A stretch of 64,000 nt of DNA from Dehalococcoidia bacterium. Its GTDB lineage: Bacteria; Chloroflexota; Dehalococcoidia; SM23-28-2; RBG-16-64-32. Every line of letters starts with the position of its first letter. Within the stretch, counting starts at the first letter, position 1. The notes below the pieces were generated by a model. That model was not told the origin of the DNA. It saw nothing but the letters and a program-made list of their open reading frames with translations, and did not search any database. Shown piece by piece: positions 1 through 64,000 of the stretch. The translations under genes and the position numbers were made by a program. The stretch covers positions 15,003 through 79,002 of the forward strand of contig JBBDNA010000009.1 of NCBI GenBank assembly GCA_040877915.1, in the 5' to 3' direction.

Positions 1-1
1 T

Positions 2-469
2 CTCGTGTCGAAGATGGTGAAATACCTGAAGTCGCCGTTGCCGGTGTGGGTGGGAAGCCCCGACCACCCGATTCCACTGATCGACGTTCAGGACGTGGTC
101 GAGGGCTGCATCGCGGCGGCGGCGTCGCCGGCCGGGTCCGGCGAGCTGTTCAACCTGACGAACGAAGAGCGGGTAACCTATCGTCAGGCGATCGATACGT
201 TGTGCCAAATGCTCGACCTGTCGCCACCGCGCTGGGGTATCCCGCGCGGGGTCGTGATGGCGCAGGCGATTGCCGTGGAGGAGATAGCGGGCATCCTGTG
301 GCCGCGAGAAGAGCCGCCTATAACGCGAGGGGGAGTGGAGGCCATGACGATGGCCGCGACGGTGTCCGCCGCCAAGGCGCGAACGCTCCTGGGCTGGGAG
401 GCCAAGATCGGGCTGGAGGAGGGGTACCAGAGGATGACCGCCTGGCTGAAGGAGAGCCAATTGGTCTGA
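2..469 (+). CDS. NAD-dependent epimerase/dehydratase (extended SDR) family protein, C-terminal part; 5' end outside the window
   Basis: The frame of ORF 5..469 is open to the window edge. The C-terminal sequence looks like an extended-SDR substrate domain (IPLIDVQDVVEGCIAAA, GELFNLTNEERVTYRQ, AKARTLLGWEAKIGLEEG). Confidence 0.6.
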   Translation, partial: LVSKMVKYLKSPLPVWVGSPDHPIPLIDVQDVVEGCIAAAASPAGSGELFNLTNEERVTYRQAIDTLCQMLDLSPPRWGIPRGVVMAQAIAVEEIAGILWPREEPPITRGGVEAMTMAATVSAAKARTLLGWEAKIGLEEGYQRMTAWLKESQLV

Positions 470-591
470 GGGCTTCGGATGTTGCCACGCGGCGACATCG
501 CGTGGTAACATTTCGACCCGCTTTGCAGGCGCAAAGCTGGCCTCGAAGGTGCTGAACGCAGCCAACGTCTTCGGCCGTGCCGGAGGTCTAG

Positions 592-1653
592 ATGTCTCAC
601 GCCAGGGATGCGGCGGGCTGGCCCAGGTGGGTCGCCCTCCTGAAGATCATCAAGGTTCCCTTCTGCATCTTCTGGATTACCCCCATCATATTCGGGTTCA
701 TCGCGTCTGCGGACGATCCATCGGCCAGCAGGCTATTCTGGCTGACGGCGGCTGTCCTGGGAACGTTCGCGCTGGAAGGCCTGAACTGCCTGCACAACGA
801 GCTCAAGGACAGAGAGGAAGACGCCGTCAACCAGCCGGCCCGGAGAGAGCTCCTGGACTCCTGGTCAGAGGCGACGCTGTGGAGGACGGTGATCGTCGGG
901 TACGCGGTGTGCGCGGTGGGGTTGATCTGGTTCGCGGTGTTTGTCAGCCCCTGGATACCGGTCCTGATGCTGGCCGGCGGCGTGTTCGCTCCGCTCTACA
1001 ACTGGGGCCCTCGCTTCAAGAGACGGCCGGTGCTGGCGGAGCTGACGATGGGCTGGTCGCTGTTCATGGGCTACGTCCAGGGCTTTTTCCTGGCGACGGC
1101 CGATGGGTGGGACCTGGGCCACTCGTTCAGCGACCTGCCGGTTGTCATCGGCGTGTGTGTCTACATCGAAATCGTCACCAATTTCTTCAAGGACCTGCCG
1201 GACGTGCGCGGCGACGAACGGGTGGGCGCGCCCGGCCTGTTCAGCGTCCGCGGCCGATGGGTTCGCTCGGCGTTGCTTCTCTGGATCACTCTCAGCCCTT
1301 ACCTGCTCATCGGCGGCCTTGTGGGCGTGGACGTGCTGCCGGAGCGCTTCCTGCTGGCCGGCGTCACCCTTCCGGTCGCAGTGTTGCTGGCGGTCCTGGC
1401 CGAGAGGGCCGACACGGAAGACACCTGGATCGTGACCTACGAGCTGGCGTTTCTGTACCTGCACGCCGTGCTCGTGTTCCTGTTCGTACTGGATTCGCCC
1501 GGCGCGGCGGCCGTTGCCGCCGGGGCCGCGCTGGTTACCTCGAGGTGGCTGGCCATCTATCTCGGTCTCGCGCCGAGGTTCGTCAACCCGGAGTTTAGCT
1601 GGGGCGGCGCGACCAGAGAGCTCTGGCAGAAGGCGTGGCAGGGCGCCAAGTAG
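592..1653 (+). CDS. UbiA-family aromatic/polyprenyl prenyltransferase (integral membrane)
   Basis: Polytopic 353-aa ORF. Both Asp-rich UbiA motifs are visible: NELKDREED (NxxxDxxxD) and KDLPDVRGD (DxxxDxxxD). Confidence 0.75.
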   Translation: MSHARDAAGWPRWVALLKIIKVPFCIFWITPIIFGFIASADDPSASRLFWLTAAVLGTFALEGLNCLHNELKDREEDAVNQPARRELLDSWSEATLWRTVIVGYAVCAVGLIWFAVFVSPWIPVLMLAGGVFAPLYNWGPRFKRRPVLAELTMGWSLFMGYVQGFFLATADGWDLGHSFSDLPVVIGVCVYIEIVTNFFKDLPDVRGDERVGAPGLFSVRGRWVRSALLLWITLSPYLLIGGLVGVDVLPERFLLAGVTLPVAVLLAVLAERADTEDTWIVTYELAFLYLHAVLVFLFVLDSPGAAAVAAGAALVTSRWLAIYLGLAPRFVNPEFSWGGATRELWQKAWQGAK

Positions 1654-1683
1654 ACAAGGCTCGTATCGCTGGGGAGGCTTGCC

Positions 1684-2262
1684 ATGAACCACGAAAATGC
1701 CCATCAGGACCACACCAAGCCCGACCTGGCCGTCCGCGCTCACGTGCGGGCCGGCATAGCGGGGATAGTCCTGTTTGGCGTGCTCCCGCTGTTGAGCCAC
1801 CGTCTCGTCCACCGAAAGCTAACGCAGCAGTTCCGGGGTCAGTTTCGCGTGTTCGGGATTCTGCTCGGCCTGGCCTCCGGCTCGATCGCCTACTACTCCG
1901 TACTGGAGTTCATCAGGCGAGGGAGAGGGACGCCCTTCGTAGGCGAACCTCCGCAGGACCTCGTCACCAGCGGCCCGTACCGGTACACTCGAAACCCGCA
2001 GTACGTGGGCAACCTGGGAGTGATGCTGGGTCAGGCGCTCACCTTCAATTCACTGGGCATTCTGCTCTACGCCTTCGTCACCTGGTTCCTGGCGGAGCTC
2101 TTCCTGGTGAAGTGGGAGGAACCGCACCTGACGCGGCAGTTCGGAGAGGCCTACGTGGACTACAAGCGCACGGTCCCTCGCTGGGTGGGACGTCCCGCCC
2201 AGCGCAATACGGCGTCAGGACCTGCTTCGAGGAGTCATGAGCAGACTGCCGCGGGGACGTAG
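1684..2262 (+). CDS. ICMT/PEMT-type membrane methyltransferase family protein
   Basis: 192-aa membrane ORF with the blocks GPYRYTRNPQYVGN and WEEPHLTRQFGEAYVDYKRTVPRW, typical of isoprenylcysteine carboxyl / phospholipid methyltransferase-like proteins. Its 3' end overlaps the convergent P450 gene by 48 nt. Confidence 0.7.
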   Translation: MNHENAHQDHTKPDLAVRAHVRAGIAGIVLFGVLPLLSHRLVHRKLTQQFRGQFRVFGILLGLASGSIAYYSVLEFIRRGRGTPFVGEPPQDLVTSGPYRYTRNPQYVGNLGVMLGQALTFNSLGILLYAFVTWFLAELFLVKWEEPHLTRQFGEAYVDYKRTVPRWVGRPAQRNTASGPASRSHEQTAAGT

Positions 2263-3585
2263 CGCGATAGCGGGCTCAGCCTCAACGACCTGGCCCGGCG
2301 CCAGTCGCAGCCGGTATTGTTGCGCGATCATGGCAATGGACAGCTGCCCTTCCATCAAGGCAAAGTTGTCGCCGATGCACCCTCTTGGGCCCGCAGCGAA
2401 CGGGATATACGCGTAGCGAGAACGGGCGGCGGATCGCTCGGGCGCGAACCGCCAGGGGTCATATTCCTCGGGCCTCTCCCAGAAGTCTGGATGGCGATGG
2501 GTCACGTAGGGGCTGACCATGACCAGTGATTTCGCGGGAATGCGGAACCCGCCGATCTCGTCATCCTCAATCGGCTGCCGGCCCAGACACCAGGCGGGGG
2601 GATACAGCCGCAGCGCTTCCTGGAAGACCATCTTCGTGAACTGGAGGTTGGGCAGGTCGGCGAAGGTGGGCACGCGACCGGCCAGCACCCTATCGAGCTC
2701 TGCGTGAAGCTCCTCCTCGACCTCTGGATGCCGCGCGAGCAGGTACCAGGTCCAGGCCAGGCCAGTCCCGGTCGTCTCATGGCCAACGATGAAGATTGTC
2801 ACTACTTCGTCCCGAAGCTGTCTGTCGCTCATGCCCTGGCCATCCTCCTCATCGCGGGCGCTAAGCAGGATGGACACAAGGTCACGCGCTTCCCCGCCAG
2901 CGCGCCGCCGCTCTTCAATCATGCCCCAAACCGTGTTATCGATGGTTCGAAGCGCTCTCTTGAAGCGAAGGTTGCGCGGAGTAGGGAATGCCTCGGGCAG
3001 GGACATCATCCTCATCGCCCGATGGTTGACGTGCTCGCGAAGGAACATCACGTCGCGCCTCACCGGGTCCGCAGCTTCGCCTATGTCGCTGCCCAGCATC
3101 GTGCGCACAACCACCTCAAGGCTAAGGCGCTTCATCTCATCGTAGATATCGAGCGGTTGCCCTTCCTCCAGTCGAGGACGCCAGCCTTCAAGTGTGGCCG
3201 CCGTCGCGTCCGTCATGATGCACGCGAGTTTGGCTAGCTCGTTATGGTGAAAGGCTGGCTGGACCAGCCGGCGCTGGCGCTGCCACAAGTCTCCCTCCGA
3301 GGTGAGCAACCCCAGGCCCAATACGGGGCGGAGGAATCGGTAGTTGAATCCCTTCAGGTAGTTGAGATAGTTGTCCTGCAGAACTCGCCTGACGCCGTCC
3401 GGGTGGGCTACGAGATAGACGGACCAGGCGCCGACGCGAAACCGCACCAGGTCTCCGTATCGGCGGGTTGCTTCCATGAACACGCCGATGGGATCGCTTT
3501 GAATCGTGCGAATGTGCCCCAGAGGCGAGTAGCTTCTCGGGCCAGGGACAGCCTTGGCGCCCAGGCTCTTGCCCATTTCCGTCAC
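2215..3585 (-). CDS. cytochrome P450
   Basis: I-helix GHETTG, ExxR (EALR) and heme-thiolate loop FAAGPRGCIGDNFA. The start is GTG 3585 or ATG 3576. Confidence 0.9.
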   Translation of the reverse strand: MTEMGKSLGAKAVPGPRSYSPLGHIRTIQSDPIGVFMEATRRYGDLVRFRVGAWSVYLVAHPDGVRRVLQDNYLNYLKGFNYRFLRPVLGLGLLTSEGDLWQRQRRLVQPAFHHNELAKLACIMTDATAATLEGWRPRLEEGQPLDIYDEMKRLSLEVVVRTMLGSDIGEAADPVRRDVMFLREHVNHRAMRMMSLPEAFPTPRNLRFKRALRTIDNTVWGMIEERRRAGGEARDLVSILLSARDEEDGQGMSDRQLRDEVVTIFIVGHETTGTGLAWTWYLLARHPEVEEELHAELDRVLAGRVPTFADLPNLQFTKMVFQEALRLYPPAWCLGRQPIEDDEIGGFRIPAKSLVMVSPYVTHRHPDFWERPEEYDPWRFAPERSAARSRYAYIPFAAGPRGCIGDNFALMEGQLSIAMIAQQYRLRLAPGQVVEAEPAIALRPRGSLLMTPRSRS

Positions 3586-3682
3586 CCAGCGCAGTGATGG
3601 GTTTTCGGCTTACGCCGTATCCGCCTGCGCTCCCCCTTTTTGCGCGCGCATCTTACCACGGTTCTCCCGCGGACTGTTGCTC

Positions 3683-4699
3683 TTAGCCGCCCTTTTTTGC
3701 GATGAAGTACTTCCAGGCAAAGAAGGCATAGAGTGGCCGCACCTTCACATCGCCGAGGCCGGCGGCCCGGAACAGCTCTCCGATCTCCGTGCCGGTGGGT
3801 AAACCGTGGTAATAGTCGAACGCCGAGAGGGCCAGGTCGAACAGGGCTACGCTGGCGTCGCGTTCGTCAGGGACCGGCGTCTGGATCGCCAGGTGACCTC
3901 CCGGGGCCAGCAGCTGGGCCAGCTTTGACACGAGTGCCGGCCGCCTCTCCACGGGGAAGTAGTACAGGTTGCTGTTGAGCATCGCCAGGTCGAACGGCCC
4001 CTGGATGGGCGTTTCCCAGAAGTCGCCGCTGATGATCTCTATGCGGCCGTCGAGGTCCCGGTCGTGGATGCGGTTGCGGGTGGCAGCCGCCACGTCTTCA
4101 CGGAGCTCCAGGCCGACGCCGCTCAGACCGGGGTTGAGTCCGGCCAGGTATTGAAGGTAGGAGCCCGAGCCGCAGCCGACGTCGAGGACGCGATAGCCGT
4201 CGCGGCGGACCGGAAGCTTGCGCAATATTCGAAAGGCGCCCGGTTCCATGATACGTGAGGCCTCGGCGATCACGGCGGCGTTTTCGGGTGGATGGGAAAG
4301 GAGGGTGCCGCTGCGCATCGCCTCCGGGATGTGGGACAGGCCGGGGCCGAGGTGGACGGTGTAGTCCAGCACCATACCCCGCAGCGTGAAGTCTTCGTCG
4401 CTGGTCAGATAGCGCTTCACCCATCCCGGGAGGCCGTAGCGGCCGCGCCGGTTGTTGAGGATGCCCAGGAGCTCGCAGGTGTTCAGGAAACGGAGCAAGT
4501 GAGGCCGAAGCAGGCTGGTGCGGTCCGCCAGCTCGTCCACGGTCAGGGGTGTCGTCAGGGCGTCGAAGACCCCGGAGGTGATTCCTATGTGGAGACACCA
4601 GACGTGCTGGAAGCCATTGGCCTTGCGCGCTATCCGGTCCAGGTAGAAGATCGTGCGCAGCCGGCGAACGCCTGAGGACACATCCTCCTGCTGGCTCAT
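3683..4699 (-). CDS. class I SAM-dependent methyltransferase, O-methyltransferase-like (N-terminal winged-helix/dimerisation-like region)
   Basis: SAM motif I VLDVGCGSGSY. The N-terminal region (GITSGVFDALTTPLTVDELADRTSL) resembles OMT dimerisation/HTH domains. The track start at 4807 would overlap the divergent nuoH start, so ATG 4699 is preferred but uncertain. Confidence 0.75.
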   Translation of the reverse strand: MSQQEDVSSGVRRLRTIFYLDRIARKANGFQHVWCLHIGITSGVFDALTTPLTVDELADRTSLLRPHLLRFLNTCELLGILNNRRGRYGLPGWVKRYLTSDEDFTLRGMVLDYTVHLGPGLSHIPEAMRSGTLLSHPPENAAVIAEASRIMEPGAFRILRKLPVRRDGYRVLDVGCGSGSYLQYLAGLNPGLSGVGLELREDVAAATRNRIHDRDLDGRIEIISGDFWETPIQGPFDLAMLNSNLYYFPVERRPALVSKLAQLLAPGGHLAIQTPVPDERDASVALFDLALSAFDYYHGLPTGTEIGELFRAAGLGDVKVRPLYAFFAWKYFIAKKGG

Positions 4700-4800
4700 G
4701 GTCGTAAAGAGTACCACTCGTCTGCGGTACTGCCTAGCCGGACTGGGACGGAGCCCCCGCTTGTTCGCAGCGATAACCAACCGATATACTTCTGCTGCTG

Positions 4801-6039
4801 ATGCCATTGTTAGCCGAGTGGTACGACCTTCGCGACCTGGGCAATCCGATAGCCTCGCTTCTCGACTGGATTCGCGATCAAGGAGCGCCCGATTGGGTGC
4901 CCTACGTGGTTTCCGGGCTGGTGGGCATTCTGGCGATCTTCCTCTGGCTGGGCATCACGGCGCTGGCTTTCATCTGGATCGAACGGCGAGTGATCGGCAG
5001 GATGCAGGCGCGCATCGGCCCCAACCGCGTGGGTCCACAGGGGTTGCTCCAACCCGTAGCGGACCTGCTGAAGCTGATGCTCAAGGAGCAGATAACCAAC
5101 CGGTTCACGGACAAGCTCCTGTTCTGGGCGGCGCCCGTCATCATCTTCATCCCGGCGATGGTCGTGTACGCGGTCATCCCGTTCGGGGAAGGCATGGTGC
5201 TCAGCGATCTCCACGTGGGGGCGCTGTTCGTCATCGCGATCACATCGATAATGGCGCCGGCTGTGTTCGTCGCGGGCTGGGCGTCCAACAACAAGTTCGC
5301 GCTGCTGGGCTCCATGCGGACGATAGCCATGCTGATCAGCTACGAGCTGGTGCAGGTGTTCGCCGTCCTCTCTGTGGTCATCATGGTGGGCAGCATGAGG
5401 CTGGGAGACATCGTGGAATGGCAGTCGGACTACAACGCCTGGCTGGCCCTGATGCAGCCGCTGGCCCTGGTGGCGTTCGTGGTGGCCGGCGCGGTGGAGA
5501 TCAACCGCTCCCCGATGGACATCTCCGAGGCTGAATCGGAGATCGTCGCCGGATTTCACACGGAGTACTCCGGCATCAAGTTCGGCTGGTTCTACACGGC
5601 CGAGTACTTTGCCGGATTTGCGCTGTCCGCGCTGGTGGCCACGCTGTTTCTCGGGGGCTGGACGGCCTGGGGGTTGGAGCAGTGGGTGCCCGGCTGGCTG
5701 ATTTTCCTGACCAAGCTGTACCTGGTGTTCTTCTTGTTCACGTGGACGCGCGGAACCCTGCCCCGCCTGCGCATCGATCAGCTGATGGGGTTCTCCTGGA
5801 AGTTCTTTCTGGAGCTCATGTTCGTGCACATCCTGGTGATCGGGCTCCAGGTCCTGATCTGGCGCGAGAACGACTACCCGGCTGAGGTAGTGCTGCCGAT
5901 TTTCGCGGTCATCAACTGGGTGCTGGCGGCGGCGCTGCTGGTGGGCTGGGCGACGATGATGGGTCACGCCAGCCCTGAGCACAGAGCGAAGCGAGCGCTA
6001 CTGACGCAAGAGCTCGGCGCCGTCTTCTACGAAGGCTAA
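4801..6039 (+). CDS. nuoH: NADH-quinone oxidoreductase subunit H
   Basis: Signature IERRVIGRMQARIGPNRVGPQGLLQPVADLLKL and the later NuoH/ND1 blocks (INRSPMDISEAESEIVAGFHTEYSG). Polytopic membrane protein. No other nuo genes are adjacent. Confidence 0.9.
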   Translation: MPLLAEWYDLRDLGNPIASLLDWIRDQGAPDWVPYVVSGLVGILAIFLWLGITALAFIWIERRVIGRMQARIGPNRVGPQGLLQPVADLLKLMLKEQITNRFTDKLLFWAAPVIIFIPAMVVYAVIPFGEGMVLSDLHVGALFVIAITSIMAPAVFVAGWASNNKFALLGSMRTIAMLISYELVQVFAVLSVVIMVGSMRLGDIVEWQSDYNAWLALMQPLALVAFVVAGAVEINRSPMDISEAESEIVAGFHTEYSGIKFGWFYTAEYFAGFALSALVATLFLGGWTAWGLEQWVPGWLIFLTKLYLVFFLFTWTRGTLPRLRIDQLMGFSWKFFLELMFVHILVIGLQVLIWRENDYPAEVVLPIFAVINWVLAAALLVGWATMMGHASPEHRAKRALLTQELGAVFYEG

Positions 6040-6052
6040 GGGGTCGCAGCCG

Positions 6053-6505
6053 CTAGGCTGAGCCGTCGGGCGCAGCGACGCGCCGGGCGACTTCCACAGC
6101 CAGAGCCTCGTTCATCGCCACCACGCTGTCGTGCGTGTCTCGCAAGACCTTTCCCAGGAACGGTGGCAGAAGGCCGCGGAACTCCTCGCTGTGAACGAAG
6201 GTTGCCCCCGAGCTCGCCGGCTGGACCTCGAAGCGGTGGAGCCCATCGAAGAGCCCGCGCAGCCAGAACTTGCCCAGCCAGCCGAAGCGATGCCCCGGCT
6301 CGTACTCCACGACGGTCGGTTCGAACTTCATGGTCCGGCCGCCCTTCATGGCGATCTCGACCTCGAGCCGCTGGCCGGGCCTCGCTTCGCCGGCGATCCC
6401 AACGACCATCGGGTTCCACGAGGGGTAGGACGGGAAGTCCATGAGAACCTCCCACAGCTGCTCGGGGGTGGCTCTCATCTCAATGCTGGTCTCGATACGC
6501 TTCAT
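6053..6505 (-). CDS. SRPBCC (START/polyketide-cyclase-like) domain protein
   Basis: MKRIETSIEMRATPEQLWEVLMDFPSYPSWNP is typical of SRPBCC proteins. An AGGAGG lies 7 nt upstream of ATG 6505, and an ATGA overlap joins it to the stop of the upstream hydrolase gene. Confidence 0.75.
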   Translation of the reverse strand: MKRIETSIEMRATPEQLWEVLMDFPSYPSWNPMVVGIAGEARPGQRLEVEIAMKGGRTMKFEPTVVEYEPGHRFGWLGKFWLRGLFDGLHRFEVQPASSGATFVHSEEFRGLLPPFLGKVLRDTHDSVVAMNEALAVEVARRVAAPDGSA

Positions 6506-7632
6506 TGCAATACCTCCTGAAGCCAATCACCAATGGAATCGATCGCGAGTGTGGGGTCATCGACCTGGCAGTGCTCTTCGCCCCAGTCGCCCTTCGGGAA
6601 GATGAGCAGGTCGCGGTGTGGGGAGGACGTGGCCATCTCGTGAGTGCGCCGCGCCTGGGCGACCGGCACCTGGCGGTCCGATTCTCCGTGGACGACCAGG
6701 AGGGGGCAGGTCATCTGGTCGATGATGGGGTCCAGGCTGAAGCTTGGGGCCAGGCTGCGCAGGCTCTCCATGTCCGTCCCGAACACCCACGGCGCCTGGA
6801 ACGGGGGGGCGGAGTGCGCGCCGGTCTCAACGAGGTTGGTCGCTACGCCGATCAGGTCGTGAAATGCCCCCCAGGCGACGCAGGCGGCGAACCGATGATC
6901 GACGGACGCCGCCCGCGGAGCGAAGTATCCGCCCATGCTGATTCCGCCGATGGCGATGCGGCGGCTGTCCACGTCAGGGCGTCCCGCCATCGCGTCGAAG
7001 CAGGCGGCCGCCGGCACCTCCATGTCAAACCGCGTCGGCTGGCCGTGCAGGCGCAGTGCGCCGCCGGATCCGGGCTGGTCGCACAGGAGCACCGAAATTC
7101 CCCGCGACGTCAGGTTGCCCAGGCCCATGAGATAGAGGACCTCCTTCGTGACGTCGAACCCGTTGAAGAAGACGACGCACGGCCGTGGCCCTGTCCCTTC
7201 GCCGGCGATGAACAGCGCGGGCAGGGGTCCGTCTTCGTACGGCACGTCAAGGAACTCGAGCCGTTGGCCGGGGCCGCAAGCGGCGGACCGGAAGGCCTCC
7301 AGGGCTCTCTCGTAGGACTTCATCTTGAGGGGAGAGAGATTCGTCATCATCCGCTCGGCCATCAGGTGATAGGCGGCCGCGCGGCGTCGCTTGCGCGCCG
7401 CGGACGAGGTGTGACCGGCCGCGTCATCTCGGGCCGCGAGGTCATCCAGCCGGCCGGCGGTTGCCGTCCACGAGTCGAACCACGCCTGCTGGGTCGCATC
7501 GTCGACTGCGGTGGCGGCACGCTCCCGCAGCGGACGGCAGGCGCTGTCGATCTCGCTGGGCTCGCCACCCATCGCTATGGCCAGCGCGACGGCCAGGGAC
7601 CAGTTGTAATTGTCCGGGAAGTACTCAAACAT
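6502..7632 (-). CDS. alpha/beta hydrolase (dienelactone hydrolase/peptidase S9-like)
   Basis: Nucleophile elbow GGISMGGYFA (GxSxG), a later HGESDRQVP block and a C-terminal His region. An AAGGAG RBS precedes ATG 7632; the track start at 7686 is probably too far upstream. Confidence 0.75.
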   Translation of the reverse strand: MFEYFPDNYNWSLAVALAIAMGGEPSEIDSACRPLRERAATAVDDATQQAWFDSWTATAGRLDDLAARDDAAGHTSSAARKRRRAAAYHLMAERMMTNLSPLKMKSYERALEAFRSAACGPGQRLEFLDVPYEDGPLPALFIAGEGTGPRPCVVFFNGFDVTKEVLYLMGLGNLTSRGISVLLCDQPGSGGALRLHGQPTRFDMEVPAAACFDAMAGRPDVDSRRIAIGGISMGGYFAPRAASVDHRFAACVAWGAFHDLIGVATNLVETGAHSAPPFQAPWVFGTDMESLRSLAPSFSLDPIIDQMTCPLLVVHGESDRQVPVAQARRTHEMATSSPHRDLLIFPKGDWGEEHCQVDDPTLAIDSIGDWLQEVLQ

Positions 7633-7636
7633 GGCT

Positions 7637-7713
7637 CTCCTTAATGCACCGCACGTTGTGTTAGTATTATAAGGAGGCCGGAACACAAATGCAACTAGTA
7701 GTGCATTAAGGAG
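7637..7713. promoter_or_regulatory. Nested inverted repeats in the divergent hydrolase/TetR intergenic region (candidate TetR operator and promoters)
   Basis: A perfect 13-nt inverted repeat, CTCCTTAATGCAC (7637-7649) / GTGCATTAAGGAG (7701-7713), contains both Shine-Dalgarno sequences. An inner 7-nt inverted repeat, TTGTGTT (7656-7662) / AACACAA (7682-7688), flanks an AT-rich core (TAGTATTATAAGG). Confidence 0.5.
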
Positions 7714-7722
7714 ATAAAAGCG

Positions 7723-8361
7723 ATGCCTTCACGCAGCCCCACAGCTACCCGTGAACCGATCGCAAAGCGGCCGGGGGGGCGCAGCGCTCGCGTGCGCCGC
7801 GCCGTCTTCGACGCGACGCTGGCCCGGCTGGTGAGCGACGGATACCAGGCGCTGACGATCGAATCCGTCGCCGTAGCCGCCGGCGTGAACAGGACGACGA
7901 TCTACCGAAACTGGCCGACGAAGGCCGGCCTGATCCTGGCGGCGGCTAAGGATCGCTCGGAGGCGCTGATCAGCACGAAGGGCAGCGGGGACCTCGAGCG
8001 CGACCTCGTCGCGCTGCTGACCTCGGTCGCGGAGTACGTAACGTCGCCCATCGGGCGGGCGCTGGTCATCGCCTCACTCAGCGAGGCCGACGATCCGGAG
8101 GTGCGTGAGGCCAGAGAGGACTTCTGGCGGCATCGGTTCCAGGCGGCGCGAGACCTGATCGGCGCGGCGGCCGGGGGAGGTAGCTCTTCCCTTGACGCCG
8201 GGGTCGACGGCCTGATCGAGCGCCTCATCGCGCCACTTTTTCTGCGGGCCTTCATCACCGGAGCGCCGTTGGACGGCCCGTTCATCCGTGACACCGTGCG
8301 CGCCGCGCTCCGGGTGCCGGGTTCCGGCGGGGAGACGAAACCAGACACCACGATGGGCTAG
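7723..8361 (+). CDS. TetR/AcrR family transcriptional regulator
   Basis: N-terminal HTH LTIESVAVAAGVNRTTIYRNWPTKAGL. Divergent from the hydrolase-SRPBCC pair. Confidence 0.85.
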   Translation: MPSRSPTATREPIAKRPGGRSARVRRAVFDATLARLVSDGYQALTIESVAVAAGVNRTTIYRNWPTKAGLILAAAKDRSEALISTKGSGDLERDLVALLTSVAEYVTSPIGRALVIASLSEADDPEVREAREDFWRHRFQAARDLIGAAAGGGSSSLDAGVDGLIERLIAPLFLRAFITGAPLDGPFIRDTVRAALRVPGSGGETKPDTTMG

Positions 8362-8490
8362 CATCGCTTGGGCGAAGGTTGCCGGGCAACCCGTAGCCGT
8401 TCTTGAAGTTGTCGTTGCCGCTGCCGGGACTCGTGAGCCCGCGAATGACAGGCCGGCCTCGCGCCCGCCGCGGCATCGGTCACCGTAAGC

Positions 8491-11205
8491 TCATGCCGTC
8501 TGCACGAGTACCCGTGCGTCGACGACGACGCAGCCATGGCCAGGGGCAAGCGCCTTGACCGGGTTCAAGTCCATCTCGCGGATCTCCGGGACCGCTTCCA
8601 CCAGGGCGGACACTCGTAGCAACATCTCCTCGATGGCGGCGATGTCGCCGGGGTCGGCGCCGCGCCAGCCCTCGAGCAGGGGGTAGGCCTTCACCGATCG
8701 CACCATCTCGCGGGCGTCGACGTCGGTCAGGGGCTGGATCCGGAACGCGAGATCCTGAAGCAGCTCCACGAACGTGCCGCCCAGCCCGAACATCATCAGC
8801 GGCCCGAAGGCGGGGTCCTGGGTCACACCGATGATGACCTCTACTCCGTCTGGAACCATCTGCTGGACGATGACGCCTTCCATTTCCGCGCGCCTGTCCA
8901 GCGCCGCGAGCCGAGACTCTATCGCGCGGAAGGCTTCGCGCACCCCCTTCTGCGACTTCAGGTCCAGGTGCACGCCCCCGATGTCCGACTTGTGGGTGAT
9001 CGTTGAAGACGCGAGCTTCACGGCCGCGGGGAACCCCACGCGCTTCGCCGCCTCCACCGCCGCTTGCGCTGTCGTCGCGAACTCCGCTCGCGCTGACCGT
9101 ATCCCGAACGCCGCAAGCAGCTCGTTGCAGTCGCCGGGAGAGAGCCAGGCCGGCTGCCCGCCGGCGGCCGCCAGCGCCCGGGCGATGACGGCCCTGCCCG
9201 TCTCGCGGTCCAGCCGATCGAGAACCGGGAGCGCTCCCTGGGGCCGCTTCAGCCAGGCCGTGTACTCGCTCATCTTCGCCAGGGCCATGGCCGCGCCTTC
9301 CGGAAACGCGAACGAGGGCACCGTTGTCTCCCCGCCCGAAAGCTCCGCCGGGGCGCCCTGCGCGGTCATGAAGCAGGCCAGCAGCGGCTTCCGCCTGCCC
9401 TGCTCTCGCGCCGCCCGGTGAATCGCCTCCGCCACGGGCCGCGGCTGCGTCACCAGCGGCGGCGTGAAGATCACGATGACCGCGTCAGTCGTGCCGTCGC
9501 TCAACAGTATGCGGAGGGCCCGCGCGTAGTCCTCTGCCGTCGCCGCCGCCAGCATGTCGACGGGATTCGTCAAGGCGGCCGTCGGCGGCAGGAACGCCCG
9601 CAGAGCGCTCACGGTGTCTTCGGGAAGGGGCGGCACCTCCAGGCCGTTACTCTCGCAGGTGTCCGCCGCGAGGATCGCCGGTCCGCCGGAGTTCGTGAGT
9701 ATGGCGACTCTGCTGCCCGCCGGGGGAGGCTGGTGCGAAAGGAGGCCTGCCACGTCGAACAGCTGCTCCAGCGTGTCGGTGCGGATTACGCCGGCCTGCC
9801 TGAACAGCGCCTCCGCGGCCACGTCGGCGGTGGCCAGGGCGCCCGTGTGCGAGGCCGCGGCCCGCGACCCCGCCGCCGTTCGGCCGCTCTTCACGGCGAC
9901 GATCGGCTTCCTCGCCGTTATCTGCCGTGCCAGGCGCCCAAACTTTCGCGGATTCCCGAAGGACTCCAGGTAGAGCAGGATGACGTCCGTGCCCTCGTCT
10001 TCGGCCCAGTACTGGATCAGGTCGTTGGAGGAGACGTCGGCCCTGTTCCCGACGCTGGCGAAGGTCGAGAGCCCCAGATTGAGCTTCCCTGCGTAGTCCA
10101 GCAGCGCCAGGCCCAGAGCGCCGCTGTGTGAGGCCAGGGCTACGTTTCCCCGGGGCGGGAATTGCGGCGAGAAGGTAGCGTTTAGAGATACCTCCGGGTC
10201 AGTGTTCAGCACCCCCATGCAGTTCGGCCCAACGAGGCGCATACCGTAGCTGCGGGCCTTGGCCAGCAGCGCCCTCTCCCTCTCCGCACCGTCCTCTCCG
10301 GTCTCCCGGAAGCCAGCCGAGATCACAACCGCTCCCTTCACCCCCTTGCGCGCGCACTGCTCCGCAACCTCCAGCACCTTCTCCGCCGGGACGACGATGA
10401 TAGCCAGCTCCACTTCGCCCGGCACGTCAGCGATCGAGGCATAGGCCTTCACTCCCCGCACGGTCTCGGCGGAGGGGTTCACGGGGTAGACGATCCCTTT
10501 GTAACCGTGCTCGACGATGTTATTGAAGATCTCCGCGCCTATCTTCCCCCTCCGCCGCGAGGCGCCGATCACAGCCACGCTCCTGGGGCGGAAAAACGTC
10601 GCGATGGACGCCACCTCCGCGATGCGCTCGCGCTCCTCCGCCCTTCGCTCCGCCTCCGCCGTCGGTTCAATCGGGAAGGCCACGTGGTAGGTCCCGAACT
10701 CGAACTTCGTCTCCAGCGGGAAGCCGCTGTCCCGGAACACGCTCATCATCGCCCGGTTCTCGGCCAGGACGTCGCCTTCGAAGGTCTCGATCCCGTTCTC
10801 GCGGGCGACGACGGCCAGGCTCTCCAGCAACTGCGTCGCGATGCCGCGGCCCTGGTGGCTATCCTCTACCACGAACGCTATTCCCGCCCGCTTCCGGTCC
10901 TCCAGGCGCACGTACCGGGCTACCGCTATGATCTTCTCGTCCACGGCCTCCCCCAGCGTGGCCACCAGGGCGTACGTGTTCGTGTAGTCGACGTCGGTGT
11001 ACTCTCGTGCTTCCTCAGGCCCGAAGCGGGACACCATATGGTGGAAGCGCAGGTAGACGGAGCGCGGGCTGAGCCGCGTGAACCCTGCCACGAGGGCGTC
11101 CACGTCCTCCGGCTTGATGGGGCGCAGATGGACCGTGGAGCCGTCCTTGAGTAGGACGTCCGTCTCGTGTTTGGCGGTACGGACAGGCGTACGGGGTTCG
11201 TCCAT
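8491..11205 (-). CDS. GNAT acetyltransferase fused to an ADP-forming acyl-CoA synthetase-like module (Pat-type protein acetyltransferase / acetyl-CoA synthetase, GNAT N-terminal)
   Basis: This is only the last 904 codons of the 2337-aa track ORF. It contains a GNAT block (IAFVVEDSHQGRGIATQLLESL), a CoA-binding block (RSVAVIGASRRRGKIG), a ligase-CoA block with SHTGALA (His retained) and a C-terminal ATP-grasp. The start is ATG 11205 (MDEPRTPV). Confidence 0.85.
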   Translation of the reverse strand: MDEPRTPVRTAKHETDVLLKDGSTVHLRPIKPEDVDALVAGFTRLSPRSVYLRFHHMVSRFGPEEAREYTDVDYTNTYALVATLGEAVDEKIIAVARYVRLEDRKRAGIAFVVEDSHQGRGIATQLLESLAVVARENGIETFEGDVLAENRAMMSVFRDSGFPLETKFEFGTYHVAFPIEPTAEAERRAEERERIAEVASIATFFRPRSVAVIGASRRRGKIGAEIFNNIVEHGYKGIVYPVNPSAETVRGVKAYASIADVPGEVELAIIVVPAEKVLEVAEQCARKGVKGAVVISAGFRETGEDGAERERALLAKARSYGMRLVGPNCMGVLNTDPEVSLNATFSPQFPPRGNVALASHSGALGLALLDYAGKLNLGLSTFASVGNRADVSSNDLIQYWAEDEGTDVILLYLESFGNPRKFGRLARQITARKPIVAVKSGRTAAGSRAAASHTGALATADVAAEALFRQAGVIRTDTLEQLFDVAGLLSHQPPPAGSRVAILTNSGGPAILAADTCESNGLEVPPLPEDTVSALRAFLPPTAALTNPVDMLAAATAEDYARALRILLSDGTTDAVIVIFTPPLVTQPRPVAEAIHRAAREQGRRKPLLACFMTAQGAPAELSGGETTVPSFAFPEGAAMALAKMSEYTAWLKRPQGALPVLDRLDRETGRAVIARALAAAGGQPAWLSPGDCNELLAAFGIRSARAEFATTAQAAVEAAKRVGFPAAVKLASSTITHKSDIGGVHLDLKSQKGVREAFRAIESRLAALDRRAEMEGVIVQQMVPDGVEVIIGVTQDPAFGPLMMFGLGGTFVELLQDLAFRIQPLTDVDAREMVRSVKAYPLLEGWRGADPGDIAAIEEMLLRVSALVEAVPEIREMDLNPVKALAPGHGCVVVDARVLVQTA

Positions 11206-11280
11206 CGCGCTTCTGGGACAGTTTACCAAGCAGCAGGAGCGGGGAGCGAGGCTGGACCGGTGTCGCCGGACACCGCCACG

Positions 11281-11310
11281 TTGACCGCGCCGAATGGCGA
11301 GGCTTAGAAT
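11281..11310 (+). promoter_or_regulatory. Candidate sigma70-type promoter of the sulfatase-FGE operon
   Basis: TTGACC (11281-86), an 18-nt spacer, then TAGAAT (11305-10), 66 nt upstream of ATG 11377. The perfect palindrome GGTGTC-GCCG-GACACC lies immediately upstream. Confidence 0.4.
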
Positions 11311-11376
11311 CGTCCTGCGTTCGAAATGCCCCGCCCCTCGGTTTCGGGCGCAATTTCCCCGCCTGGAGGAGCAGCC

Positions 11377-13677
11377 ATGCCACAGCAGTTCAAAGGCGTG
11401 ATCGGGCGCTACGCCAGCGAGTCGACGCCCTGGTGGCCGGAGCCCGTTCGGGCCCGCGAGGGCTCGCCCAACATCGTCTATATCGTCCTGGACGACGTGG
11501 GTTACGGCCAGCTCAGCTGCTACGGCGGCCTCTGCGAGACCCCGAACCTCGACCGGCTGGCCAGCAACGGCATCCGCTACAGCAACTTCCACACCACCGC
11601 TCTCTGCTCGCCCACTCGCGCCTGCCTGCTCACCGGACGCAACCACCACTCCAACGGGATGGCCAGCATCGTGGAGGTAGCCTCCGGCTTCCCCGGCTAC
11701 ACGGCCGAGATCCCCTTCGAGAACGGATTCCTCCCCGAGATGCTGACGCCTCTCGGCTACGCCGCCTACGCGGTCGGCAAGTGGCACCTGACGCCGCACC
11801 CGGAGATGAACATGGCGGCCCGCAAGGACCGCTGGCCGCTGGGCCGCGGCTTCGAACGCTATTACGGCTTCATGGGCGGCGATACGAACCACTGGGAGCC
11901 GGAGCTGGTGTACGACAACCACCAGATCGAGCCGCCGCGGACCCCCGAGGACGGCTATCACCTGACCGAGGACCTGGCCGGCAAGGCGATGGAGTTCGTC
12001 ACCGACCTGAAGAACGTGGCGCCGGACAAGCCCTTCTTCCTCTACTTCTGCACCGGCGCCGGCCACGCCCCCCACCACGCCCCCCGCGAGTGGATCGAGA
12101 AGTACCGGGGCAAGTTCGATATGGGTTGGGACCGCGCGCGAGAGATGGTCTTCGAGCGCCAGAAAGAGATGGGCGTCCTGCCGCCGGACACGGAGCTGAC
12201 ACTGCGGCCCCACTGGATTCAGCCCTGGGACGAGCTGTCCGGCGACGAGAAGCGCCTGTACTCCCGCATGATGGAGGTGTACGCCGGGTTCATGTCGCAC
12301 ACCGACCACCACATCGGGCGGCTGATCGACTTCCTGGAGTCCATCGGCGAGCTGGACAACACTCTCATCGTCGCCATTTCCGACAACGGCGCCAGCGCCG
12401 AGGGCGGCCCCCACGGCTCGCTGAACGAGGCGATGTTCTTCAACCGCGTGCCGGAAACCGTGGAGGACAACCTGGCGCGCATGGACGAGCTGGGCAGTCC
12501 CTCCACGTTCAACCACTACCCGTTCGGATGGGCCTGGGCCGGCAACACGCCTTTCCAGCGCTGGAAGCGCGAGGTCCACGAGGGCGGCGTGGCCGACCCC
12601 TGCATCGTCCACTGGCCGAAGGGGATCGAGGCCCGCGGCGAGGTCCGGCAGCAATACGTCCACGCCATCGACATCACGCCGACGGTCCTGGACATCCTCG
12701 GCGTCGAACCGCCGCAGCAGATCAGGGGCGTGTCGCAATCGCCGCTGCACGGGGCCAGCTTCGCCGGGACGCTCTCGGACCCCGCCGCTTCCAGCGCCCG
12801 CCGGACCCAGTACTACGAGATGCTGGGCAACCGCGCCATCTACCACCAGGGCTGGAAGGCCGTCACCTACCACGGCACCGAGGGCATGATCTACGACGGC
12901 GTCACCGATCCGTACAAGAGCTTCGAGGATGATGAGTGGGAGCTCTACCACGTGGACCAGGACTTCTCCGAGGCGAACGACCTGGCTCGCGAGCACCCGG
13001 AGAAGCTGCGCGAGCTGCAGGAGCTGTGGTGGATCGAGGCGGCCAGATACAACGTCCTGCCGATCAACGCCCGCACGCTGGGGCGTCTGGCCGGCCGGCC
13101 GCACATCGGCGGAAAGCGGCATCGCTTCGTCTACTACGCCGGCGGCGCGGCGATCGAGATGGCGGCCGCTGCCAACACCAAGAACCGCCACCATTCCATC
13201 ACCGCGGAGGTGGTGATCCCGGAGGCCGGCGCGGAGGGCATCCTGCTGGCCACCGGCGGCCGCTTCGGAGGCTTCGCCCTGTACGTCAAGGACGGCAGGC
13301 TCTGCTACGCCTACAACTTCCTCGGCAGCAAGACATTCCACGTCGTCTCCGGCGACCCGATACCGGCCGGCCCCCACACCCTGGCCCTCTCCTTCCAGAA
13401 GACCGGGCCCGGAATGCTGGGCGCCGGCGGCATCGCGCGGCTCTACCTGGACGGCCAGCTCAGCGGCGAAGGCGAGGTCTCCCGCACGATACCGTTCTTC
13501 GCCGGGCTCGCCGAGCGCCTTCACTGCGGCCGCCAGGAGGGCTCCCCCGTTTGCGAGCACTACGAGCCGCCGTTCGAGTTCACCGGCACCCTGAAACGCG
13601 TCGTCGTCGACGTCAGCGGCCACGAACCGCCGCGCGACCTGGAGCAGGAGGCCGAGATCGGCCTGGCCCGCCAGTAG
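11377..13677 (+). CDS. arylsulfatase (formylglycine-dependent) with C-terminal LamG/ConA-like domain
   Basis: N-terminal IVLDDVGYGQLSCYGG and the FGly motif CSPTRACLLTGR (CxPxR). A GGAGGA RBS precedes ATG 11377. Confidence 0.9.
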   Translation: MPQQFKGVIGRYASESTPWWPEPVRAREGSPNIVYIVLDDVGYGQLSCYGGLCETPNLDRLASNGIRYSNFHTTALCSPTRACLLTGRNHHSNGMASIVEVASGFPGYTAEIPFENGFLPEMLTPLGYAAYAVGKWHLTPHPEMNMAARKDRWPLGRGFERYYGFMGGDTNHWEPELVYDNHQIEPPRTPEDGYHLTEDLAGKAMEFVTDLKNVAPDKPFFLYFCTGAGHAPHHAPREWIEKYRGKFDMGWDRAREMVFERQKEMGVLPPDTELTLRPHWIQPWDELSGDEKRLYSRMMEVYAGFMSHTDHHIGRLIDFLESIGELDNTLIVAISDNGASAEGGPHGSLNEAMFFNRVPETVEDNLARMDELGSPSTFNHYPFGWAWAGNTPFQRWKREVHEGGVADPCIVHWPKGIEARGEVRQQYVHAIDITPTVLDILGVEPPQQIRGVSQSPLHGASFAGTLSDPAASSARRTQYYEMLGNRAIYHQGWKAVTYHGTEGMIYDGVTDPYKSFEDDEWELYHVDQDFSEANDLAREHPEKLRELQELWWIEAARYNVLPINARTLGRLAGRPHIGGKRHRFVYYAGGAAIEMAAAANTKNRHHSITAEVVIPEAGAEGILLATGGRFGGFALYVKDGRLCYAYNFLGSKTFHVVSGDPIPAGPHTLALSFQKTGPGMLGAGGIARLYLDGQLSGEGEVSRTIPFFAGLAERLHCGRQEGSPVCEHYEPPFEFTGTLKRVVVDVSGHEPPRDLEQEAEIGLARQ

Positions 13678-13686
13678 CGGCGCGCC

Positions 13687-14637
13687 ATGGATGAGCAGGC
13701 CGAACCGGAGGCGCCCTGCTGCGCCCCCTCCGGCGGCACCCGCAGCGAGGCGGCGCCGGCCACGCCAGGTCGCGGCGCCGGCTCGCCTCACGTGGACATG
13801 GTCCGCCTGCCCGGCGGCGAGTTCCTCATGGGGAACGACGACGGCCTCGCCTACCCCTCGGACGGCGAGGCGCCGGTCCACGCGGTTATAGTCGCGCCGT
13901 TCTGGATCGACCCAACGGCGGTGACCAACGCCCGCTTCTCGGCCTTCGTCGAGGCGACCGGCTACCAGACCGGCGCCGAGCGATTGGGCTGGACCTTCGT
14001 CTTCGCCGGGCTGCTCCCGGACGACTTTCCGGACACGCGCGGCGTGGCGGCGGCGCCCTGGTGGCGTCAGGTGCACGCCGCCGACTGGCGTCACCCGGAA
14101 GGGCCGCAATCGCTCGTCGCGGAGCGCATGGACCATCCCGTAGTGCACGTCTCCTGGCGCGACGCGTCCGCTTACTGCGCCTGGGCGGGCCTGCGCCTGC
14201 CCAGCGAGGCCGAGTGGGAGTACGCGGCGCGGGGCGGCCTGGTCCAGAAGCGCTACCCCTGGGGAGACGAGCTCTCGCCCGGCGGCCGGCACATGTGCAA
14301 CGTCTGGCAGGGGGAGTTCCCCCGCCAGAACACCCAGGACGACGGCTACTACGGCACAGCGCCGGCGCGCTCCTTCGATCCGAACGGGTTCGGGCTGTAC
14401 AACGTCAGCGGCAACGCCTGGGAGTGGTGCGCCGACTGGTTCAGCCCGACGTACTATCGAGAGTCGCCGGCCGGCGATCCTCGCGGCCCGTCTGGCGGTA
14501 CGGCCCGCGTGATCCGCGGCGGCTCCTACCTCTGCCACGACTCCTACTGCTTCCGTTACAGGGTCGCCGCTCGCAGCGCCAACACGCCGGACAGCTCCAC
14601 CGGCAACACTGGCTTCCGCTGCGCCCGCGACGCGTGA
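13687..14637 (+). CDS. formylglycine-generating enzyme (SUMF1/FGE family)
   Basis: Blocks HPVVHVSWRDASAYCAWAG, LPSEAEWEYAARGG and RVIRGGSYLCHDSYCFRYRVAARS, which carries the catalytic Cys pair. It lies directly downstream of the sulfatase. Confidence 0.9.
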   Translation: MDEQAEPEAPCCAPSGGTRSEAAPATPGRGAGSPHVDMVRLPGGEFLMGNDDGLAYPSDGEAPVHAVIVAPFWIDPTAVTNARFSAFVEATGYQTGAERLGWTFVFAGLLPDDFPDTRGVAAAPWWRQVHAADWRHPEGPQSLVAERMDHPVVHVSWRDASAYCAWAGLRLPSEAEWEYAARGGLVQKRYPWGDELSPGGRHMCNVWQGEFPRQNTQDDGYYGTAPARSFDPNGFGLYNVSGNAWEWCADWFSPTYYRESPAGDPRGPSGGTARVIRGGSYLCHDSYCFRYRVAARSANTPDSSTGNTGFRCARDA

Positions 14638-14755
14638 CCGCGACGATTTCCGGCGAACCGGCCTACGCGCTGGCGGATGCGGTACGGCTGCTCCATAATT
14701 AGTGGCCGAGATCAACGTTGCATCTAGCTGGACACGCATCCGGGAGGTATACGGC

Positions 14756-15574
14756 ATGGCGAAGCGGATTCTGGTTACGGGGGCGGCAACGGGCTTCGGG
14801 AGGGCGACGGCGCTGGCGCTGGCGAAGCGCGGGCACACAGTGATCGCGGGCGTACAGATCGCGCCGCAGATGACAGAGCTGATGAAGGCTGCCGCTGAGG
14901 CCGCTGTGCAGCTGAAAATCCAGGTGCTGGACATCACGGACGAGGGGGACCGGCAGGCGGCGTTGACCAACGAGGTAGACGTGCTGATCAACAACGCCGG
15001 CGTGATGGAGACGGGGCCGGTGGCCGAGATCCCGATGGAGAGGGTGCGCCGCAACTTCGAGACGAACGTGTTCGGGACGCTGGCGCTCACGCAGGCCTTC
15101 GCGCGGCAGATGGTGAAGCGAGGGTCCGGGAAGATCGTGATGGTGACGTCCATGGGCGGCCTGGTCACGGTGCCGTTCGCGGGCGTGTACTGCGCGACCA
15201 AGCACGCGCTGGAGGCACTGGCGGAAGGGTTGAAGGCGGAGCTTGCCGGTACCGGCGTGGAAGTGTGCACGGCGAACCCGGGCGTGTACGGCACGGGCTT
15301 CAACGATCGGGGAGCGGAAACGATGATGCGGTGGTTCGACATGGGGAATTCACTGACGCGGCCTGAGGTGCTCGCCGCGGCGGCGACGGGGCTGGCCAAC
15401 CAGCTCGACCCGCAGTCGATGGTCGATGCCTTCGTCCGGATCGCCGAGGAGGACGGGTCGAAGTTCCGGAACGTCGTGCCGGACGGGACGGCGGAGTGGA
15501 TCAAGGAGATCCAGGCGAAGACGTGGGCCGCCGGTAAGGACGATGCGATCTGGAGCTCGCCGCCGGCGGGTTAA
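14756..15574 (+). CDS. SDR family oxidoreductase
   Basis: TGAATGFGRATA (TGxxxGxG), NNAG and YCATK (YxxxK). A GGGAGG RBS precedes ATG 14756. Confidence 0.85.
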   Translation: MAKRILVTGAATGFGRATALALAKRGHTVIAGVQIAPQMTELMKAAAEAAVQLKIQVLDITDEGDRQAALTNEVDVLINNAGVMETGPVAEIPMERVRRNFETNVFGTLALTQAFARQMVKRGSGKIVMVTSMGGLVTVPFAGVYCATKHALEALAEGLKAELAGTGVEVCTANPGVYGTGFNDRGAETMMRWFDMGNSLTRPEVLAAAATGLANQLDPQSMVDAFVRIAEEDGSKFRNVVPDGTAEWIKEIQAKTWAAGKDDAIWSSPPAG

Positions 15575-15620
15575 GCGGCGCGCCCCGCCCCGGCGCCGGG
15601 CGAGACCCCGGGACGGCAGC

Positions 15621-17009
15621 CTACGGCGTGCGGCCGTAGCGCTGGACGGCTTCGATGACGCGCTGGTTCGTGGCCGGCGAGTTCGAGAGGTTGTAGTCGT
15701 CCATGAACGACCAGCCGAAGAGCCCCAGGTCCGTCATCTCCTCCAGGTAGCTGTCGGTCAGCATCGCCAGCGTGTCGGCGTCGAACGTGGCCTGGGAGGA
15801 GTTGTCGGGTTTGTAGTGGGCCAGGAGGACCGGGCCGTACTGCCCCAGTATCTGGGTCATCATCCGCACCTCCTCCACGTTGCCGGAGCTCTCCATGGCC
15901 TGGAAGCTCTGGAAGTCCATCGCGGCCATGACGTCGGCGAAGTGGGAGAAGAGGGACATCCCGCCGCCGACCGAGGGGTCGTCCCAGCGCCACTGCCAGC
16001 CTCCCCAGCCGATGCTTACCTGGGAGTTGGGCGCGTTCTCGTGGAAGATATCGCGGATCTGGAGCATACGCTGCTTCAGGATCGTGTGGTAGGAGGACGC
16101 TCCCGACCACTGGTTGCCGGTGCAGGGGTAAGTCTGGAACTCCGTGAACAAGGTCACGTACAACGGCGGGTCGGACGCGGTACCGGCCCAGATCTGGGCC
16201 AGCCGCTCCATATCGTCGAGGATGCCGCTGCTGATCGGGTACTGCCGGCCGCAGGGCGAGCCGCTGCCGGGGCCGTGGGCGTAGATGATCAGGTGGAGCG
16301 CGTAGCCCTCCTCGTAGGCCGAGGGGATGAGGCCGTTCTCCCAGTACGTCATCCAGTCCAGGTCGCTGGCGCTGCTGTACCAGCTCGACAGCATCCACGT
16401 CGGCGATTGGTTCACGAGGTCTGTGTCGAGGGCGCCCTGGGCGGCGGGACCCATACCGAAAAGCAGCTGCGGCGTCGTTGAGGCTATCGGCGTTGGCGTA
16501 GGCGTCGGCGCCGGAGTCGGTGCTGGAGGCGGCGTCGGCGTCGGGGTCGGTGTTGGCGGAGGCGGAGGTGGGGGCGGGGGCTGGCAGACGGCGCCGTAGC
16601 GTGGCCTCACCAGGACGAGGTCGGCGATGCTAATCGCTCCGTCCGTGGAGAGATCGAAGCGACGGTCGTAGGCGCTGTCGCCGTCCCTCGATCCGTAGGC
16701 CGAGCGGAACCGGGCGACGTCCTGGACCGTCACCCTCGTGTCGTCGTTAACATCGGGCGGCCAAGCGTCGATTGGCTCGTCGTTGAGGCCTGTCGTGTCG
16801 TTGCAGGCGCGGTCCGGGTCGGTGCCGATGAACGTCTCGGTGGCGTCGCTGAAGCCGTCGCCATCGGCGTCCGCCGCTGCGGAGGCGTGGCTCCGCGCGC
16901 CGAGGACGAGCAGCAGCGCGAGGACGGCGAGCGGCAGCAACGGTAGCACGAGCTGACTGCGCGCCGAACCGGAGGTTCGGGCCGGGTTGGGGCTGCTGGA
17001 TACGGCCAT
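15621..17009 (-). CDS. secreted protein: signal peptide, Ca-binding dockerin/thrombospondin-3-like repeats, Pro/Thr linker, C-terminal glycoside-hydrolase-like (TIM-barrel-like) domain
   Basis: N-terminal hydrophobic signal. Repeats DADGDGFSDATE and DVNDDTRVTVQDVARF / STDGAISIADLVLV. Linker PPPPPPPPPTPTPTPTPPPAPTPAPTPTPTP. The C-terminal ~300 aa contains TLFTEFQTY-type blocks. The function is not identified. Confidence 0.6.
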   Translation of the reverse strand: MAVSSSPNPARTSGSARSQLVLPLLPLAVLALLLVLGARSHASAAADADGDGFSDATETFIGTDPDRACNDTTGLNDEPIDAWPPDVNDDTRVTVQDVARFRSAYGSRDGDSAYDRRFDLSTDGAISIADLVLVRPRYGAVCQPPPPPPPPPTPTPTPTPPPAPTPAPTPTPTPIASTTPQLLFGMGPAAQGALDTDLVNQSPTWMLSSWYSSASDLDWMTYWENGLIPSAYEEGYALHLIIYAHGPGSGSPCGRQYPISSGILDDMERLAQIWAGTASDPPLYVTLFTEFQTYPCTGNQWSGASSYHTILKQRMLQIRDIFHENAPNSQVSIGWGGWQWRWDDPSVGGGMSLFSHFADVMAAMDFQSFQAMESSGNVEEVRMMTQILGQYGPVLLAHYKPDNSSQATFDADTLAMLTDSYLEEMTDLGLFGWSFMDDYNLSNSPATNQRVIEAVQRYGRTP

Positions 17010-17160
17010 TGGGAAGGACGCGGCCTCCTCTCTTCTGCCAGAGATAGAGACGCCTCGTTCTCCCCGCGGTTACGTGGCCGCTGCCGTCGGAAACGCGATG
17101 GCGTAGAATGGGGCCGCTATCGAGACGCGTATCCGGTACGAGCAGGAAGTGAAGAACAAA

Positions 17161-18294
17161 ATGAGCCCACATATCGTCATCTGCGGCGCCGGCTTCGGTG
17201 GTCTGGAGCTCACCGCGCGGCTCTCGGCGGCGTTCGGGCGTGAAATCGACATAACACTGATCGACAAGAACGAAGCATTCGTCTTCGGCTTCTCGAAGTT
17301 CGAGATCATGTTCGGGCGGCAGCGGCGCGAAGATGTGAGCTCGTACTACACCGGGATCGCGAAGGCGGGCGTCGCGTTCAGGCAGGAGCTCATCACGTCG
17401 ATCGATCCTGTCGCCCGCCGGGTCGTGACGGACAAAGGCGCTTACGACGCGGACATACTCGTCGTCGCCCTCGGCGCGGACTACGACGTCAGCGCCACGC
17501 CCGGTTTCGTGGAAGGCGGCCAGGAGTTCTATTCGGTCGACGGCGCGGTCCGATCGAGTGGGGTGCTCCCGAACGTGACTTCGGGAAACGTCATCGTCGC
17601 CGTCGTCAGCGAGCCGTTCAAATGCCCGCCCGCGCCGTGCGAAGCGGCGATGTTGCTGGATGAGTACTTCTCGGGCCGCGGCGTGCGGTCCAGCATCGAT
17701 ATCACCGTCGTGTCGCCGTGGGCTATCCCCATCCCGGCGTCGGGCCCCGCCTCGGAGGCCATCCTCGATCGCTTCCGTGAACGAAACCTGCGCTGGATGC
17801 CGAACCAGGGCGTATCGTCTATCGATCCCGCGACGAAGACTGTGCACCTGCGCGATGGAGGCGCCCTGCCCTACGAGCTCTTTCTCGGCATCCCGGTCCA
17901 TCGCGTTCCCGCCGTGGTCGAAGCATCAGGTCTCGCCGTCGACGGCTGGATCCCGGTCGACAAGGCGAACCTCTCGACGCGGTTCCCGGACGTCTATGCG
18001 ATCGGCGATGTGACCAGCGCGCCGGTGCCCAAGGCCGGCATCTTCGCCGAGAGCGCCGCCCGCGCCGTGGCGGAGCACCTGATCGTGCGTCTGCGCGAAG
18101 CCGGCACAGCGAAGCCGTACGACGGCGCCGGGTCGTGCTTTATCGAGTTTGGAGATCGCCGAGTCGGGCGCGTCGACGTCGATTTTCTGACCGGACCCTC
18201 GGTAGTGGCGCCGTTCACCGAGGCCTCGCTGCAGGGAGCGGAGGAGAAGAGGGAGTTTGCGGCGTCGCGGCGGAGGCTCTGGTTCGAGAGCTGA
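17161..18294 (+). CDS. FAD-dependent pyridine nucleotide-disulfide oxidoreductase (sulfide:quinone oxidoreductase / NDH-2-like)
   Basis: HIVICGAGFGGLE (GxGxxG), a second nucleotide-binding region and AIGDV. The start is ATG 17161 (AGGAAG 12 nt upstream) or GTG 17149. Confidence 0.8.
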   Translation: MSPHIVICGAGFGGLELTARLSAAFGREIDITLIDKNEAFVFGFSKFEIMFGRQRREDVSSYYTGIAKAGVAFRQELITSIDPVARRVVTDKGAYDADILVVALGADYDVSATPGFVEGGQEFYSVDGAVRSSGVLPNVTSGNVIVAVVSEPFKCPPAPCEAAMLLDEYFSGRGVRSSIDITVVSPWAIPIPASGPASEAILDRFRERNLRWMPNQGVSSIDPATKTVHLRDGGALPYELFLGIPVHRVPAVVEASGLAVDGWIPVDKANLSTRFPDVYAIGDVTSAPVPKAGIFAESAARAVAEHLIVRLREAGTAKPYDGAGSCFIEFGDRRVGRVDVDFLTGPSVVAPFTEASLQGAEEKREFAASRRRLWFES

Positions 18295-18296
18295 GC

Positions 18297-18713
18297 ACAT
18301 TGCACCTCGAAGGCACGTCCTTCGACTACGACGACAACGGCAACCAGATTGAGCGGGGAACGGACACCTTCGAGTACGACCACGAGAACCGGCTGGTGGA
18401 GACTGTAAGCGGTACAATGATGTGGATGGCGTGTGGTGCGCAGCGTGCCTCCAATCCGATAGCTGGCGGAATATGCGTGTCCGCAGCCGGGTGGTATCTG
18501 GCAGCCACGGGCGTGAAGTATTTCCTGGCGGACAGCGCGTGTGAAAAGAAGGTTGTTCTGGGAACGGCGGTAATAGGCCTAGCGCCGCCAATCAAATACG
18601 TAGGGAGCGTCATCGCTGGATCCAGCAGCGGCTTCGAGGCACTCGGTTGTCCCACGACGGCCCACGCTTGGGGCGCAAATGCCGGCACAGCTACTACTGG
18701 CTCCAAGGAATAG
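18297..18713 (+). pseudogene. YD-repeat (RHS-family) fragment with no start codon, fused to a short Gly/Ala/Cys-rich hydrophobic tail
   Basis: It begins 3 nt after the SQR-like stop and reads LHLEGTSFDYDDNGNQIERGTDTFEYDHENRLVETVSG (two YD repeats). An unrelated lower-GC tail, MWMACGAQRASNPIAGGICVSAAGWYL..., follows. No upstream RHS body is present. Confidence 0.5.
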
Positions 18714-18716
18714 TTA

Positions 18717-19313
18717 GTGAGCAGCGACTCCGATTTGATTGGACACGCCTCATCGGAGTTCCGCGTTGTTCCAAACAACCCGGAAACGAGATTTTTGAGT
18801 ATTGCCTACTCGATCCCATTCGTCGGCATGTTGATCTTCGTCCTGGTTTCGTTCATCGCGGGCGTGGTGGGGCAGCAAGACGCTCTGATCATGGCCCTGG
18901 TTCTCGTGGTAGTGGGAGGCGCCGTAATCTTGAACATACAGCGGAATGGTCGTGGTTCAGCGGTCATGGCTTCTTCCGGGCTGGTGGTCAAAACACGCGG
19001 GTCTACAAATACCTACAGCTGGGCCGACGTCGCAGATGTCGTCCTCACGTCCTTTGCCGAGCGCGGATCTTGGGGTCGCCTGGTGAAGCGTCTTACCCTT
19101 TGGCCCGAACGAGAGCGGTTTGTGGAACTCAGATTGAAGCGCTCGCTCCGGCAAGGACTTTTGCCCGGACGGTATGGAACGAGGATTAAGGGAATACCGT
19201 TAATCGGCGGCGACCGTATCGCTCTTTACGTCGACGATCCGGCATCCTTCGTTCGGAGCGCGAAGACGCATCTTGGCGCGTCGGGAGGTGGCACCAGCCT
19301 AAGCAGCGATTAG
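18717..19313 (+). CDS. hypothetical 2-TM membrane protein with PH-like C-terminal region (candidate immunity protein)
   Basis: 198-aa ORF of visibly lower GC than its flanks, with two N-terminal TM helices followed by a soluble domain. It sits between the two RHS fragments. Confidence 0.5.
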   Translation: MSSDSDLIGHASSEFRVVPNNPETRFLSIAYSIPFVGMLIFVLVSFIAGVVGQQDALIMALVLVVVGGAVILNIQRNGRGSAVMASSGLVVKTRGSTNTYSWADVADVVLTSFAERGSWGRLVKRLTLWPERERFVELRLKRSLRQGLLPGRYGTRIKGIPLIGGDRIALYVDDPASFVRSAKTHLGASGGGTSLSSD

Positions 19314-19353
19314 AGATCCGGCGCCTCCTAGCACACCGCCGCGAGCACCTACA

Positions 19354-19806
19354 CGGCTGGCGATCCCCGGCGACAGCTACTGGCTGTTCACGGGCGAACA
19401 GTCGGATAGCGACGAGGGGCCGTACTACCTCCGGGCTCGCTACTACGACCCTGATACTGGACGACTCCTTAGCAAGGACCCGCTAAGAGGGAAGGCGTGC
19501 ACGCCACAGTCGCTCAATCGATATGCCTACGTGGAAAACAACCCCACGATTCACGTTGACCCCAGGGGTCTGCTTTGGTTGGGCGGCCGAGCTTCCAAGC
19601 AAGGCATGCGTGGCCGAATTCCTTGTGGGCACCGCCCTTGTATGCGGCTTGTGTTCAGAGGGACTCCAGTCTGGAGGAATCATATTCGCATTGCCCGCCT
19701 GCAATGCGTGCCTGACGCTCGTAGCGATCTTCATCCATGCTATCCTAGACTGTATCTGACGATGAACCGATCTCCATACGTCGAACGGCCCAAGCATTGC
19801 CGTTGA
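19354..19806 (+). pseudogene. orphan RHS core C-terminal end (PxxxxDPxGL cleavage motif) plus short tip, no start codon
   Basis: Frame 1 reads IPGDSYWLFTGEQSDSDEGPYYLRARYYDPDTGRLLSKDPL...SLNRYAYVENNPTIHVDPRGL, the conserved end of RHS/YD shells. The frame is open only from 19303 and has no ATG or GTG before the motif. Confidence 0.65.
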
Positions 19807-20064
19807 AGCTGACTCCCGGCAGATGGTACTACTGGGCAGCGCTGGCGCTTGTGGCCCTGATGTGTATCTGGGGGATGCTCATATCGTTTAGAGCAGGGCG
19901 GCGTACTCGGGCTGATCCTTGGGATATCGCTCATACCGGCGCTCGGCTTGATAATCGCGAACGCGATCCTGTGGTTCACTGTCCGTAAGGAGGCCGATGT
20001 CGTTCTGCGCAGGGTCTGGCGAGCGCTGGTGTCTCGCTTGCCCAAGCGAGACGGCGATTCCTGA
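19797..20064 (+). pseudogene. small 2-3 TM protein readable only across a frameshift (candidate decayed immunity gene)
   Basis: MPLKLTPGRWYYWAALALVALMCIWGMLISF is in one frame. GGVLGLILGISLIPALGLIIANAILWFTVRKEADVVLRRVWRALVSRLPKRDGDS* is in another and ends at 20064. Confidence 0.3.
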
Positions 20065-20343
20065 CTTCGGGACGAGCGAAGACGAACCGAAATTCGCTCA
20101 GGGTCATAGAGTTAGGCCGGTCTGAGCCCATCCTATTTTCGAGCGCAGATGCGACGGTTGGCCGCGCTTGCCGTCAACGCAGGTCGCCGGACGCTGTGAA
20201 CATATAGTTCGTGCGGCGCATCTGGTTCGCGTGCTTCAAGTGCGCGCCGCGTGACGGCGCGGAAACGATGCGCGGATGGGCCGTGTTAGCCTACCCCTTG
20301 CTCGGCGCGAGTTTGTGGCTCTACGGTGGGTGCTTAGGACGAC

Positions 20344-20574
20344 TTGCCCGACGGCTGGCTCAAACGGTCGAACGGCGATGACCAACTGACCCATCTTGAG
20401 GGCACGTCCTTCGACTACGACGACGTGGGCAACCAGACCGACCGCGGCAGCGACACCTACACCTACGACGCCGTCGGCGTTGGCCTGGGGGACTGCCTTG
20501 TTTGCGTCGTGCAGGGGTCAGCCGCGCGGCACTCTGCAAGTGCGCGATACAGCACTGACACTAAGATGGGATAG
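20344..20574 (+). pseudogene. second YD-repeat (RHS-family) fragment
   Basis: It reads ...QLTHLEGTSFDYDDVGNQTDRGSDTYTYDAVG. About 78 nt are ~78 percent identical to 18303-18380, including a 24-nt perfect core (20401-20424 = 18312-18335). Confidence 0.45.
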
Positions 20575-20647
20575 CGTGCCCGCACGGCTGCCACGCGCTT
20601 CTTGGTGATCGGGAGTCTGTTCCCGACAATCGGTTTAGGTCGCCCCT

Positions 20648-21892
20648 ATGCTCCCTTCGACTTCGCTCAGGACAGGCCCTTCGACTTCGCTCAGGACAGG
20701 CCCTTCGACTTCGCTCAGGACAGGCATCGGCTGCGTTCACGTCCCACGCTTCGCCGTTGAGGTCGAGCGCCGGCGCCGCCCCGAACTCGCGTCGCGCCTG
20801 ATCCTCATCGGCGAGACCAGCGTGTTCGATTGCTCCCTGGGCGCCCAGGCCTCCGGCGTCCGGCCCGGCATGCGCGTATCGGAGGCGCTGGGCCTGTGCG
20901 GCAAGGCTGTGCTGTTCCCGCCCGATCTCCCCCGCTACCGCCGCCGTTTCGAAGATGTGCTGGACTTCCTGAACGGCCACAGTCCCCAGGTGGAAGGGGC
21001 AGCCCTGGGCACGGCCTACCTGTCGCTCGAAGGGCTGCCCGAAGAACCTTGCCGCCTCGGCGAGCGGGTCGTCGAGGCGCTGTATAAGCAGTTCGGCCTG
21101 CGCGGTTCCTTCGGCGCCGCCGGCGGCAAGTTCACCGCCCGCGTCCTGGCCGAAACCGCCCGCGCCGGCCTCGTCAAGCTCGTCCCGCCCGGCGAGGAGG
21201 CGGCGTTCCTCGCGCCCCTGCCCGTCGACCACCTGCCGGCCAGCGATTCGATGCTCTGGCGGCTGCGGATGCTGGGCCTGGAGACGATGGGCGACGTGGC
21301 GGCGCTGCCGGAGGGCGCGTTCCAGCAGCAGTTCGGGCCGGAGGGCAGGCGTTGCCGGCGGCTGGCGCAGGGCATCGACGACGAGCCGCTGCTGCCGCGG
21401 GCGCAGGAGGAGACGGTCGTACGACGGTTGCAGCTGCCGGCCCCGGCGGTGACACTGGACGCCGTCCTCGCCGGCGTCGAGCGGTTGGTCCATGCCGCCT
21501 ACGGCGACCCCCTTCGTGGCGGGCGCTGGGTGCGCAAGGCGGTGGTGAGGGCAGCGCTGTACGGTGGTGGGGCGTGGGAGCTGCCCGTCCCCTTCCGTGA
21601 GGCGCTGGCCGACCCCGGAGACGCCTGGTTCGCCGTGAGGTGCGCCGTGGAACGGCGTCCGCCGGAGCGCCCGCTGGAGGAGCTGGAGGTGGAGCTGGTG
21701 GGGCTGAGCGGGGAGTCCGGTCGCCAGGCTTCCATGTTCGATGGCCGGGCGAAGCTGAAGGCCCAGGTGACGGAAGCCGTGCGTCAGCTACAAGCCCAGC
21801 ACGGCGAAGTCGCGCTGGGGAGAGCGGTAGAGGTGGAGCCGTGGTCGCGCATACCGGAGCGCAGGATGGCTCTCGTCGACTACGGCCCCTGA
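20648..21892 (+). CDS. imuB: ImuB-like Y-family DNA polymerase homologue (mutasome component)
   Basis: After the repeat-encoded N-terminus the sequence IGCVHVPRFAVEVERRRRPEL... resembles ImuB/DinB-like N-termini, and the UmuC-like region follows. It lies upstream of dnaE2. Confidence 0.7.
   Translation: MLPSTSLRTGPSTSLRTGPSTSLRTGIGCVHVPRFAVEVERRRRPELASRLILIGETSVFDCSLGAQASGVRPGMRVSEALGLCGKAVLFPPDLPRYRRRFEDVLDFLNGHSPQVEGAALGTAYLSLEGLPEEPCRLGERVVEALYKQFGLRGSFGAAGGKFTARVLAETARAGLVKLVPPGEEAAFLAPLPVDHLPASDSMLWRLRMLGLETMGDVAALPEGAFQQQFGPEGRRCRRLAQGIDDEPLLPRAQEETVVRRLQLPAPAVTLDAVLAGVERLVHAAYGDPLRGGRWVRKAVVRAALYGGGAWELPVPFREALADPGDAWFAVRCAVERRPPERPLEELEVELVGLSGESGRQASMFDGRAKLKAQVTEAVRQLQAQHGEVALGRAVEVEPWSRIPERRMALVDYGP
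20653..20724 (+). repeat. perfect tandem repeat, 3 x 24 bp (CCCTTCGACTTCGCTCAGGACAGG), inside the 5' end of imuB
   Basis: The three units are identical on direct reading and are translated as PSTSLRTG x3. Confidence 0.95.
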
Positions 21893-21912
21893 ACCGGCCG
21901 CGGCCCCTGCGG

Positions 21913-22128
21913 GTGGAGGCCGGCGAGGGCGGACGGCCCGCCGCCGTTCACCTGTCGAACGGGCGATTCGGTGTGGAGGAGGTGCTGGAGGTCTGGCGCA
22001 TCGACGACGAGTGGTGGCGAAAGCGCCCGCTGAGCCGGACGTACTATCGCCTGTTGCTGGAGGACGGGCGTACGGTCACGGTGTACCGGGACGAGACGAG
22101 CGGACAGTGGGCGAAGCAGGCGTATTGA
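21913..22128 (+). CDS. small conserved-looking protein downstream of imuB (SH3-like, W-rich; function unknown)
   Basis: 71 codons from GTG 21913: ...VEEVLEVWRIDDEWWRKRPLSRTYYRLLLEDGRTVTVYRDETSGQWAKQAY. The start is uncertain and no clear SD is present. Confidence 0.45.
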   Translation: MEAGEGGRPAAVHLSNGRFGVEEVLEVWRIDDEWWRKRPLSRTYYRLLLEDGRTVTVYRDETSGQWAKQAY

Positions 22129-22130
22129 GG

Positions 22131-22547
22131 TCAGCCCTCGTCGAGCCACTCGACGGTCACCAGGGGCTCGAGCCGGCGGAAGTCGGAGTCGCCGGTGACG
22201 ACGGCGGCCTCCAGGCGCTGGGCCAGGGCCGCCACGAAGCAGTCGGCGTAGCCGATGCCACTGGCTGCTTTCAGGGCTCCCGCCATGAGCGCCAGCTCCT
22301 CGTCCACATCCACAATCTCAATGCTGAGCTCACCCACCCGCGCCAGCATCTCGTGCGCTTGCTCCAGCCCGCGTTCCCTGATCGTACGGTAAAAGACTTC
22401 ACCCAAATTCACGCTGGTGATGCTCAAGGCGATCGCGTCCGCGCTGGCTTTATTCACCAACTCGCGCACTCGGGGACCACCGGTCTCGGCACGGAACAGG
22501 GCCAACAGCGCGAAGCTATCCAGAACAAAGCGTGGTCTATTGATCAC
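22131..22547 (-). CDS. vapC: type II toxin, PIN-domain ribonuclease VapC
   Basis: FVLDSFALLA (first acidic residue), the later E and D residues, and GDSDFRRLE. A 4-nt overlap joins it to the upstream antitoxin gene. Confidence 0.85.
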   Translation of the reverse strand: MINRPRFVLDSFALLALFRAETGGPRVRELVNKASADAIALSITSVNLGEVFYRTIRERGLEQAHEMLARVGELSIEIVDVDEELALMAGALKAASGIGYADCFVAALAQRLEAAVVTGDSDFRRLEPLVTVEWLDEG

Positions 22548-22810
22548 GACAGCGGCCTGGGTGGTGGCAGGTCTCGCTCTTCTAGTTCCCGTTCGCGCCG
22601 CCGCTCCTCCAGCAGGCCCTTGGTCAGCGAAGGCCCTCCCTTGAACATTCCATACGCGGCCGCGATCGGGTCTTTCGCTGCGGGAACGATCGCTATTGTA
22701 CGTCCGTACTCGATGACGTGGACCTGGTCCCCAGGCTTGATCCCGTGCCGGTCGCGAATCCCCTTCGGGATCACTACCCAGCCTTTCTTAGAAACGGTTA
22801 CCGTAGCCAT
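22544..22810 (-). CDS. vapB: AbrB/SpoVT-family antitoxin VapB
   Basis: MATVTVSKKGWVVIPKGIRDRHGIKPGD is a swapped-hairpin motif. ATG 22810 is preferred over the TTG at 22822. Confidence 0.8.
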   Translation of the reverse strand: MATVTVSKKGWVVIPKGIRDRHGIKPGDQVHVIEYGRTIAIVPAAKDPIAAAYGMFKGGPSLTKGLLEERRRERELEERDLPPPRPLS

Positions 22811-22862
22811 AAGAGCCGCCAATCGTTATACGATGCTACGAATAGTATACCCATAAAGACCC

Positions 22863-25800
22863 ATGGTATCAACACCATACGCTGAACTGCACGCCCACTC
22901 CAACTTCTCGTTCCTCGAGGGGGCCTCCCACATCGAGGAGCTGGTGCTGCGGGCGCGCGAGCTGGGGTACGAGGCCCTCGCCCTCACGGACCACGACGGC
23001 CTGCATGGAGCGATGGAGTTCGCCCAGTGCGCCCGCGCCTGGGGGCTGCGGCCGATCACCGGCGCCGAGATCACGCTGGCGGGGAGCACGGAACAGGGGC
23101 CGAGCGCCCACCTCACCCTCCTCTGCGAGAGCCAGCGGGGCTACGCCAACCTCTGCCGTTTGCTGACCCACGCCCACCTGGACCATGAGCGCGGCCACCC
23201 CTGCGTGGAGCCGGAGGCGCTGGCCCGCCATGCCGAAGGGCTGATCGCGCTGTCCGGCTGCCGGCGCGGCCAGGTGCCGTCGCTGGTGGCCCGCGGCCTG
23301 TACGGCGAGGCGGAGGCGGCGGCCCGGCGCTACATCGCGCTGTTCGGTCGCGAGAACTTCTTCGTCGAGCTGCAGAACAACCTCGTCCACGGCGACGTGT
23401 CCCGCAATCGCGCTCTGGCCGACCTGGCGGAGCACCTGGGCGTCGGCGCCGTCGCCACCGGCAACGTCCACTACCACGCGCGGGAGCGGCATCGCCTGCA
23501 GGACGTACTGGTCGCCATCAAGAACCGGTCGACACTGGACGCCTCGCACCGCGTCCGGCGTGAGAACTCGGAGTACTACCTGCGCTCGCCGGAAGAGGCG
23601 GCGGCCGCGTTCGCCGATCACCCGGACGCCGTCGCGAACGCCCTCCGCGTCGCCGAGCGCTGCCAATTCGACCTGACCCGCGACTTGGACTACCGTTTTC
23701 CGGACTACCCTGTGCCGGAGGGCGAGACGCAGGAGTCGTACCTGCGCGCGCTCTGCCAGCGGGAGGCGGAGCTGAAGTACCGCCGCGTCACCCCGGAGAT
23801 ACAGGAGCGGCTGGAGAAGGAGCTGTCGCTGGTGGAGCGGCATGGGCTGGCCGGGTTCTTCCTGATCCACCAGGAGATCTTCCAGCTGGCGCGGCAGGTC
23901 GCGGAGGAGGTGCGGGGCCGGCCGCCCAAGGGGCCGCCGGGCCGCGGCCGCGGCTCGTCCGTAGGGTCGCTCATCTGCTACCTCATCGGGCTGTCGCACA
24001 TCGATCCCGTGGCCAACAACCTGTTCCTGGGCCGCTTCCTCAACGAGGAGATGGCCTCCGTCCCCGACATCGACCTCGACTTCCCCCGCGACGTCCGCGA
24101 GAAGCTAATCCTGCGCGTCTACGAGCACTTCGGGCGGGAGCACGTGGGGCTCGTCGCCATCTTCCCGACGTACCGCATCCGCAGCGCCGTGCGGGAGGTG
24201 GGCAAGGCGCTGGGGTTGCCGCCCGCCGAGCTGGACCGGCTGGCCGAGGCCAGCGAGGGTGGCTCCGCGAAGTCGATTCGTGAGGAGATGGGGCGGCTGG
24301 AGCACTTCCGCGATAGGCTGGGCGCCGGCGGCTGGCGTCACCTGGCCGAGCTGTCGGAGGAGATCGCCGGCTTCCCCCGACACATCTCGCAGCACGTCGG
24401 CGGCATGGTCATATCGTCGAAGCCGCTGGTGGAGCTCGTCCCCCTGGAGCAGTCCGCCATGGAGGGTCGCGTCCTCATGCAGTGGGACAAGGACTCCGTG
24501 GACGACGCCCGCATGATCAAGATCGACTTCCTGGCGCTGGGCATGCTCTCGGCCGTCGATGAGACGCTGGACCTCGTCGAGCGGCGGCACGGAAAGCGTG
24601 TCGACCTCTCGCGCATCGACTTCAAGGATGACCGCGTGTACGACTCGATCTGCGCCGCCGACACGATGGGCGTGTTCCAGATCGAGTCGCGGGCCCAGAT
24701 GCAGACGCTGCCGCGGACGCGGCCGCGCTCGCTGGAGGATCTGACGGTGGAGGTGGCGATCATCCGTCCGGGGCCGATCGTGGGCGGAGCGGTCAACCCT
24801 TACATCAACCGCCGCCTGGGCCGCGAGAAGGTGACCTACGACCACCCCTCGCTGGAGCCGGTGCTGGCCGAGACGCTGGGGGTGGTGCTGTTCCAGGAGC
24901 AGGTGCTGCAGGTGGCGATGGCGCTGGCCGGGTTCAGCGCCGGCCAGGCCGAGAGCCTGCGACGGGCGATGAGCCGCAAACGCTCGCGGGAGGCGATCGA
25001 CAAGCTGCGGGACGAGTTCCTGGGGGGCTGCCAGCGCAACGGCGTATCGAGAAAGGTGGCGGAGAGCGCGTTCGGGAAGATAGCCGGGTTCGCGGAGTTC
25101 GGCTTCCCCAAGGCACACGCCGCCGCCTTCGGCCTGCTGGCCTACCAGACGGCCTGGCTGCGCCTGTACTACCCGGCGGAGTCACTGTGCGCGCTGTTCA
25201 ACGCCCAGCCCATGGGGTTCTACGGCCCGCACGTCCTGGTGAACGACGGCAGGCGTCGCGGGGTGGAGGCGCTGCCGCCGGACATCAACCTCAGCGGCGC
25301 GGATTGCAGCGTGGAGCCCTCGCCCGAGGATGACGATCGTAGGGACAGGTCTGAAGACCTGTCCTCGGACAGACCTGAAGGTCTGTCCCTACGTCTTGAC
25401 GTACGCGTCCCCGCCCCGGCGGGCGACCATGTAGGGGCGACCTTCAGGTCGCCCGATGACGAGGCGATCCCCTCCTCGGCGGGCGGTCTAAAGACCGCCC
25501 CTACAACGTTGCCCTCTGACCTCGCCGTGCGTGTCGGCCTGCGCTACGTGAAGACGCTGAGCGAGACGTCGGCGCGAGAGGTGGAGGCAGAGCGTTCGCG
25601 AGGGCCCTACCGCTCACTGTTCGATTTCCTGGAGCGGACGCGGCTCAAGCGAGAGCCCATCGAAAACCTGATCGCCTGCGGGGCCTTCGACTGCTTCGGG
25701 CTGGAGCGCCGGGAGCTGCTGTGGCAGCTCGGCCTGCTATACCGTCCGGAGGGGCGCAACGGCGTCGACCGTCAGCTGGCGCTGCCGTTGCCCACGCAGC

Positions 25801-26252
25801 AGGACATGGTAACGCTGGCCCCGATGACAGGCTGGGACCGCATGATCGCCGACTACGCCGTCCTTGGCCTCTCCCCCGGCCAGCACCCGATGTCATTCCT
25901 GCGGCCACGGCTGCACGAGGGGATCGTGGCCAGCCGAATGCTGGATTCGGTGCCGGACGGGGCGGCGGTGGAGGTGGCGGGGCTGGTGGTGTGCCGGCAG
26001 CGTCCGGGCACGGCCAAGGGGTTCGTGTTCCTGGTGCTGGAGGACGAGTTCGGGCTGGTGAACCTTGTCGTCAAGCCCGCCCTGCACGAGCGGCAGCGCT
26101 CGCTGGTGCGGGGGGAGCCGTTCGTGATCGTGCGCGGGAAGCTGCAACGCCGCGACGGCACGCTGAACGTGATAGCGGAGGGCTTCACCCCCCTGCGCGC
26201 TGCGGGAGCGCCCGCGCCGGAGGCGCACAACTTCGGTCACGGGCACAGGTAA
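22863..26252 (+). CDS. dnaE2: error-prone DNA polymerase III alpha-like subunit DnaE2
   Basis: PHP domain (YAELHAHSNFSFLEGAS, LALTDHDGLHG), pol III alpha core blocks and a C-terminal OB fold (GLVVCRQRPGTAKGFVFLVLEDEFG). It lies downstream of imuB. Confidence 0.9.
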   Translation: MVSTPYAELHAHSNFSFLEGASHIEELVLRARELGYEALALTDHDGLHGAMEFAQCARAWGLRPITGAEITLAGSTEQGPSAHLTLLCESQRGYANLCRLLTHAHLDHERGHPCVEPEALARHAEGLIALSGCRRGQVPSLVARGLYGEAEAAARRYIALFGRENFFVELQNNLVHGDVSRNRALADLAEHLGVGAVATGNVHYHARERHRLQDVLVAIKNRSTLDASHRVRRENSEYYLRSPEEAAAAFADHPDAVANALRVAERCQFDLTRDLDYRFPDYPVPEGETQESYLRALCQREAELKYRRVTPEIQERLEKELSLVERHGLAGFFLIHQEIFQLARQVAEEVRGRPPKGPPGRGRGSSVGSLICYLIGLSHIDPVANNLFLGRFLNEEMASVPDIDLDFPRDVREKLILRVYEHFGREHVGLVAIFPTYRIRSAVREVGKALGLPPAELDRLAEASEGGSAKSIREEMGRLEHFRDRLGAGGWRHLAELSEEIAGFPRHISQHVGGMVISSKPLVELVPLEQSAMEGRVLMQWDKDSVDDARMIKIDFLALGMLSAVDETLDLVERRHGKRVDLSRIDFKDDRVYDSICAADTMGVFQIESRAQMQTLPRTRPRSLEDLTVEVAIIRPGPIVGGAVNPYINRRLGREKVTYDHPSLEPVLAETLGVVLFQEQVLQVAMALAGFSAGQAESLRRAMSRKRSREAIDKLRDEFLGGCQRNGVSRKVAESAFGKIAGFAEFGFPKAHAAAFGLLAYQTAWLRLYYPAESLCALFNAQPMGFYGPHVLVNDGRRRGVEALPPDINLSGADCSVEPSPEDDDRRDRSEDLSSDRPEGLSLRLDVRVPAPAGDHVGATFRSPDDEAIPSSAGGLKTAPTTLPSDLAVRVGLRYVKTLSETSAREVEAERSRGPYRSLFDFLERTRLKREPIENLIACGAFDCFGLERRELLWQLGLLYRPEGRNGVDRQLALPLPTQQDMVTLAPMTGWDRMIADYAVLGLSPGQHPMSFLRPRLHEGIVASRMLDSVPDGAAVEVAGLVVCRQRPGTAKGFVFLVLEDEFGLVNLVVKPALHERQRSLVRGEPFVIVRGKLQRRDGTLNVIAEGFTPLRAAGAPAPEAHNFGHGHR
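25338..25504. repeat. cluster of four perfect GC-rich hairpins (two GTAGGG...CCCTAC-bounded composite units), in frame inside dnaE2
   Basis: The four hairpins are GGACAGGTC-TGAA-GACCTGTCC, GGACAGACC-TGAA-GGTCTGTCC (unit 25338-25393), GGGCGACC-TTCA-GGTCGCCC (25434-25453) and GGGCGGTC-TAAA-GACCGCCC (25481-25500). Confidence 0.85.
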
Positions 26253-26302
26253 GAGCCTACGCCTGACTGTCAAAGACCCGAGTCAATTCGCGCTCTCGCG
26301 AT

Positions 26303-26322
26303 GTGGTCTTTATACAGACCAC
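26303..26322 (+). terminator. hairpin downstream of dnaE2 (weak terminator candidate)
   Basis: GTGGTCT-TTATAC-AGACCAC lies 50 nt after the dnaE2 stop. There is no clear U-tract. Confidence 0.25.
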
Positions 26323-26492
26323 TTCCTCAGAGAACGCGAGTGCAGATGTCGCAATCGCCTGGGTCTTGGGGTGCTCCGATGCCACCAATCACCAAGGCGG
26401 AATAGCGTCAGGCCCGCCTCTTGACCGCCGGCCCGGTATGGTAGGCTAGGCTTTCCTAAGCCGTCCCGAGCGCTTCGGGAGGAGGTCAGCCG

Positions 26493-27047
26493 ATGCGAAT
26501 TTCCGAGCCGAGGGTCGATCCGCTTCCTGAGTCAGAGTGGGACGATGAAGCGCGCGACTTCATGCGCCAGATTGAGTCCGGCGGGCAGGTCCTTAATATC
26601 TACAGAACGCTGGCGCGACACCCCAAGCTCCTGAAGCGCTGGAGCGTCTTCGGGACGCACGTCCTTTACAAGTCCACGCTGCCGGCGCGGGAGCGAGAGC
26701 TGCTGATCCTGCGAACGGGCTGGCTATGCCGCTCCGAGTACGAATGGGGGCAACACATCATCATCGCCCGGGGGTGTGGGATAGCCGACGAGGAGATCGA
26801 GCGCGTGAAGGCGGGGCCGGACGCGCCGGGCTGGAGCCGGGACGACTCGGCGCTGCTGCGGGCTGCGGATGAGCTCCGGGACGACGCGTTCATCGGTGAC
26901 GCGACGTGGCAAGCCCTCTCGGAGCGCTTCGATACGCGGCAGCTCATCGACATCGTGTTCACGGTGGGCCAGTACCACGTGGTCTCGATGGCGCTGAACA
27001 CGCTGGGGGTGCAGCTCGACGAGGGCGTCGAAGGGTTCGGAAGTTGA
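26493..27047 (+). CDS. carboxymuconolactone decarboxylase (AhpD-like) family protein
   Basis: The RERELLILRTGWLCRSEYEWGQH block is typical of the CMD family. A GGAGGAGG RBS is present. Confidence 0.8.
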   Translation: MRISEPRVDPLPESEWDDEARDFMRQIESGGQVLNIYRTLARHPKLLKRWSVFGTHVLYKSTLPARERELLILRTGWLCRSEYEWGQHIIIARGCGIADEEIERVKAGPDAPGWSRDDSALLRAADELRDDAFIGDATWQALSERFDTRQLIDIVFTVGQYHVVSMALNTLGVQLDEGVEGFGS

Positions 27048-27340
27048 GGCTGAAGTGCAAGGCGGCGATCGTCGTCGGCGCGGGACAGACGCCTGGCGAC
27101 ACCATCGGAAACGGCCGCGCCACCTCTATTCTGTTCGCGCGAGGGGGCGAGGGTGCTTCTCGTGGACCGCGACTTGCAGTCGGCGCCGGTTTCAGCAAGA
27201 CATGGAGGTGATGACATTGAGGCTGGTAGCACCCGATACCTCTTCCTGTCGCGCATTGCCGGCCTTGCGCGAAGATGGTGTGAGCGACGAAACGATTCGA
27301 CCTCATGATGCGCGATGTGCCGGCGGCGATTTCTGACCGG
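27044..27340 (+). pseudogene. SDR gene remnant (N-terminal Rossmann part only, frameshifted)
   Basis: LKCKAAIVVGAGQTPGDTIGNGRATSILFAR, then after a frameshift VLLVDRDLQSA. The rest of an SDR is missing. Confidence 0.4.
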
Positions 27341-27550
27341 CGCCTAGAAGGCCTGGTAAGGACACCTGCTACGAGCTAATAGGCCACAAGCGAATTCAAG
27401 GCAGAAGCGTTTTCGTGACCACGCTCAATAAGACTTCGTAGCGTGCCGTCGACGCTGCCCTGAATCCCCTAGGACGCAGCGGTCCTACGAGAGCGTCCTG
27501 ACTTCCGTAATGTGCCCCGACCTGTACGAGGCTCAGGCACGCCGCCTACA

Positions 27551-28531
27551 ATGGATTGCGCCGATTCGAACCGAACGCCCAACACAGGACGGACCCCAGA
27601 CTTGAGCCTAATTCGCACGGTCGGCCTGACAAAGCGCTACGTCAAAGTCACCGCGCTCGACTCGCTGGACCTCGAGCTTGAGCCGGGCATCATCGGTCTG
27701 GTGGGCGCTAACGGCGCTGGCAAGAGCACGTTCATCAAGCTCCTTCTCGGCCTGCTTGCGCCCACCAGCGGCTCCGGCGAGGTCATGGGCTTCGACATCC
27801 TCCGCCAGGGCCCGGAGCTCCGCCAGTTCGTCGGTTACATGCCGGAGCACGAATGCCTGCCCACGGACATCTCAGCTACCGAGTTCGTCTCACACATGGC
27901 GCAGATCAGCGGCCTGCCGCGCCCGGCGGCCCGCGAGCGCACAGCGGAGACACTGCGCCACGTCGGCCTCTTTGAGGAGCGCTATCGTGAGATGCGTGGC
28001 TACTCGGCCGGCATGAAGCAGCGCGTCAAGCTCGCCCAGGCGCTGGTCCACGACCCCCGGCTCGTGCTCCTCGACGAACCGACGATCGGCCTCGACCCGG
28101 AAGGCCGCGACGAAATGCTGAGGCTCATCCGTCGCATCGGCGCCGAGTTCGGGATCGCAGTCATTGTCTCGTCCCACCTCCTCAGCGAGATAGAGCGAAT
28201 CTGCGATCACCTCGTCGAGATCGAGGACGGGCGCCTCGTCCGGTCCGAGCCGATGGCCGCGCTCACCGCGCTCACCCGCATCCTAGCCATCGAGGTTGAC
28301 GGCGACAACGCGCCGCTGGCCGAGCGGTTGAGGAGGAGCGGCGTGACGGTAAACAGCAGCGGCCGTCTCCTTCTCGTCCGGAAAGACGACGATGCCTTGC
28401 TTGACCTCGTCCGGGATAGCGTTGTCGACCTCGAACTTGGCCTGGTGCGGCTCGAGCAGAGCCGGCGGCGGTTGGAGGAGCTATTCGGTTCGCAGCCTGC
28501 CCTCAAGGAAGACGAATCCTCCAGTGCCTGA
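27551..28531 (+). CDS. ABC transporter ATP-binding protein (ABC-2/DrrA-like) with C-terminal extension
   Basis: Walker A GANGAGKST, signature YSAGMKQRV and Walker B LVLLDEP. ATG 27551 is preferred. Confidence 0.85.
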   Translation: MDCADSNRTPNTGRTPDLSLIRTVGLTKRYVKVTALDSLDLELEPGIIGLVGANGAGKSTFIKLLLGLLAPTSGSGEVMGFDILRQGPELRQFVGYMPEHECLPTDISATEFVSHMAQISGLPRPAARERTAETLRHVGLFEERYREMRGYSAGMKQRVKLAQALVHDPRLVLLDEPTIGLDPEGRDEMLRLIRRIGAEFGIAVIVSSHLLSEIERICDHLVEIEDGRLVRSEPMAALTALTRILAIEVDGDNAPLAERLRRSGVTVNSSGRLLLVRKDDDALLDLVRDSVVDLELGLVRLEQSRRRLEELFGSQPALKEDESSSA

Positions 28532-29405
28532 GGCAGCGACCGGCAGCATCTACGACCTCGGCTACCAGCGGTACGCGGGCGTCCGCCTGGGGCGGCGGCA
28601 CGCCATCTGGGCGCTGTACGTTCACAGCCTCCGCGGCGTGTTCGGCATCGGCAGGTCACTCGGCAGCAAAGTGGGGCCTATCGGCCTCGCCGTGATCGCT
28701 CTTTTGCCAGCGATCATACAACTCGGTAGTGCCTCGATCGCCCCCGAGGACGTCGAATTCGTCCGACCGGAGGAGTACTACGACCTGATCCAGATCGTGC
28801 TGGTGCTCTTCTGCGCTGTGGTCGCGCCCGACCTCCTCGGACGCGACCAGCGCACTAAGACGCTGTCCCTCTACTTCTCGCGGGCGCTCCGGCGAGAAGA
28901 CTACGCCCTGGCGAAGTTCGCCGCCCTGGTGACCGGCATGCTGGCGATCACCATAGTTCCGCAGGTGATGATGTTCATCGGCAACGGGCTGGCTGACGAC
29001 TTTGGGGATCACCTGCAGGACAATTGGACAGACCTGCCATCGATTCTCGGGAGCGCAGTCGAACTCTCGTGCCTCGTCTCCGGCATCGGCCTGCTGATCG
29101 CGGCCCAGACGCCACGTCGGGCCTACTCCACCGTGGGCATCCTGGCCGCCTTCGTCCTCACGTCAGCCGTCGGGGCGGGCGTCTTTGAAGCGACCGATCG
29201 GAATGCCGGACGGTGGGCGCTGCTCCTTAGCCCGCTTCACCTCGTGCAGGGCCTCACCCGCTGGTTTTTCGATGTCGCCCCCGAGCCTGGATCGGAGCTC
29301 GCTCTGGCGGACCTGCCCGGCGAGACGTATGCGATCGCCGCCGCGGCGATCGCCTGCATGACGCTCGCTCTCCTGTTGCGCCGTTACCGAAAGATCCCGG
29401 CATGA
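28524..29405 (+). CDS. ABC-2 type transporter permease
   Basis: Polytopic ORF starting at GTG 28524 (VPEAATGSIYDLGYQRYAG...). It overlaps the ATPase gene's stop. The track ORF start at 28392 lies inside the ATPase gene. Confidence 0.65.
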   Translation: MPEAATGSIYDLGYQRYAGVRLGRRHAIWALYVHSLRGVFGIGRSLGSKVGPIGLAVIALLPAIIQLGSASIAPEDVEFVRPEEYYDLIQIVLVLFCAVVAPDLLGRDQRTKTLSLYFSRALRREDYALAKFAALVTGMLAITIVPQVMMFIGNGLADDFGDHLQDNWTDLPSILGSAVELSCLVSGIGLLIAAQTPRRAYSTVGILAAFVLTSAVGAGVFEATDRNAGRWALLLSPLHLVQGLTRWFFDVAPEPGSELALADLPGETYAIAAAAIACMTLALLLRRYRKIPA

Positions 29406-30358
29406 CAGACGTGTCTCAAGACCGAGCCATTGTCCCGCCTTCCCGGGGTCCCGCGGTCGAGGTCGTCAACGTCTCCCGCTGGTACGGGAACGTGGTTGCC
29501 GTCAACGACGTATCGTTCTCACTCGACCCTGGCATCACCGGACTGCTAGGCCCCAACGGCGCTGGCAAGAGCACCATCCTCCACATCGCAGCCGGTCTCC
29601 TTCGTCCATCCAAGGGCACCGTTCGCATCGGCGGCAGGCCCGTGTGGGGGAACCAGGCGATCTATTGGGACGTCGGCCTCGTGCCGGACAAGGAGACCAT
29701 CTACCCGTTTCTGACCGGCTATCAGTTCGTTCTGTTGAGCGCCAAGCTCTACGGTCTCGACGACCCCGCCGAGGCAGCGCATCGCGCCATCCAGGCCGTG
29801 GATATGGAAGGGGCCCAGGACCGGCGGGTCGGCGGGTATTCCAAGGGCATGAAGCAGCGGGTCAAAGTCGCTGCGGCCATAGTCCACGAGCCGCGAATCC
29901 TCCTCCTCGACGAGCCGTTCAACGGCACCGATCCCGCCCACCGGCTCCAGCTGATGGACTTCTTGCGCCGAATGGCCGGCGAAGGCCGGACGATCGTTTT
30001 CTCCTCCCACATCCTGGACGAGGTGGAGCGCCTCGCCGAAAACGTGCTCGTGATCGTCGCTGGCCGCCTCGCCGCCTCCGGCGACTTCCACGCCATCCGT
30101 CGCCTGATGACCGATCGCCCGCACACCTTCACCATCCGCTCGAGCCACGACCGCCGCCTCGCCATCGCCCTGGTCGCCGATCAGTCCGTGCTCAGCGTCG
30201 ACCTGAGCGACGAACGCCTGACCGTCCGCACGTCCCAGTTCTCGGACTTCGTCCGAGCCGCGCCCAGAATCGCGAGGAACGAGGGGATAACCTTGCAGGA
30301 ACTTGTGCCTACGGACGAGTCGCTGGAGAGCGTGTTCTCTTACCTCGTAAGGCGATGA
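29402..30358 (+). CDS. ABC transporter ATP-binding protein (second)
   Basis: Walker A GPNGAGKST, signature YSKGMKQRV and Walker B ILLLDEP. It has 4-nt overlaps with both neighbours. Confidence 0.85.
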   Translation: MTDVSQDRAIVPPSRGPAVEVVNVSRWYGNVVAVNDVSFSLDPGITGLLGPNGAGKSTILHIAAGLLRPSKGTVRIGGRPVWGNQAIYWDVGLVPDKETIYPFLTGYQFVLLSAKLYGLDDPAEAAHRAIQAVDMEGAQDRRVGGYSKGMKQRVKVAAAIVHEPRILLLDEPFNGTDPAHRLQLMDFLRRMAGEGRTIVFSSHILDEVERLAENVLVIVAGRLAASGDFHAIRRLMTDRPHTFTIRSSHDRRLAIALVADQSVLSVDLSDERLTVRTSQFSDFVRAAPRIARNEGITLQELVPTDESLESVFSYLVRR

Positions 30359-31089
30359 ACAGCACTGTTTTTGCGCTCACTCTGCGGCAGTTCGCGGGGC
30401 AGCGCCGCTCGCTTGTCATGTTCGTCCTCGCCCTTGCCCCGATAGCCCTGGCCATCGTCTACCGGCTCGGAGACCACCTCGACCAGCCTGATTGGACCGT
30501 GAACGTGCTCCTCAACGGCATCGTCGTCACCACGGTTCTCCCTCTCGCTTGCCTCATCCTCGGCACCTCAGCCATCGGGTCCGAGATAGAGGAGGGCACC
30601 GCGATCTTCATCCTTACCAAGCCCGTGCCCCGCCGCGACACGATAGGCGCCAAGTTCGCGGCCTCCACCCTGGTCGCCGCGTTGTTTGTGCTGCCCGCCA
30701 CCGCAGTCTCCGGCCTCATCGCCCTCTGGGGCGCACCGGGCGAAGGGATCGTCACCGGTTTCACCATCGCAGCCCTCTTCGGCGTCCTCGCCTACACCGC
30801 CGTCTTCATCTTGCTTAGCGTCGCTACCAGCCGCGCCCTTCTCTTTGGTCTGGGCTACGTCTTCATTTGGGAGGGCCTCGTCACTGAGCTATTCTCGGGC
30901 ACCCGATATCTCAGCGTTCGCCAGTACTGCCTCGGCATCGCTGACCTCTTCGCGACAGTCAGCGAACGGGACTTCGATGCCAACCTCGGCGGGCCCGAAG
31001 CTCTCATACTCGCCAGCGCGGTTACCGCGGCAACCCTCGTCCTCGCCGTCCGCCGATTCGAAGCCTTCGAGATTACCGACACGGACTAG
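30355..31089 (+). CDS. ABC-2 type transporter permease (second)
   Basis: MNSTVFALTLRQFAGQRRSLVMFVLALAPIALA... is polytopic. An ATGA overlap joins it to the preceding ATPase gene. Confidence 0.7.
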   Translation: MNSTVFALTLRQFAGQRRSLVMFVLALAPIALAIVYRLGDHLDQPDWTVNVLLNGIVVTTVLPLACLILGTSAIGSEIEEGTAIFILTKPVPRRDTIGAKFAASTLVAALFVLPATAVSGLIALWGAPGEGIVTGFTIAALFGVLAYTAVFILLSVATSRALLFGLGYVFIWEGLVTELFSGTRYLSVRQYCLGIADLFATVSERDFDANLGGPEALILASAVTAATLVLAVRRFEAFEITDTD

Positions 31090-31191
31090 ACCAACTGGGA
31101 TGGGAAGGCCGGTGGGGAAAGTCAGCCCTGAGACAGCGCCTCCGTGCAACGATCGATAGGTCTGCTTAGTGTCAGCCGTGACCGGCTATGG

Positions 31192-32817
31192 CTAGGCCAG
31201 GTCAAAGCCCGCGTAGCCGCTTGCGGCAACCTGCTCGCACTGCTCGCGGTACCTCGGGGCGCCGCCAGCGTAGACCATGACCGTGCGGGTCTGCCTTTCG
31301 GGCACGTTCTTGTTCACGCCGGTCATCCAGGAATCGACACGGCTGAACAGGAAGAGCTTGCTTATCGCTTGGACCTGCGCGGTCCACGCCTCCTCGGCGG
31401 CCACAGTCGCCTCGACGCGGTTGTGGCCATTCTCGCGCATGAAACGAATCAGATCCGTGACCCAGTCGACGTTCTGCTCTATGCAGCGGGGCATGTTGCA
31501 GAAGGGCGTGGCGCTCTGAGGCCCCACCAGAGTCAGCAGGTTCGGGAACCCGAAGACCGCAAGCCCAAGATAGGTCCTGGGGCCAGCCGCCCACTTGTTC
31601 TTCAGCCGCTCTCCACCGACGCCGCGGAAATCGATGCGATCGAAGGCGCCAGTGATCGGGTCCCATCCCGTCGCGTAGATGATCATTTCGAACTCGTACG
31701 CGGCGTCGCTCGTCCTTATGCCCTCGGGAGTGATCCGTTCGATGGGCGTCTCTCGGACGTCGACCAGCTGAACGCTGTCCTGGTTGAATACCTCGTAGTA
31801 ACCGCTCTCCAGCGGCACTCGCCGGGTGCCGAACCCGTGGTCGCGGGGGATGAGCTTCTCGGCCGTCTCCGGGTCCTTAACCCGCTCGCGGATCTTACGC
31901 GCCATGAAGTCGCTAATCGTGGCGTTGGCCTCCTCGACGATCAGGATGTCGCGAAAGTTGCCCATCCAGATCCCGAAGCCGGGCTCGCCGTACAGCTTCT
32001 CGTAGAACGCCTCGCGCTCCGTCTCGCTCACGTCGAGCGCGTTGCGGGGGTCGGCGTCGTGGATGAAGCATCCGAACGAGTCGCGGCAGATCGAGAAGAT
32101 CTCCGGGTAGGTCGACTTGATTCGGCGTTGCGTTTCGGAGTCGATACGGGTGTTGTGGAGCGGCGCGCACCAGTTGGGCGTACGCTGGAACACGGTGAGC
32201 TGCTCCGCCGACTTGGCGATCTCGGTGATGGCCTGGACGGCGGTAGCGCCGGTGCCAATCACCGCCACGCGCTTCCCGGCGAAGCTCACCGGCTCAGCAG
32301 GCCATCTCCCCGTGTGATACGCCTCACCGCGAAAGCTCTCGAGACCCGGAATGTCCGGCATCGTTGGCGCCGATAACGAACCGATGGCCGTGATCAGAAA
32401 TCGTGCGCGGGCGCTGCGCCCGCTTTCGAGCCTTATCTCCCAGTGGTTCTTCGCTTCGTCGTAGTCAGCCGCGACGACGCGGCTGCGGAACTCGATGTCG
32501 CGCCGCGAGTCGAGCTTGTCGGCCACGAAGTTGCAGTAGCGGAGCGTCTCCGGCTGCGCCGCGAAATGTTCGCTCCACTCCCACTCCTCCAGAATCTCGT
32601 CGTCGAACGAGTAGCCGTACGTCCAGCTTTCGGAATCGAACCGGGCACCCGGGTAGCGGTTCCAATACCACGTCCCGCCGACGCCATTGCCGGCCTCGAA
32701 GACCTTAACCGAGAGGCCGAGCCCGCGTAGACGGTGGAGCTGGTACATCCCGGAGATACCAGCGCCGATGACGATAGCGTCGTAACGCTCGCGAGATTCC
32801 ATCTGCTCGGGTTGCAT
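31192..32817 (-). CDS. type I Baeyer-Villiger (flavin-containing) monooxygenase
   Basis: GAGISG, GGTWYWNRYPGARFD, the BVMO fingerprint FRGEAYHTGRWP (FxGxxxHxxxWP) and a second Rossmann motif GTGATAVQ. Confidence 0.85.
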   Translation of the reverse strand: MQPEQMESRERYDAIVIGAGISGMYQLHRLRGLGLSVKVFEAGNGVGGTWYWNRYPGARFDSESWTYGYSFDDEILEEWEWSEHFAAQPETLRYCNFVADKLDSRRDIEFRSRVVAADYDEAKNHWEIRLESGRSARARFLITAIGSLSAPTMPDIPGLESFRGEAYHTGRWPAEPVSFAGKRVAVIGTGATAVQAITEIAKSAEQLTVFQRTPNWCAPLHNTRIDSETQRRIKSTYPEIFSICRDSFGCFIHDADPRNALDVSETEREAFYEKLYGEPGFGIWMGNFRDILIVEEANATISDFMARKIRERVKDPETAEKLIPRDHGFGTRRVPLESGYYEVFNQDSVQLVDVRETPIERITPEGIRTSDAAYEFEMIIYATGWDPITGAFDRIDFRGVGGERLKNKWAAGPRTYLGLAVFGFPNLLTLVGPQSATPFCNMPRCIEQNVDWVTDLIRFMRENGHNRVEATVAAEEAWTAQVQAISKLFLFSRVDSWMTGVNKNVPERQTRTVMVYAGGAPRYREQCEQVAASGYAGFDLA

Positions 32818-33068
32818 CAGTCAGTCCTGCCTCCGCGAAAAAACGGCACGGAGCCTCATGGTGCGGGAAACCGGGGGGAGATGTCAAAGCCGGGCCGAGG
32901 AGACTGACGATAAGGTTGGTTAGTCGGTCGCCGGAGTTACGCGTTCGCCGCGCAGGCAGGACTAGGGTCGGGCGCTGGGCGGCCCTTGATCGCCGGAGGC
33001 CGCCGGCTGGCTGGAGTCCGCGCTCGTTGTACCCAAAAGTGGGCCAAAAATCTGCGCCACGTGGCCCA

Positions 33069-33143
33069 TACAACCTCTCGAACTCGCCGGCGACGTACGA
33101 ACGCGTCATCGAAGCCGTCCAGCGCTACGGCCGCACCCCATAG
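33069..33143 (+). pseudogene. remnant: duplicated 3' end (25 codons plus stop) of a paralogue of the 15621..17009 gene
   Basis: YNLSNSPATYERVIEAVQRYGRTP* compared with YNLSNSPATNQRVIEAVQRYGRTP*. 69 of 75 nt are identical to the reverse complement of 15621-15695, and similarity continues ~25 nt past the stop. Confidence 0.65.
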
Positions 33144-33301
33144 CCTGGCGTCTGGACGTCTCACCAGCGACCGTCCCCTGCAGCCCCGTTAGCGGTCGGT
33201 GGGAAGGCTCCTCCAAATCGCACTGGCCTATGTCCAGGGGCCAGTCGGTGTTACGGTGAATGTACGGGAATTCCAAGCGGGGTTCCCGGGGAGACAAATG
33301 C

Positions 33302-35179
33302 ATGGAGCTTTTCACTACCATCCGGTCCAGCAGAAAGCCGGCCTCGGGGCGCGCAATCGCGTCGCGCGGTGACCTGCGCAACGTGGCGATCATAGCCCAC
33401 GTGGACCACGGCAAGACCACGCTGGTGGATGCCATGCTCCGGCAGTCCGGCCAGTTGGACGCGCGGTTGGAGCTCCCCGATCGCGCCCTCGACTCGACAG
33501 ACCTCGAGCGGGAGAAGGGCATCACGATTCTCGCCAAGAACGCCGCCGTGCGGTACGGCGATGTGAAGGTCAACATAGTTGACACGCCGGGTCACGCCGA
33601 CTTCGGCGGTGAGGTGGAGCGCGGCCTGACCATGGTGGACGGGGCGCTGTTACTGGTGGACGCCACGGAGGGCCCGTTGCCGCAGACGCGATTCGTGCTC
33701 CGGAAGGCACTCGAGGCCCACCTGCCGATCATCCTGGTGGTCAACAAGGTGGACCGCCCTGATAGGCGCATCACCGAGGTGCTCGATGAGGTCTACGAGC
33801 TTTTCCTCGAACTCGACGCCGACGAGGAACAGTTCGACTTCCCCATTGTCTACTGCGATGCACGCGCGGGAAGGGCCTCACTGGACCCGGACGTTCCCGG
33901 TGTGGACCTGCGCCCGTTGTTCGATGTGTTGCTTTCGCGCATCCCGGCGCCGACCTATGAGCCCGACCACCTGCTGCAGGCGCTGGTAACCAACCTCGAC
34001 GCATCGCCATACGTTGGCCGGCTCGCGCTGTGCCGGGTAGTCCAGGGTGGTATCCGGCGCGGGCAGGCTGTGGCCTGGTGCCGGCGCGATGGCAGCATCG
34101 AACCCGGGAAGGTCACGGAGCTCTACGTGACGGAGGCGCTGGAACGGATAGAGGCGGAGGAAGCCGGCCCCGGCGAGCTCATCGCGGTAGCGGGCTTCCC
34201 TGACATCACCATCGGCGAGACGCTAACGGATCCGGCCGATCCCAGGCCGCTGCCGTTGATCCGCGTCGACGAACCGAGCCTGTCGGTCACCATAGGCATC
34301 AACACGTCGCCGCTCGCCGGGCGCGAGGGCACGCAGCTGACCGCGAGGCTTCTGCGGAGCCGGCTGGATGCTGAGCAGGTAGGCAACGTCTCGATTCGCG
34401 TTCTGCCTCTGGACCGGCCGGACGCGTGGACCGTGCAGGGTCGAGGCGAGCTGGCGCTGGCGGTTCTCGTGGAAACGCTGCGCCGCGAAGGCTTCGAACT
34501 CACGGTCGGCCGCCCCGAGGTCGTCACGCGCGAGATAGACGGACGGCTCCACGAGCCGGTCGAGGCGCTTACCCTGGATGTGCCGGAGAAGTACGTGGGC
34601 GTCGTCACGCAGCTCATGGCGGAGCGCAAGGGATTGCGCCACAAGACGGTCAACCATGGAACCGGCCGCGTGCGGCTTGACTACGTCGTCCCTTCGCGCG
34701 GGCTCATCGGGTTCCATACCCAGTTCCAGACTGAGACGCGGGGGACCGGGCTGCTGCACCACGTGTTCCACGGCTACGAGCCATGGCACGGCGAGCTGCG
34801 CTCGCGGCCAACCGGGAGCCTGGTGGCGGACCGACGCGGCAAAACGACCGCTTACGCGCTGCTAAGCTTGCAGGAACGGGGCAGCCTGTTCGTCAGCCCC
34901 GGCCTTGATGTGTACGAAGGGATGGTCATCGGCGAAAGTCAGCGCTCGGAGGACATGGACGTCAACCCGTCGCGAGAAAAGAAGCAGACGAACATTCGCT
35001 CGTCCACAGCCGAGGCGACCGAGAAGCTGCCCCCGCCTACGACACTTTCGCTGGAGCAGGCGCTTGAGTTCATCCGGCAGGACGAATGCCTGGAGGTGAC
35101 GCCGGTGGCAGTCCGCCTGCGAAAGACGAATCTGGTAGCACATGTGCGTGCCCGCCAGCGCTCGCGCGCTCGCGAGTAG
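33302..35179 (+). CDS. typA: translational GTPase TypA/BipA
   Basis: [29 protein letters not shown] and NKVDR, with EF-G-like domains following. ATG 33302 is preferred. Confidence 0.9.
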
Positions 35180-35271
35180 CGGAGGCCCTGCTGGCCGAGC
35201 TTGGCGACCTAGCGGCACTTAGTGTATAAGAATGGCAAGCGCCGATAGCGTCTAGCAGAAAGGACTGGGCG

Positions 35272-35367
35272 ATGGGTGACAAGAGTCCGAGGAATACCTC
35301 CAAGACCAAGAAGCAGAAGGCAGAGAAGAAAGCCGCGTCGGCACCAAGGCCAGAACCGAAGAAATAG
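35272..35367 (+). CDS. possible 31-aa lysine-rich peptide (speculative)
   Basis: MGDKSPRNTSKTKKQKAEKKAASAPRPEPKK*, with AAAGGA 8 nt upstream. There is no other support. Confidence 0.15.
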   Translation: MGDKSPRNTSKTKKQKAEKKAASAPRPEPKK

Positions 35368-35529
35368 CGTCGCCTTACCGCGCCCTCGGTTAACAGGGCT
35401 ACTCCCACGGACCGCGTTCACCACGCGTCGAAGGTGTACGTGAGTGGGGACGTTCGCACGTACTTCGCGGGTCGTTCTTCTCGCTCCTGAAGCGCGGCAT
35501 CTGATGCGGCTTCTGCTCAGGCGCGCGAT

Positions 35530-36361
35530 GGTCGGGGACCGGCAGATCTCGACGATCCTGAGCGAGGAGACCGACCCGAATAAGCTCCACGACATGAAGG
35601 CAGACCTCGACGGATATCAGGTGTACTCGGCCGACCAGGTGGATCAACTAGTGGAGCTCTATCTTGGTGGGTCGGAGCGGGACCGACTCGATCCCATCCT
35701 TGACGCGTCTGTCGCGACCTACGTGGACGAACTCGACGAGGATGGGCAGGTGGACTTCAAGGGCAAGGCCAAGGCGGTTGTTCGAACCTACGGCTTCTTG
35801 GCCTCTATCCTTCCCTACTCAAAGGCGGAGTGGGAGAAACTCGCCGTCTTCTTGAACTTCCTGATTCCGAAGCTCCCCGCCCCGAAAGAGGAAGACTTCG
35901 CCAAGGGCGTCCTCGAAGCCATCGGCCTGGAGAGTTACCGCAGTGAAGTGCGCCTCGCCATGAGCATCGCGCTGGAGGACGAGGAGTCCGAGATCGGGCC
36001 GGTGCCTGTCGGAGGTGGGGGCCAAGGAGCCGAGCCCGAGTTTGACCTGCTCAGCAACATCGTGAAGTCGTTCAACGAGCAGTTCGGCACTATCGAATGG
36101 AAGGACGTGGACAAGGTCCAACAGGTCATCGCGAAGGAGATTCCCGCGAAGGTGTCGGCTGACAGGGCCTACAGAAACGCCATCAAGAACTCGGACAAAC
36201 AGAATGCCCGGATCGAACACGACCTCGCGCTCGAACGTGTCCTCGTCGCTCTCCTGACAGATCACACGGAACTCTACAAGCAGTTCAGTGACAATCCGTC
36301 TTTCAAGAAGTGGCTGCAGGAGATGATCTTCGCCGCTACGTACGAACCGGCGGAGGCTTAG
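35530..36361 (+). pseudogene. hsdR: type I restriction enzyme R-subunit (HsdR) C-terminal remnant
   Basis: ILSEETDPNKLHDMKADLDGYQVYSADQVDQLVELY...FKGKAKAVVRTYGFLASILPYSKAEWEKLAVFLNFLIPKLP...NPSFKKWLQEMIF matches the helical C-terminal region of HsdR. The nuclease and helicase domains, hsdM and hsdS are absent. GC is lower than in the flanks. Confidence 0.6.
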
Positions 36362-36504
36362 GCCGCCGCGGTGACACGCTAACCGAACTTATCGACTGTC
36401 GGAATTGACGGGCGGAATCGCAACAGACGGAATCGCTCGTGTCTCCTCGCGAGGCAGACGTGGACGCGCAGCCAACTCGGAGGATAGCGTAAAATGTCTC
36501 CACT

Positions 36505-38946
36505 ATGGAGCCGCGCATCCAGTTCGCGAAGACGAGGGACGGCGTCAACATCGCCTTTTGGACAGCGGGGGAAGGCATGCCGTTTGTGGGCCTGCCCGCG
36601 CTCCCGTTCGCCACCAGCGAAGAGTGGCGCCTCCCCGAGCATCGCGGGTGGTACGCGCGCGTGGCCGAGAAGCGAAAGATCGTCCTGTACGATGGCAGGG
36701 GCACCGGGCTCTCCCAGCGCGACGTAAAGGACTTCTCGCTCGACGCTCAGATACTGGACCTGGAGGCCGTCGTTGACCACCTGGGGCTGGTGACTTTCGC
36801 GCTGGCCGCTCCGGCCATGGTCGGCCCGGTGGGCATCGCTTACGCGGGCAGCCGGCCGGAACGCTTGTCGCACCTTCTCTTATGGTGCGCCTGGGCGCGG
36901 GCCGCTGATGTGATGGGATCGCCGCAGTTTCAGGCCATGCTCTCGCTAAAGGATCAGGACTGGGAGATATTCACGGAGACGGCGGCGCACGTCCTCCTGG
37001 GGTGGTCAGCGGGTGAACGGGCACGCCAGGCGGCGGCCGCCTACCGGGAAAGCGTGGGAGAGGATACAGCGCGGGCGATCCTAGACGCGATGTTGCAGTT
37101 CGACGCCACAGGCTACCTTCCGCAGATCACATCGCCAACGCTGGTATGTCACCGGCGCCAGTTGGTTTTCCCAGCGCGCGACATCGCGACCGGCCTGGTC
37201 TCCAAAATACCGAACGCCCGGCTGGTCCTGCTAGACGGCGCGACGCTGCTGCCCTATGAGGGCGACGTGGAAGCTGCGGCGCGGGCCATCGACGAATTCC
37301 TGGGCGAAGGAGCAGCCGCATCGGCGGCAACAGTGCAGCCGCCTGCCGGCATGGCCGTCATCATGTTCGCCGACATAGTGGACTCCACAGAGCTGACGGA
37401 GCGGATGGGCGACGCCGCGTTCCGGGAAAAGGCGCGTGATCTGGATGGGGCGCTGCGAGCCGCGATCCGCGAGCGTGAGGGCGCGCCGGTGGAGGGGAAG
37501 CTGCTGGGCGATGGCGTACTGGCTGTGTTCAGCTCGGCGCGCCAGGCGATCGAGGCGGCGCTAAGGTGTGGGGAGGCGGGCGAGGTGAAGGGCCTGCCGC
37601 TGCACCTCGGCGTGCACGCCGGCGACGTAATCCGCGAGGAGCAGAACGTGTACGGCGGGGCGGTGAACATCGCCGCTCGGATATCCGCAGCCTCGGAACC
37701 GGGGGAGGTGCTGGTATCGGAGACCGTGCGGGGGCTGGCTCGAACCTCGGCGGACGTAGCGTTCGAGGACAGGGGCGAGCACGAGCTGAAGGGCGTCGCA
37801 GATCCGCTGCGGCTCTTCGCGGTGCAGCGAGGAGATGTCCACGAGGCTCGACGACCCAGCGACGCTCTCCCAGAGGCGCCGGCTACTGGCGGCTTGGATG
37901 AGCCGCCCATCCAGTACGCCGAGACGGCGGACGGAGTGAGAATAGCTTTCAGCGTCATCGGCGACGGGAGACCGATCGTCTTCATGCCTCAGTACCCCTG
38001 GAGTCACATCCAGAAGGACTGGGAGATGCCGGCCTTCCGCGGCTTCTGGACCGGCGCGGCACGAACGATGCGGGTCATCAGATACGATGCCAGAGGGACG
38101 GGTCTGTCGGATCGTGGCGTCGACGATCTTGCTCCTCAGGCGCACCTGCGAGATCTCCACGCTGTCGTCCAGAGCCTGGGCCTACAAAGCTTCGCCCTTA
38201 GCGGTGCGACCAGCGCCGGGCCATTAGCGATCGAGTATGCCGGGCGGCACCCTGACCGAGTCTCGCACTTGGTCCTGTGGTGTACATCCGCCAGAACAAG
38301 CGATATCTATCCGGCTGGGTCCGAGGCGCTGGACCAGATGGCGCTGACTGACTGGCATTTCTTCACCGAGGCGATCGCGCACTCGGCGTTCAGCTGGCTG
38401 CACGGCGAAGAAGCGAAGCAGATGGCGGAGTTCCTGCGTTCCTGTATCGCGCCGGGCACTTTGGTCGCAAGCATGCCTGCCTTCCGTAAGCACGACGCTA
38501 CGCCGTACCTCTCCAGCATTGCAGCGCGAACGCTCGTGATGACTCGGCGAGAGACACCGTACCTCGGTGTGGACGTGGCGCGCAGGCTCGCCTCTCAGAT
38601 ACGCGGCGCGCGGCTCGTAGTCGTGGAGGGGTCCTCCATAGCACCGGTAGGAAACGAGGCCGCCGTGCTGGACGTGGTGAGCGAGTTCGTTGGGGAGGAT
38701 GGCCAGGAGCCCGCCGGCAGAGAGGTCGCAGACCGGCCGATCAGCCTGACCGCTCGTGAGACCGAGGTGTTGAGCTTGCTCTCGAGCGGCTGCTCGGGTA
38801 AGGAGATCGCGGCACAACTGACGGTCAGCCTCTCCACGGTGCAGCGGCACATCGCCAACATCTACGCCAAGATCGGCGCCCGCGGCAGGGTGGAGGCTGC
38901 GGCTTACGCCATAAGGCACGGGCTCGTGCCGCCTCGCGACGCCTAG
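36505..38946 (+). CDS. multidomain regulator: alpha/beta-hydrolase fold, class III adenylate/guanylate cyclase domain, second alpha/beta-hydrolase fold, LuxR-type HTH
   Basis: Cyclase blocks VIMFADIVDSTE, EGKLLGDGVLAVF and GGAVNIAARIS. C-terminal LTARETEVLSLLSSGCSGKEIAAQLTVSLSTVQRHIANIYAKIG. The two ABH-like regions have degenerate nucleophile elbows (AAPAMVG, GATSAG). Confidence 0.8.
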   Translation: MEPRIQFAKTRDGVNIAFWTAGEGMPFVGLPALPFATSEEWRLPEHRGWYARVAEKRKIVLYDGRGTGLSQRDVKDFSLDAQILDLEAVVDHLGLVTFALAAPAMVGPVGIAYAGSRPERLSHLLLWCAWARAADVMGSPQFQAMLSLKDQDWEIFTETAAHVLLGWSAGERARQAAAAYRESVGEDTARAILDAMLQFDATGYLPQITSPTLVCHRRQLVFPARDIATGLVSKIPNARLVLLDGATLLPYEGDVEAAARAIDEFLGEGAAASAATVQPPAGMAVIMFADIVDSTELTERMGDAAFREKARDLDGALRAAIREREGAPVEGKLLGDGVLAVFSSARQAIEAALRCGEAGEVKGLPLHLGVHAGDVIREEQNVYGGAVNIAARISAASEPGEVLVSETVRGLARTSADVAFEDRGEHELKGVADPLRLFAVQRGDVHEARRPSDALPEAPATGGLDEPPIQYAETADGVRIAFSVIGDGRPIVFMPQYPWSHIQKDWEMPAFRGFWTGAARTMRVIRYDARGTGLSDRGVDDLAPQAHLRDLHAVVQSLGLQSFALSGATSAGPLAIEYAGRHPDRVSHLVLWCTSARTSDIYPAGSEALDQMALTDWHFFTEAIAHSAFSWLHGEEAKQMAEFLRSCIAPGTLVASMPAFRKHDATPYLSSIAARTLVMTRRETPYLGVDVARRLASQIRGARLVVVEGSSIAPVGNEAAVLDVVSEFVGEDGQEPAGREVADRPISLTARETEVLSLLSSGCSGKEIAAQLTVSLSTVQRHIANIYAKIGARGRVEAAAYAIRHGLVPPRDA
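38800..38929 (+). repeat. direct repeat copy 1 (LuxR-HTH coding 3' end), near-identical to 40468-40597
   Basis: A 95-nt perfect match (38800-38894 = 40468-40562) is followed by 35 nt with 3 mismatches. The rest of the two genes is far more divergent. Confidence 0.9.
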
Positions 38947-38991
38947 GACTTACGTGATTGGCCCACGCGCCGTGAGATAATGTGACGTCTG

Positions 38992-40614
38992 ATGGAGCGC
39001 GAAGTCCGCTACTGCACGACCGAGGACGGTGTCCGCATCGCCTACTGCGTGGAAGGCGACGGGCCGCCGCTGGTGATGATCGCCTTCTTCATTGAGTCGT
39101 TCTCTCTCGACCACCTGCTGCCCGAGAGTCAGCAGTTCTTCCGGCGCCTGGGACAAGGTCGCCGGCTAGTTCGTTTTGACGCCCGCGGCACCGGCTTGTC
39201 GCAGCGAGACGTCGCCGATATGTCCACCGCTGCCCTCGTGCGCGACCTCGAGGCCGTCGTACGAGCGGCGGGCCTCAAACGCTTCTCCCTCTTTGTCGGC
39301 TCGGCGGGCGGTCCACGGGCCATCGAGTACGCGGCCCGACATCCCGGCCAGATGGACCGCCTGATCCTCCTCAGGACGTTTGCCCGGCTGCTGGACGTCC
39401 TCTCGCGGGATATGTTGGAGGGCTTGATACGGCTGGCGAGAGCCAATTGGGCGGTCGCTGCCCGCACCTTCGCCGATATGACCGCCAATGCGGCCAACCG
39501 CACGGAGTTTGTAGAGCCTATCTCGGCGTGGGCAGAATTGTGGAGGCAATCGTCCACCGGCGACGAGGCGGCCCGGCTCCTCGAGCAGCACATCGAAGTA
39601 GACGTGACCGCTCTGCTGCCCCGGGTGAAAGCCCCCACCCTTGTCATCTCTTATCCTGACGACGTTTTCTTTCCCGTGGCCCTGGGTCAACAACTGGCCG
39701 CCGCCATCCCCAACGCTCGCTTCCTCCCATTGCAGGGCAGGGTAGGGATTATAGGGTTTCCGGAGCCCGAACGCGCGCTCGACGCTGTCGACGCCTTCTT
39801 GAGGGAGGAAGGGCCGGCGCCGAATCCCCAGCGGGCCGACACCATCGCCGGCCGCAACGTTCTCACCGTCCTCTTCACTGACATCGTGGGGCACACGGAG
39901 ATGATGCAGCGCCTGGGCGATGAACGCGGGCGGGACGTGTTGCGCGAGCACGAGCGGATCACGCGCGAGGTGCTGAAGGCGCACGGCGGGACGGAAGTGA
40001 AGACGATGGGGGACGGGTTCATGGCCTCGTTTGGGAGCGTCACGCGGGCGGTGGAGTGCGCCGTGACATTGCAGAAGGCGTTCGAGGAGTGGAATGCGGG
40101 CGTAGGGGCGCAGCATGCTGCGCCCCTACGCGTGCGCGTCGGCCTCAGCGCCGGGGAGCCGATTGAGGAGGAGGGAGACCTGTTTGGGGCGACGGTGATA
40201 CTGGCGTCGCGGATCGCCGCGACGGCGGCGGGCGGCGAGATACTGGTGGCGAACGCCGTGCGGGAGTTGTGTGCGGGAAAGGATTTCGTGTTCGTGGATC
40301 GAGGAACAGAGGCGCTCAAGGGGTTCGACGAGCCGGTGCGGCTGTATGAGGTCGCGTGGTCAGAGGACAAGGTCGTCGCGCCGCCCAGCGCGGGGACTGG
40401 GCCAAGTGCGGCACTGACCACACGCGAGACAGAGGTCCTGGGCCTGTTGGCGGGCGGCCGGAGCGGCAAGGAGATCGCGGCACAACTGACGGTCAGCCTC
40501 TCCACGGTGCAGCGGCACATCGCCAACATCTACGCCAAGATCGGCGCCCGCGGCAGGGTGGAAGCGGCGGCGTACGCCATAAGGCACGGGCTCGTGCAAC
40601 CTCCCGGCGAATAG
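38992..40614 (+). CDS. multidomain regulator: alpha/beta-hydrolase fold, class III cyclase-like domain, LuxR-type HTH (paralogue of the preceding gene)
   Basis: Cyclase blocks TVLFTDIVGHTE, EVKTMGDGFMASF and GATVILASRIA, where the transition-state Asn is replaced by Ile. The LuxR HTH is identical to that of the upstream gene. The ABH elbow is GSAGG. Confidence 0.8.
   Translation: MEREVRYCTTEDGVRIAYCVEGDGPPLVMIAFFIESFSLDHLLPESQQFFRRLGQGRRLVRFDARGTGLSQRDVADMSTAALVRDLEAVVRAAGLKRFSLFVGSAGGPRAIEYAARHPGQMDRLILLRTFARLLDVLSRDMLEGLIRLARANWAVAARTFADMTANAANRTEFVEPISAWAELWRQSSTGDEAARLLEQHIEVDVTALLPRVKAPTLVISYPDDVFFPVALGQQLAAAIPNARFLPLQGRVGIIGFPEPERALDAVDAFLREEGPAPNPQRADTIAGRNVLTVLFTDIVGHTEMMQRLGDERGRDVLREHERITREVLKAHGGTEVKTMGDGFMASFGSVTRAVECAVTLQKAFEEWNAGVGAQHAAPLRVRVGLSAGEPIEEEGDLFGATVILASRIAATAAGGEILVANAVRELCAGKDFVFVDRGTEALKGFDEPVRLYEVAWSEDKVVAPPSAGTGPSAALTTRETEVLGLLAGGRSGKEIAAQLTVSLSTVQRHIANIYAKIGARGRVEAAAYAIRHGLVQPPGE
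40468..40597 (+). repeat. direct repeat copy 2 (LuxR-HTH coding 3' end)
   Basis: See copy 1 (38800-38929). Confidence 0.9.
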
Positions 40615-40752
40615 GCGTCTACACACTTCGTGTCGTCCCTGATCTGCGGCAGGCGATTCTTTTCGTTCGTTTCTGGTTCGTTTTGAGGATGGCGGCCGCG
40701 CTCGCCGCCCATTACCCTCAGATTGACGGATTTTCTGGAAGGGAGTAAGACC

Positions 40753-41403
40753 ATGAAGCCGAGGATACTAATTCTGGCAGGACTGCTCGCCGTCGTCGCG
40801 CTGGCGGGCGTAGTCTACCTGGAGCTGCGGGGCGATTCCGCCGCGGAGGCCGGCGAACAGAAGGCAAAGGTGGTCCTGCACAACGCCGCCGGCAGCCGTG
40901 TGGGCCACGTCAAGTTTGCGCAGGACGGCGGCCTCGTCGACGTGAAGGTCGTCATCGACGCTCCCCTGACGAGCCTGGCTGCGGGGTTCCATGGATTCCA
41001 CGTCCACGCTACCGGCAGCTGCGTGGCCGATGCCAGCCAGGCTGAAACCACCTGGTTCACGTCCGCCGGCGGGCACTTCAAGGACGCTGATCCCGCCCAC
41101 GCCCACCACGGCGCTCACAACGGTGACCTTCCGGTTATTCTGGTCACTGATAACGGCAGTGGTCGCGGCACCGCCGAGGCCCGCTTCAGCACCGACAGCT
41201 TCACCGTTGAGGACGTCGCCGGCCGGGGCCTCATCGTTCACAAGCTACCGGACAACTACCGCAACATCCCGCTGGGCAGCGGCGCCACCCAGTACCAGCC
41301 GGTGACCGACGATGTGAACAGCAGCGCGACGGCGACGGGACTCACGGCTGCGACGGGTAACGCCGGTCCCAGGCTCGCTTGCGGCGTCATCCAGCAGCAC
41401 TAA
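40753..41403 (+). CDS. sodC: Cu/Zn superoxide dismutase (periplasmic/secreted)
   Basis: Signal peptide MKPRILILAGLLAVVALAG, then HGFHVHATGSC, GGHF, HHGAHNGDLP and C-terminal RLACGVI. A GGGAG RBS precedes ATG 40753. Confidence 0.85.
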   Translation: MKPRILILAGLLAVVALAGVVYLELRGDSAAEAGEQKAKVVLHNAAGSRVGHVKFAQDGGLVDVKVVIDAPLTSLAAGFHGFHVHATGSCVADASQAETTWFTSAGGHFKDADPAHAHHGAHNGDLPVILVTDNGSGRGTAEARFSTDSFTVEDVAGRGLIVHKLPDNYRNIPLGSGATQYQPVTDDVNSSATATGLTAATGNAGPRLACGVIQQH

Positions 41404-41434
41404 CCGGACTACCAACGGCAAGGAGCGAAATCGA

Positions 41435-41803
41435 ATGAACGCAGAAGTATTGCACAGAGTAATGTCGACGTTCACTGGCCTTCTCGGGCTGGTCTACGTT
41501 CTAGGCAGCCTCGGGTTCGCGCTCGATGGAGGCGATGACTTTTCGTCGGCGACGGAAAGAGTCTTCTTTGGCGCACTCGGCACCTTGTTGGGCCTGTCCA
41601 TGCTCGCGGGTGCACTCGTTTCCGCGCGCAGGCCGTGGCTTGGCGTCGCCTTGATAGCAGTCGGGGCGATCCCTGTGGCGTTTGTCCTTTACTGGATGCT
41701 CGTGATAACGCTTCCCGTCACTGCGGTGATCGTCGGTTACGCTCTCTTCTGGGCCCTGCGCTTCCGCGGCGCCCAGAGCGTTCGCGGGTCCGTGGTAGGC
41801 TGA
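41435..41803 (+). CDS. hypothetical membrane protein (4 predicted TM)
   Basis: 122-aa hydrophobic ORF immediately downstream of sodC. No recognisable motif. Confidence 0.45.
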   Translation: MNAEVLHRVMSTFTGLLGLVYVLGSLGFALDGGDDFSSATERVFFGALGTLLGLSMLAGALVSARRPWLGVALIAVGAIPVAFVLYWMLVITLPVTAVIVGYALFWALRFRGAQSVRGSVVG

Positions 41804-42083
41804 CAGCCCCTTCGTGACTTGGATCGACTGAGCGCCGTCGCAGTGGTGTCAGGTCGGGTAGAAGGGATCTCGCAACTTTGATGCCAATCCGACCCCATCG
41901 CCCGCCGAGTCATCTCGGTCCCCTTCGCGGCGTTCATAGCGACAGAGGTTGGCACGAACGCAGGCGCAAGGCTGCTTCTCGGCAGATCTGCTACGGACAC
42001 ACTACGCAGACTTATTGGGGAGCACTCAACCGTGACTACCCTAGGCGGATTGGCGTAGACTCTCAACCTGGCGGCGAACCTCG

Positions 42084-43601
42084 CTAGAGGCCGGGCAGCC
42101 CGGGCTGCGACAGCGCCCGCAGGGTTAGCACGAGCCCCACGACGACGAGCGCCAGGCCCCCGCCCGCCGGCAGAAGGCCGACCAGCCCTGCGCCTCCATC
42201 GGCGCCGGCCAACCAGCGCGGGCGCACTCCTCGCAGGTTGAACCGATCGAGCAGCCGTCTCGCGTACACCAGCAGGAGGCTGACGCCCGCCAGTACGCCG
42301 GCAAGCCCGACGCTGAACGCCAGTACGAGCAGCACCCCCATCCCGACCCGGTCCAGGGAGACCGCGGCGAGGAGCACGACCAGCGCCGATGGGCTGGGCG
42401 TCATGCCGTCCGCCAGTCCAAGCCAGAACAGGCTGCGCCAGGGCAGCCGGCCGTCTTGCGGCGCCGCCGGGTGGGCGTGGTGATGGCCGCCCCCGTTCCC
42501 GTGACCGTGGCGGCCGTCCCGGCGCCAGCGCCGTAGCCGGCCGAGCGCGGGGAGCAGCAGACGCGCGCCGAGCCCTACGACGATCAGGGCTGAGAGCAGG
42601 CTGAGCCATGGGTACAAGTGTTCCGGCAGAATGAAGCGTGAGCCATAGAGCGTAACGAGGGCAATCGCCAGCACGCCCACGGCGTGGGTGGTCGCGATGA
42701 TCATCCCGAGAAGCAAGGCTTGCCTGCCGGTCCCCTTCACGCCGATGAAATAGGCAGCAACGAAGGTCTTGCCGTGGCCGGGCTCCAGCGCGTGCAAGGC
42801 GCCGAACCCCAACGCCCCCAGCACAGCCAAGACGAGCACCGGCAGGCTCAGGTTCTCCATGGCCACCAGCGAGACGAAGCCGCCGGACGGCCTATCGGTC
42901 GCCAGGGCCGAGGGCGTGGTTTGAGGGGTCGCTGGCGCGGGCGGCGCGAGCTCGCCGTGGCCCGCCGTGTACCTGAAGCTCGCCTCGGTAACGTCCAGCG
43001 GGCTGGACAGCAGGTCGTCGGGGTAGGCCCGCAGCCCGTCCGTGACGCCTTCCGCCGGCGCCGTGGAGTCGCGGAGGGCCACGCCTTCGCCCGCCCGCAC
43101 GACGATCTCCTTCCAGCCCAGCCGGTCGGCGTAGTTGCTGTCCCGGTAGCTCACCCTGGCCTCGGCGGCGGGCGCGGGCGCTTCCAGCAGCAAGCTCAAG
43201 CGCAGAGTCGACAGCCCGCCCTGACCGTCGGGAAGGCTCATTTCTCGGGACAGGACTCTTAGCTCCGCCTTCGCGCCATCTACGACAACGTCCAGGCCAC
43301 GGGCCAGCTCCTCGCCCTTTCGCTCGGAGTACGAGGCGCTCTCCGCCTCGCTCACGCTGCCGTCGCCATCGGCATCGAGTGCGCCGCGCTCCTGGAACGC
43401 GGGGATCTCCGCCATGTCCAGCACGTAGCTGACGCGTATGACGTCCGAATAGAGCTCGATGCGACTGAAGCGGTTCACCGTGAAGTTGCCCAGCGGATGC
43501 GCGTCGACCGTCGGCGGCCGGGCCGCCAATAGCGCGATCGCGAGCAGCGTCGCCACAAGCGCTGTCGCCATTAGCCCGAATCGAACCCCGACAGCCGACA
43601 C
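42084..43601 (-). CDS. NicO/RcnA-like nickel/cobalt transporter family protein with N-terminal extracytoplasmic domain
   Basis: Signal/TM, then HPLGNFTVNRFSRIELY. The C-terminal membrane domain has ALHALEPGHGKTFVAAYFIG and a His-rich loop RHGHGNGGGHHHAHP. Confidence 0.65.
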   Translation of the reverse strand: MSAVGVRFGLMATALVATLLAIALLAARPPTVDAHPLGNFTVNRFSRIELYSDVIRVSYVLDMAEIPAFQERGALDADGDGSVSEAESASYSERKGEELARGLDVVVDGAKAELRVLSREMSLPDGQGGLSTLRLSLLLEAPAPAAEARVSYRDSNYADRLGWKEIVVRAGEGVALRDSTAPAEGVTDGLRAYPDDLLSSPLDVTEASFRYTAGHGELAPPAPATPQTTPSALATDRPSGGFVSLVAMENLSLPVLVLAVLGALGFGALHALEPGHGKTFVAAYFIGVKGTGRQALLLGMIIATTHAVGVLAIALVTLYGSRFILPEHLYPWLSLLSALIVVGLGARLLLPALGRLRRWRRDGRHGHGNGGGHHHAHPAAPQDGRLPWRSLFWLGLADGMTPSPSALVVLLAAVSLDRVGMGVLLVLAFSVGLAGVLAGVSLLLVYARRLLDRFNLRGVRPRWLAGADGGAGLVGLLPAGGGLALVVVGLVLTLRALSQPGLPGL

Positions 43602-43603
43602 GG

Positions 43604-44959
43604 CTACCCTCGCACCGCAGCTCGAAGCTGGGCCAGCGTCTCCGCCGCCGGCCCCGCGTACAGGACCGAGAATTCAGGGTTGATGTCGAGCGCAAGCTCG
43701 AGCCGCTCGCGCGCGCCGTCAAGGTCGCCGAGCTCCAGGCGGATCATCGCGGCGTGGAACAGCATCGAAGCGTCCCGCGTGCCGAGCCGGAGCGCCTCAT
43801 CAGAGAAGGCCAGCGCGTCTTGGGGCCGGCCGGCTTTGTACAACGCCCAGGCGAGCGTGTCCGCGGCCTGGATGCTGGGTCGCTCCTCGTACACGGCCCC
43901 AGCCTGCCTCAACGCTTCGTCTGGCCGCAGGTCGTGGTCGGCCAGGAACTGCGCCATCTGCAAGTCGGTGTTCACGCCGTTCGCCCTGTAGAGATCGTCG
44001 ATCGCTGCCACCAGCTCGTACTGCCTGGCGGCCTCGTCCTCCCGTCCGGCGGCGAGGGCGACGTCGCCCAGAGCGGCAACGTACTCGGGCACGGGATAGC
44101 GAGCGACGACTTCATCGTAGAGCGAGATGGCGCTCTCATAGTCGCCGCGGGCAGCGTGTACCCTGGCGAGGCCGGCCAGGGCGTGGACGTAGCCAGGGAA
44201 GGCGTTGAGCGCGCGCCCGTACTCCTCGTCCGCGGTCTCGAAATCGCCCGTGCTGAAGCGAAGGTGGCCGAGCTGGACGCGGGCCCAGGCCGTGCTCTCC
44301 GGACGGCGGCCGCTGTCGCTGGACAGGGCGTTGCCCCACATCAGCTCGGCGGTCTCCAGATCGCCGCGGAGCTCCAGGAGCCCGGCCAGACGCCCGAACG
44401 ACGATAGCCCGGGCACCTGCGCGACGACTTGCTGGTACGCCTCTTGCGCTTCGTCGTAGCGGCTCAGCGCCACCAGCGCGTCGCCGCGCACGGCGATCGC
44501 GAACGGCTCTCCGGCGTCTATCGCGAGCGCCTCGTCGGCCAGTCGGAGCGCCTCCTCGAACTCGTGAGTGGCGTTCTTGACGACCGCAAGCTGGACGAAG
44601 GCGTCGTAGTTGTCCTGCGGCAGCGCTTCCAGCGAGGCCTGCAGCGCCGCTTCCGCCCGGCCGTAGTCCGCGACGTCGCCCGTTTGCCGGGCCCGCTGCA
44701 CGTAGGCGTCCGCCAGCCGGTTGTAGGCGACGAAGTCCTGCCGGTCGCGCTCGACCCGGCTCTCGAAGAAGCGGACCAGGTCCGCCGTGATGGCGCTCGG
44801 GTGAGCGGTCGTAGTGACGGCGGCCGGGCTCGACCCGCCGTCCCGCAGGCCGAGCCCCGTGAGAATCAGGGACAGGAGGAGGGACGTCAGGAGGCCCGCT
44901 AGGACCGGCGCCGCCAGCCTCACTTTCGCTGGGCCTCCCTCCGCCCTCGCCTGAGTCAC
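43604..44959 (-). CDS. TPR-repeat protein, N-terminally membrane-anchored or secreted
   Basis: N-terminal hydrophobic helix followed by repeated A..Y/A..A..P TPR-like units over ~400 aa. Tightly packed between the DUF4331 and NicO-like genes. Confidence 0.7.
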   Translation of the reverse strand: MTQARAEGGPAKVRLAAPVLAGLLTSLLLSLILTGLGLRDGGSSPAAVTTTAHPSAITADLVRFFESRVERDRQDFVAYNRLADAYVQRARQTGDVADYGRAEAALQASLEALPQDNYDAFVQLAVVKNATHEFEEALRLADEALAIDAGEPFAIAVRGDALVALSRYDEAQEAYQQVVAQVPGLSSFGRLAGLLELRGDLETAELMWGNALSSDSGRRPESTAWARVQLGHLRFSTGDFETADEEYGRALNAFPGYVHALAGLARVHAARGDYESAISLYDEVVARYPVPEYVAALGDVALAAGREDEAARQYELVAAIDDLYRANGVNTDLQMAQFLADHDLRPDEALRQAGAVYEERPSIQAADTLAWALYKAGRPQDALAFSDEALRLGTRDASMLFHAAMIRLELGDLDGARERLELALDINPEFSVLYAGPAAETLAQLRAAVRG

Positions 44960-44960
44960 G

Positions 44961-46286
44961 CTAGCCTATCGCCCTTCGGCGCAGGAGCAGCGCCGTGCCC
45001 GCGGCGGCCAGCAGACCGCCCAGGCCAACGACGACGATGAACGTCCAGCTCAGGCCGCCGTCCTCGCCGGGGGCGGTGCCGGCCGTGGGCAGCTGCGGGG
45101 TTGCCGTCGCCTCCGGCGAGGGCGTGGCGGTCGCCGTCGGCTGCGCCTCCGGCTGGTGCGGGTCGGCCAGGTAGGGGAAAGTGGACGAGAAGGCCACGTC
45201 GTTGGCGTCGATGGCGTCCGTGATGCCAGCGGTGCGGTTCAGCACCAGTTGCAGGGCCACGTCGATGACATCGTCCTCCAGCGTCCGGCCGTTCGTGAAG
45301 CCGACGGGCTGGGAGAAGTCGATCGTCACCACGTCGGGGATCACCGCGTCCTTCACCTGCTCAGCGGTCAGGGAGCCGAGGGGGCCGCCGTCCTCCGGGC
45401 CCACGGCGGCGTCCAGCACGCCGTTCACCGCCGTCCGCAGCCCCTCGATGGTGGTCTGGGCGGCAGCGCCGAAGTCGGCGGCGTCGTTGGCGGGGTCGGC
45501 CTGGTTGAAGGCGTCCTTCTGATCGCTGGGGATGACGGCGGTGTTGATGGCTGGGATGGCCATCCGGTCCACCTGGGAGCCGGCGCGGGAGGTCGTGGCC
45601 CAGGCCCTGATGACTCCGGTGTCGGAGGTCGCCTCTCCGGTGAGGGCGGTGACCGGGAGCTCGATGACGATAGACGAAACGTTCGTGCCGGCGAAGGTGT
45701 CGGCGGCCGGGGTCTCGCCCTCCGCGCGGAGCCCCTCGGCGGGGACGTAGGGGCCGGCGACGAAGGCCTTGAAGCCGACGAGATCGAAGAAGAACGGGTC
45801 GTCCCGCTGGCCGGCGAACACCTTGATGCCGTTCGCCTCCGTAACCATCGGTTCGGGCGGCGTCGGGTCGGTCGAGGGCGGGGTCACCTCGCCCGTGATC
45901 GGCTCGCCAAGCCCCTCCACGGTGAACATCAGCGGGTCGCCCGAGAAGGTGATGCTCGCCGTGGCGTCGGCTACCAGGTCGCCGGTATTGTCGATGTGCA
46001 GGTTGTAGGTGACGTCCGTGGCGAAGTTGCCGGCGGCGTTTTCGGGCGGCGCCGTCAGGCCGTTGACGTTGAGGACCGCCACCAGGTTATCGGGGTCTTC
46101 CGGGCTGCGGAAGGCGTAGACATCGGTGATGTCCGCGGGCGCGTCGTCCTCGACGCCCGGCGAATCGCGGTGGTCGGCCCCCCGCGTCGGGCCGACGGCG
46201 AGCAGCGCGACCGCCATGAGCGCGATCGCGATGGCTATCATGAGCGCCGGGCCGGCCAGGCCGGCGGCGCGAGCTGATACTGGCAT
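44961..46286 (-). CDS. DUF4331-like secreted protein with C-terminal TM anchor
   Basis: Signal peptide, then the GADHRDSPGVEDDAPADITDVYAF block as I recall it for DUF4331. C-terminal Thr/Pro-rich linker and hydrophobic anchor followed by LLRRRA. An AAGGAGG RBS is present. Confidence 0.65.
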   Translation of the reverse strand: MPVSARAAGLAGPALMIAIAIALMAVALLAVGPTRGADHRDSPGVEDDAPADITDVYAFRSPEDPDNLVAVLNVNGLTAPPENAAGNFATDVTYNLHIDNTGDLVADATASITFSGDPLMFTVEGLGEPITGEVTPPSTDPTPPEPMVTEANGIKVFAGQRDDPFFFDLVGFKAFVAGPYVPAEGLRAEGETPAADTFAGTNVSSIVIELPVTALTGEATSDTGVIRAWATTSRAGSQVDRMAIPAINTAVIPSDQKDAFNQADPANDAADFGAAAQTTIEGLRTAVNGVLDAAVGPEDGGPLGSLTAEQVKDAVIPDVVTIDFSQPVGFTNGRTLEDDVIDVALQLVLNRTAGITDAIDANDVAFSSTFPYLADPHQPEAQPTATATPSPEATATPQLPTAGTAPGEDGGLSWTFIVVVGLGGLLAAAGTALLLRRRAIG

Positions 46287-46429
46287 TGTCGAACCTCCTT
46301 ACGGTGCGTTTCCTCCTCATCGGGACGTTTCTCGTCCGACGAGGTCCTGACCGTATTTCGGAGGAAGGCAGCGGACGGATCACCCAGGGAGAGGGTGAAT
46401 GCTGGAATTCGCGGGCGGCGCGCCGGCGG

Positions 46430-47134
46430 CTAGATGTCGGCCTGGAGGACGGGGGCGCTCGTCGGCTGGGGGCTTCCGCCGGCGGGCTCCACGGTGATGG
46501 CGACGGAATCGGCGCCCGTCAGGTCCACCTCTATCGAGGCGGCGGCCTCGCCCCCCTCGGACGTATTGAAGGTGCCGATACCGGTGGCCACGCCGTCGCT
46601 CAGCGTCCAGACCTGGTACGTCAGGTCCACGTCCAGGGAGTCGAGACCGGCCACCGTCATCACGCCCAGCCGCTCGTCCGCGATGTAGAGGATGCGACCC
46701 TGGGCGCCACCGCTGCCCGCCAGGGTGTGGACGGAGACGCCGCCGCCGCCGTCCTCCAGCTGAAGCGACACGTTCCAGCCGATGAGCGCCGCCACCACCA
46801 GCGCGAGCGCGGCCGCGACCGCGTACGGCGCGACAGGGGGCGAGAACATGCGGCGCCAAAAGCCCGCGGCCGCCACGGGTCGGGCCCCCCGCTCCGATTT
46901 GGCCGCGGGCGTGTCCCCCTCGCGAATGGCCGACATGAGGCGCGTCTTAAGGGCGGCCGGTGGCTCCCTCTCCTCGGCGGCCCAGGCCAGGCTAGCCGCG
47001 ACCGCCCGCAGGTCCGCGATCTCCGGGTGGCGCGAGCAGCCCTGGAGGTGCTCCTCCACCTCCCCCTCCGTCTCCGGTGGAAGAGCGCCCAGCGCGTACG
47101 CCGCGGCCAGCTCCTCGATCTCTTCGCAGTTCAT
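46430..47134 (-). CDS. anti-sigma factor (zf-HC2 N-terminus, single TM, RskA-like C-terminal domain)
   Basis: CEEIEELAAAYALGAL...EEHLQGCSRHPE (HxxxCxxH variant of the zinc anti-sigma motif) and one TM (YAVAAALALVVAALIGW). A 4-nt overlap joins it to the sigma gene. Confidence 0.8.
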   Translation of the reverse strand: MNCEEIEELAAAYALGALPPETEGEVEEHLQGCSRHPEIADLRAVAASLAWAAEEREPPAALKTRLMSAIREGDTPAAKSERGARPVAAAGFWRRMFSPPVAPYAVAAALALVVAALIGWNVSLQLEDGGGGVSVHTLAGSGGAQGRILYIADERLGVMTVAGLDSLDVDLTYQVWTLSDGVATGIGTFNTSEGGEAAASIEVDLTGADSVAITVEPAGGSPQPTSAPVLQADI

Positions 47135-47727
47135 CGATGCGCTTCCATCTTCAGCTCCCGCCGGAGCTTGTCCAGCCCCAGCCGCAGCCGGCTCTTCACC
47201 GTCCCGAGGGGAACGCCCAGGGAATCGGCGATCTCCACGTGAGTCATCCCTTCGAAGTAGGCCATCTCGATCGGGGCGCGCTGTTCCGGCGGGAGCGATT
47301 CCAGCGCCCGCCGCACCGCCTGGCGACCCTGGTCCTCGGCCACGCCCTCGGCGACGTCCGGCACACCCTGCTCTAGCACCGAGTCCAGGGACGGCTGGCC
47401 AAAGCTCAGGCCCTTTCGCGAGCGCACCAGGTCAACCGCCTTGTGGTGGACGAGGGTCATCAACAGCGAGCTCACTCTTCCCCGCGACGGGTCTAGCCGC
47501 TCGGCCTGGCGCCAGAGCGACATGAAAGCCTCCTGCACCACATCCTCCGCCGAGGCACCGTCGCCCAGGATACGATACGCGAGGCCGAACGCCTGCCTTC
47601 CCATCCGATCGTAGAGCAGCTCCATCGCTTGTGGGTCCCTCCGACGAATGCCGTCGGCGAGCTGGTCGTATTCGTCGTCGCCATCGGTAGTTCGGCTGGA
47701 GTCGTCCATCGGATCAGCGGAAGGCAA
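47131..47727 (-). CDS. ECF (group IV) sigma-70 factor
   Basis: Region 2 (AEDVVQEAFMSLWRQ) and region 4 HTH (YFEGMTHVEIADSLGVPLGTVKSRLR). Confidence 0.9.
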   Translation of the reverse strand: MPSADPMDDSSRTTDGDDEYDQLADGIRRRDPQAMELLYDRMGRQAFGLAYRILGDGASAEDVVQEAFMSLWRQAERLDPSRGRVSSLLMTLVHHKAVDLVRSRKGLSFGQPSLDSVLEQGVPDVAEGVAEDQGRQAVRRALESLPPEQRAPIEMAYFEGMTHVEIADSLGVPLGTVKSRLRLGLDKLRRELKMEAHR

Positions 47728-47810
47728 GGCGACCGCAGTAACATTCTAACGTGGCGCCCGCGCAGTAACACTAAGAAGTCTTATCGATAGGTCGGAACTA
47801 TCAGGGCTTC

Positions 47811-48560
47811 CTACGCTCGAGTCAGTAGCACTGCCACCGCCAACGCCGCCACGGCCCCCGCCAGCACTGTCAGCGCCCGTTCCTCGACGGCGAGCACCCA
47901 GCGCCGGTCGATGCGCTCCCTGCCGCCGTCCGCATAGGTGACCTCGCCCTCGATCGTGCTTACACGGCGCCGGACCGCGCGGACTCGAGAGCTGAGCGTG
48001 CGTTGGGCCAGGCTGAGGAAGAAGGCGGCGAGCGCTCCGACGACAGCCGCGGGCTCGAACCGCTCGGCCGTAACCCAATAAGCAGTGAGCAGGGGGAAAG
48101 CGCCCCAGGCGAGCGCGAACCAGGCGTCAGAGTGGAAGAGCCCGCCGAACAACTCCAGGTTGTAGGCGAGGACGATGAAGGCGCCGAAGACGACGAAGGC
48201 GAGTAGCCAGAGAGAGACCTCGACCGCGCCCAGGACACCCAGCCCTATCGCGCCCACCAGTGAGGCGGCGGCCAGGAGGCCAAGGACCGGGGAGGGAATG
48301 CGCGTACGTAGCGGTCGGCCGTTCAGCTCATCGAGGGCGTGAGCGGCGATACCCACAGCCAGGAAGAACGCGAGCAGCGCAGCACCAAGACGGTCGTAGT
48401 GAAGCGTTGGGGCGAGCGCCGCCCCCAGCACCACGTAGCTGAGGTGCCAAAGCGTGTACGGCGGGTGGAGCAGCGTGACGTAGTCGCGCCACGAGCCCAG
48501 CTCCAGCGCGTAGAACGCCGCCCGCCCGCGGGGCTCGTCCAGGGCGCGCTCGCCCCTCAC
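47811..48560 (-). CDS. hypothetical integral membrane protein (about 7 TM)
   Basis: Hydrophobic ORF. GTG 48560 forms a GTGA overlap with the stop of the upstream methyltransferase gene. It has a HALDELNGRP block but no clear UbiA motifs. Confidence 0.5.
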   Translation of the reverse strand: MRGERALDEPRGRAAFYALELGSWRDYVTLLHPPYTLWHLSYVVLGAALAPTLHYDRLGAALLAFFLAVGIAAHALDELNGRPLRTRIPSPVLGLLAAASLVGAIGLGVLGAVEVSLWLLAFVVFGAFIVLAYNLELFGGLFHSDAWFALAWGAFPLLTAYWVTAERFEPAAVVGALAAFFLSLAQRTLSSRVRAVRRRVSTIEGEVTYADGGRERIDRRWVLAVEERALTVLAGAVAALAVAVLLTRA

Positions 48561-49258
48561 CGCTTCCGGCCCCAGGTGACGATGGCGCCGCCCAGCGAAA
48601 GCCGCCTCGACCGGACGTCCGCGAATCCGCACTTGCGCCAGATCTGCAGCAGCCGCTCCTCCGGCCAGAACTCGTAGAAGCTACGGATGCTCGGGCCCAG
48701 GAACGAGCCGACGAGGCGCCAGTTGGAGGAGAACAGAGCCCCGCCCAGAGGCAGGCCGACGGCGGTGTACAGTCGCCACAGTGGGTAGGCGACCCCGTGC
48801 GGCACGGCGAACTCCAGCGATGCCATGACGCCACCTGGTTTCAGGACCCGCGCGAGCTCGGCGATGGTGGCGGGCACGTCCTCAACGTAGCGGAGGAGGT
48901 ACGTAAACACGACCGCGTCGAAGGCTGCGTCCGCGAACGGCATCGCCTCCGCCGTGCACTCCGTGAGGTCGATGCGCGGTACCCCATTCCGTGCCGAGCG
49001 CGCCGCCGCCTGCATCAACATCGGGCGGGTGATATCGGCGGCGATCACCCGCAAGCCGTTCCGTGCATTCAGGCGGAGGGCGACGGCGCCGGTGCCGGTC
49101 GCCATGTCCAGGACACGACCCACGGCCTGGCCATCTAGCCGCGAGAGCAGGAAGTCGTGCCAGCGGGAGTACTGAAGAAGGCTAAGGAACTGGGCGGGCC
49201 GGTCGTAGTTGTCAGCGATAGGGGAGAAGATTTGACGGGGTGCGGCGGCGGCGGGCAT
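48557..49258 (-). CDS. class I SAM-dependent methyltransferase (UbiE/COQ5-like)
   Basis: FSPIADNYDRPAQFLS, VLDMATGTGAV (motif I) and LKPGGVMASLEF. A GGAGAT RBS precedes ATG 49258. Confidence 0.8.
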   Translation of the reverse strand: MPAAAAPRQIFSPIADNYDRPAQFLSLLQYSRWHDFLLSRLDGQAVGRVLDMATGTGAVALRLNARNGLRVIAADITRPMLMQAAARSARNGVPRIDLTECTAEAMPFADAAFDAVVFTYLLRYVEDVPATIAELARVLKPGGVMASLEFAVPHGVAYPLWRLYTAVGLPLGGALFSSNWRLVGSFLGPSIRSFYEFWPEERLLQIWRKCGFADVRSRRLSLGGAIVTWGRKR

Positions 49259-49454
49259 CGGATCTCCGGTCTTGGGGCGGCGCGCTGCCCATTGTAGCAC
49301 GCATGGAATTGCGGCCTCTGGCGGCGGCTTAACGCCCTGACCCGGCTGATGTAGGCTGGCCCCGCTGGAGTCGTCGGTGGGTTACCCCCCGGCCCGGATG
49401 ATAACGATCCCTCGGGCCGCGGCCTAGCCCCCTTACGGTTGGCCCCCGGCGGCT

Positions 49455-50094
49455 TCGACTCCTCGGGCAATCCGAGCAGCTCCACCGCCCTACGCACGTT
49501 GTCAGGGCTGATGGCGATGAAGTGGTCCATCCCGGCGGCCGCACGGTTCATCTCCTCCCTCCATAACGCTGACCAAGATCCGGCAACGTTCCCGCTCGCC
49601 ATCTCCTCCAGCATCTTGAGCTCGGTCCCGTGGAGGTGGGCGATCTTAACAGCATCTCTCAAGGAGGGCTGCCCGAGCGCTGCCGAGTGAAGGTGGTTCA
49701 GATGGTGCAAGTGGAGAACATGGAAGCTGGACCGCGCGCCCGCATGCGAGAGCACGCCACGCCAGCTAGTTGCTAGAGCTCGGAGTTGCTGCGGGCCCAC
49801 CTTGTGAAAGGCGCGGTCCGGCACCCCGGGCTTGTCCTCATAGCTGGGATGCATAGGGACCGCCAGCTCGGGCGACATCGGATCGCGGCCGGCGTCAAAA
49901 CCCTTGATCGCCTCCGTGTAGTCCACCTCCAGCAGCGGGAGGCCCGAGTAGAAGCTGCGGGAGTCCGCCCCCGCCTCGGCGCCCCTCAAGGAGCCAGAGG
50001 CCACGGTGACATCGTGTCCTCGCTCCGTCAGGGCTCGGGACAAGTAACGCACCACTTGCGCGCTGCCCCCTCGCGGGTAGAAGACGATCCCCAT
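49455..50094 (-). pseudogene. GT4-family glycosyltransferase, N-terminal half only (3'-truncated)
   Basis: MGIVFYPRGGSAQVVRYLSRALTERGHDVTVASGS...HFIAISPDNVRRAVELLGLPEES. The ORF then continues as low-complexity sequence overlapping the next gene, and the C-terminal GT-B domain is absent. Confidence 0.5.
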
Positions 50095-50195
50095 CAGGAC
50101 TCGAAGACCCCCTGTGCTCTCAGGGGATGGCTGCAGGACTATTCGACGCTGCGCGGTACACCACCTCCCGCTCTCGATTCGCCCGGGCCGCGGTC

Positions 50196-50335
50196 ATGTT
50201 GACGCAACGCCGAGGGCTGGTCAAGCGTCGATCTTGTGTGACACACGCTAGCCCGGTCATTACGGCATTTTCGGCCAAGTGTTGTACCGGTAAGACGACC
50301 ATCGCCATCAACCTTGCCGTCGCCGCCAGCAAGCG
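50196..50335 (+). pseudogene. possible ParA/MinD-like P-loop ATPase N-terminal fragment (weak)
   Basis: PVITAFSAKCCTGKTTIAINLAVAAS resembles VIAxxSxKGGxGKTTxAxNLA with GG replaced by CC. It is truncated where the opposite-strand ATPase fragment ends. Confidence 0.2.
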
Positions 50336-50821
50336 GGCGTCCGCGGGAACACGATCGCCGCGCTGCACGGCGACTGTGTCGCCGGGCACGATGGCATTGG
50401 CCTGTATCCTGTGCGCCACTCCGTCCCGGAACACCCGTGCTCCCAGGGGCACTCGTCGGTGAAGGGCCTGAACTAGCTCGCTGGCCCTGTACTCCTGCCA
50501 GAAGCTGAATGCCCCGTTGATGAGGACGATGGCGATTATCGCCCAGCCGAGCTGCGGTAGTTCGGCCAGGAAGGCCAACAGGGCGGCGGCCCAGAGCATA
50601 AGCGCCAGGATGTGGCTGATCTGACCGAGGATGAGGCGGAAGAGATGGGAAGTCCGTGCTGCGGGAAGCTGGTTGGGCCCGAAGCGCCGCAGCCTGCGCT
50701 CGGCTTCCTGGCTGGACAGGCCGGCCAGCTGCGCGCCCAGCGCATCGAGGATCTGGTCTCGATCGAGCGTGACAGCCTCTGCCGGAGAAGGGACGAGGCC
50801 GTCGCCGGAACCCGGTGTCAT
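50320..50821 (-). pseudogene. P-type cation ATPase, N-terminal ~165 codons only (3'-truncated)
   Basis: GLSSQEAERRLRRFGPNQLP (Cation_ATPase_N), TM1-2 and the start of the actuator domain (IVPGDTVAVQRGDRVPADARLLAA). Similarity then stops. Confidence 0.6.
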
Positions 50822-51108
50822 TGTCTGGCTGGGACCTCCGATCTGGGCCGTTGTCAGCTAAATTATGCCTGACTTCGCCCAGCAGGTGTTTCAACCGGTC
50901 AAGTTTAATACCGAGCTAGCGACTCCAAGGGGCGGGCCGACGACGTCGCCTAGACGTGCCACGCCGCCGACGCCAGACCGGCGGTGGCGCCGGACACGTT
51001 CGCGGACGACCGCTAGAACCGGCTGACCCAGGCCGCCAGCGATCCAGGGTTCAGTGCGAAGTCATGGCCACCAGGTATCGCTGCCGTCCCTCAGGCGTTA
51101 TAATCTGT

Positions 51109-51114
51109 GGAGAC
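51109..51114 (+). promoter_or_regulatory. TATAAT -10 box about 10 nt upstream of the riboswitch closing helix
   Basis: A perfect TATAAT is rare in this GC-rich window. No convincing -35 is present. Confidence 0.4.
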
Positions 51115-51119
51115 AAGAT

Positions 51120-51250
51120 CAAAGATGCCGCCGAACTCCCACTCAAATGGGAAGCGGGCGAACCGCGTCCAGGTGAATCTCGCACAGGCGAGTAGGGCAA
51201 GCCTTTCAGCCCGAACCGTGAGCTAAGCCCGCAGGCGTAGGAGAGGCCTC
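51120..51250 (+). ncRNA. candidate c-di-AMP riboswitch (ydaO/yuaA class)
   Basis: Hand-folded elements:
- Closing helix AUGCC / GGCGU.
- GCCGAAC followed by hairpin UCCCA...UGGGA.
- GCGGGC (51154-59) pairs with GCCCGC (51227-32).
- GAACC.
- GGUGAAUC followed by hairpin CUCGC...GCGAG.
- UAGGGC...GCCC.
- CCCGAACC and AGCUAA.
The order and sequence of the blocks match the remembered ydaO consensus. Confidence 0.7.
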
Positions 51251-51316
51251 TTGTTACGACGGCGGCGGGTTGCCTCCCGCCGACCGCCCAACCGAAGTCG
51301 TATTGGAGGTCGTTGC

Positions 51317-52441
51317 ATGAGAATCCTTCAAGTCGCACCCTTGTGGGAGAGGGTTCCCCCGCCCGCATACGGCGGGACGGAGGCTGTCGTCAGTGTACTC
51401 ACCGACGGCTTGGTGCGGGCTGGCCACGAGGTCGTGCTCTGCGCCTCGGGCGACTCTTTGAGCCTCGCCACGGTTTCGTCGGTCTACCCCCACAGTCTGC
51501 GCACCGCCCACGGGATCAAGGACGGTACGCCGTACGACTGGGTGCACGCCGCCGAGGCGATCCAGGCGAGCCGCGAGTTCGACGTCGTCCATAACCACGC
51601 GGGCGAGCCGGTGCTTGCCCTGGCCGGCCTCACTGAGACGCCAATGCTGACTACGATGCACTGCCTGATCACCCCGGACACCAGGATCGTCTGGGACCGC
51701 TACGCGGGGCACTACAACACCGTCAGCCGCGCCCAGCTTCGCGCTCTCCCGGCGCTGGAAAGAGCCCGCTACGCCGGCGCGGTTCACAACGCGATTGACG
51801 TGGCGAGTTTCCCCTTCACAGAGATCAAGGAGGACTACCTCCTGTGCCTCAACCGGATAGCGCCTGAGAAGGGTACCCACCTGGCCGTCGAAGTGGCCCG
51901 TAAAACGGGCCGTAAGCTGATCATCGCCGGCAAGGTGGACCGGGTGGACCGAGACTACTACGAGGGTGCGGTCGCGCCCCTCGTCGATGGACAGCAGGTC
52001 GCCTACGTGGGCGAAGCGGACTCCACGATGAAGAGGGACCTCTACGCTGGGGCGGCCTGCTTGCTAAACCCCATCTGCTGGGAGGAGCCCTTCGGCCTCG
52101 TGCCGGTGGAGGCGATGGCCTGCGGCACTCCCGTCATCGCCTTCTCCCGAGGGGCGATGCCGGAAGTCGTCATTGATGGCGAGACCGGCTTTCTCGTCCG
52201 GGACGTCGACTCCATGGCGGCTGCGGTTGAAAGGATCGACTCGATAGAGCCGGTAAGCTGCCGCAATCACGTTGAAGCGAACTTCGACGTTCCCGTGATG
52301 GTTGAGGGCTACTTGCAGCTCTACCGAGAGATCGTGGAGCCCCGGGCCCACCTGCGGGCACGGCCACCAGTGGAGCCCGTGCCAACGTTCTACAGTAGGG
52401 ACGGAGAGGCCGCCGAGCGGGCGACCGTTCTGAGAGGGTGA
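51317..52441 (+). CDS. GT4-family glycosyltransferase
   Basis: MRILQVAPLWERVPPPAYGGTEAVVSVLTDGLVRAGHEV and the C-terminal E(x7)E-like region (WEEPFGLVPVEAMACGTPVIA). A GGAGG RBS precedes ATG 51317. Confidence 0.85.
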   Translation: MRILQVAPLWERVPPPAYGGTEAVVSVLTDGLVRAGHEVVLCASGDSLSLATVSSVYPHSLRTAHGIKDGTPYDWVHAAEAIQASREFDVVHNHAGEPVLALAGLTETPMLTTMHCLITPDTRIVWDRYAGHYNTVSRAQLRALPALERARYAGAVHNAIDVASFPFTEIKEDYLLCLNRIAPEKGTHLAVEVARKTGRKLIIAGKVDRVDRDYYEGAVAPLVDGQQVAYVGEADSTMKRDLYAGAACLLNPICWEEPFGLVPVEAMACGTPVIAFSRGAMPEVVIDGETGFLVRDVDSMAAAVERIDSIEPVSCRNHVEANFDVPVMVEGYLQLYREIVEPRAHLRARPPVEPVPTFYSRDGEAAERATVLRG

Positions 52442-52446
52442 CAACT

Positions 52447-52737
52447 ATGAGGGTACTGCGGCCGATAAACCAGACTTACAGCCCACTGGTGCAAGAGGAG
52501 GAACTTCGGCGCCGGCTTCGGGCGGCAGGCGTGTGCGACTCCTCAAAGGTGCGACTGACTGTGACGGCTCACAGGCTTTTCGTCGATGGCTTCGTCGACA
52601 GTGTGGATGAGAAGCTCAGAGTGGAGAGGGTGTGCCATCAGCTGGCGCCCGCCAGCAGTGTTGTGAACCGGCTCCGTGTCGCCGCCGCCGCCGAAGGAGA
52701 CAATCGGCCGACGCTTGATGTCTCCGCCACACGCTAA
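52447..52737 (+). CDS. BON-domain protein
   Basis: KVRLTVTAHRLFVDGFVDSVDEKLRVERVCHQLAPASSVVNRLRV fits the BON pattern. A GAGGG RBS is present. Confidence 0.55.
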   Translation: MRVLRPINQTYSPLVQEEELRRRLRAAGVCDSSKVRLTVTAHRLFVDGFVDSVDEKLRVERVCHQLAPASSVVNRLRVAAAAEGDNRPTLDVSATR

Positions 52738-52785
52738 TTGATATCAGGAGGACCGCTTAAGGGTCCCCACGGCGTAACTTGGCGC

Positions 52786-54933
52786 ATGCTTCCGGAAGGG
52801 GAGGCCCGCGTCATCGAGGACATCCGGGACGCACTCGTCATCCGCGAGGACGGGTTGTTCCTGCTGACTGACAGCGACGGCAGCATCCCCGCCAAGAACG
52901 ACAGTGGATTTGGCCTCTACCACAACGATACGCGATACGTCTCCACCTGGGAGCTCTCCCTGATCGGTGTCGAGCCCATCGTCCTCGTCTCTACCGCTGA
53001 GCTGGGCTTCGGGCAGGAGCAGGTGATGACCAACCCAGAGCTCATAAACGAACAGGGAGAGACGCTGCCGAGTGGCAGCCTGGAGATCCGAAGGCAGCGC
53101 GTCCTGGATCAGGGACTCATTGAAAGCGTGCGGGTCACCAACTTCGCTACCATTCCGCTGAATCTGACCCTTCAGTACGAGTTCGACGCCGATTTCGCGG
53201 ACATCTTCGAACTCCGGGGCCTGCGGCGCCGTCGGCGGGGGCGCTTCCTTAAGACGCGCCTCCATCGGGCGGCAGTCACGTTCGCCTACCGTGGCCTGGA
53301 CGAGCTAACCCGACGCGTGAGGATTCAGTTTCGGCGCGAGCCCAACGTGCTCAGGCGTCACGGCGCGATCATCCACCTGAAGCTGAAGCCGGGGAAGTCT
53401 GAGGAGATCGGCGCCGCCATAGTGGTGGACCTTCCCGGCGGTGCCGGCACTGGCTCAGCACGGCAGTCCGCAGTAAGCGTGGGAGATAGCCACCGACAGT
53501 GGAGGGAATCCAGCGCCCGCATTCTCACCAGCAACGACCTGTTCAACGCCGCTATCGATCGCTCGATTGCTGACCTGCGGCTGCTGTGGACCGAAAATGG
53601 CCCGGACCTGAGTTACGTCGCCGCCGGCGTCCCCTGGTTCGACACCCTCTTCGGCCGCGACTCGGCCCTGGCAGCCTACATGTCGCTGGCCTATCGACCC
53701 CAGATGGCCCGCGACGTCCTTCGCTGCCTGGCTCGCTTCCAGGGCACGGTGCTGGACGATTCCCGTGAGGAGGAGCCGGGAAAGATCGTCCACGAGACCC
53801 GAATGTGCGAGACGGCAAACACTGACGAGGTGGTGTTCGGCCGGTACTACGGCAGCATAGATTCAACACCCCTGTTCATCATGCTCGCGGCGGAGTACTA
53901 CCGTTGGACTGCGGATCTCGAGCTCATGCGCGAGATGCGGCACTCCCTGGACGCTGCGTTGGCCTGGATGGACAGTTCCGGCGACATGGACGGCGATGGC
54001 TACCTGGAGTACCGGAAGAAAACCCCCCATGGTCTGGACAACCAGGGCTGGAAGGATTCCGGGGACGGCATCGTCGATGCAGACGGCAATCTTCTGGAGC
54101 CGCCCATAGCCCTTGTGGAAGTCCAAGGTTACGCATACGCTGCGAAACACGCCATCGCCGATGTGTACGATGCGCTGAGCGATGGCCCGCGCGCGCGCCA
54201 ACTGCGGCAGGATGCGGCGGCACTGCGCCGACGCATCAATGCCGACTTCTGGACGGACGAAGGCTACTATGCCCTAGCGCTGGACGCGGACAAGAGACCG
54301 GCGAAGGTGCCCACGTCCAACGCTGGCCAGCTCCTCTGGTGCGGGGCCGCGACGCGGCAGAAGGCGCGGCGCCAGATCGGGCGGCTGATGCGCAACGACA
54401 TGTTCAGCGGCTGGGGTATACGGACCCTGAACACCGGTGCCAGGCGATACAACCCGCTGGGCTACCATCTGGGGACAATCTGGCCCCACGACAACGCCCT
54501 GATCCTGGCCGGTCTCAAGCGGTACGGGGCCGAGGCGGAACTCAACGAAATCGCGACGGCCTTGTGCGATGCGGCGTTTGCTTTCCCCTACTTTCGTCTA
54601 CCGGAGCTGTTTAGCGGCACCCCGCGCGCGGCCCACCAAGCGCCGGTGCCGTATCCTGTGGCCTGCAGGCCACAGGCATTCGCTGCGGCGGCACTGCCCT
54701 ACCTCCTAACCTCCGTCCTCGGCCTAGCACCGGACGCCCCTCAGGGGCGGCTGTCTATAGTAAAGCCCAGGCTGCCGTTCTGGCTGGACTTCGTTCGCGT
54801 GTCCGGCCTGCGGGTGGGCGAGGTAACGCTGGACCTCATCTACCACCGCCGAAGATCGCGCACCATAGTGGAGGTCATCGGTCAGACGGGACCCCTTGAA
54901 ATCGTCCAGACGGACCGCTGGCCGGCGCGTTAG
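52786..54933 (+). CDS. amylo-alpha-1,6-glucosidase / glycogen-debranching-enzyme-like (alpha/alpha)6-barrel glycoside hydrolase
   Basis: N-terminal GDE_N-like region (FLLTDSDGSIPAKNDSGFGLYHNDTRY), the GVPWFDTLFGRDSALAAYM block and a C-terminal (alpha/alpha)6-like region (WPHDNALILAGL). The start is ATG 52786 or TTG 52738. Confidence 0.8.
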   Translation: MLPEGEARVIEDIRDALVIREDGLFLLTDSDGSIPAKNDSGFGLYHNDTRYVSTWELSLIGVEPIVLVSTAELGFGQEQVMTNPELINEQGETLPSGSLEIRRQRVLDQGLIESVRVTNFATIPLNLTLQYEFDADFADIFELRGLRRRRRGRFLKTRLHRAAVTFAYRGLDELTRRVRIQFRREPNVLRRHGAIIHLKLKPGKSEEIGAAIVVDLPGGAGTGSARQSAVSVGDSHRQWRESSARILTSNDLFNAAIDRSIADLRLLWTENGPDLSYVAAGVPWFDTLFGRDSALAAYMSLAYRPQMARDVLRCLARFQGTVLDDSREEEPGKIVHETRMCETANTDEVVFGRYYGSIDSTPLFIMLAAEYYRWTADLELMREMRHSLDAALAWMDSSGDMDGDGYLEYRKKTPHGLDNQGWKDSGDGIVDADGNLLEPPIALVEVQGYAYAAKHAIADVYDALSDGPRARQLRQDAAALRRRINADFWTDEGYYALALDADKRPAKVPTSNAGQLLWCGAATRQKARRQIGRLMRNDMFSGWGIRTLNTGARRYNPLGYHLGTIWPHDNALILAGLKRYGAEAELNEIATALCDAAFAFPYFRLPELFSGTPRAAHQAPVPYPVACRPQAFAAAALPYLLTSVLGLAPDAPQGRLSIVKPRLPFWLDFVRVSGLRVGEVTLDLIYHRRRSRTIVEVIGQTGPLEIVQTDRWPAR

Positions 54934-55219
54934 TGTTAGGCATCGCCTCCGCAACTGATTGACTGGGTCCCGTTGAGGATGACACCTTAGGAAACGGACA
55001 GCCGCGGGCTAACAGTCAATGAGTTTGGGCTAGTGTGAAGGCCTCGACGACATGCGAGCCTGGGCTGCATCAGGATGCTTGTTCAGCCAAGTGAATTCTC
55101 CCCCGAAGATGGGCGCGCTCGAGTCGGCCACCGTCAACACCCAGACCCCAGAGTGGCGGTATTTCTAGTGGTTGCTAGCGGCCGGGCTTATACTGTCCAT
55201 CGTTCGTGCAGGCAGGGGC

Positions 55220-55635
55220 GTCACCGGTGAGGGACTACACGTACGACGGCGCCGGCCGTCTGGAGAGAGCGTCGTCAACACGGACCCCACGCCGGCCACC
55301 ATCTCCAGCTTCGACTACACCCTGGACGCCGTGGGCAACCGGACACCGACGACGACGGCGACGGCTCGTCGGACCTCAGCGAGGGTTACGTCTCGTCTGA
55401 CGGGCTTGACCGCTGCCCGGTCACGGCGGGTCACGATGCCTGGCCCCCAGACTCCGACGGTAACGGCCAGGCCAACGTCGGAGACGTTATCTCACTGTTT
55501 GGGGGTGGCAAGATACTGCAGTCGACGGGCCAGACGTTCTATTCCCGCCGCTCGGATGCTGACGCGAGTGGAGCGGTGAACGTCGGGGACGTCATCGGCC
55601 TTTTTGGCGGAGGGAACATTCTGGCTAGCTGCTGA
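55220..55635 (+). pseudogene. multiply frameshifted remnant: YD repeats followed by dockerin-like Ca-binding repeats
   Basis: VRDYTYDGAGRLERA in one frame and ISSFDYTLDAVGNRT in a second. The third frame reads DTDDDGDGSSD...DAWPPDSDGNGQANVGDVISLFGGG...DADASGAVNVGDVIGLFGGGNILASC*. No start codon is present. Confidence 0.5.
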
Positions 55636-55642
55636 GGCCACA

Positions 55643-56431
55643 CTACGTGGTCTTAGTGTCAGGCCCGTATCGTTGGCTGCCGGGATCCGAATCGCCGAAG
55701 ACCGCGCTTCTCAGATCTGAAAGGTGCTCCTCCCTGGGCTCTTCCTTTTTCGGAAACCCGTCGATCCGTCCGGCCATCTGATCGAACAGCTCCTCCAGCT
55801 CGGCCCGGATGCCGACCAGCGTCTCCCGAACCTCCGGCTCCAGCGGGTCCTCCCCGTCGAACTCCGCCGCCACCTCGTCGAGCACCTTCTCCACCGCCAC
55901 CAGCTCCTGCCAGCGCTGCTCGAAGTTCCGCCGCAGCGCCGCCTCCAGCCTCTCGACCAGCTCGTCGCCCCACGGCGGCGGACTCCCTGACTTCCTCATG
56001 ATTTGCCGGATCACCCCGCTGTGCGACGGGCTGGCCATGATCGCCTCCTGCGCCCGCCTGCGCAGGCGTCGCGTGCCTTCCACCCGCTCTCGCTCGGTGT
56101 CCGGGAAGACCTCGAACTCGCTGCCCCAGTCCGGGTACACGGGGGCTTCCTCACCCAGCCAGCCGTAGAACGAACCGGCGTTGACCCGCAGTCGCTTCCC
56201 CGTACCGCTTCCCTGCAAGATGCCTTCCTTGACCAGCCGCGCCAACTCGGCCCGCTTCTCGCCGATCACCCGCCCCCAGGCCGCGTCGCTGACCAGCGGC
56301 TCCCCGTCGTCCGGGTCCTCACCCTCGAAGTCGTCCTCCGACCAGCCCTCGTGCCTCTCCATCAGGAGTTCGGCCAGCTCGTCGACCGGCGCCATCTCTG
56401 GCTCCGTCCACTGATGTCCATCATAATCCAC
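55643..56431 (-). CDS. hypothetical acidic protein
   Basis: 262-aa ORF with coding-like composition and coiled-coil-like Glu/Arg-rich segments. No recognisable motif. Confidence 0.45.
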   Translation of the reverse strand: MDYDGHQWTEPEMAPVDELAELLMERHEGWSEDDFEGEDPDDGEPLVSDAAWGRVIGEKRAELARLVKEGILQGSGTGKRLRVNAGSFYGWLGEEAPVYPDWGSEFEVFPDTERERVEGTRRLRRRAQEAIMASPSHSGVIRQIMRKSGSPPPWGDELVERLEAALRRNFEQRWQELVAVEKVLDEVAAEFDGEDPLEPEVRETLVGIRAELEELFDQMAGRIDGFPKKEEPREEHLSDLRSAVFGDSDPGSQRYGPDTKTT

Positions 56432-56728
56432 CAGTGATTGTCGGTTAGTCAGTCAAATGTCTGCCAAAGTTAGGCAGCCAAAGTCGCGGGTGTTCAATTC
56501 CGCATCGAAAGAGCTTTCGGCAACTGTGCGGTTAGATAACGTTTGCGGCCTGCGTCCTCAAGAAACTCTCCTGCTACACAGAGATACTCGCATCGCGCGG
56601 ACTGTGCCGCTGAAGCGGAATTGCGCCAGATGAGAAGGGGCCGAGGGATCTCAGGTACTCGATCTCAGCCGTCCTGAATCGAAGGTTCTCCAGACCTTCA
56701 AGTCCCGATGCAAAGGGGCCATTCGGCC

Positions 56729-56748
56729 CTTGTGACTGCAATCACAAG
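56729..56748. promoter_or_regulatory. perfect CRP/GlxR-type box (TGTGA-N6-TCACA) upstream of the molybdoenzyme operon
   Basis: CTTGTGA-CTGCAA-TCACAAG is a 7+6+7 perfect palindrome. TAGAAG (56765-70) lies about 29 nt downstream of the box centre, and ATG 56815 follows. Confidence 0.5.
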
Positions 56749-56814
56749 CGTGCTTTTGTATGCGTAGAAGCGCAGCGTGGCAGATGCGGCGTCACGAGTG
56801 ATAAGGAGGGACTT

Positions 56815-57834
56815 ATGGCTGGGTCGAGTCGACGCGGGTTCCTGCGTCAAGTCGCGAAGGTAGTCCCAAGCGTCGCTGCAGCGGCGGCCCTCGGCCACAT
56901 GGGGCTCGCCGGCGCCAAGCGCAGCAAGCCCGGGAGTGAATTCGAGGGCGATCCCGCCGTCTGGCGGGAGAGGTTTCTTGAGGCGGCTCGGGCAGCGAAA
57001 GAGGCAGGTCCCGCGGTGGACACCCTGCAAGCTCCGGTCAGTCCGTCCAAAGACGTCCCCATGGTTATGAACATCACCGAGGACGGGTTCATCCCGCTCG
57101 CAGAGGTTCGTACGCCTCGCTCCTCTCCATCGAAGGTTGCGGACATCATACGTATGCAGGAAGAGCTCCAGAAGGCGATGGAGAAGCCGATGAACCAGCG
57201 CAAGTGGATTATGGTGATAGACCTGCAGAAGTGCATCGGTTGCTCGGCTTGCACGATCTCCTGCAAGGCGGAGAACAATCTGCCACCCGGTGTCGTCTAC
57301 CGGCCAGTGATCGAAGAGGAGATCGGGGAGTTCCCCAACGTCACCCGGCGCTGGCTGCCACGCCCATGCATGCACTGCGACGACCCGCCCTGCACGGATG
57401 TCTGCCCGGTTGGGGCCACGTGGAAGCGCGAGGACGGGATCGTTGTCGTGGATTACGACGCGTGCATTGGCTGCCGCTACTGCCTCACGGCGTGTCCATA
57501 TGGGGCGCGCTATTTCGACTTCGGTGACAAGTACACCGACGATACTCCGGCGGTGCAGGCTTACGAGAAATCGCCCTCGCCGGAATACGGCAAGGAATGG
57601 ACGCGGGACGGTCAAGGGTCGCCGGTCGGGAACGCCAGGAAGTGCCAGTTCTGTATTCACCGGCTCGATGTCGGGATGTTGCCCGCTTGTGTGACGACTT
57701 GTATCGGTGAGGCCACATTCTTCGGCGACAAGAATGACCCAGACAGCCTCGTAAACGAACTAATAGCTAGCCCGAGGGTGATGCGCCTGAAAGAAGAGCA
57801 GGGCACGAATCCGAAGGTCTACTACCTGACATAG
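56815..57834 (+). CDS. 4Fe-4S ferredoxin-type subunit of a DMSO-reductase-family complex (TtrB/PsrB/NrfC-like), Tat signal
   Basis: SRRGFLRQV twin-arginine motif and multiple Cys clusters ([38 protein letters not shown]). An AAGGAGGG RBS is present. Confidence 0.85.
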
Positions 57835-57843
57835 GAGGGTGCC

Positions 57844-59127
57844 ATGAGATTGGATATCACACCAAAGCCCGTGGCGATCCCTCTGGGCATGATCTGGGTC
57901 GCGGCGTTTACCGCCGGGCTCGTTGGCATCGGTCTGCGCCTGACCAGCGGCCACGAGCTAGCGAACTACACGAGCAGCATCCCGTGGGGTCTGTGGGTCG
58001 CCGCATACGTGTACTTCGTTGGCCTCTCCGCCGGCGCCTTCCTTATCTCTGCCCTTATCTTCGTGTTCGGGATGAAGTCCCTGGAACCGATCGGAAAGCT
58101 AGCACTGTTTACGGCGCTGATGGCGCTGGTTGCCGCCCTGCTAACCATCTGGCTGGATCTCGGCCACATGGAGCGGTTCTACTACGTCTTCACCCGGGGC
58201 AACCCCGGATCGATGATGGCCTGGATGGTGTGGCTCTACACGGCATATTTCTTCTTGCTCATCATTGAATTTTGGGTCGCCATCCGCGGAGACCTTGTGA
58301 GCCAGTCATCCGAGGCAGGGTTGCGCGGCCGCGTTGCCTCGCTTCTTCTGGGTAAGTTCGGGCGGGCGTTCGGGCCGCGTCCGCGTCTTGCCGTGGCTCA
58401 TTCCTACGATCGGACGGGCGACCGCCAGATGCTGAAGATTCTTGGGAGCATCGGCGTGCCGCTGGCTATCGCCTTCCACGGTGGCGTTGGCGCTCTGTTT
58501 GGGGTGGTCGGCGCCCGGGGATACTGGAACGCGCCGCTCTACCCGCTTCTCTTCATCGTCGGTGCACTCGTATCCGGTGGCGGGCTGCTTACGTTTATTG
58601 TCGCCTTCCTGTGGCCTGAGAAGGGGACGGAAAAGCACAGGGAAATGGTCGTCACTCTCGGCCGGATGACTCTCGCCATGCTGGCCGTGTACCTGATCAT
58701 GGTCTGGGCCGAGTTCAGCATCACCCTGTACGCGGACATCCCGTCCGAAGCTGAGCCGCTGTACCAGATCCTCGGGGGGCCCTACCCATGGGTGTTCTGG
58801 GTCTTCCAGGTGGGCCTTGGGGCCGTCATTCCGATTGCGATCATGACCATACGCGGCAAGTCGATTCCCTGGGTGGGACTGGCGGCGGGCCTTGTGGCGC
58901 TTGGCTTCTTCGCGACGCGCCTCAATGTCGTCATTCCAGGCTTGCTCGAACCACAGTTGGATGGACTCGACACCGCGTACATCGACAACAGGCTGGAGTA
59001 CGAATACTTCCCCAGCGTCATGGAATGGCTGGTGCTCGCCTTTATCGGGTCGTTCGCCACGGGTCTTTTCTTCCTTGGCACGCGCCTATTGCCGCTGACC
59101 GACCAGAAACAGGAGGTGTCCCAATGA
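57844..59127 (+). CDS. NrfD/PsrC/TtrC-like polytopic membrane quinol-interacting subunit
   Basis: 427-aa ORF with 8-10 TM helices, lying between the FeS and catalytic subunit genes. An AGGAGGG RBS is present. Confidence 0.8.
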
Positions 59128-62100
59128 GCAAGGAGCACGGCGTCTTCGGAACACAACTAGACCGTCGGCAGATTATCAAGAGTTCAGCGCTCCTGGGCGG
59201 CATGGCAGCTATCGCGACACAGGCGCCATGGCTTCTTGATTTGATAGACGGCTCGCCTGCCCAAGAGATAGTCCCAGATGCGGAGTACCTCCAGGCCAGG
59301 CCGGAGAACATCATCTACAGCGCGTGTCAGCAATGCAATGGACAGTGCGGCATCAAACTGAAGATGAAGGACGGCGTTGTTGTTAAGGCAGATGGAAACC
59401 CATACAGTCCCTGGACAATGCGTCCTCATGTGGCCTACGATACGCCCCCCTTTGAAGTGGCGACCGTCGAAGGCGGAATCTGCCCGAAGGGGCAGGCGGG
59501 CATCCAGACTGGGGCTGACCCCTACCGTATCGTCAAGGTCTTGAAGCGCGCCGGGCCGCGCGGCGCAGGCAAGTGGCAGACCATCGAGTTCGCCACGGCC
59601 ATCGATGAGATCGTCAACGGCGGCAAGATATTCGCCGACGTGCCGGGGGAAGAAGACCGGCAGATCGCGGGCCTGAACGACATCTGGGCACTGCGTGACG
59701 CCGAGGTGGCCAAGACAATGGCGGCTGACGTCAGCAAGATCCTCGGTGAGAAGGACAAGGACAAGAAAGCGGGGCTGGTCGACAAGTTCAAGGCCGATCA
59801 CGCCGACAAGCTCGATCTTATGATCGACCCGGATCACCCGGACCTCGGACCCAAGAACAACCAGTTCGCCTTCGTCTGGGGCCGTCTGAAGGGCGGGCGG
59901 GGCGACTTGATCCCGCGCTTCACGAAGGACGCCTTCGGATCGGCGAACGCGCACGGCCACACGACGGTCTGCCAGGGCTCGTTGTACTTCACCGGCAAGG
60001 CGATGAGCGAGCAGTTTGTCGAGGGGAAATTCATCAACGGCAAGAAGTTCTTTTGGCAGGCAGACCAAGAGTCAGCCGAGTTCATGATCTTCGTGGGAGT
60101 GAACCCGTTTGAGGCCAGCCAGTCGCCACCTCTACGCGCCCGCCGCATCACTGCCGGCCTGGCCGATGGTGGACTGAAGTACGTCGTGGTCGACCCACGG
60201 CTCTCACGCACGGCGGCCAAGGCCTGGAAGTGGCTGCCGAGCGTTCCGGGGAACGACGCGGCGATTGCCCTGGCCCTAATCCGCTGGGTCATCGAAAACG
60301 GCCGCTTTGACGCCGAATTCCTCACGGCCGCCAATAAGGCGGCTGCGGCCGCGGCAGATGAACCATCGTGGTCCAACGCGACCTGGCTGGTGAAGATGGA
60401 CGAGAACGGCGAGCCTGGCAAGTTTCTCCGGGCGTCGGAGATCGGACTCGCCCAGAAGGAGACGCGAACCAACAAGGACGGCAACGAATGGGAGTTCGAT
60501 CCCTTCGTCGTCTCCCTGAACGGGCAGTTCGTTCCCTTTGACCCTAACGACGACAAGAACTCGGTGGTCGGCGACGTCCTGGTGGACGCGACGGCGGGCA
60601 ACATCAGGGTGAAGACCTCCATGCAACTCCTCTGGGAAGAAGCCTCATCCAGGTCTATCGAGGAGTGGGCTGAGATCGCGGGAGTGCGGGCGCGAGATCT
60701 CGAAGCCATCGCTGAGGAATTTGTCAGCCACGGCAAGAAAGCTGCAGTCGATGTGCACAGGGGCGTTGCTTCGCACACCAACGGCTTCTACAGCTGCGGC
60801 ACCTGGCTCAACCTGAACCTTCTCATTGGCAACTACGACTGGAAGGGCGGCATGACAGCCGGCGCCACGTACGACCAGGCCGGCACGAAGGAAGGCCAGC
60901 CCTACCCGCTTTCCAAGATGCACCCGGGAAAGACCACCAGCTTCGGCATCAGCGTCATCCGCCACGACGTCAAGTATGAGGACTCGACGCTGTTCGAGGA
61001 CTACCCGGCGAAGCGCCCGTGGTTCCCCCTGTCTAGCGACATCTATCAACAGATCTTCCCCTCGGCAGCAGATGCTTACCCCTACCCACTCAAGGCAGTG
61101 ATTCTGTACATGGGCACGCCCGCGTACTCGCTGCCGGCCGGCGACAAGGTCATCGAGATACTTGCCGATCCGGAGAAGATACCGCTCTTCATCTGCAGCG
61201 ACATCGTGGTCGGTGAGACCTCAATGTATGCGGACTACATTTTCCCCGACCTGCCTGTGTACGAGCGGTGGGAGTTTAGCGGGACCCACCCCAACGTCGT
61301 CTGGAAGGTGCAGCCCGTCCGTCAGCCGGCCGCCGCCTCACCCAATGAGACGGTCACTGTGTTCGGCGAGGAGATGCCCTGCAGCCTGGAGGCGCTCATC
61401 CTGGGCCTGGCCGAAAAGATGGGACTTCCCGGCTTTGGCCCCGGTGGCCTCGGCGACTACGGCGACTTCACCAGGTCAGAGGATCTGTACCTGAAGCAGG
61501 TGGCCAACGTGGCTCTGGGCCACAAAGCCGACGCATCAGAGGCGCTACCAGACGCCGATGATGCTGAGTTGGCCCTCTTCACGCTGAGTCGGCGTCACCT
61601 GCCACAATCCCAGTTCGATTCGGCCAGGTGGGTGTCAACCGTCAGCCCAGATCTGTGGAGGAAGGTCGTGTACGTTCTCAACCGTGGCGGGCGCTTCGAC
61701 GACTACGAGAGGGCCTATGATGGGGAACATCTCAAGAACAAGTACGGCGCTCTCATCAACATGTACCAGGAGAAGACTGCGGGCGTGAAGGACTCTATGA
61801 CCGGCAAGCACTTCAGCGGCATCCCGCGGTACTTCCCCGCTTACACCGATTCCCTTGGCAACCCTATAGACGACGAGGCCGACGGATATGATCTGCAGAT
61901 GATCACAGCCCGCGAGATCACCCACACCAAGAGCCGCACCGTCGGCAACTACTGGCTGCTCGGGATCAACCCGGAGGGGGTTTTCGCGATCAACAAGTTA
62001 GACGCCGAACGGCTGGGGCTGGAGGACGATGACAAGGTGAAGATCGTGTCTGCCAGCAACCCCGACGGCGTTTGGGATTTGAGGAACGGCACGAAAAAGC

Positions 62101-62363
62101 CGATGATCGGAAAGGTGAAGGTGATCCAGGGTATCCGCCCCGGAGTAGTCTCCTTTTCCCTGGGCATGGGCCACTGGGCCTATGGTTCAACTGACATCGA
62201 AATCGACGGAGAGGTGATAAAAGGCGACGATCGCAGGGCAAAGGGGTTACACGCCAATGCGGCGATGCGAACGGACACAGTCAACACCAATACCTGTCTG
62301 TCCGATCTTGTGGGCGGCAGCGCAGTGTTCTACGACACCCGCATCAGGCTGGTGAAGGTGTGA
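59124..62363 (+). CDS. molybdopterin (bis-MGD) oxidoreductase catalytic subunit, Tat-exported (TtrA/PsrA-like)
   Basis: ATGA overlap with the preceding gene and an [26 protein letters not shown] Tat signal, N-terminal FS0 motif CQQCNGQC and a size of ~1079 aa. The first ~112 codons of the track ORF are an artefactual upstream extension. Confidence 0.85.
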
Positions 62364-62408
62364 CCCGTAAACAACACTCATCAGTGAGGCAACTTAGGAG
62401 GTCCGGAC

Positions 62409-62732
62409 GTGTCCCAGCAGCTACCCAAACCGTTTGAAGCCATCGGCCGCGACTACCCAGATGTGATGAAGGCCTATGAGCAACTGGCCTCGGCCGCGCA
62501 TAGCGCCGGACCGCTGGACGAGCGCACCCGTAGGCTGGTCAAGCTGGCCATCGCCGTCGGGGCTCGGCTCGAAGGCGCCGTCCGCTCGCACGTCAACCAG
62601 GCGAAACAGGCCGGCGTCAGTGACGCAGAGATCGATCACGTAATTCTCCTCGCTCTCACCACCATCGGCCTGCCATCAACCGTAGCCGCGAGGACGTGGG
62701 CCGCTGACGTGGCGGCCGACGATCAGCGATGA
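62409..62732 (+). CDS. carboxymuconolactone decarboxylase (AhpD-like) family protein, small
   Basis: PLDERTRRLVKLAIAVGARLEGAVRSHVNQAKQAGVSDAEIDHVI. An AGGAGG precedes GTG 62409. Confidence 0.75.
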   Translation: MSQQLPKPFEAIGRDYPDVMKAYEQLASAAHSAGPLDERTRRLVKLAIAVGARLEGAVRSHVNQAKQAGVSDAEIDHVILLALTTIGLPSTVAARTWAADVAADDQR

Positions 62733-63223
62733 TCACAAGGCATTCGCTTGCCGGAATCCTCAGCCTCGCCGCGATCTGCGTTCTAGCACTGGCGGCGGCC
62801 TGCGGTGACGACGATGAGACCCGATCCACGCCTGGCCCCACTCTCAGCGGGGCCAACGGCGGCGGCGGTAGCCCCGCGGACGAGCCGGGGGTGCTCGAAG
62901 TGTCGATGGGCGACAACTTTTTCGATCCCGCGGAGTTCCGCATTGATGGCGGCGGCACGGCGACATTCGCGCTCACAAACGACGGCGCCGCCATCCACAA
63001 CATGCGAATCGCCGGCGCAGACAGGCAATACAACTCCGAAGATGACGCCGTCTCCGACCCGCCCCTCGTGAACGGCGGCGAAGCTGCCACGCTCGAGTGG
63101 TTCGCGCCCTCGATAGGGGGCCTGTTCGCTTTCCGTTGCGATTTTCATCCGGAGACCATGGTTGGAATGCTCACCGTGGAGCCGACTGGCGAGGGCTCCG
63201 GCGCCGGCACGGAGGGTCCATGA
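62729..63223 (+). CDS. cupredoxin (type 1 blue copper) lipoprotein
   Basis: Lipobox LAAAC. Cu ligands are His in AIHNM and C-x2-H-x4-M in FRCDFHPETM. Confidence 0.75.
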   Translation: MITRHSLAGILSLAAICVLALAAACGDDDETRSTPGPTLSGANGGGGSPADEPGVLEVSMGDNFFDPAEFRIDGGGTATFALTNDGAAIHNMRIAGADRQYNSEDDAVSDPPLVNGGEAATLEWFAPSIGGLFAFRCDFHPETMVGMLTVEPTGEGSGAGTEGP

Positions 63224-63786
63224 ATGTGGCTGACCTTTCCGCGCCAATGAAGCCCCTCGTAAGCGTTGTCGGGAACTCCGGGGTCGGAAAGACGACATTC
63301 CTTGAACGCCTCATCCGCGAACTGAAGACCCGTGGCTATCGTGTGGCCACAATCAAGCATGACGTCCATACATTTGAAATCGATCACCCCGGCAAGGACT
63401 CCTGGCGTCTGGCGAAGGCCGGTAGCGACATCGTCGTGATTTCCGGCAGCAGTAAACTGGCTCTCATTGAGCGGGTCCGGCAGGAGCGCGCGCTCACGGA
63501 CGTCGTCGCGATGATCTCGGATCGCGTGGACATCGTTCTCACTGAGGGTTACCGGGGCGCGTCTGCGATGAAGATCGAAGTGTCCCGCAGCGAACACAGC
63601 CATGTGCTGACGGCCCGGCTGGACGATCTGATCGCGATCGTGACGGACGAGCGGTTCGATTATCCGGTGCCACAGTTCGACCTTGGAGATGGCCCTGGTG
63701 TGGCCGATCTTCTCGAGGGACGGTTTGCTCTTCGCTCGCCGCATTCCGCGCCGGGTGTGAAGGCGTGCGGTTCAGATGCGGAATGA
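63220..63786 (+). CDS. mobB: molybdopterin-guanine dinucleotide biosynthesis adapter protein MobB
   Basis: VSVVGNSGVGKTTFLERLI P-loop, ATIKHDVHTFEIDHPGKDSWR. An ATGA overlap joins it to the cupredoxin gene. Confidence 0.85.
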   Translation: MNVADLSAPMKPLVSVVGNSGVGKTTFLERLIRELKTRGYRVATIKHDVHTFEIDHPGKDSWRLAKAGSDIVVISGSSKLALIERVRQERALTDVVAMISDRVDIVLTEGYRGASAMKIEVSRSEHSHVLTARLDDLIAIVTDERFDYPVPQFDLGDGPGVADLLEGRFALRSPHSAPGVKACGSDAE

Positions 63787-64000
63787 AACGACGGCGATCG
63801 TTCTCGCTGGGGGCGCAGGACGGCGCATGGGTCGCGACAAGACGCAGTTGCTGCTTGGAGACCGCCGCATCCTGGATCTCGTGATCGACGCGGTGCGCAA
63901 GGTATGTGATGAGGTAGTCCTCGCAGCCGGGACCCGCTCTGCCCAGCTTGGTGACGAGTTCAACGTGAGAAGCGTGGAAGATCCGCCAGAAGCCGCTGGC
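63776..64000 (+). CDS. mobA: molybdenum cofactor guanylyltransferase MobA, N-terminal part (3' end outside the window)
   Basis: TAIVLAGGAGRRMGRDKTQLLL signature. The frame is open to the window edge. Confidence 0.8.
   Translation, partial: MRNETTAIVLAGGAGRRMGRDKTQLLLGDRRILDLVIDAVRKVCDEVVLAAGTRSAQLGDEFNVRSVEDPPEAAG

Follow-up and report, generated by a model that had tools for sequence, protein, structure and literature searches.

Remains of two or three RHS toxin cassettes and an intact, probable immunity gene between an SQR-like gene and imuB in an uncultured Dehalococcoidia-type bacterium

Orphan rhs-CT/rhsI modules have been described at the rhsC locus of Dickeya dadantii 3937, in Yersinia pseudotuberculosis, and at the rhs-orphan of Salmonella Typhimurium LT2 (Poole et al. 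2011, PMC3150448; Koskiniemi et al. 2014, PMC3967940). Two further systems serve for comparison, namely the Rhs effector Tse5 (PA2684) of Pseudomonas aeruginosa, whose C-terminal tip forms pores and depolarises membranes and which is paired with the membrane immunity protein Tsi5 (PMC9637101, PMC10684867), and orphan immunity genes or acquired interbacterial defence islands, such as the orphan Rhs immunity in Serratia (PMC10539506). The window analysed here is a stretch of 64,000 nucleotides from a Dehalococcoidia genome (assembly GCA_040877915.1, contig JBBDNA010000009.1, positions 15,003 to 79,002), and it contains a 2.4-kb lower-GC stretch with the remains of two or three RHS toxin cassettes and one intact gene, a probable immunity gene. 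This interval (18295-20725), which spans from the stop codon of the SQR-like gene (18294) to native imuB, is very probably a decayed array of orphan rhs C-terminal tip/immunity cassettes. The decay is of a well-known kind, found here in an uncultured Dehalococcoidia-type bacterium, and what is new is limited to an unnamed toxin/immunity pair and an imuB gene that has apparently lost its customary start and LexA-box promoter.

A preliminary description of the region had interpreted it as displaced rhs-CT/immunity cassettes, a reading supported by HMM matches, homologous intact cassettes elsewhere, and the lack of an assembled RHS shell; all the features it listed were recovered at their coordinates (ORFs, HMM matches, and GC profile). 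The GC drop it reported between about 18.4 and 20.3 kb was reproduced, with values of 0.56-0.63 over 18.35-20.15 kb vs. 0.66-0.75 on either side. Since the 56-63% GC of the island resembles that of homologous cassettes on other contigs (57-62%) rather than that of the whole genome (68%), its DNA was likely acquired horizontally. The island had been thought to end at 20600, whereas the non-native DNA extends to 20725 and includes a 3 × 24-nt repeat fused to imuB. Counted on the 206-residue C-terminal RHS consensus A2, the pieces follow the order consensus 10-43, toxin C-terminus, immunity gene, consensus 147-206, tip, TM gene, and consensus 2-34. The layout of a start-less rhs 3' fragment, a variable tip, and a downstream small ORF is present in cassette 1 (fragment A and gene B) and in cassette 2 (core end C, tip 2, and gene D). 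A perfect 24-nt core shared by the two YD fragments, also reported previously, occurs in exactly two copies (18312-18335 and 20401-20424) embedded in a 78-nt direct repeat of 78% identity; no copies were expected from shuffled sequences, indicating that the two copies are not due to chance. The exact 24-mer had no match in the JGI metagenomes. PADLOC, Rfam, tRNA, and promoter/terminator scans over the island were empty or uninformative. A comparison with an empty site yielded none, as the SQR orthologues of five relatives (53-89% identity) were situated away from imuB and the imuB orthologues away from SQR.

Cassette 1 starts with the YD-repeat fragment A (18295-18404, forward strand), which covers consensus positions ~10-43 and follows directly on the SQR-like stop codon (18292-18294), with no RHS sequence ahead of it. 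The RHS-like reading HLEGTSFDYDD... sets in at 18303, 9 nt further on, while the similarity to the SQR orthologue stops two codons ahead of the stop. The start-less YD fragment announced at this position was confirmed by phmmer, which matched it to many RHS proteins (best E 3.5e-12), including full-length ones of 1681-2566 aa. In addition, fragment A is 94% identical at the amino acid level to a fragment located at C12:245054-244953 of the same genome. The RHS profile searches proposed at the outset were successful for the core end of cassette 2 (TIGR03696, 66.5 bits) and fell short for fragment A, with 17.6 bits against PF05593 (E 0.005; cut-off 22 bits). Fragment A is followed by the remnant of a tip toxin, here termed toxA (18405-18713, forward strand), comprising the C-terminal 102 of ~150 residues; DPxGL and ~50 N-terminal tip residues are missing. 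This Gly/Ala/Cys-rich tail had been considered unrelated to the YD fragment, an assessment that has to be corrected: it belongs to a conserved RHS tip toxin, of which the C-terminal two-thirds remain here and which is found intact after DPxGL in metagenome contigs (L028, L111, L118, L119/L120, and L124). Because the tail is an RHS tip toxin C-terminus, fragment A and the 2-TM gene behind it make up a separate cassette. No Pfam family matched toxA, and the search of its profile against PDB sequences gave no significant match, the top hint being carnocyclin A (E 0.2). The AF2 model is all-helical and of low confidence (pLDDT 51), too poor for a fold search. Regarding composition, Gly, Ala, Ser, Thr, Val, and Cys account for 60% of the residues, the core includes a hydrophobic segment, and four to five Cys are conserved. 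Considering the helical prediction, this composition, the hydrophobic segment, and the membrane-anchored immunity protein, toxA may be a membrane-active toxin of the pore-forming type.

A three-way DNA comparison located a deletion junction with the 8-nt microhomology AGACTGTA at 18400-18407 (forward strand). To the left of it lies RHS sequence of the C12a type and to the right toxA tip sequence as in contig L028; nucleotide identity to L028/L117 amounts to 82.7% and is limited to 18397-19253. Cassette 1 would formerly have comprised the last ~200 residues of an RHS shell, DPxGL, toxA, and gene B. An illegitimate deletion at the microhomology would then have removed ~650 nt, taking away what else there was of the shell end together with the autoproteolysis motif and the initial third of toxA, and leaving a YD stub joined to the last 102 toxin residues and sparing B. 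The breaks of fragment A and of the C3 orphan lie within three codons of one consensus point, which suggested a reciprocal exchange; this idea was rejected, as the solid homology of C3 begins ~11 nt later and is preceded by a tRNA-Arg gene and not by the missing toxA half. The dN/dS of the toxA remnant was 0.2-0.37, no higher than between intact pairs, as would be expected after a recent deletion, yet also compatible with residual function.

Gene B (18717-19313, forward strand) is the 2-TM protein gene of the preliminary description, in which every piece was said to be truncated or frameshifted; this does not apply to B, which is intact and conserved. It encodes 198 aa with a predicted TM hairpin (residues 22-77) and a PH-like beta-sandwich, and a Shine-Dalgarno-like AAGGA is situated 8-12 nt upstream of its GTG. 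Its 14 homologues share 50-76% identity, with 37 invariant columns in the family alignment and a pairwise dN/dS of ~0.30. Pfam matches remained under the cut-off of 27 bits (DUF6611, 22.1 bits; bPH_10, 10.1 bits). The AF2 model (pLDDT 77) consists of the TM hairpin, the beta-sandwich, and a C-terminal helix, for which the top Foldseek matches in the PDB were all PH/PTB domains but weak (E at least 0.014, TM 0.28-0.33). A scan for the B family across 185,579 species genomes found nothing, and the toxA and B families have so far been encountered only in metagenomic, mostly Chloroflexota-like contigs. In the window, as well as in L028/L029, L111-L113, L117-L122, and L124, toxA (ending ...GSKE stop) adjoins B, which begins 4-20 nt downstream in those contigs. 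Since toxA sits directly before homologues of the 2-TM gene there, B is probably the cognate immunity gene of toxA. Intact equivalents of cassette 1 are carried by L118, L028, and L120, the last bearing a 560-aa RHS fragment, toxA, and B followed by three further orphan cores. Other contigs carry B behind truncated toxA tips (L110 and L114-L116, from unrelated samples) or behind a short RHS fragment with no tip detected in between (L125-L127), and no toxin tip was detected upstream of B in L026, L027, L123, and L128, the first three of which speak against the present reading. In the present genome, B, as an orphan immunity gene, would now protect the cell from RHS toxins of the toxA type delivered by its neighbours.

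Cassette 2 opens with the RHS-associated core end C (19372-19572, forward strand), which lacks a start codon, covers consensus positions ~147-206, and terminates in ...NNPTIHVDPRGL with the PxxxxDPxGL autoproteolysis motif (DPRGL) at its end. The match to TIGR03696 (cut-off 32.5 bits; E 2.3e-18; model positions 16-76 of 76) substantiates the start-less core end with autoproteolysis motif proposed earlier. A core remnant starting at the same point is found in L117 and L028, right behind their B homologue. Tip 2 (19571-19759, forward strand) is a Cys-rich, strongly hydrophobic sequence of 61-62 aa in the +1 frame relative to the core; a frame change of one base, located within 19570-19575, separates it from DPRGL. 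The reading of DPRGL followed by FGW... fits the DPxGL-FG[WF] junction that is conserved in L028, L124, and P0023. Gene D (19797-20064, forward strand), delimited by ORFs, GC3 switch, and hydropathy, is a small 2-TM ORF with a frame change near 19880-19900. The GC3 frame plot favours the tip 2 frame and changes frame at ~19560 and ~19870, in agreement with the ORFs and with the earlier observation of a small TM protein readable only across a frameshift. Given the frame change in each, tip 2 and gene D are both pseudogenes, D being the presumed former immunity gene of tip 2 on account of its position and hydrophobicity. Beyond the junction, neither had homologues in a word-based search of 5.8 billion proteins (in which the query covered 58 of the 62 tip residues) or by tblastn against all fetched loci. 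Cassette 2 is reduced to the last ~65 core residues with DPRGL, the 61-aa tip, and the small 2-TM gene.

The following spacer (20065-20376) showed no recognisable coding sequence in six frames, no Rfam match, and no tRNA, and contains a GAAC-N5-GTTC palindrome at 20198-20210. A second YD fragment had been assigned to the ORF 20344-20574, and its RHS part was narrowed to fragment E (20377-20475, forward strand; consensus ~2-34), the remaining ORF up to 20574 being unrelated sequence. Fragment E was found only via its similarity to A and to P0022/P0023, and its 5' boundary (...DQLT.LEG) is the same as in fragments C12-a and C12-b. This 33-residue YD stub would be all that remains of a third cassette. 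Three perfect 24-nt tandem repeats (20653-20725, forward strand) are then fused in frame to imuB, whose native homology restarts at 20726, with orthologues aligning only from residue ~25-27 and nucleotide similarity from 20725-20726. The usual imuB start and LexA-box promoter have apparently been lost beside the debris; in a relative, the promoter is of the form TTGACA/GAAC-N4-GTTC.

As the preliminary description had stated, the window contains no full-length rhs gene, and none was found in the assembled 2.14 Mb by PF05593 and TIGR03696 scans or by tblastn with the full-length P0040 and P0048; with the assembly 71.5% complete, this absence refers to the assembled part. The same holds for a long beta-cocoon shell, in which an N-terminal secretion/plug region would be combined with >1000 aa of YD repeats. 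RHS pieces were identified at four loci, which adjoin housekeeping genes and a tRNA, and they derive only from the last ~400 residues of RHS. A 75-nt repeat after the immunity genes at C12 and C6 of this genome, considered as an integron-like attC, is absent from the window. Among Dehalococcoidia/Chloroflexota MAGs, orphan arrays occur commonly, and the GTDB family of this genome shows the same pattern, with most of its core hits in short frames. Such arrays would build up as an rhs gene gains new tips by recombination and its older ones are displaced, and the island other than gene B would be inert debris. Against such a history speaks that neither the surroundings of the island nor the rest of the assembly contain a full-length rhs gene, so that displacement by a newer tip is putative.

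The cassettes could alternatively be a live store of tips, swapped by homologous recombination at the shared YD/core stretches into a full-length rhs gene that would lie within the 28% of the genome missing from the assembly. We consider this unlikely, although several observations are in its favour besides the incomplete assembly. Within the same GTDB family, 17 of 43 genomes had core hits, and 14 of the ~50 hits lay in open frames of at least 880 aa (880-2560 aa), the others in frames of ~600 aa or less; in L037 and L032, the orphans follow full-length genes; the 5' boundary mentioned above is common to four fragments of the genome and could be a homology arm; and recombination-driven orphan expression has a precedent in Salmonella (PMC3967940). 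In contrast, DPxGL and one third of the toxin are gone from cassette 1, two frame changes interrupt cassette 2, and cassette 3 is down to 33 residues, so none should be able to give a working toxin through simple recombination. Moreover, the debris is spread over four loci instead of lying behind one gene, and the near-complete relatives G011 (97%) and G008 (91%) had short-frame hits only.

It is considerably less probable that a residual toxin-antitoxin-like pair is still active, with a 137-aa ORF from TTG 18300 that keeps the whole hydrophobic core of toxA being made and B neutralising it from within. The public gene call P0016 (137 aa) begins at this TTG, the unrelaxed dN/dS of the remnant and the good Shine-Dalgarno-like site of B would suit such a pair, and a Salmonella orphan Rhs module has been reported as type II TA-like (PMC7043789). 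The TTG, however, lies 6 nt past the SQR stop and is preceded by no more than a weak GAGAG, the scan for promoters gave no promoter-like site, one third of the toxin is absent, and a recent deletion explains the dN/dS equally well. It would be just as surprising if A-B were a live RHS-derived toxin-antitoxin or addiction module in a genome otherwise without an RHS weapon and the same insertion had removed the LexA-box promoter and start codon of imuB; if true, the error-prone polymerase cassette would be uncoupled from the SOS response, or silenced.

Logan contigs of run SRR27977662 matched 16583-18350 and 18368-20302 with 100% identity and no gaps; given these identical independent contigs, the SQR/YD junction and both frame changes of cassette 2 are not artefacts of the MAG assembler. 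That the fragments and frame changes are assembly or sequencing errors masking one intact long RHS ORF, or none, is hardly credible, despite the metagenome-bin source, the tendency of RHS repeats to break or mis-join assemblies, and Logan contig ends in or near the repeated YD stretch (18350/18368; 20302), as this separate per-run assembly is identical, indel repair cannot make one RHS ORF from the observed piece order, and the layout of truncated toxin and intact B is repeated in the unrelated samples.

As a decayed array, the island carries little weight for general biology, being one further case of polymorphic-toxin cassette decay. It nevertheless delimits a so far unannotated family of RHS tip toxins together with the putative cognate membrane/PH-like immunity family, both of which could receive family models, and it offers a base-level example of cassette destruction by a probable microhomology deletion. 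The deletion of the toxin with the immunity gene spared fits the idea that immunity genes outlive toxins. When Dehalococcoidia MAGs are annotated, RHS fragments without a start should be anticipated at scattered sites beside housekeeping genes, and the apparent loss of the imuB SOS promoter may interest researchers of mutagenic repair in this group.

When compared to the orphan modules of Enterobacteria, the island shares start-less 3' rhs fragments with some core up to DPxGL, a variable tip with a small downstream immunity gene, a GC content below that of the host, tips related to those of longer RHS proteins elsewhere, and stops or frame changes in some copies. In contrast to them, the upstream neighbour is an SQR-like flavoprotein gene, with no full-length rhs preceding the island or present in the 71% assembled; the debris occupies four loci by housekeeping genes and a tRNA; one cassette lost DPxGL, apparently through an internal microhomology deletion; and the host is a Dehalococcoidia-type Chloroflexota. 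No T6SS link is known for such a host. Tse5/Tsi5 would be the best functional analogy for toxA/B and tip 2/D, based on features and not on detected sequence similarity. Like Tse5, the toxA tip is small, hydrophobic, Gly/Ala-rich, predicted to be helical, and placed after an RHS autoproteolysis motif, and B, like Tsi5, is a predicted membrane-anchored immunity protein; unlike them, toxA has four to five conserved Cys and B adds a predicted PH-like soluble domain. Finally, unlike dedicated multi-immunity defence islands, a single gene is involved here and protection by B is putative, while in common with orphan immunity genes an intact putative immunity gene persists although its cognate toxin no longer works, a state that recurs in other samples (L110 and L114-L116; toxin-less B homologues in L026/L027).

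The region between the SQR-like gene and imuB is very probably a decayed array of orphan rhs C-terminal tip/immunity cassettes (rhs-CT/rhsI modules) in a genome bin of 2.14 Mb (21 contigs, 71.5% complete, GC ~68%), of which the window is C9:15003-79002. On the left, the SQR-like gene (NF049943, E 9e-55) terminates at 18292-18294, and the match to its nearest orthologue (89% amino acid identity) stops two codons short of the stop codon; on the right, native imuB homology resumes only at 20726, so that the non-native stretch occupies the entire gap 18295-20725. The GC drop that the preliminary description placed at about 18.4-20.3 kb was recovered, with values of 0.56-0.63 over 18.35-20.15 kb versus 0.66-0.75 in the flanks. 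Searches of the island for tRNA, integrase, Rfam and PADLOC matches were all negative. Elsewhere in the window, an open frame of 2337 aa occupies 8491-15504 on the minus strand. It resembles a real gene (acyl-CoA synthetase/GNAT-like) only in its C-terminal part; its long N-terminal extension overlaps an SDR gene on the plus strand and is probably an open-frame artefact of high GC.

All sequence features of the preliminary description were recovered. The start-less YD frame (HLEGTSFDYDDNGNQIERGTDTFEYDHENRLVETVSG) described directly after the SQR-like gene is present, beginning 9 nt after that stop and ending at the stop codon 18711-18713. It is followed by gene B (18717-19313, 198 aa), a start-less RHS frame containing YYLRARYYDPDTGRLLSKDP...NNPTIHVDPRGL (core end, 19372-19572), a hydrophobic peptide in the +1 frame (tip 2, 19571-19759), a 2-TM ORF divided over two frames (gene D, 19797-20064), and a second YD stub (20377-20475). 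The two YD stubs share the 24-mer GGCACGTCCTTCGACTACGACGAC, as had been noticed; it occurs exactly twice, with no occurrence expected by chance, and sits inside a longer direct repeat (78 nt, 78% identity). The RHS assignment was borne out by profiles: the core end, which was described as carrying the autoproteolysis motif and which ends in DPRGL, scored 66.5 bits against TIGR03696 (cut-off 32.5; E 2.3e-18) while covering model positions 16-76 only. The first YD stub scored 17.6 bits against PF05593, slightly below the 22-bit cut-off, and an exhaustive phmmer search returned RHS protein matches down to E 3.5e-12, including full-length proteins of 1681-2566 aa in which the matching region lies ~350 residues from the C-terminus.

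Relative to a 206-residue C-terminal RHS consensus, the pieces run in the order consensus 10-43, toxin end, immunity gene, consensus 147-206, tip, TM gene, and consensus 2-34, an order that rules out a single RHS gene broken by indels. In Logan, an independent per-run assembly of SRR27977662, two contigs were identical to the window over 16583-18350 and 18368-20302 (100% identity, no gaps), reproducing the SQR/YD junction, the right side of the YD/toxin junction, and both frame changes in the cassette formed by the core end, tip 2 and gene D.

Fourteen homologues of B were found (50-76% identity), every one on a short metagenome contig. In one of these, L028, the ORF ending 4 nt upstream of the B homologue (...YYLRARYYDPATGRFLGRDP...NNPANYVDPYGL FGWSDIKK...MQTVSGTMMWMACGAQSASNPIAGGICLTAIGWY...TGSKE, then stop) is composed of an RHS core end, a DPxGL motif, and a tip of ~150 residues, here called toxA. 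The tail of the first fragment, initially considered unrelated, is ~79% identical to the last 102 residues of this tip. This tip-then-B order recurs in L111-L113 and in JGI contigs L117-L122 and L124; L120 bears a start-less RHS fragment of 560 aa with the tip and B behind it, followed by three more orphan core fragments, a classical orphan array. Because the tip-B linkage is conserved, we regard B as the probable cognate immunity gene of toxA. The toxA tip had no Pfam match; it consists of 60% Gly/Ala/Ser/Thr/Val/Cys, with one strongly hydrophobic segment (IAGGIC..A.GWY.AATGV), and its predicted structure is all-helical with low confidence. Considering these properties together with the membrane-anchored immunity protein, our best guess is that toxA would be membrane-active, with Tse5 (PMC9637101, PMC10684867) as the model for its mode of action.

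Gene B is the exception to the claim that every piece is truncated or frameshifted. It is intact, with 37 invariant columns in the family alignment and pairwise dN/dS of ~0.30 against its homologues, equal to the value for intact pairs elsewhere. In its AF2 model (pLDDT 77, pTM 0.67), residues 22-77 form a TM hairpin, and the beta-sandwich that follows is capped by a C-terminal helix. The best 40 Foldseek matches in the PDB were all PH/PTB domains, albeit weak (E >= 0.014, TM 0.28-0.33), and Pfam bPH-type matches fell below cut-off. On two metagenome contigs, B-family genes occur without an upstream toxin, one overlapping the end of a metallophosphoesterase gene by 4 nt (L026) and the other with an MTHFR-like gene on one side and a thioredoxin-domain gene on the other (L027); these may be orphan immunity genes established in housekeeping operons.

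The junction between the YD stub and toxA was fixed by a three-way DNA comparison of the window, position 245 kb of contig C12 from the same genome, and L028. The window tracks the C12 RHS sequence as far as ...GGTGGAGACTGTA and the L028 toxA sequence from AGACTGTAAGCGG... on, only AGACTGTA (18400-18407) being common to both. Judged from sequence, the junction bears the signature of a microhomology-mediated deletion, which would have taken out ~165 residues of the shell end/core and ~50 toxin residues, roughly 650 nt in total. The toxA remnant shows no relaxation (dN/dS 0.2-0.37), which is compatible with a recent deletion without proving one.

In the window and in L117/L028, the core remnant after B starts from one shared point of the consensus, W-L-[FY]-TGEQ, a conserved cassette boundary. 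In the window the remnant extends to DPRGL, where the GC3 signal shifts to the +1 frame; this frame reads FGWAAELPSKAC..., in agreement with the conserved DPxGL-FG[WF] junction of L028, L124 and protein P0023, indicating that tip 2 was formerly in frame with the core and placing a one-base frame change within 19570-19575. Tip 2 (61-62 aa, 7 Cys) is very hydrophobic. Gene D, as described, is readable only across a frame change, near 19880-19900. Neither had detectable homologues, and by position they would represent toxin and immunity gene, respectively.

At the right end, native imuB homology is preceded by a 24-nt unit repeated perfectly three times in tandem (20653-20725), in a frame that opens with an ATG at 20648. 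Orthologues in six relatives begin M[LR]IACVH..., and five of them have a TTGACA ... GAAC-N4-GTTC (LexA-box-like) promoter ~40 nt upstream; in the sixth, G053, the upstream region is similar but the box deviates. The window imuB therefore appears to be without its usual start codon and SOS promoter.

The absence of a full-length rhs gene from the window was confirmed, and profile and homology searches of the assembled genome found no RHS shell either. Including the window, the genome bears four RHS debris loci. The C12 field (245126-243386, minus) contains two RHS fragments and three small TM ORFs; one YD fragment is 94% identical to the window's first stub; in the other, a deletion internal to the fragment, between YD motifs, has fused ...LEGTSFDCD directly with GLGSVADLTDD..., and the fragment terminates as the 3' end of a gene of immunity-like type. 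In the C3 field (141178-142821), an apparently intact orphan core with DPTGL and a ~160-aa tip lacking a Pfam match starts within 15 nt of tRNA-Arg(TCT) (141097-141173), followed by a multi-TM ORF (142157-142531) and a further core fragment (about 142600-142820). The C6 field (273375-272836, minus) is an RHS stub (LYYISQDHLGG) fused to a DUF6973 tip remnant (E 7e-12), then a lipoprotein-like ORF. The 5' boundary ...DQLT.LEG is common to four fragments. The end of the window's first stub (18400-18407) and the start of the C3 orphan (141178-141189) lie within three codons in the consensus (...VETV | VDSVTSTS...) and share a short CTGTA; the agreement could be fortuitous or reflect a weak hotspot, and a reciprocal exchange was excluded. 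A ~75-nt repeat (...CCGACCAGTAGCGCTTGCCGAGG...GGGCTTGACTGCCGGGGAGGCCGAGG...), not found in the window, lies directly 3' of immunity-like gene stops at C12:243500-243426, C12:244279-244206 and C6:272384-272318; it could represent either a REP-like element or a flank conserved among cassettes.

The RHS C-terminal region has its best database relatives in Dehalococcoidia/Chloroflexota MAGs, which commonly carry tandem orphan arrays. Among 43 genomes of the GTDB family to which this genome belongs, 17 had RHS core matches; only 14 of ~50 matches lay within open frames of at least 880 aa, and about three quarters in frames of ~600 aa or less. Near-complete genomes such as G011 (97%) and G008 (91%) had short-frame matches only, five of them in tandem on one G011 contig with no long frame. 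RHS debris unaccompanied by a full-length gene is thus a normal state in this group.

New here are toxA/B as an unnamed family of toxin and immunity protein, the deletion junction defined at base level, the fact that only the immunity gene survived, and the collateral loss of the native imuB 5' end. Orphan rhs-CT/rhsI modules as a kind of feature are already known (PMC3150448; PMC3967940), and the island belongs to the same kind, as an example in advanced decay.

Follow-up and report, generated by a model that had tools for sequence, protein, structure and literature searches.

Tandem P1 and P2 proteins with alpha/beta-hydrolase, cyclase and LuxR domains: members, in a soil Chloroflexota-type genome, of an uncharacterised, recombining regulator family

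Gene and domain organisation

The window, by which we mean the whole stretch of 64,000 nucleotides that was analysed, carries two adjacent genes, P1 and P2, whose products combine alpha/beta-hydrolase (ABH) domains, a class III cyclase (CYC) domain and a LuxR/GerE helix-turn-helix (HTH) domain. The open reading frames, lengths and domain orders of the original prediction are real, as judged from the ORF list and, for the domains, from Pfam.

36505..38946, plus strand: P1 gene, 813 aa; ABH1 - class III cyclase - ABH2 - LuxR/GerE HTH
38947..38991, plus strand: P1-P2 spacer, 45 bp; about 85% conserved with the related locus L005
38992..40614, plus strand: P2 gene, 540 aa; ABH - class III cyclase - LuxR/GerE HTH

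The 45-bp spacer was scanned and yielded no promoter or terminator consensus, and we infer that P1 and P2 are co-transcribed. Pfam matches were counted only above gathering scores, and on this basis the assignments to Guanylate_cyc, Abhydrolase and GerE were upheld. In P1, Abhydrolase_1 matched in two stretches, Guanylate_cyc at residues 284-432 (38.7 bits against a cut-off of 21.9) and GerE at residues 747-802 (59.1 bits, E 3.4e-16), while the matches in P2 were to Abhydrolase_1 at residues 51-244, Guanylate_cyc at residues 291-447 (75.9 bits) and GerE at residues 474-529 (E 4.3e-16). Boundaries from family-specific HMMs are ABH 1-271, CYC 282-442, ABH 465-734 and HTH 745-808 for P1, and ABH 1-275, CYC 289-456 and HTH 472-535 for P2. 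Each domain folds confidently in the AlphaFold2 models (mean pLDDT 86.6 for P1 and 89.0 for P2), with four folded domains in P1 and disordered interdomain linkers in both proteins. Full-length homologues of P1 with the same architecture include P0122 (71%), P0123 (64%) and P0124 (59%), and the P2 orthologue P0002 shows 84% identity.

Alpha/beta-hydrolase domains

36505..37317, plus strand: P1 ABH1 (aa 1-271), by alignment to P2, anchored on PDB nucleophile mapping
37897..38706, plus strand: P1 ABH2 (aa 465-734), second apparent pseudo-hydrolase, by alignment and domain HMM
38992..39816, plus strand: P2 ABH (aa 1-275), by residue alignments to 8qzu, 8v16/6eb3 and 3e3a

All three nucleophile elbows had been described as degenerate. 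This holds for P1, where the nucleophile position is occupied by Ala in ABH1, in which neither the acid nor the His is conserved, and by Thr in ABH2, which also lacks the His. It does not hold fully for P2, whose elbow reads V-G-S-A-G, because Ser104 falls precisely on the nucleophile in alignments with solved hydrolases, opposite position 98 of XhpG (8qzu, an S98A mutant) and the GVSMGG Ser of Est1. P2 also retains the acid, Asp223, and its catalytic His is missing. Among 240 homologues the nucleophile column contains T, L, G, S, A or V, and His is present in the His column of only 40. Given a nucleophile that is unconserved on this scale, and a catalytic His missing from all three domains of P1 and P2, the ABH domains look like non-catalytic pseudo-hydrolases, as was originally proposed, and they probably serve as sensor domains.

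The reading in which P1 and P2 are bifunctional lipase/esterase-cyclases of the LipJ kind, with a true hydrolase and a DNA-binding tail, draws on the Ser104 and Asp223 of P2, on a review that counts LipJ among characterised esterases (PMC10865251) and on the end-to-end match of both proteins to NCBIfam NF058673, 'bifunctional lipase/adenylate cyclase LipJ' (model positions 8-448 of 449). However, the scores of 258 and 205 bits fall far under the equivalog cut-off of 800 and, with the His lost from every ABH domain, Ala at the nucleophile position of P1 ABH1 and a nucleophile column that is unconserved family-wide, we regard this reading as very improbable.

The ABH domain is the fastest-evolving module, and ABH1 is the fastest-evolving domain of P1 (51-58% identity to orthologues). 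Foldseek places the P2 ABH close to the PcaD-type enol-lactonase 2xua, 3om8, RsbQ and DWARF14 (TM 0.8-0.86), and some family members give weak Ndr matches. P1 ABH2 starts at a gene-start-like motif (PPIQYAETADGVRIAF); its nearest relatives are the ABH2 domains of P0122-P0124 (86-63%), followed by the ABH1 domains of the P1 clade (41-47%), and the L005 orthologue lacks it. In the favoured reading, an internal duplication in the P1 clade gave rise to the extra domain.

Cyclase domains

37348..37830, plus strand: P1 cyclase homology domain (aa 282-442), D-K-D-N-N-R; Rv1900c 1ybt E 9e-21, Ma1120 alignment
39856..40359, plus strand: P2 cyclase homology domain (aa 289-456), D-K-D-D-I-R; Ma1120 E 1e-29, Rv1900c E 3e-24

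Key residues, extracted with hmmalign, are given in the order metal Asp, Lys, metal Asp, substrate Asp, transition-state Asn and Arg. Those quoted earlier (metal Asp, Lys, N/I and R) were correct; absent from that account was the Asn that replaces the second substrate-specifying Asp in P1, which makes the substrate of the P1 cyclase uncertain. The P2 pattern is the commonest, occurring in 101 of about 160 cyclase domains in the fetched loci. Essentially all complete cyclase domains of these loci retain the metal Asp pair, Lys and Arg, and every ABH-linked HTH member reads D-K-D-[DN]-[INQ]-R. The P2 cyclase and its L005 orthologue share 93% identity. By Foldseek, the P2 domain matches Ma1120 and Rv1900c with a target-normalised TM of 0.92 and an rmsd of 1.1-1.5 Å. 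From their residues, both cyclases are apparently active.

The Ile in place of the transition-state Asn of P2 had been considered an asymmetry of the heterodimeric type. It does not constitute such evidence because it is clade-wide and is matched by non-Asn residues in active enzymes, namely His in Rv1900c (PMC4886424) and Ala in Ma1120, an active adenylyl cyclase in which restoration of the Asn drastically reduced activity (PMC4215837).

LuxR domains and gene conversion

38737..38928, plus strand: P1 LuxR/GerE HTH (aa 745-808), Pfam GerE E 3.4e-16
38797..38928, plus strand: gene-converted tract, P1 copy, 44 codons
40405..40596, plus strand: P2 LuxR/GerE HTH (aa 472-535), Pfam GerE E 4.3e-16
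40465..40596, plus strand: gene-converted tract, P2 copy, by nucleotide comparison with P1

The P1 and P2 copies of the HTH tract differ at 4 of 132 nt, and differences from the L005 HTH copies amount to 13-22 of 132 nt. By this comparison, gene conversion keeps the HTH-coding parts of the two genes alike. In the L001/L003 array, one HTH is common to all the paralogues and to an adjoining AAA_16-TPR-LuxR gene.

Family distribution and module shuffling

The ABH-cyclase-LuxR architecture is less unusual than was supposed: it recurs, frequently in tandem arrays, in protein clusters of which about 16 are full-length and about 35 fragments, with Chloroflexota-labelled MAGs and metagenomes as the main sources. 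No characterised fusion of this kind was found in the literature searched, which gave only the mycobacterial CHD-AAA-LuxR 'Mclx' proteins, and this agrees with the original prediction. Of that prediction as a whole, the domains and the non-catalytic ABH stand, whereas the heterodimer mark and the unusual architecture are not supported.

The fetched loci contain 113 ABH-CYC ORFs. Variant orders are ABH-HTH (derived from a P0010-like gene by deletion of the cyclase), ABH-ABH-CYC-HTH, and ABH-CYC-ABH-CYC, found as natural fusions in L063, P0125 and P0129. The CYC-LuxR cassette is also placed after FHA or SCO4226-like domains. In the SCO4226-like-CHD-GerE proteins (about 350 aa) all six cyclase key residues are replaced, the fold-level match and the HTH are kept, and the cyclase appears from these replacements to be catalytically dead. 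The cyclase is perhaps dispensable for HTH output, being absent from ABH-HTH and devoid of its key residues in the SCO4226-like proteins. P1 and P2 belong to an uncharacterised family of recombining regulators, and their host genome is of a soil Chloroflexota type.

The arrangement of genes in arrays bears on whether the two proteins act only as an asymmetric heterodimeric cyclase of the mammalian C1/C2 kind, in which one site is competent and the other degenerate. The genes adjoin across the 45-bp spacer and their cyclases come from different clades (N-N-R and D-I-R); N-N-R genes precede D-I-R genes in the seven mixed arrays, the ABH-CYC-ABH-CYC fusions occur naturally, and identical HTHs would suit a palindromic site. 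Nevertheless, there is no complementary degeneration since P1 and P2 each retain both metal Asp residues, Lys and Arg, and a non-Asn residue also occurs in active Ma1120 and Rv1900c. Moreover, D-I-R-only arrays are in the majority, L085 has a P1-type gene without a P2-type partner, the P2 orthologue of L005 is paired with a different cyclase clade (D-Q-R), and L161 is a single-gene locus with a chimeric gene. We therefore consider an obligate heterodimer unlikely.

sodC and its neighbourhood

40619..40634, plus strand: block 1 upstream of sodC (CTACACACTTCGTGTC), containing ACAC-TTC-GTGT
40677..40693, plus strand: block 2 upstream of sodC (TTCGTTTTGAGGATGGC), conserved in six loci
40753..41403, plus strand: sodC (Cu/Zn superoxide dismutase), Pfam Sod_Cu E 7e-26, NCBIfam SodC
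41435..41803, plus strand: ORF for a 122-aa hydrophobic protein after sodC

Family regulators lie directly upstream of sodC in five loci (the window, L005, L085, L086 and L161), with a gene set that varies among them, and the sodC start at ATG 40753 aligns across loci. The 122-aa protein gave no Pfam match; in L085 sodC is followed by a gene of comparable length (about 121 aa), and L161 has a closely similar sequence one ORF beyond sodC. Block 1, which we infer to be a candidate operator, has at most one mismatch in the five loci and three in L138. Block 2 is exact in five loci, with one mismatch in L086, and gave no Rfam match. Each block is single-copy in the window and their spacing is fixed at 57-58 nt. 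Neither was found upstream of the regulator genes, and the sodC upstream region showed neither a strong inverted repeat nor a sigma-70 consensus. Because both blocks are present in L138, which has no adjacent family regulator, they may be just the sodC promoter or 5' UTR. The association of regulators with sodC is also inflated by the shared ancestry of the five syntenic loci, and the link is weaker than it looks. sodC, with the following hydrophobic ORF, is the most likely target of P1 and P2.

The genomic context is one of chromosomal housekeeping (TypA, sodC and an imuB-dnaE2 pair). This argues against a defence cyclase, whether anti-phage cyclic-pyrimidine (Pycsar-like) or of another kind, as does the absence of a recognisable effector among the Pfam-annotated neighbours. 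The PADLOC matches that favour a defence role are weak PycC matches (P2 E 2.8e-7) reflecting the generic class III fold; P1, P2 and the upstream ORF matched only weak PycC and HTH-level models, and the nearest relatives are mycobacterial adenylyl cyclases. Such a role can be given scarcely any weight.

Proposed mode of action

On balance, we lean towards P1 and P2 being cytoplasmic one-component regulators with cyclic-nucleotide and transcriptional outputs, with sodC as the most likely target. Three kinds of module would be joined by flexible linkers. The N-terminal ABH, having lost hydrolysis, would provide the input as a sensor of a ligand or partner. The cyclase, of the Rv1900c/Ma1120 type, is expected to dimerise head to tail and, given its conserved residues, should still produce a cyclic nucleotide, most likely cAMP; the dimer would also pair the C-terminal LuxR/GerE HTHs into a DNA-binding dimer. 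These steps would give the signal both a diffusible cyclic nucleotide and direct control of transcription as outputs. P1 carries an extra pseudo-hydrolase between cyclase and HTH and, since gene conversion has kept their recognition domains near identical, P1 and P2 should read the same operator in response to different inputs. Each probably functions as a homodimer; mixed dimers may form and would not be required.

A less probable but appreciable alternative is that P1 and P2 are only transcription factors, in which the cyclase domain is a dimerisation or ATP-binding transducer and synthesis is absent or irrelevant. HTH output outlives cyclase loss in the ABH-HTH derivatives, the SCO4226-like-CHD-GerE proteins keep fold and HTH with every key residue replaced, and an allosteric ATP/cAMP-binding role has been proposed for Mclx2 and Mclx3 (PMC4452763). 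Against this, the metal Asp, Lys and Arg residues are kept in every ABH-linked HTH member examined, which would be surprising if neither catalysis nor nucleotide/metal binding were under selection, and the P2 cyclase is strongly conserved relative to L005. Regulators with both outputs are thus preferred.

Comparison with known systems

Rv1900c/LipJ of Mycobacterium tuberculosis (ABH - class IIIc cyclase; 1ybt, 1ybu) has the same order of N-terminal ABH and cyclase; its cyclase aligns at E 1e-20 to 1e-24 with a target-normalised TM of 0.92 and has a non-canonical His where Asn would be expected. It differs by the presence of Asn, not Lys, in the first substrate position and by the lack of a DNA-binding domain, whereas P1 and P2 add the LuxR HTH, and P1 a second ABH, and both score far under the LipJ equivalog cut-off. 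Among solved structures, Ma1120 of Mycobacterium avium (4wp3, 4wp8, 4wp9) matches the P2 cyclase best and shares its active-site pattern K...D...non-Asn...R. Where P2 has Ile in the Asn position Ma1120 has Ala, and the A164N substitution there is harmful (PMC4215837). The solved constructs of Ma1120 consist of the cyclase domain alone, without ABH or HTH.

The Mclx proteins Rv0386, Rv1358 and Rv2488c (CHD - AAA/NB-ARC - TPR - LuxR) likewise unite a class III CHD and a C-terminal LuxR domain in one polypeptide, and have been discussed as cyclases or as nucleotide-modulated regulators (PMC3466318, PMC4452763). In contrast to P1 and P2, they lack an ABH, their cyclase is N-terminal and a large STAND ATPase/TPR region precedes the HTH; Pfam reported no AAA or NB-ARC in P1 or P2 at E <= 0.1. 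Mclx proteins have been described as almost confined to mycobacteria, whereas the P1/P2 family occurs mostly in Chloroflexota-labelled MAGs.

RsbQ (1wom) and DWARF14 (9jqg), structural neighbours of the P2 ABH at a TM of about 0.8, also employ the ABH fold as a signal input upstream of a signalling output, although they keep the full Ser-His-Asp triad and are separate proteins, unfused to a cyclase or HTH. GID1 and the Ndr family are further examples of non-catalytic or receptor alpha/beta-hydrolases.

Gene and domain organisation of the tandem regulators

The two genes encoding P1 and P2 lie on the same strand, separated by a 45 bp spacer, exactly where the original prediction had placed them. 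Its domain assignments were also borne out by Pfam, with all families above their curated cut-offs in both proteins (21.9 bits for Guanylate_cyc, PF00211, and 23.5 bits for GerE, PF00196). The alpha/beta-hydrolase-fold domain is abbreviated here as ABH, the class III cyclase homology domain as CYC or CHD, and the LuxR/GerE helix-turn-helix as HTH.

Domain boundaries in residues, from HMMs built for the family, and Pfam matches
36505-38946, P1, 813 aa: ABH 1-271, CYC 282-442, ABH 465-734, HTH 745-808; Pfam Abhydrolase_1 in two stretches, Guanylate_cyc 284-432 (38.7 bits), GerE 747-802 (59.1 bits)
38992-40614, P2, 540 aa: ABH 1-275, CYC 289-456, HTH 472-535; Pfam Abhydrolase_1, Guanylate_cyc 291-447 (75.9 bits), GerE 474-529 (58.7 bits)

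AlphaFold2 models generated from family alignments folded each domain confidently, with mean pLDDT values of 89.0 for P2 and 86.6 for P1, and the C-terminal HTHs of both were modelled as four-helix bundles. Disordered linkers were predicted between the domains (residues 277-287 and 461-471 in P2; 269-281, 445-463 and 734-743 in P1) and these, together with low pTM values of 0.58 for P2 and 0.48 for P1, suggest that the domains behave as beads on a string. The possibility that P1 was an artefact of assembly or frameshifting was ruled out because its four-domain order is retained, at 59-71% identity, in three independent clusters; the model in which all four domains fold also counters that reading.

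The ABH domains as pseudo-hydrolases

With Abhydrolase_1 above cut-off in P1 and P2, the ABH fold is present in both. Foldseek comparisons placed the P2 domain nearest to PcaD-type enol-lactonases, small esterases and haloperoxidases, with RsbQ and DWARF14 also among its structural neighbours (TM about 0.8-0.86). In alignments to solved hydrolases, Ser104 of P2, within the elbow V-G-S-A-G, occupies the nucleophile position (residue 98 of the XhpG S98A mutant 8qzu and the Ser of GVSMGG in Est1) and Asp223 the acid position, and there is no His at the catalytic His position. For P1, in the register of the P1/P2 alignment, the first domain (ABH1) has Ala for the nucleophile and lacks both acid and His, and the second (ABH2) has Thr for the nucleophile and lacks His. 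All three elbows had been described as degenerate, and this description holds to the extent that a complete nucleophile-acid-His triad is absent from each of the three domains, except that the P2 elbow keeps an aligned nucleophile in Ser104. Setting the retained Ser and Asp of P2 against the incomplete triads, a true lipase is very improbable.

Among 240 homologues the residues in the nucleophile column are distributed as T43/L37/G28/S24/A23/V22, and His occurs in the His column of only 40. Judged from these alignment columns, incomplete triads are a trait of the whole family. Moreover, ABH is the fastest-evolving module: P1 shares 51-58% identity with its orthologues in ABH1, 72-78% in the cyclase and 72-92% in the HTH, and for P2 and its orthologue the values are 80% for the ABH and 93% for the cyclase. 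This pattern would fit a diversifying, non-catalytic input domain.

Cyclase residues and the question of pairing

The six key residues of the cyclase domains (metal Asp, Lys, metal Asp, substrate Asp, transition-state Asn and Arg, in that order) are D-K-D-N-N-R in P1 and D-K-D-D-I-R in P2. Relative to the canonical Lys/Asp substrate pair and Asn/Arg transition-state pair, each protein is one position off, P2 having K/D and I/R and P1 having K/N and N/R. The metal Asp pair, present in both, is found in 235 of the 240 homologues; in the cyclase domains of the fetched related loci (designated by L-numbers), almost no exceptions occur to it or to the Lys and Arg. These domains fall into clades according to the positions that do vary, named by their last three residues: D-I-R (101), N-N-R (22), D-Q-R (8) and D-N-R (6). 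Since D-I-R is the commonest, the Ile of P2 represents the majority state of the family and not a private defect. Of the solved mycobacterial cyclases, Ma1120 carries Ala at the transition-state Asn position and is an active adenylyl cyclase in which the A164N "repair" drastically cut activity (PMC4215837), and Rv1900c, likewise an active relative, carries His at that position (PMC4886424). Both the clade-wide residue profile and these precedents speak against the earlier suggestion that Ile in place of Asn reflects a heterodimer asymmetry.

Complementary loss of catalytic residues, which marks C1/C2-like heterodimers, is absent, with P1 and P2 both retaining the metal Asps, Lys and Arg. In addition, the partners differ between loci. 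A P1-type gene stands alone ahead of sodC in L085; the P2 orthologue of L005 has as its partner a gene carrying a P1-like ABH (54%) and a P2-like cyclase of the D-Q-R clade (53-56%); the second gene of L086 encodes an ABH-HTH protein with no cyclase; and L161 has a single regulator. An obligate P1:P2 heterodimer is therefore unsupported and we judge it improbable. Facultative mixed P1/P2 dimers are a possibility, since N-N-R genes lie upstream of D-I-R genes in all seven mixed arrays (L001, L025, L039, L063, L081, L082 and the window) and natural ABH-CYC-ABH-CYC fusions occur. This gene order could result from shared ancestry or reflect a functional order.

Distribution of the architecture

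ABH-cyclase proteins of the LipJ type, about 450 aa in length, are very abundant in metagenomes and in MAGs labelled Chloroflexota or Dehalococcoidia, with more than 4,800 matches at E <= 1e-10 among the candidates. Among the stretches matched in a scan of GTDB species representatives, 415 relatives were confirmed, many genomes having several loci, and, as HTH-less ABH-cyclase genes dominate there, this number is no census of the HTH fusion. Tandem arrays extend to six genes. A row of one ABH-CYC and five ABH-CYC-HTH genes occupies positions 491-9587 of L001/L006 (VBEJ01000075.1, from the Chloroflexi MAG CF_23). No further paralogues were found in the 64-kb window.

HTH-bearing versions are much rarer than ABH-cyclase proteins but they are recurrent. 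Sixteen full-length HTH-bearing clusters occur among the best 240 matches and four of these combine two ABH domains with cyclase and HTH, either in the order of P1 (P0122, P0123 and P0124) or as ABH-ABH-CYC-HTH (P0220). About 35 more clusters are fragments with cyclase and GerE; the third homologue search yielded gene fragments for the most part. Given this recurrence, the architecture is less unusual than was originally supposed.

Modular evolution and homogenisation of the HTH

Over the 44 codons of the HTH core, P1 and P2 differ at 4 of 132 nucleotides, all synonymous. The same core differs from either HTH of L005 at 13-22 of the 132 nucleotides and, outside the core, P1 and P2 are about 34-37% identical. 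These differences indicate that the P1/P2 HTH core is homogenised by gene conversion.

The modules of this family are put together like parts from a kit. In the L005 orthologue of P1, the P1-like ABH is followed by a P2-like cyclase, and there is no ABH2. In P1 itself, ABH2 begins with a gene-start-like motif and its nearest relatives are the ABH2 domains of P0122-P0124 (86-63%), followed by the ABH1 domains of the P1 clade (41-47%), which marks it as an internal duplication that is now conserved. The split arrangement at L007 raised the idea that P1 arose when an ABH-CYC gene fused to a separate ABH-HTH gene, and this was rejected because P1 ABH2 groups with the P1-clade ABHs and the stand-alone ABH-HTH proteins group with the ABH of P0010. 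The latter proteins (L086 and L007) share 69-75% ABH identity with P0010, whose order is ABH-CYC-HTH, and are thus derivatives from which the cyclase has been deleted.

Two further arrangements were observed. In L161 (reverse orientation; ORF 3-1367 after flipping) one chimeric regulator precedes sodC, with an N-terminal part resembling gene 1 of L005 and a C-terminal HTH resembling gene 2, and it looks like a tandem pair collapsed by unequal crossover. In L003 (5086-8016), a STAND-type AAA_16-TPR-LuxR gene of 976 aa follows the L001/L006 array and its HTH differs very little from those encoded in the array, so that one DNA-binding cassette is mounted on different sensor chassis.

When 1.84 billion representative proteins were searched exhaustively with the C-terminal 170 residues of P2, the contiguous cyclase-HTH cassette was found to follow other inputs as well, of the FHA and SCO4226-like kinds. 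P0367 is an FHA-cyclase-LuxR protein with intact key residues (D-K-D-D-D-R). Proteins of about 350 aa in which the cassette follows an SCO4226-like domain (nickel-responsive protein, PF14026) form about ten representative clusters (P0382, P0384, P0392, P0398, P0401, P0405, P0416, P0443, P0469 and P0479), the N-terminal PF14026 being confirmed by Pfam in seven. Their six cyclase key residues are all replaced, for example by E-Q-R-Q-E-T, and the cyclase region, for which Pfam gave no match, is recognised by the family HMM at E 1e-28 to 1e-43; it looks like a pseudo-cyclase serving as a transducer. Several very long representatives (P0361, of 7703 aa, P0362, P0363, P0364, P0366 and P0368) contain 9-22 separate GerE-like stretches and could be repeat proteins or mis-predicted genes.

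The main alternative for P1 and P2 is that the cyclase domain acts solely as a dimerising or ATP-binding transducer, and the dead-cyclase SCO4226-like proteins and the ABH-HTH derivatives demonstrate that such an arrangement can exist in the wider family. However, the catalytic residues are strictly kept in every ABH-linked member, and we consider this alternative rather unlikely.

The sodC link and genomic context

One neighbour of the regulators is conserved, a gene for Cu/Zn superoxide dismutase (sodC) directly downstream of P2.

Features downstream of P2
40619-40634: block 1, CTACAyACTTCGTGTC, conserved, upstream of sodC
40677-40693: block 2, TTCGTTTTGAGGATGGC, conserved, upstream of sodC
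40753-41403: sodC
after sodC: hydrophobic ORF of 122 aa

A sodC gene also follows HTH-bearing regulators in L005, L085, L086 and L161, although these loci have different regulator sets and unrelated upstream contexts. Mechanical ORF calling begins sodC at TTG 40723; the start that lines up in four loci is ATG 40753 (MKPRILIL...). Blocks 1 and 2, each unique within the window, have a fixed spacing of 57-58 nt in six loci, and block 2 lies at a variable 45 to 75 nt from the ATG. The blocks matched no Rfam family, consensus sigma-70 promoter or terminator, and nothing convincing in the way of a known RNA element, promoter, terminator or inverted repeat was found around P1/P2 or upstream of sodC. 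Upstream of P1, the related loci show no sequence conservation.

By phylogenetic footprint, positions 40619-40693 constitute a candidate HTH-binding region. A metagenome scan with the 17-mer of block 2 gave at least 120 matches, nearly all due to chance, and L138 and L161 were the only true sodC loci among the matches listed. L138, a metagenomic contig, carries sodC with block 2 intact and block 1 diverged and has no adjacent regulator, which weakens the inference of an operator; the blocks may instead be the promoter or leader of sodC itself, whichever regulator acts. The ORF upstream of sodC in L138 shows, by eye, a SAM-methyltransferase-like motif.

The window is ordinary chromosome, with TypA encoded upstream of P1 and, elsewhere, an imuB-dnaE2 pair, a P450 gene and ABC transporter genes. 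A defence cyclase of the Pycsar kind is extremely improbable in this setting because the PycC matches are weak (E 3e-7, PADLOC) and there is no recognisable effector among the Pfam-annotated neighbours. Other features of the window were observed as follows.

8491-15504 (-): ORF of 2337 aa with Pfam matches confined to residues ~1458-2333 (GNAT, CoA-binding, Succ_CoA_lig and ATP-grasp_5), of the Pat / ADP-forming acyl-CoA synthetase type; the first ~1450 aa are unmatched and may be an over-extended frame in high-GC DNA
20648-21892 and 22863-26252 (+): ImuB-like (IMS family) gene followed by a DnaE2-like error-prone polymerase gene, a mutagenesis cassette
35444-36361 (+): ORF of 305 aa between typA and P1, without hits to Pfam, NCBIfam, PADLOC or PDB sequences

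Proposed mode of action and significance

Domain content and conservation lead us to a scheme that we consider somewhat probable. The pseudo-hydrolase ABH would provide the input; the cyclase would dimerise, as class III cyclases must, and make cAMP or a related nucleotide; and this dimer would hold a pair of LuxR HTHs in position to bind DNA. Different inputs would then reach one shared operator through P1 and P2, with sodC as a target. More speculatively, and with little likelihood in our estimation, the cyclase-LuxR cassette might be a general self-contained nucleotide-gated transcription switch, in which ATP binding or turnover at the interface of the cyclase dimer sets the geometry of the HTH dimer. 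Arrays of paralogues with gene-converted, identical HTHs would then form mixed dimers and integrate many pseudo-hydrolase-sensed signals at one promoter, here that of sodC, while emitting cAMP.

The pairing of cyclase and LuxR domains is poorly understood in mycobacteria, and the present results suggest that a simpler, direct cassette exists in environmental bacteria, mostly in MAGs labelled Chloroflexota. Inputs are swapped within this cassette family (pseudo-hydrolase, FHA and SCO4226-like) and its cyclases are both intact and dead, providing a natural series that bears on whether a cyclase domain can serve as a transducer in transcription factors. P2, at 540 aa, is a smaller subject than Rv0386 for studying the coupling of cyclic-nucleotide synthesis and DNA binding. 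The evolutionary pattern appears to be one of diversifying sensor domains and a DNA-binding domain held constant by gene conversion, and the link to Cu/Zn superoxide dismutase supplies a concrete candidate regulatory target.

Relation to known proteins

P1 and P2 match nearly the whole of the LipJ/Rv1900c model (NCBIfam NF058673), end to end, with 257.6 and 204.9 bits, respectively, far below the equivalog cut-off of 800 bits. End-to-end alignment with scores under the cut-off identifies them as homologues of the same architecture and not as LipJ orthologues. The nearest solved cyclase domains are those of M. avium Ma1120 (E 1e-29 to P2) and M. tuberculosis Rv1900c (E 3e-24 to P2 and 9e-21 to P1), and the P2 model superimposes on both with a target-normalised TM of 0.92 and an rmsd of 1.1-1.5 A.

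The mycobacterial Mclx proteins Rv0386, Rv1358 and Rv2488c, with the cyclase at the N-terminus and an ATPase in the centre, have been discussed either as cyclases or as nucleotide-modulated regulators (PMC3466318, PMC4452763) and have been called nearly exclusive to mycobacteria (PMC4452763). Whereas in these Rv0386-type proteins the N-terminal CHD is followed by AAA/NB-ARC(-TPR) and then LuxR, the CHD of P1 and P2 is internal. Between it and the HTH, P2 has a linker of about 15 aa and P1 an ABH domain, in place of the intervening ATPase region of Mclx, and Pfam reported no AAA, NB-ARC or TPR family in either protein.

As anticipated, no characterised ABH-cyclase-HTH fusion was found in the literature searched, where the sole cyclase and LuxR proteins discussed are Mclx; the exact ABH-CYC-HTH architecture is already present in public databases under generic names only. 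The kind of system is not new, in that the pairings ABH-cyclase (Rv1900c) and cyclase-LuxR (Rv0386) were already known. Relative to the literature searched, what appears to be new is the occurrence outside mycobacteria of a direct cyclase-LuxR cassette whose inputs can be interchanged, pseudo-hydrolase sensors throughout the family, tandem arrays with HTHs apparently held identical by gene conversion, and a conserved link to sodC.

Follow-up and report, generated by a model that had tools for sequence, protein, structure and literature searches.

Riboswitches of the c-di-AMP class are known from the leaders of B. subtilis ydaO/kimA, B. thuringiensis kdpFABC, Dehalobacter ablA, S. coelicolor rpfA and C. 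glutamicum nlpC. The locus described here, in a 64-kb stretch of DNA that we analysed as a whole and call the window, raises the question of whether such an RNA stands before an operon for a glycosyltransferase, a small BON-domain protein and a glycoside hydrolase, what these enzymes would make, and in which direction the RNA would control them. Besides this operon, the window contains dnaE and further chromosomal genes, and its BipA protein (33260-35179) is 92% identical to proteins from metagenome-assembled genomes of 'Dehalococcoidia bacterium'. All features discussed below lie on the + strand of the window, and loci of relatives are designated by L numbers.

The aptamer and its conservation

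Searching the window with 4227 Rfam families on both strands returned a single match, to the c-di-AMP (ydaO/yuaA) family RF00379 on the + strand at 51119-51252. Because this match scores 70.2 bits (E 3.1e-14) against a gathering score of 38 bits, spans the full model (1-134 of 134) and is the only Rfam match in the window, the element stands far beyond chance, and we are highly confident that 51119-51252 is a c-di-AMP riboswitch aptamer of the ydaO/RF00379 class and predict that it binds this ligand. The aptamer itself is an ordinary representative of an established class; what is newly defined is its regulon. Folding stability alone was uninformative, with the minimum free energy of the whole leader being unexceptional (z -0.75).

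Alignment to the covariance model resolves a nested core at 51129-51237 that is closed by P1 (CGCC/GGCG, 51129-32/51234-37) and contains the P2 hairpin UCCCA-CUCAAA-UGGGA (51137-52, paired at 51137-41/51148-52), P3 (GCGGGC/GCCCGC, 51154-59/51227-32), a GG/CC pairing (51172-73/51216-17), the hairpin CUCGC-ACAG-GCGAG (51179-92, paired at 51179-83/51188-92) and a last hairpin (51195-98/51209-12). The motifs named in the original prediction, among them GAACC (51160-64), GGUGAAUC (51172-79) and AGCUAA (51221-26), are found by reading the sequence where that prediction had placed them, the TATAAT box excepted. Its closing helix, AUGCC (51125-29) with GGCGU (51234-38), is present as letters and provides an alternative P1 register that is possible in the window because GCC is repeated; relatives read UAGUC at this place, however, and we rejected this register in favour of CGCC/GGCG, the one conserved in the covariance model and the orthologous leaders.

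In c-di-AMP riboswitches, conserved junction nucleotides line two ligand pockets. The window segments GCCGAA, GCGGGCGAAC, GGUGAAUC, GUAGGG, CCCGAAC and AGCUAA fall on upper-case positions of the consensus and also match the construct that was crystallised. The loop of the last hairpin contains GCCUUU (51201-51206), which pairs with AGAGGC (51242-51247) within the purine-rich tail AGGAGAGGCC (51239-48), and the resulting pseudoknot is homologous to, and at the same position as, CUCCUUC/GAAGGAG in the ydaO RNA that has been crystallised (sequence given in PMC5393176).

The glycosyltransferase (GT4) encoded after this leader has thousands of metagenomic relatives, and the loci of close relatives were examined for leaders of the same kind. 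RF00379 matches were obtained at 60-76 bits in L083, L086, L088 and L090, at 64.5 bits in L143 and at 46.9 bits in L091. A covariance model of our own, built from leaders with above-threshold RF00379 matches, gives the window aptamer 132.9 bits and also matches L103, L119, L123, L133, L140, L142 and, weakly, L093. Across an alignment of 13 leaders, standard pairs occupy 98% of 400 pair cells and fall to 32-50% when partners are slid as a control, five pairs are changed on both sides and the pseudoknot is paired in 93.5% of cells, figures that come from a phylogenetically narrow set of close relatives in an alignment fitted to the model and in which covariation is thin. The class, strand and extent put forward in the original prediction are thus borne out both by the Rfam match and by the orthologous leaders. 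No riboswitch was found in the close clusters L141, L084, L087, L092 and L145, in the clade at 56-64% identity, or in the 14 loci checked from a scan of contigs with distant GT4 genes (matches at or below 45% identity).

Compared with L142 and L083, the window aptamer is 83-85% identical, close to the 85-87% of first and second codon positions in the GT4 gene, whereas the rest of the leader, which comprises the expression platform, is 55-56% identical and GT4 third codon positions are 58% identical. Since the aptamer is so much better preserved than these neutral sites, it is, as judged from the sequences compared, under purifying selection. Upstream, a TATAAT that had been assigned to 51109-14 in fact lies at 51099-51104, where it forms a -10-like box of a candidate promoter with transcription expected to start near 51110; GGCGTTATAAT/GGCGTTATTAT stand at equal distance in L140, L142 and L083. 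Upstream of TATAAT no match to a -35 box was found, and a sigma-70 scan of 50500-52000 was negative.

The downstream genes and their relatives

Pfam agrees with the gene order of GT4, BON and glycosidase that had been read from the open reading frames. The first protein (374 aa, 51317-52441, ATG at 51317-19) carries Glycos_transf_1 (PF00534) and Glyco_transf_4 (PF13439), as expected for the GT-B fold of family GT4, and aligns over residues 1-339 with PDB 7FG9 at 308.8 bits (E 5e-91) and about 50% identity. That structure is TeGSS, the glucosylsucrose synthase (tll1591) of Thermosynechococcus, an alpha-1,2-glucosyltransferase that produces stress-induced glucosylsucroses (PMC9909042). The TeGSS residues Trp10, Tyr18, Arg179, Lys184, Trp254 and Glu256 described there are all identical in the aligned window protein, and in 16 relatives Y18, K185, W255 and E257 never vary, with R180 nearly invariant (90% or more); the window GT4 is a probable alpha-1,2-glucosyltransferase. 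Around the rim of the N-domain cavity, Tyr70, Glu74, Tyr97, Arg117, Thr119 and Asn122 of TeGSS correspond to G70, D74, E97, L117, T119 and T122 in the window, so that four to five of the six residues differ and the rim does not have the form of a sucrose or glucosylsucrose acceptor site. Because of these differences the acceptor may not be that of TeGSS.

The second gene (52438-52737, with a start at 52438 or 52447) encodes a protein of 96-99 aa, predicted to be cytoplasmic, whose match to the OsmY-like BON family of Pfam is marginal, at 29.0 bits with a cutoff of 27, and for which no NCBIfam match was found; the gene is kept between those for the GT4 and the hydrolase in relatives. The third gene (52738-54933, with a start at 52738 or 52786) encodes a hydrolase of 715-731 aa that combines GDE_N_bis (PF14742, 179 bits) with MGH1-like_GH (PF22422, 62 bits) and matches PDB 7VMA, TgAMY, the founding member of GH176 (E 2.5e-92). 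Another GH176 enzyme, from Arthrobacter humicola A8F5, is a strict alpha-1,2-glucosidase on kojioligosaccharides and selaginose (bioRxiv 10.64898/2026.07.01.735942), and from this enzyme, together with the co-occurring glucosylsucrose synthase (GSS)-like GT4 and kojibiose-phosphorylase-like GH65 genes described below, we infer a similar specificity for the window hydrolase. The GH176 family holds several large clusters without assigned function.

Among the matches listed, 38 of 80 loci in distant genomes, belonging to Actinomycetota, Alphaproteobacteria, Acidobacteriota, Chloroflexota and others, have the GT4 and GH176 genes side by side, and the two look like a functional pair. In eight of the riboswitch-bearing relatives (L086, L088, L090, L123, L133, L143, L103 and L119) a gene for a TreT-like protein of 440-470 aa comes after the riboswitch and is itself followed by the GSS-like GT4. 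The TreT-like protein matches the trehalose synthase 2X6Q of P. horikoshii with E 2.5e-94 and scores 351 bits on NF041139, below the equivalog cutoff; an assignment of this extra upstream GT4 as a sucrose-phosphate synthase was considered and rejected, the gene being TreT-like. Some clusters also contain a GH65 gene whose product is closest to kojibiose phosphorylase 3WIQ (E 1.6e-138) and which stands alongside GH176 in L085 and replaces it in L086 and L143/L144. Neither treT nor GH65 was found in the window.

Because three families of enzymes, unrelated to one another and each connected with alpha-1,2-glucosides, co-occur with trehalose synthesis, the clusters of the relatives point to a module for trehalose and alpha-1,2-glucoside solutes. 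The window operon has the look of a module that makes and trims alpha-1,2-glucosides, with stress sugars of the glucosyl-sucrose, glucosyl-trehalose or kojioligosaccharide type as its putative products, and the linkage to treT in relatives suggests trehalose as the GT4 acceptor. The absence of treT from the window, taken with a 66-residue treT remnant that L091 keeps between riboswitch and GT4, points to a loss of treT in the lineage of the window.

The expression platform and its polarity

Past the aptamer, GGCCUCU (51245-51251) can pair with GGAGGUC (51305-51311), a strand made up of the Shine-Dalgarno (SD) sequence GGAGG (51305-09), located 7 nt upstream of the ATG, and the following UC. 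This helix appears in unconstrained free-energy folds of the window, L140, L142 and L083, and in an RNAalifold consensus of the window, L142, L083 and L093 all seven of its pairs are kept in all four sequences. Inside it, individual folds and RNAalifold place a second helix, UACGAC/GUCGUA (51255-60/51298-303), in which comparison by hand finds one compensatory change, a U-A pair of the window being C-G in L142 and L083, and two further one-sided changes. This inner helix in turn encloses the G+C hairpin CGGCGGG-UUGCCU-CCCGCCG (51263-82), and in each of the leaders of this direct type a G+C hairpin is present whose loop is rich in pyrimidines and not conserved in sequence. We consider it fairly likely, from these folding models, that the leader of the window acts on translation through sequestration of the SD sequence by GGCCUCU/GGAGGUC. 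Control would then be exerted at translation initiation, with the SD buried in the helix when ligand is absent and the inner helix reinforcing the sequestration.

The hairpin at 51263-82 could instead act as a terminator, either lacking a U-tract or assisted by Rho, that is placed under aptamer control. It is a strong hairpin with seven G:C pairs that lies 11 nt past the aptamer, the leaders of relatives do use terminators, and in S. coelicolor rpfA premature termination depends on c-di-AMP (PMC10117811). Against this, no U-run follows the aptamer in the window, L140, L142, L083 or L093, a scan of 50500-52000 found no intrinsic terminator, and the sequence of the hairpin is not conserved among direct-type leaders while the SD helix is, which leaves transcriptional control of the window operon extremely unlikely.

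The loss of treT also invites a reading in which the aptamer is an evolutionary leftover. If treT was originally controlled by a terminator in the ancestral leader, disappearance of both treT and that terminator could have left a GT4 operon that is constitutive or controlled in some other way; the window has neither treT nor a U-tract terminator, L091 with its treT remnant would be the intermediate, and the riboswitch is absent from the close clusters listed above. A relic would nonetheless be hard to reconcile with an aptamer that is conserved where neutral sites have diverged and still reaches 70 bits with its pseudoknot intact, or with a new SD-sequestering helix that is built on the aptamer tail and conserved in four independent direct-type leaders. 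We regard this reading as very unlikely, and a leftover or other mechanisms as unlikely even when taken jointly.

Sequestration of the SD sequence leaves the direction of control to be considered, and on this question the relatives are informative. Nine of them, comprising the eight treT-led leaders and L091, bear a terminator in which a hairpin and U-run directly follow the aptamer and the 5' arm is the pseudoknot tail, an overlap that was read from the sequences of eight of the nine, with six folded. In L103, for example, the terminator GGAAAGGCCUCACAC / GUGUGGGGCUUUUU folds with -29.6 kcal/mol (z -3.6). The terminator stems vary between clades, the overlap with the tail is kept, and no separate antiterminator is visible in these leaders. 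The window shows a comparable arrangement, in which the anti-SD strand shares GGC (51245-47) with the 3' strand of the pseudoknot; the overlap between aptamer and SD helix amounts to only 3 nt, and the pseudoknot (51242-47 with 51201-06), an element of the ligand-bound fold, would owe its strongest pairs to these first three anti-SD bases. Bound c-di-AMP would lock the pseudoknot, weaken the sequestering helix and raise expression (ON), and in the terminator-bearing relatives the terminator would form without ligand and the pseudoknot would compete for the GGC when ligand is present.

Two leaders served as OFF-type controls, namely the Dehalobacter ablA leader, which is experimentally OFF and whose sequence was taken from the supplement of PMC9337991, and L147 (105 bits), the one real c-di-AMP riboswitch among five matches of a pattern scan of viral contigs; the other four were not riboswitches. 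In both controls the terminator lies 35-60 nt downstream of the aptamer, and since the 3' arm of this terminator mimics the loop strand of the pseudoknot, the free tail is predicted to act as an antiterminator there. Constrained folding agrees with ON polarity only weakly. With the aptamer blocked, the SD sequence of the window is about 0.4-0.65 unpaired at some positions and still mostly paired; with 3 nt blocked, the terminator hairpins of relatives lose 2-5 kcal/mol and still fold at about -9 kcal/mol.

A conventional OFF switch can instead be built on the CCUCC of the hairpin loop, which the original prediction had proposed to pair with the SD. In such a switch the tail GGAGAGG (51240-46) would pair with GCCUCC (51272-77) in the absence of ligand and leave the SD free, and c-di-AMP would draw the tail into the pseudoknot so that CCUCC could pair with GGAGG (51305-09) and block translation. 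Cells are usually expected to make osmolytes when their c-di-AMP is low, a physiology that fits an OFF switch and counts against ON. The c-di-AMP riboswitches tested so far are moreover all OFF (PMC6488665, PMC9337991, PMC10117811), which disfavours ON polarity, and an analogous GGAG/CTCC/GGAG scheme has been proposed for C. glutamicum nlpC (PMC9960051). The letters in the window permit such a scheme, with GAGGC (51243-47) complementary to GCCUC (51272-76) and a loop that can pair with the SD, and all direct-type leaders have the pyrimidine-rich loop. Several observations nevertheless weigh on the other side: CCUCC is half buried in the 7-bp all-G:C stem of the hairpin, tail and loop are complementary only in part in L083 and poorly so in L142, their pairing is predicted by no fold, the fully conserved GGCCUCU/GGAGGUC helix is left unaccounted for, and treT-type relatives are given no escape from a terminator that starts on the tail. 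The CCUCC loop is therefore replaced as the best platform by GGCCUCU/GGAGGUC, which is kept in four independent direct-type leaders, and we see OFF control as a possibility of the lesser kind, to be taken seriously and yet rather improbable.

By the usual overlap criterion, the overlap of the repressive helix with the pseudoknot tail predicts an ON switch, and with the tested members of the class counting in the opposite direction we place ON polarity of the window leader at an even balance. The best explanation overall, which we favour by a modest degree, combines a functional aptamer, located in the 5' leader of an operon with three genes on a Dehalococcoidia (Chloroflexota) chromosome, a platform that sequesters the SD sequence, ON polarity and an operon for alpha-1,2-glucosides. 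The broader proposal that the window leader and its treT-led relatives are the first ON-type c-di-AMP riboswitches is more tentative and falls slightly short of even; under it, high c-di-AMP, as a sign of a high K+ load, would, with the same degree of doubt, switch on the synthesis of neutral trehalose and alpha-1,2-glucoside solutes.

Relation to known systems

According to the original prediction, an operon of this kind is not known as a target of the class, and this is correct in part. Our literature search found no link of a c-di-AMP riboswitch to treT, glucosylsucrose synthase, GH176, GH65 or Chloroflexota, and no paper on the alpha-1,2-glucoside and trehalose gene set as a target. Control of osmolyte synthesis as such is known, on the other hand: for cyanobacteria, a c-di-AMP riboswitch over osmoprotectant synthesis has been put forward (Nelson 2013, as cited in PMC5986932), and tandem Na+/c-di-AMP riboswitches control the osmolyte synthesis genes ablA, eam and dapB (White et al. 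2022, PMC9337991). The latter systems and the window both place a c-di-AMP riboswitch over the synthesis of compatible solutes and not over their uptake. They differ in that ablA, eam and dapB belong to Firmicutes, act on amino-acid-derived osmolytes and have a demonstrated OFF terminator, whereas the window has predicted sugar osmolytes, a single aptamer and a different platform architecture.

The enzymes have counterparts of their own. TeGSS (tll1591) adjoins a sucrose-phosphate synthase and the GT4 of the relatives adjoins TreT, so that both stand beside an enzyme for the presumed acceptor disaccharide; no riboswitch has been reported for tll1591, whereas the window GT4 has one. The window hydrolase belongs to the same two-domain family as the A8F5 GH176 enzyme and TgAMY, with GDE_N_bis joined to an (alpha/alpha)6 barrel. 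The locus provides a context of osmotic or desiccation stress and alpha-1,2-glucosides for three little-understood groups, GSS-like GT4 enzymes, GH176 hydrolases and small cytoplasmic BON proteins. It also adds predicted enzymes of sugar osmolytes to a c-di-AMP regulon that already included transporters, cell-wall hydrolases and amino-acid-type osmolytes, and does so in the Dehalococcoidia, a class that is little known and for the most part uncultured. If ON polarity is true, the leader would be the first activating c-di-AMP riboswitch, the same aptamer would have been rewired from a terminator to SD control after gene loss, and Dehalococcoidia would have a second messenger that directly hands over from K+ to sugar osmolytes.

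Set against the RF00379 class as a whole, the window RNA has the same helices, the same junctions and the same pseudoknot between loop and tail, and like other members it occupies the 5' leader of genes for osmotic adaptation. Its targets are enzymes of alpha-1,2-glucoside and trehalose metabolism, whereas known targets are K+ or osmolyte transporters and cell-wall hydrolases, and its host is an uncultured member of the Dehalococcoidia, unlike the known examples. The most consequential difference may be one of geometry. In the known class the repressive helix lies downstream and the tail serves as antiterminator, whereas in the window and its relatives the repressive helix begins on the pseudoknot tail itself, and for this reason the polarity may be inverted relative to the known class; the conservation of this overlap between pseudoknot and repressive helix also makes the polarity cheaply testable.

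Upstream flank and alternative leader pairing

Directly upstream of the predicted c-di-AMP riboswitch, and divergent from it, lie two ORFs on the - strand. The nearer one (233 aa, 50120-50821) corresponds to no more than the N-terminal portion of a P-type cation ATPase in the Pfam/family matches, and the next (319 aa, 49135-50094) carries the N-terminal GT4 domain alone. Both look truncated, either as pseudogenes or through frameshifts. Collinearity between the window and the 98%-identical relative L140 starts only at window position 50959, and therefore a rearrangement breakpoint is placed ~160 nt upstream of the aptamer.

In five of the relatives' leaders in which the riboswitch and an intrinsic terminator precede a TreT-like gene and then GT4 (L086, at 1888-1925, L090, L088, L123 and L133), an alternative second hairpin is possible just past the terminator. 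Rather than closing the terminator, its 3' arm GUGGGG can form a helix with a CCCCAC/CCCCAU that is conserved further downstream, and in all five this hairpin is without a U-run behind it. Such a structure might act in transcripts that read through, on the stability of the mRNA or on the translation of treT.

Possible downstream end of the operon and GH65 in related clusters

Within the riboswitch-treT-GT4 cluster of the related loci L085, L086 and L143/L144, a kojibiose-phosphorylase-like GH65 is found beside GH176 or in its place. This apparent non-orthologous substitution of GH65 for GH176 supports alpha-1,2-glucoside chemistry.

In the window, a 135-aa candidate ORF without a family match in Pfam lies 3' of the GH176 gene (55172-55607, + strand). 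Directly past its stop, a weak terminator-like site, GTCGGGGACGTCATCGGC then CTTTTTGG (55582-55599, + strand), is a tentative candidate for the operon end.

Other genes of the window

Two neighbouring paralogues (36505-38946 and 38992-40614, both + strand) share a three-domain combination of alpha/beta-hydrolase, adenylate/guanylate cyclase and LuxR-type HTH. A very long ORF of 2337 aa (8491-15504, - strand) carries its Pfam domains in the C-terminal third, comprising GNAT acetyltransferase, CoA-binding, succinyl-CoA-ligase-like and ATP-grasp domains, and a Pfam search of residues 1 to ~1450 returned no match; the C-terminal third is similar to Pat / ADP-forming acyl-CoA synthetase. Downstream of the operon, genes for a 4Fe-4S protein, an NrfD-type membrane subunit and a molybdopterin oxidoreductase form a cluster (56815-62363, + strand) that resembles a polysulfide/tetrathionate-reductase or alternative-complex-III module.
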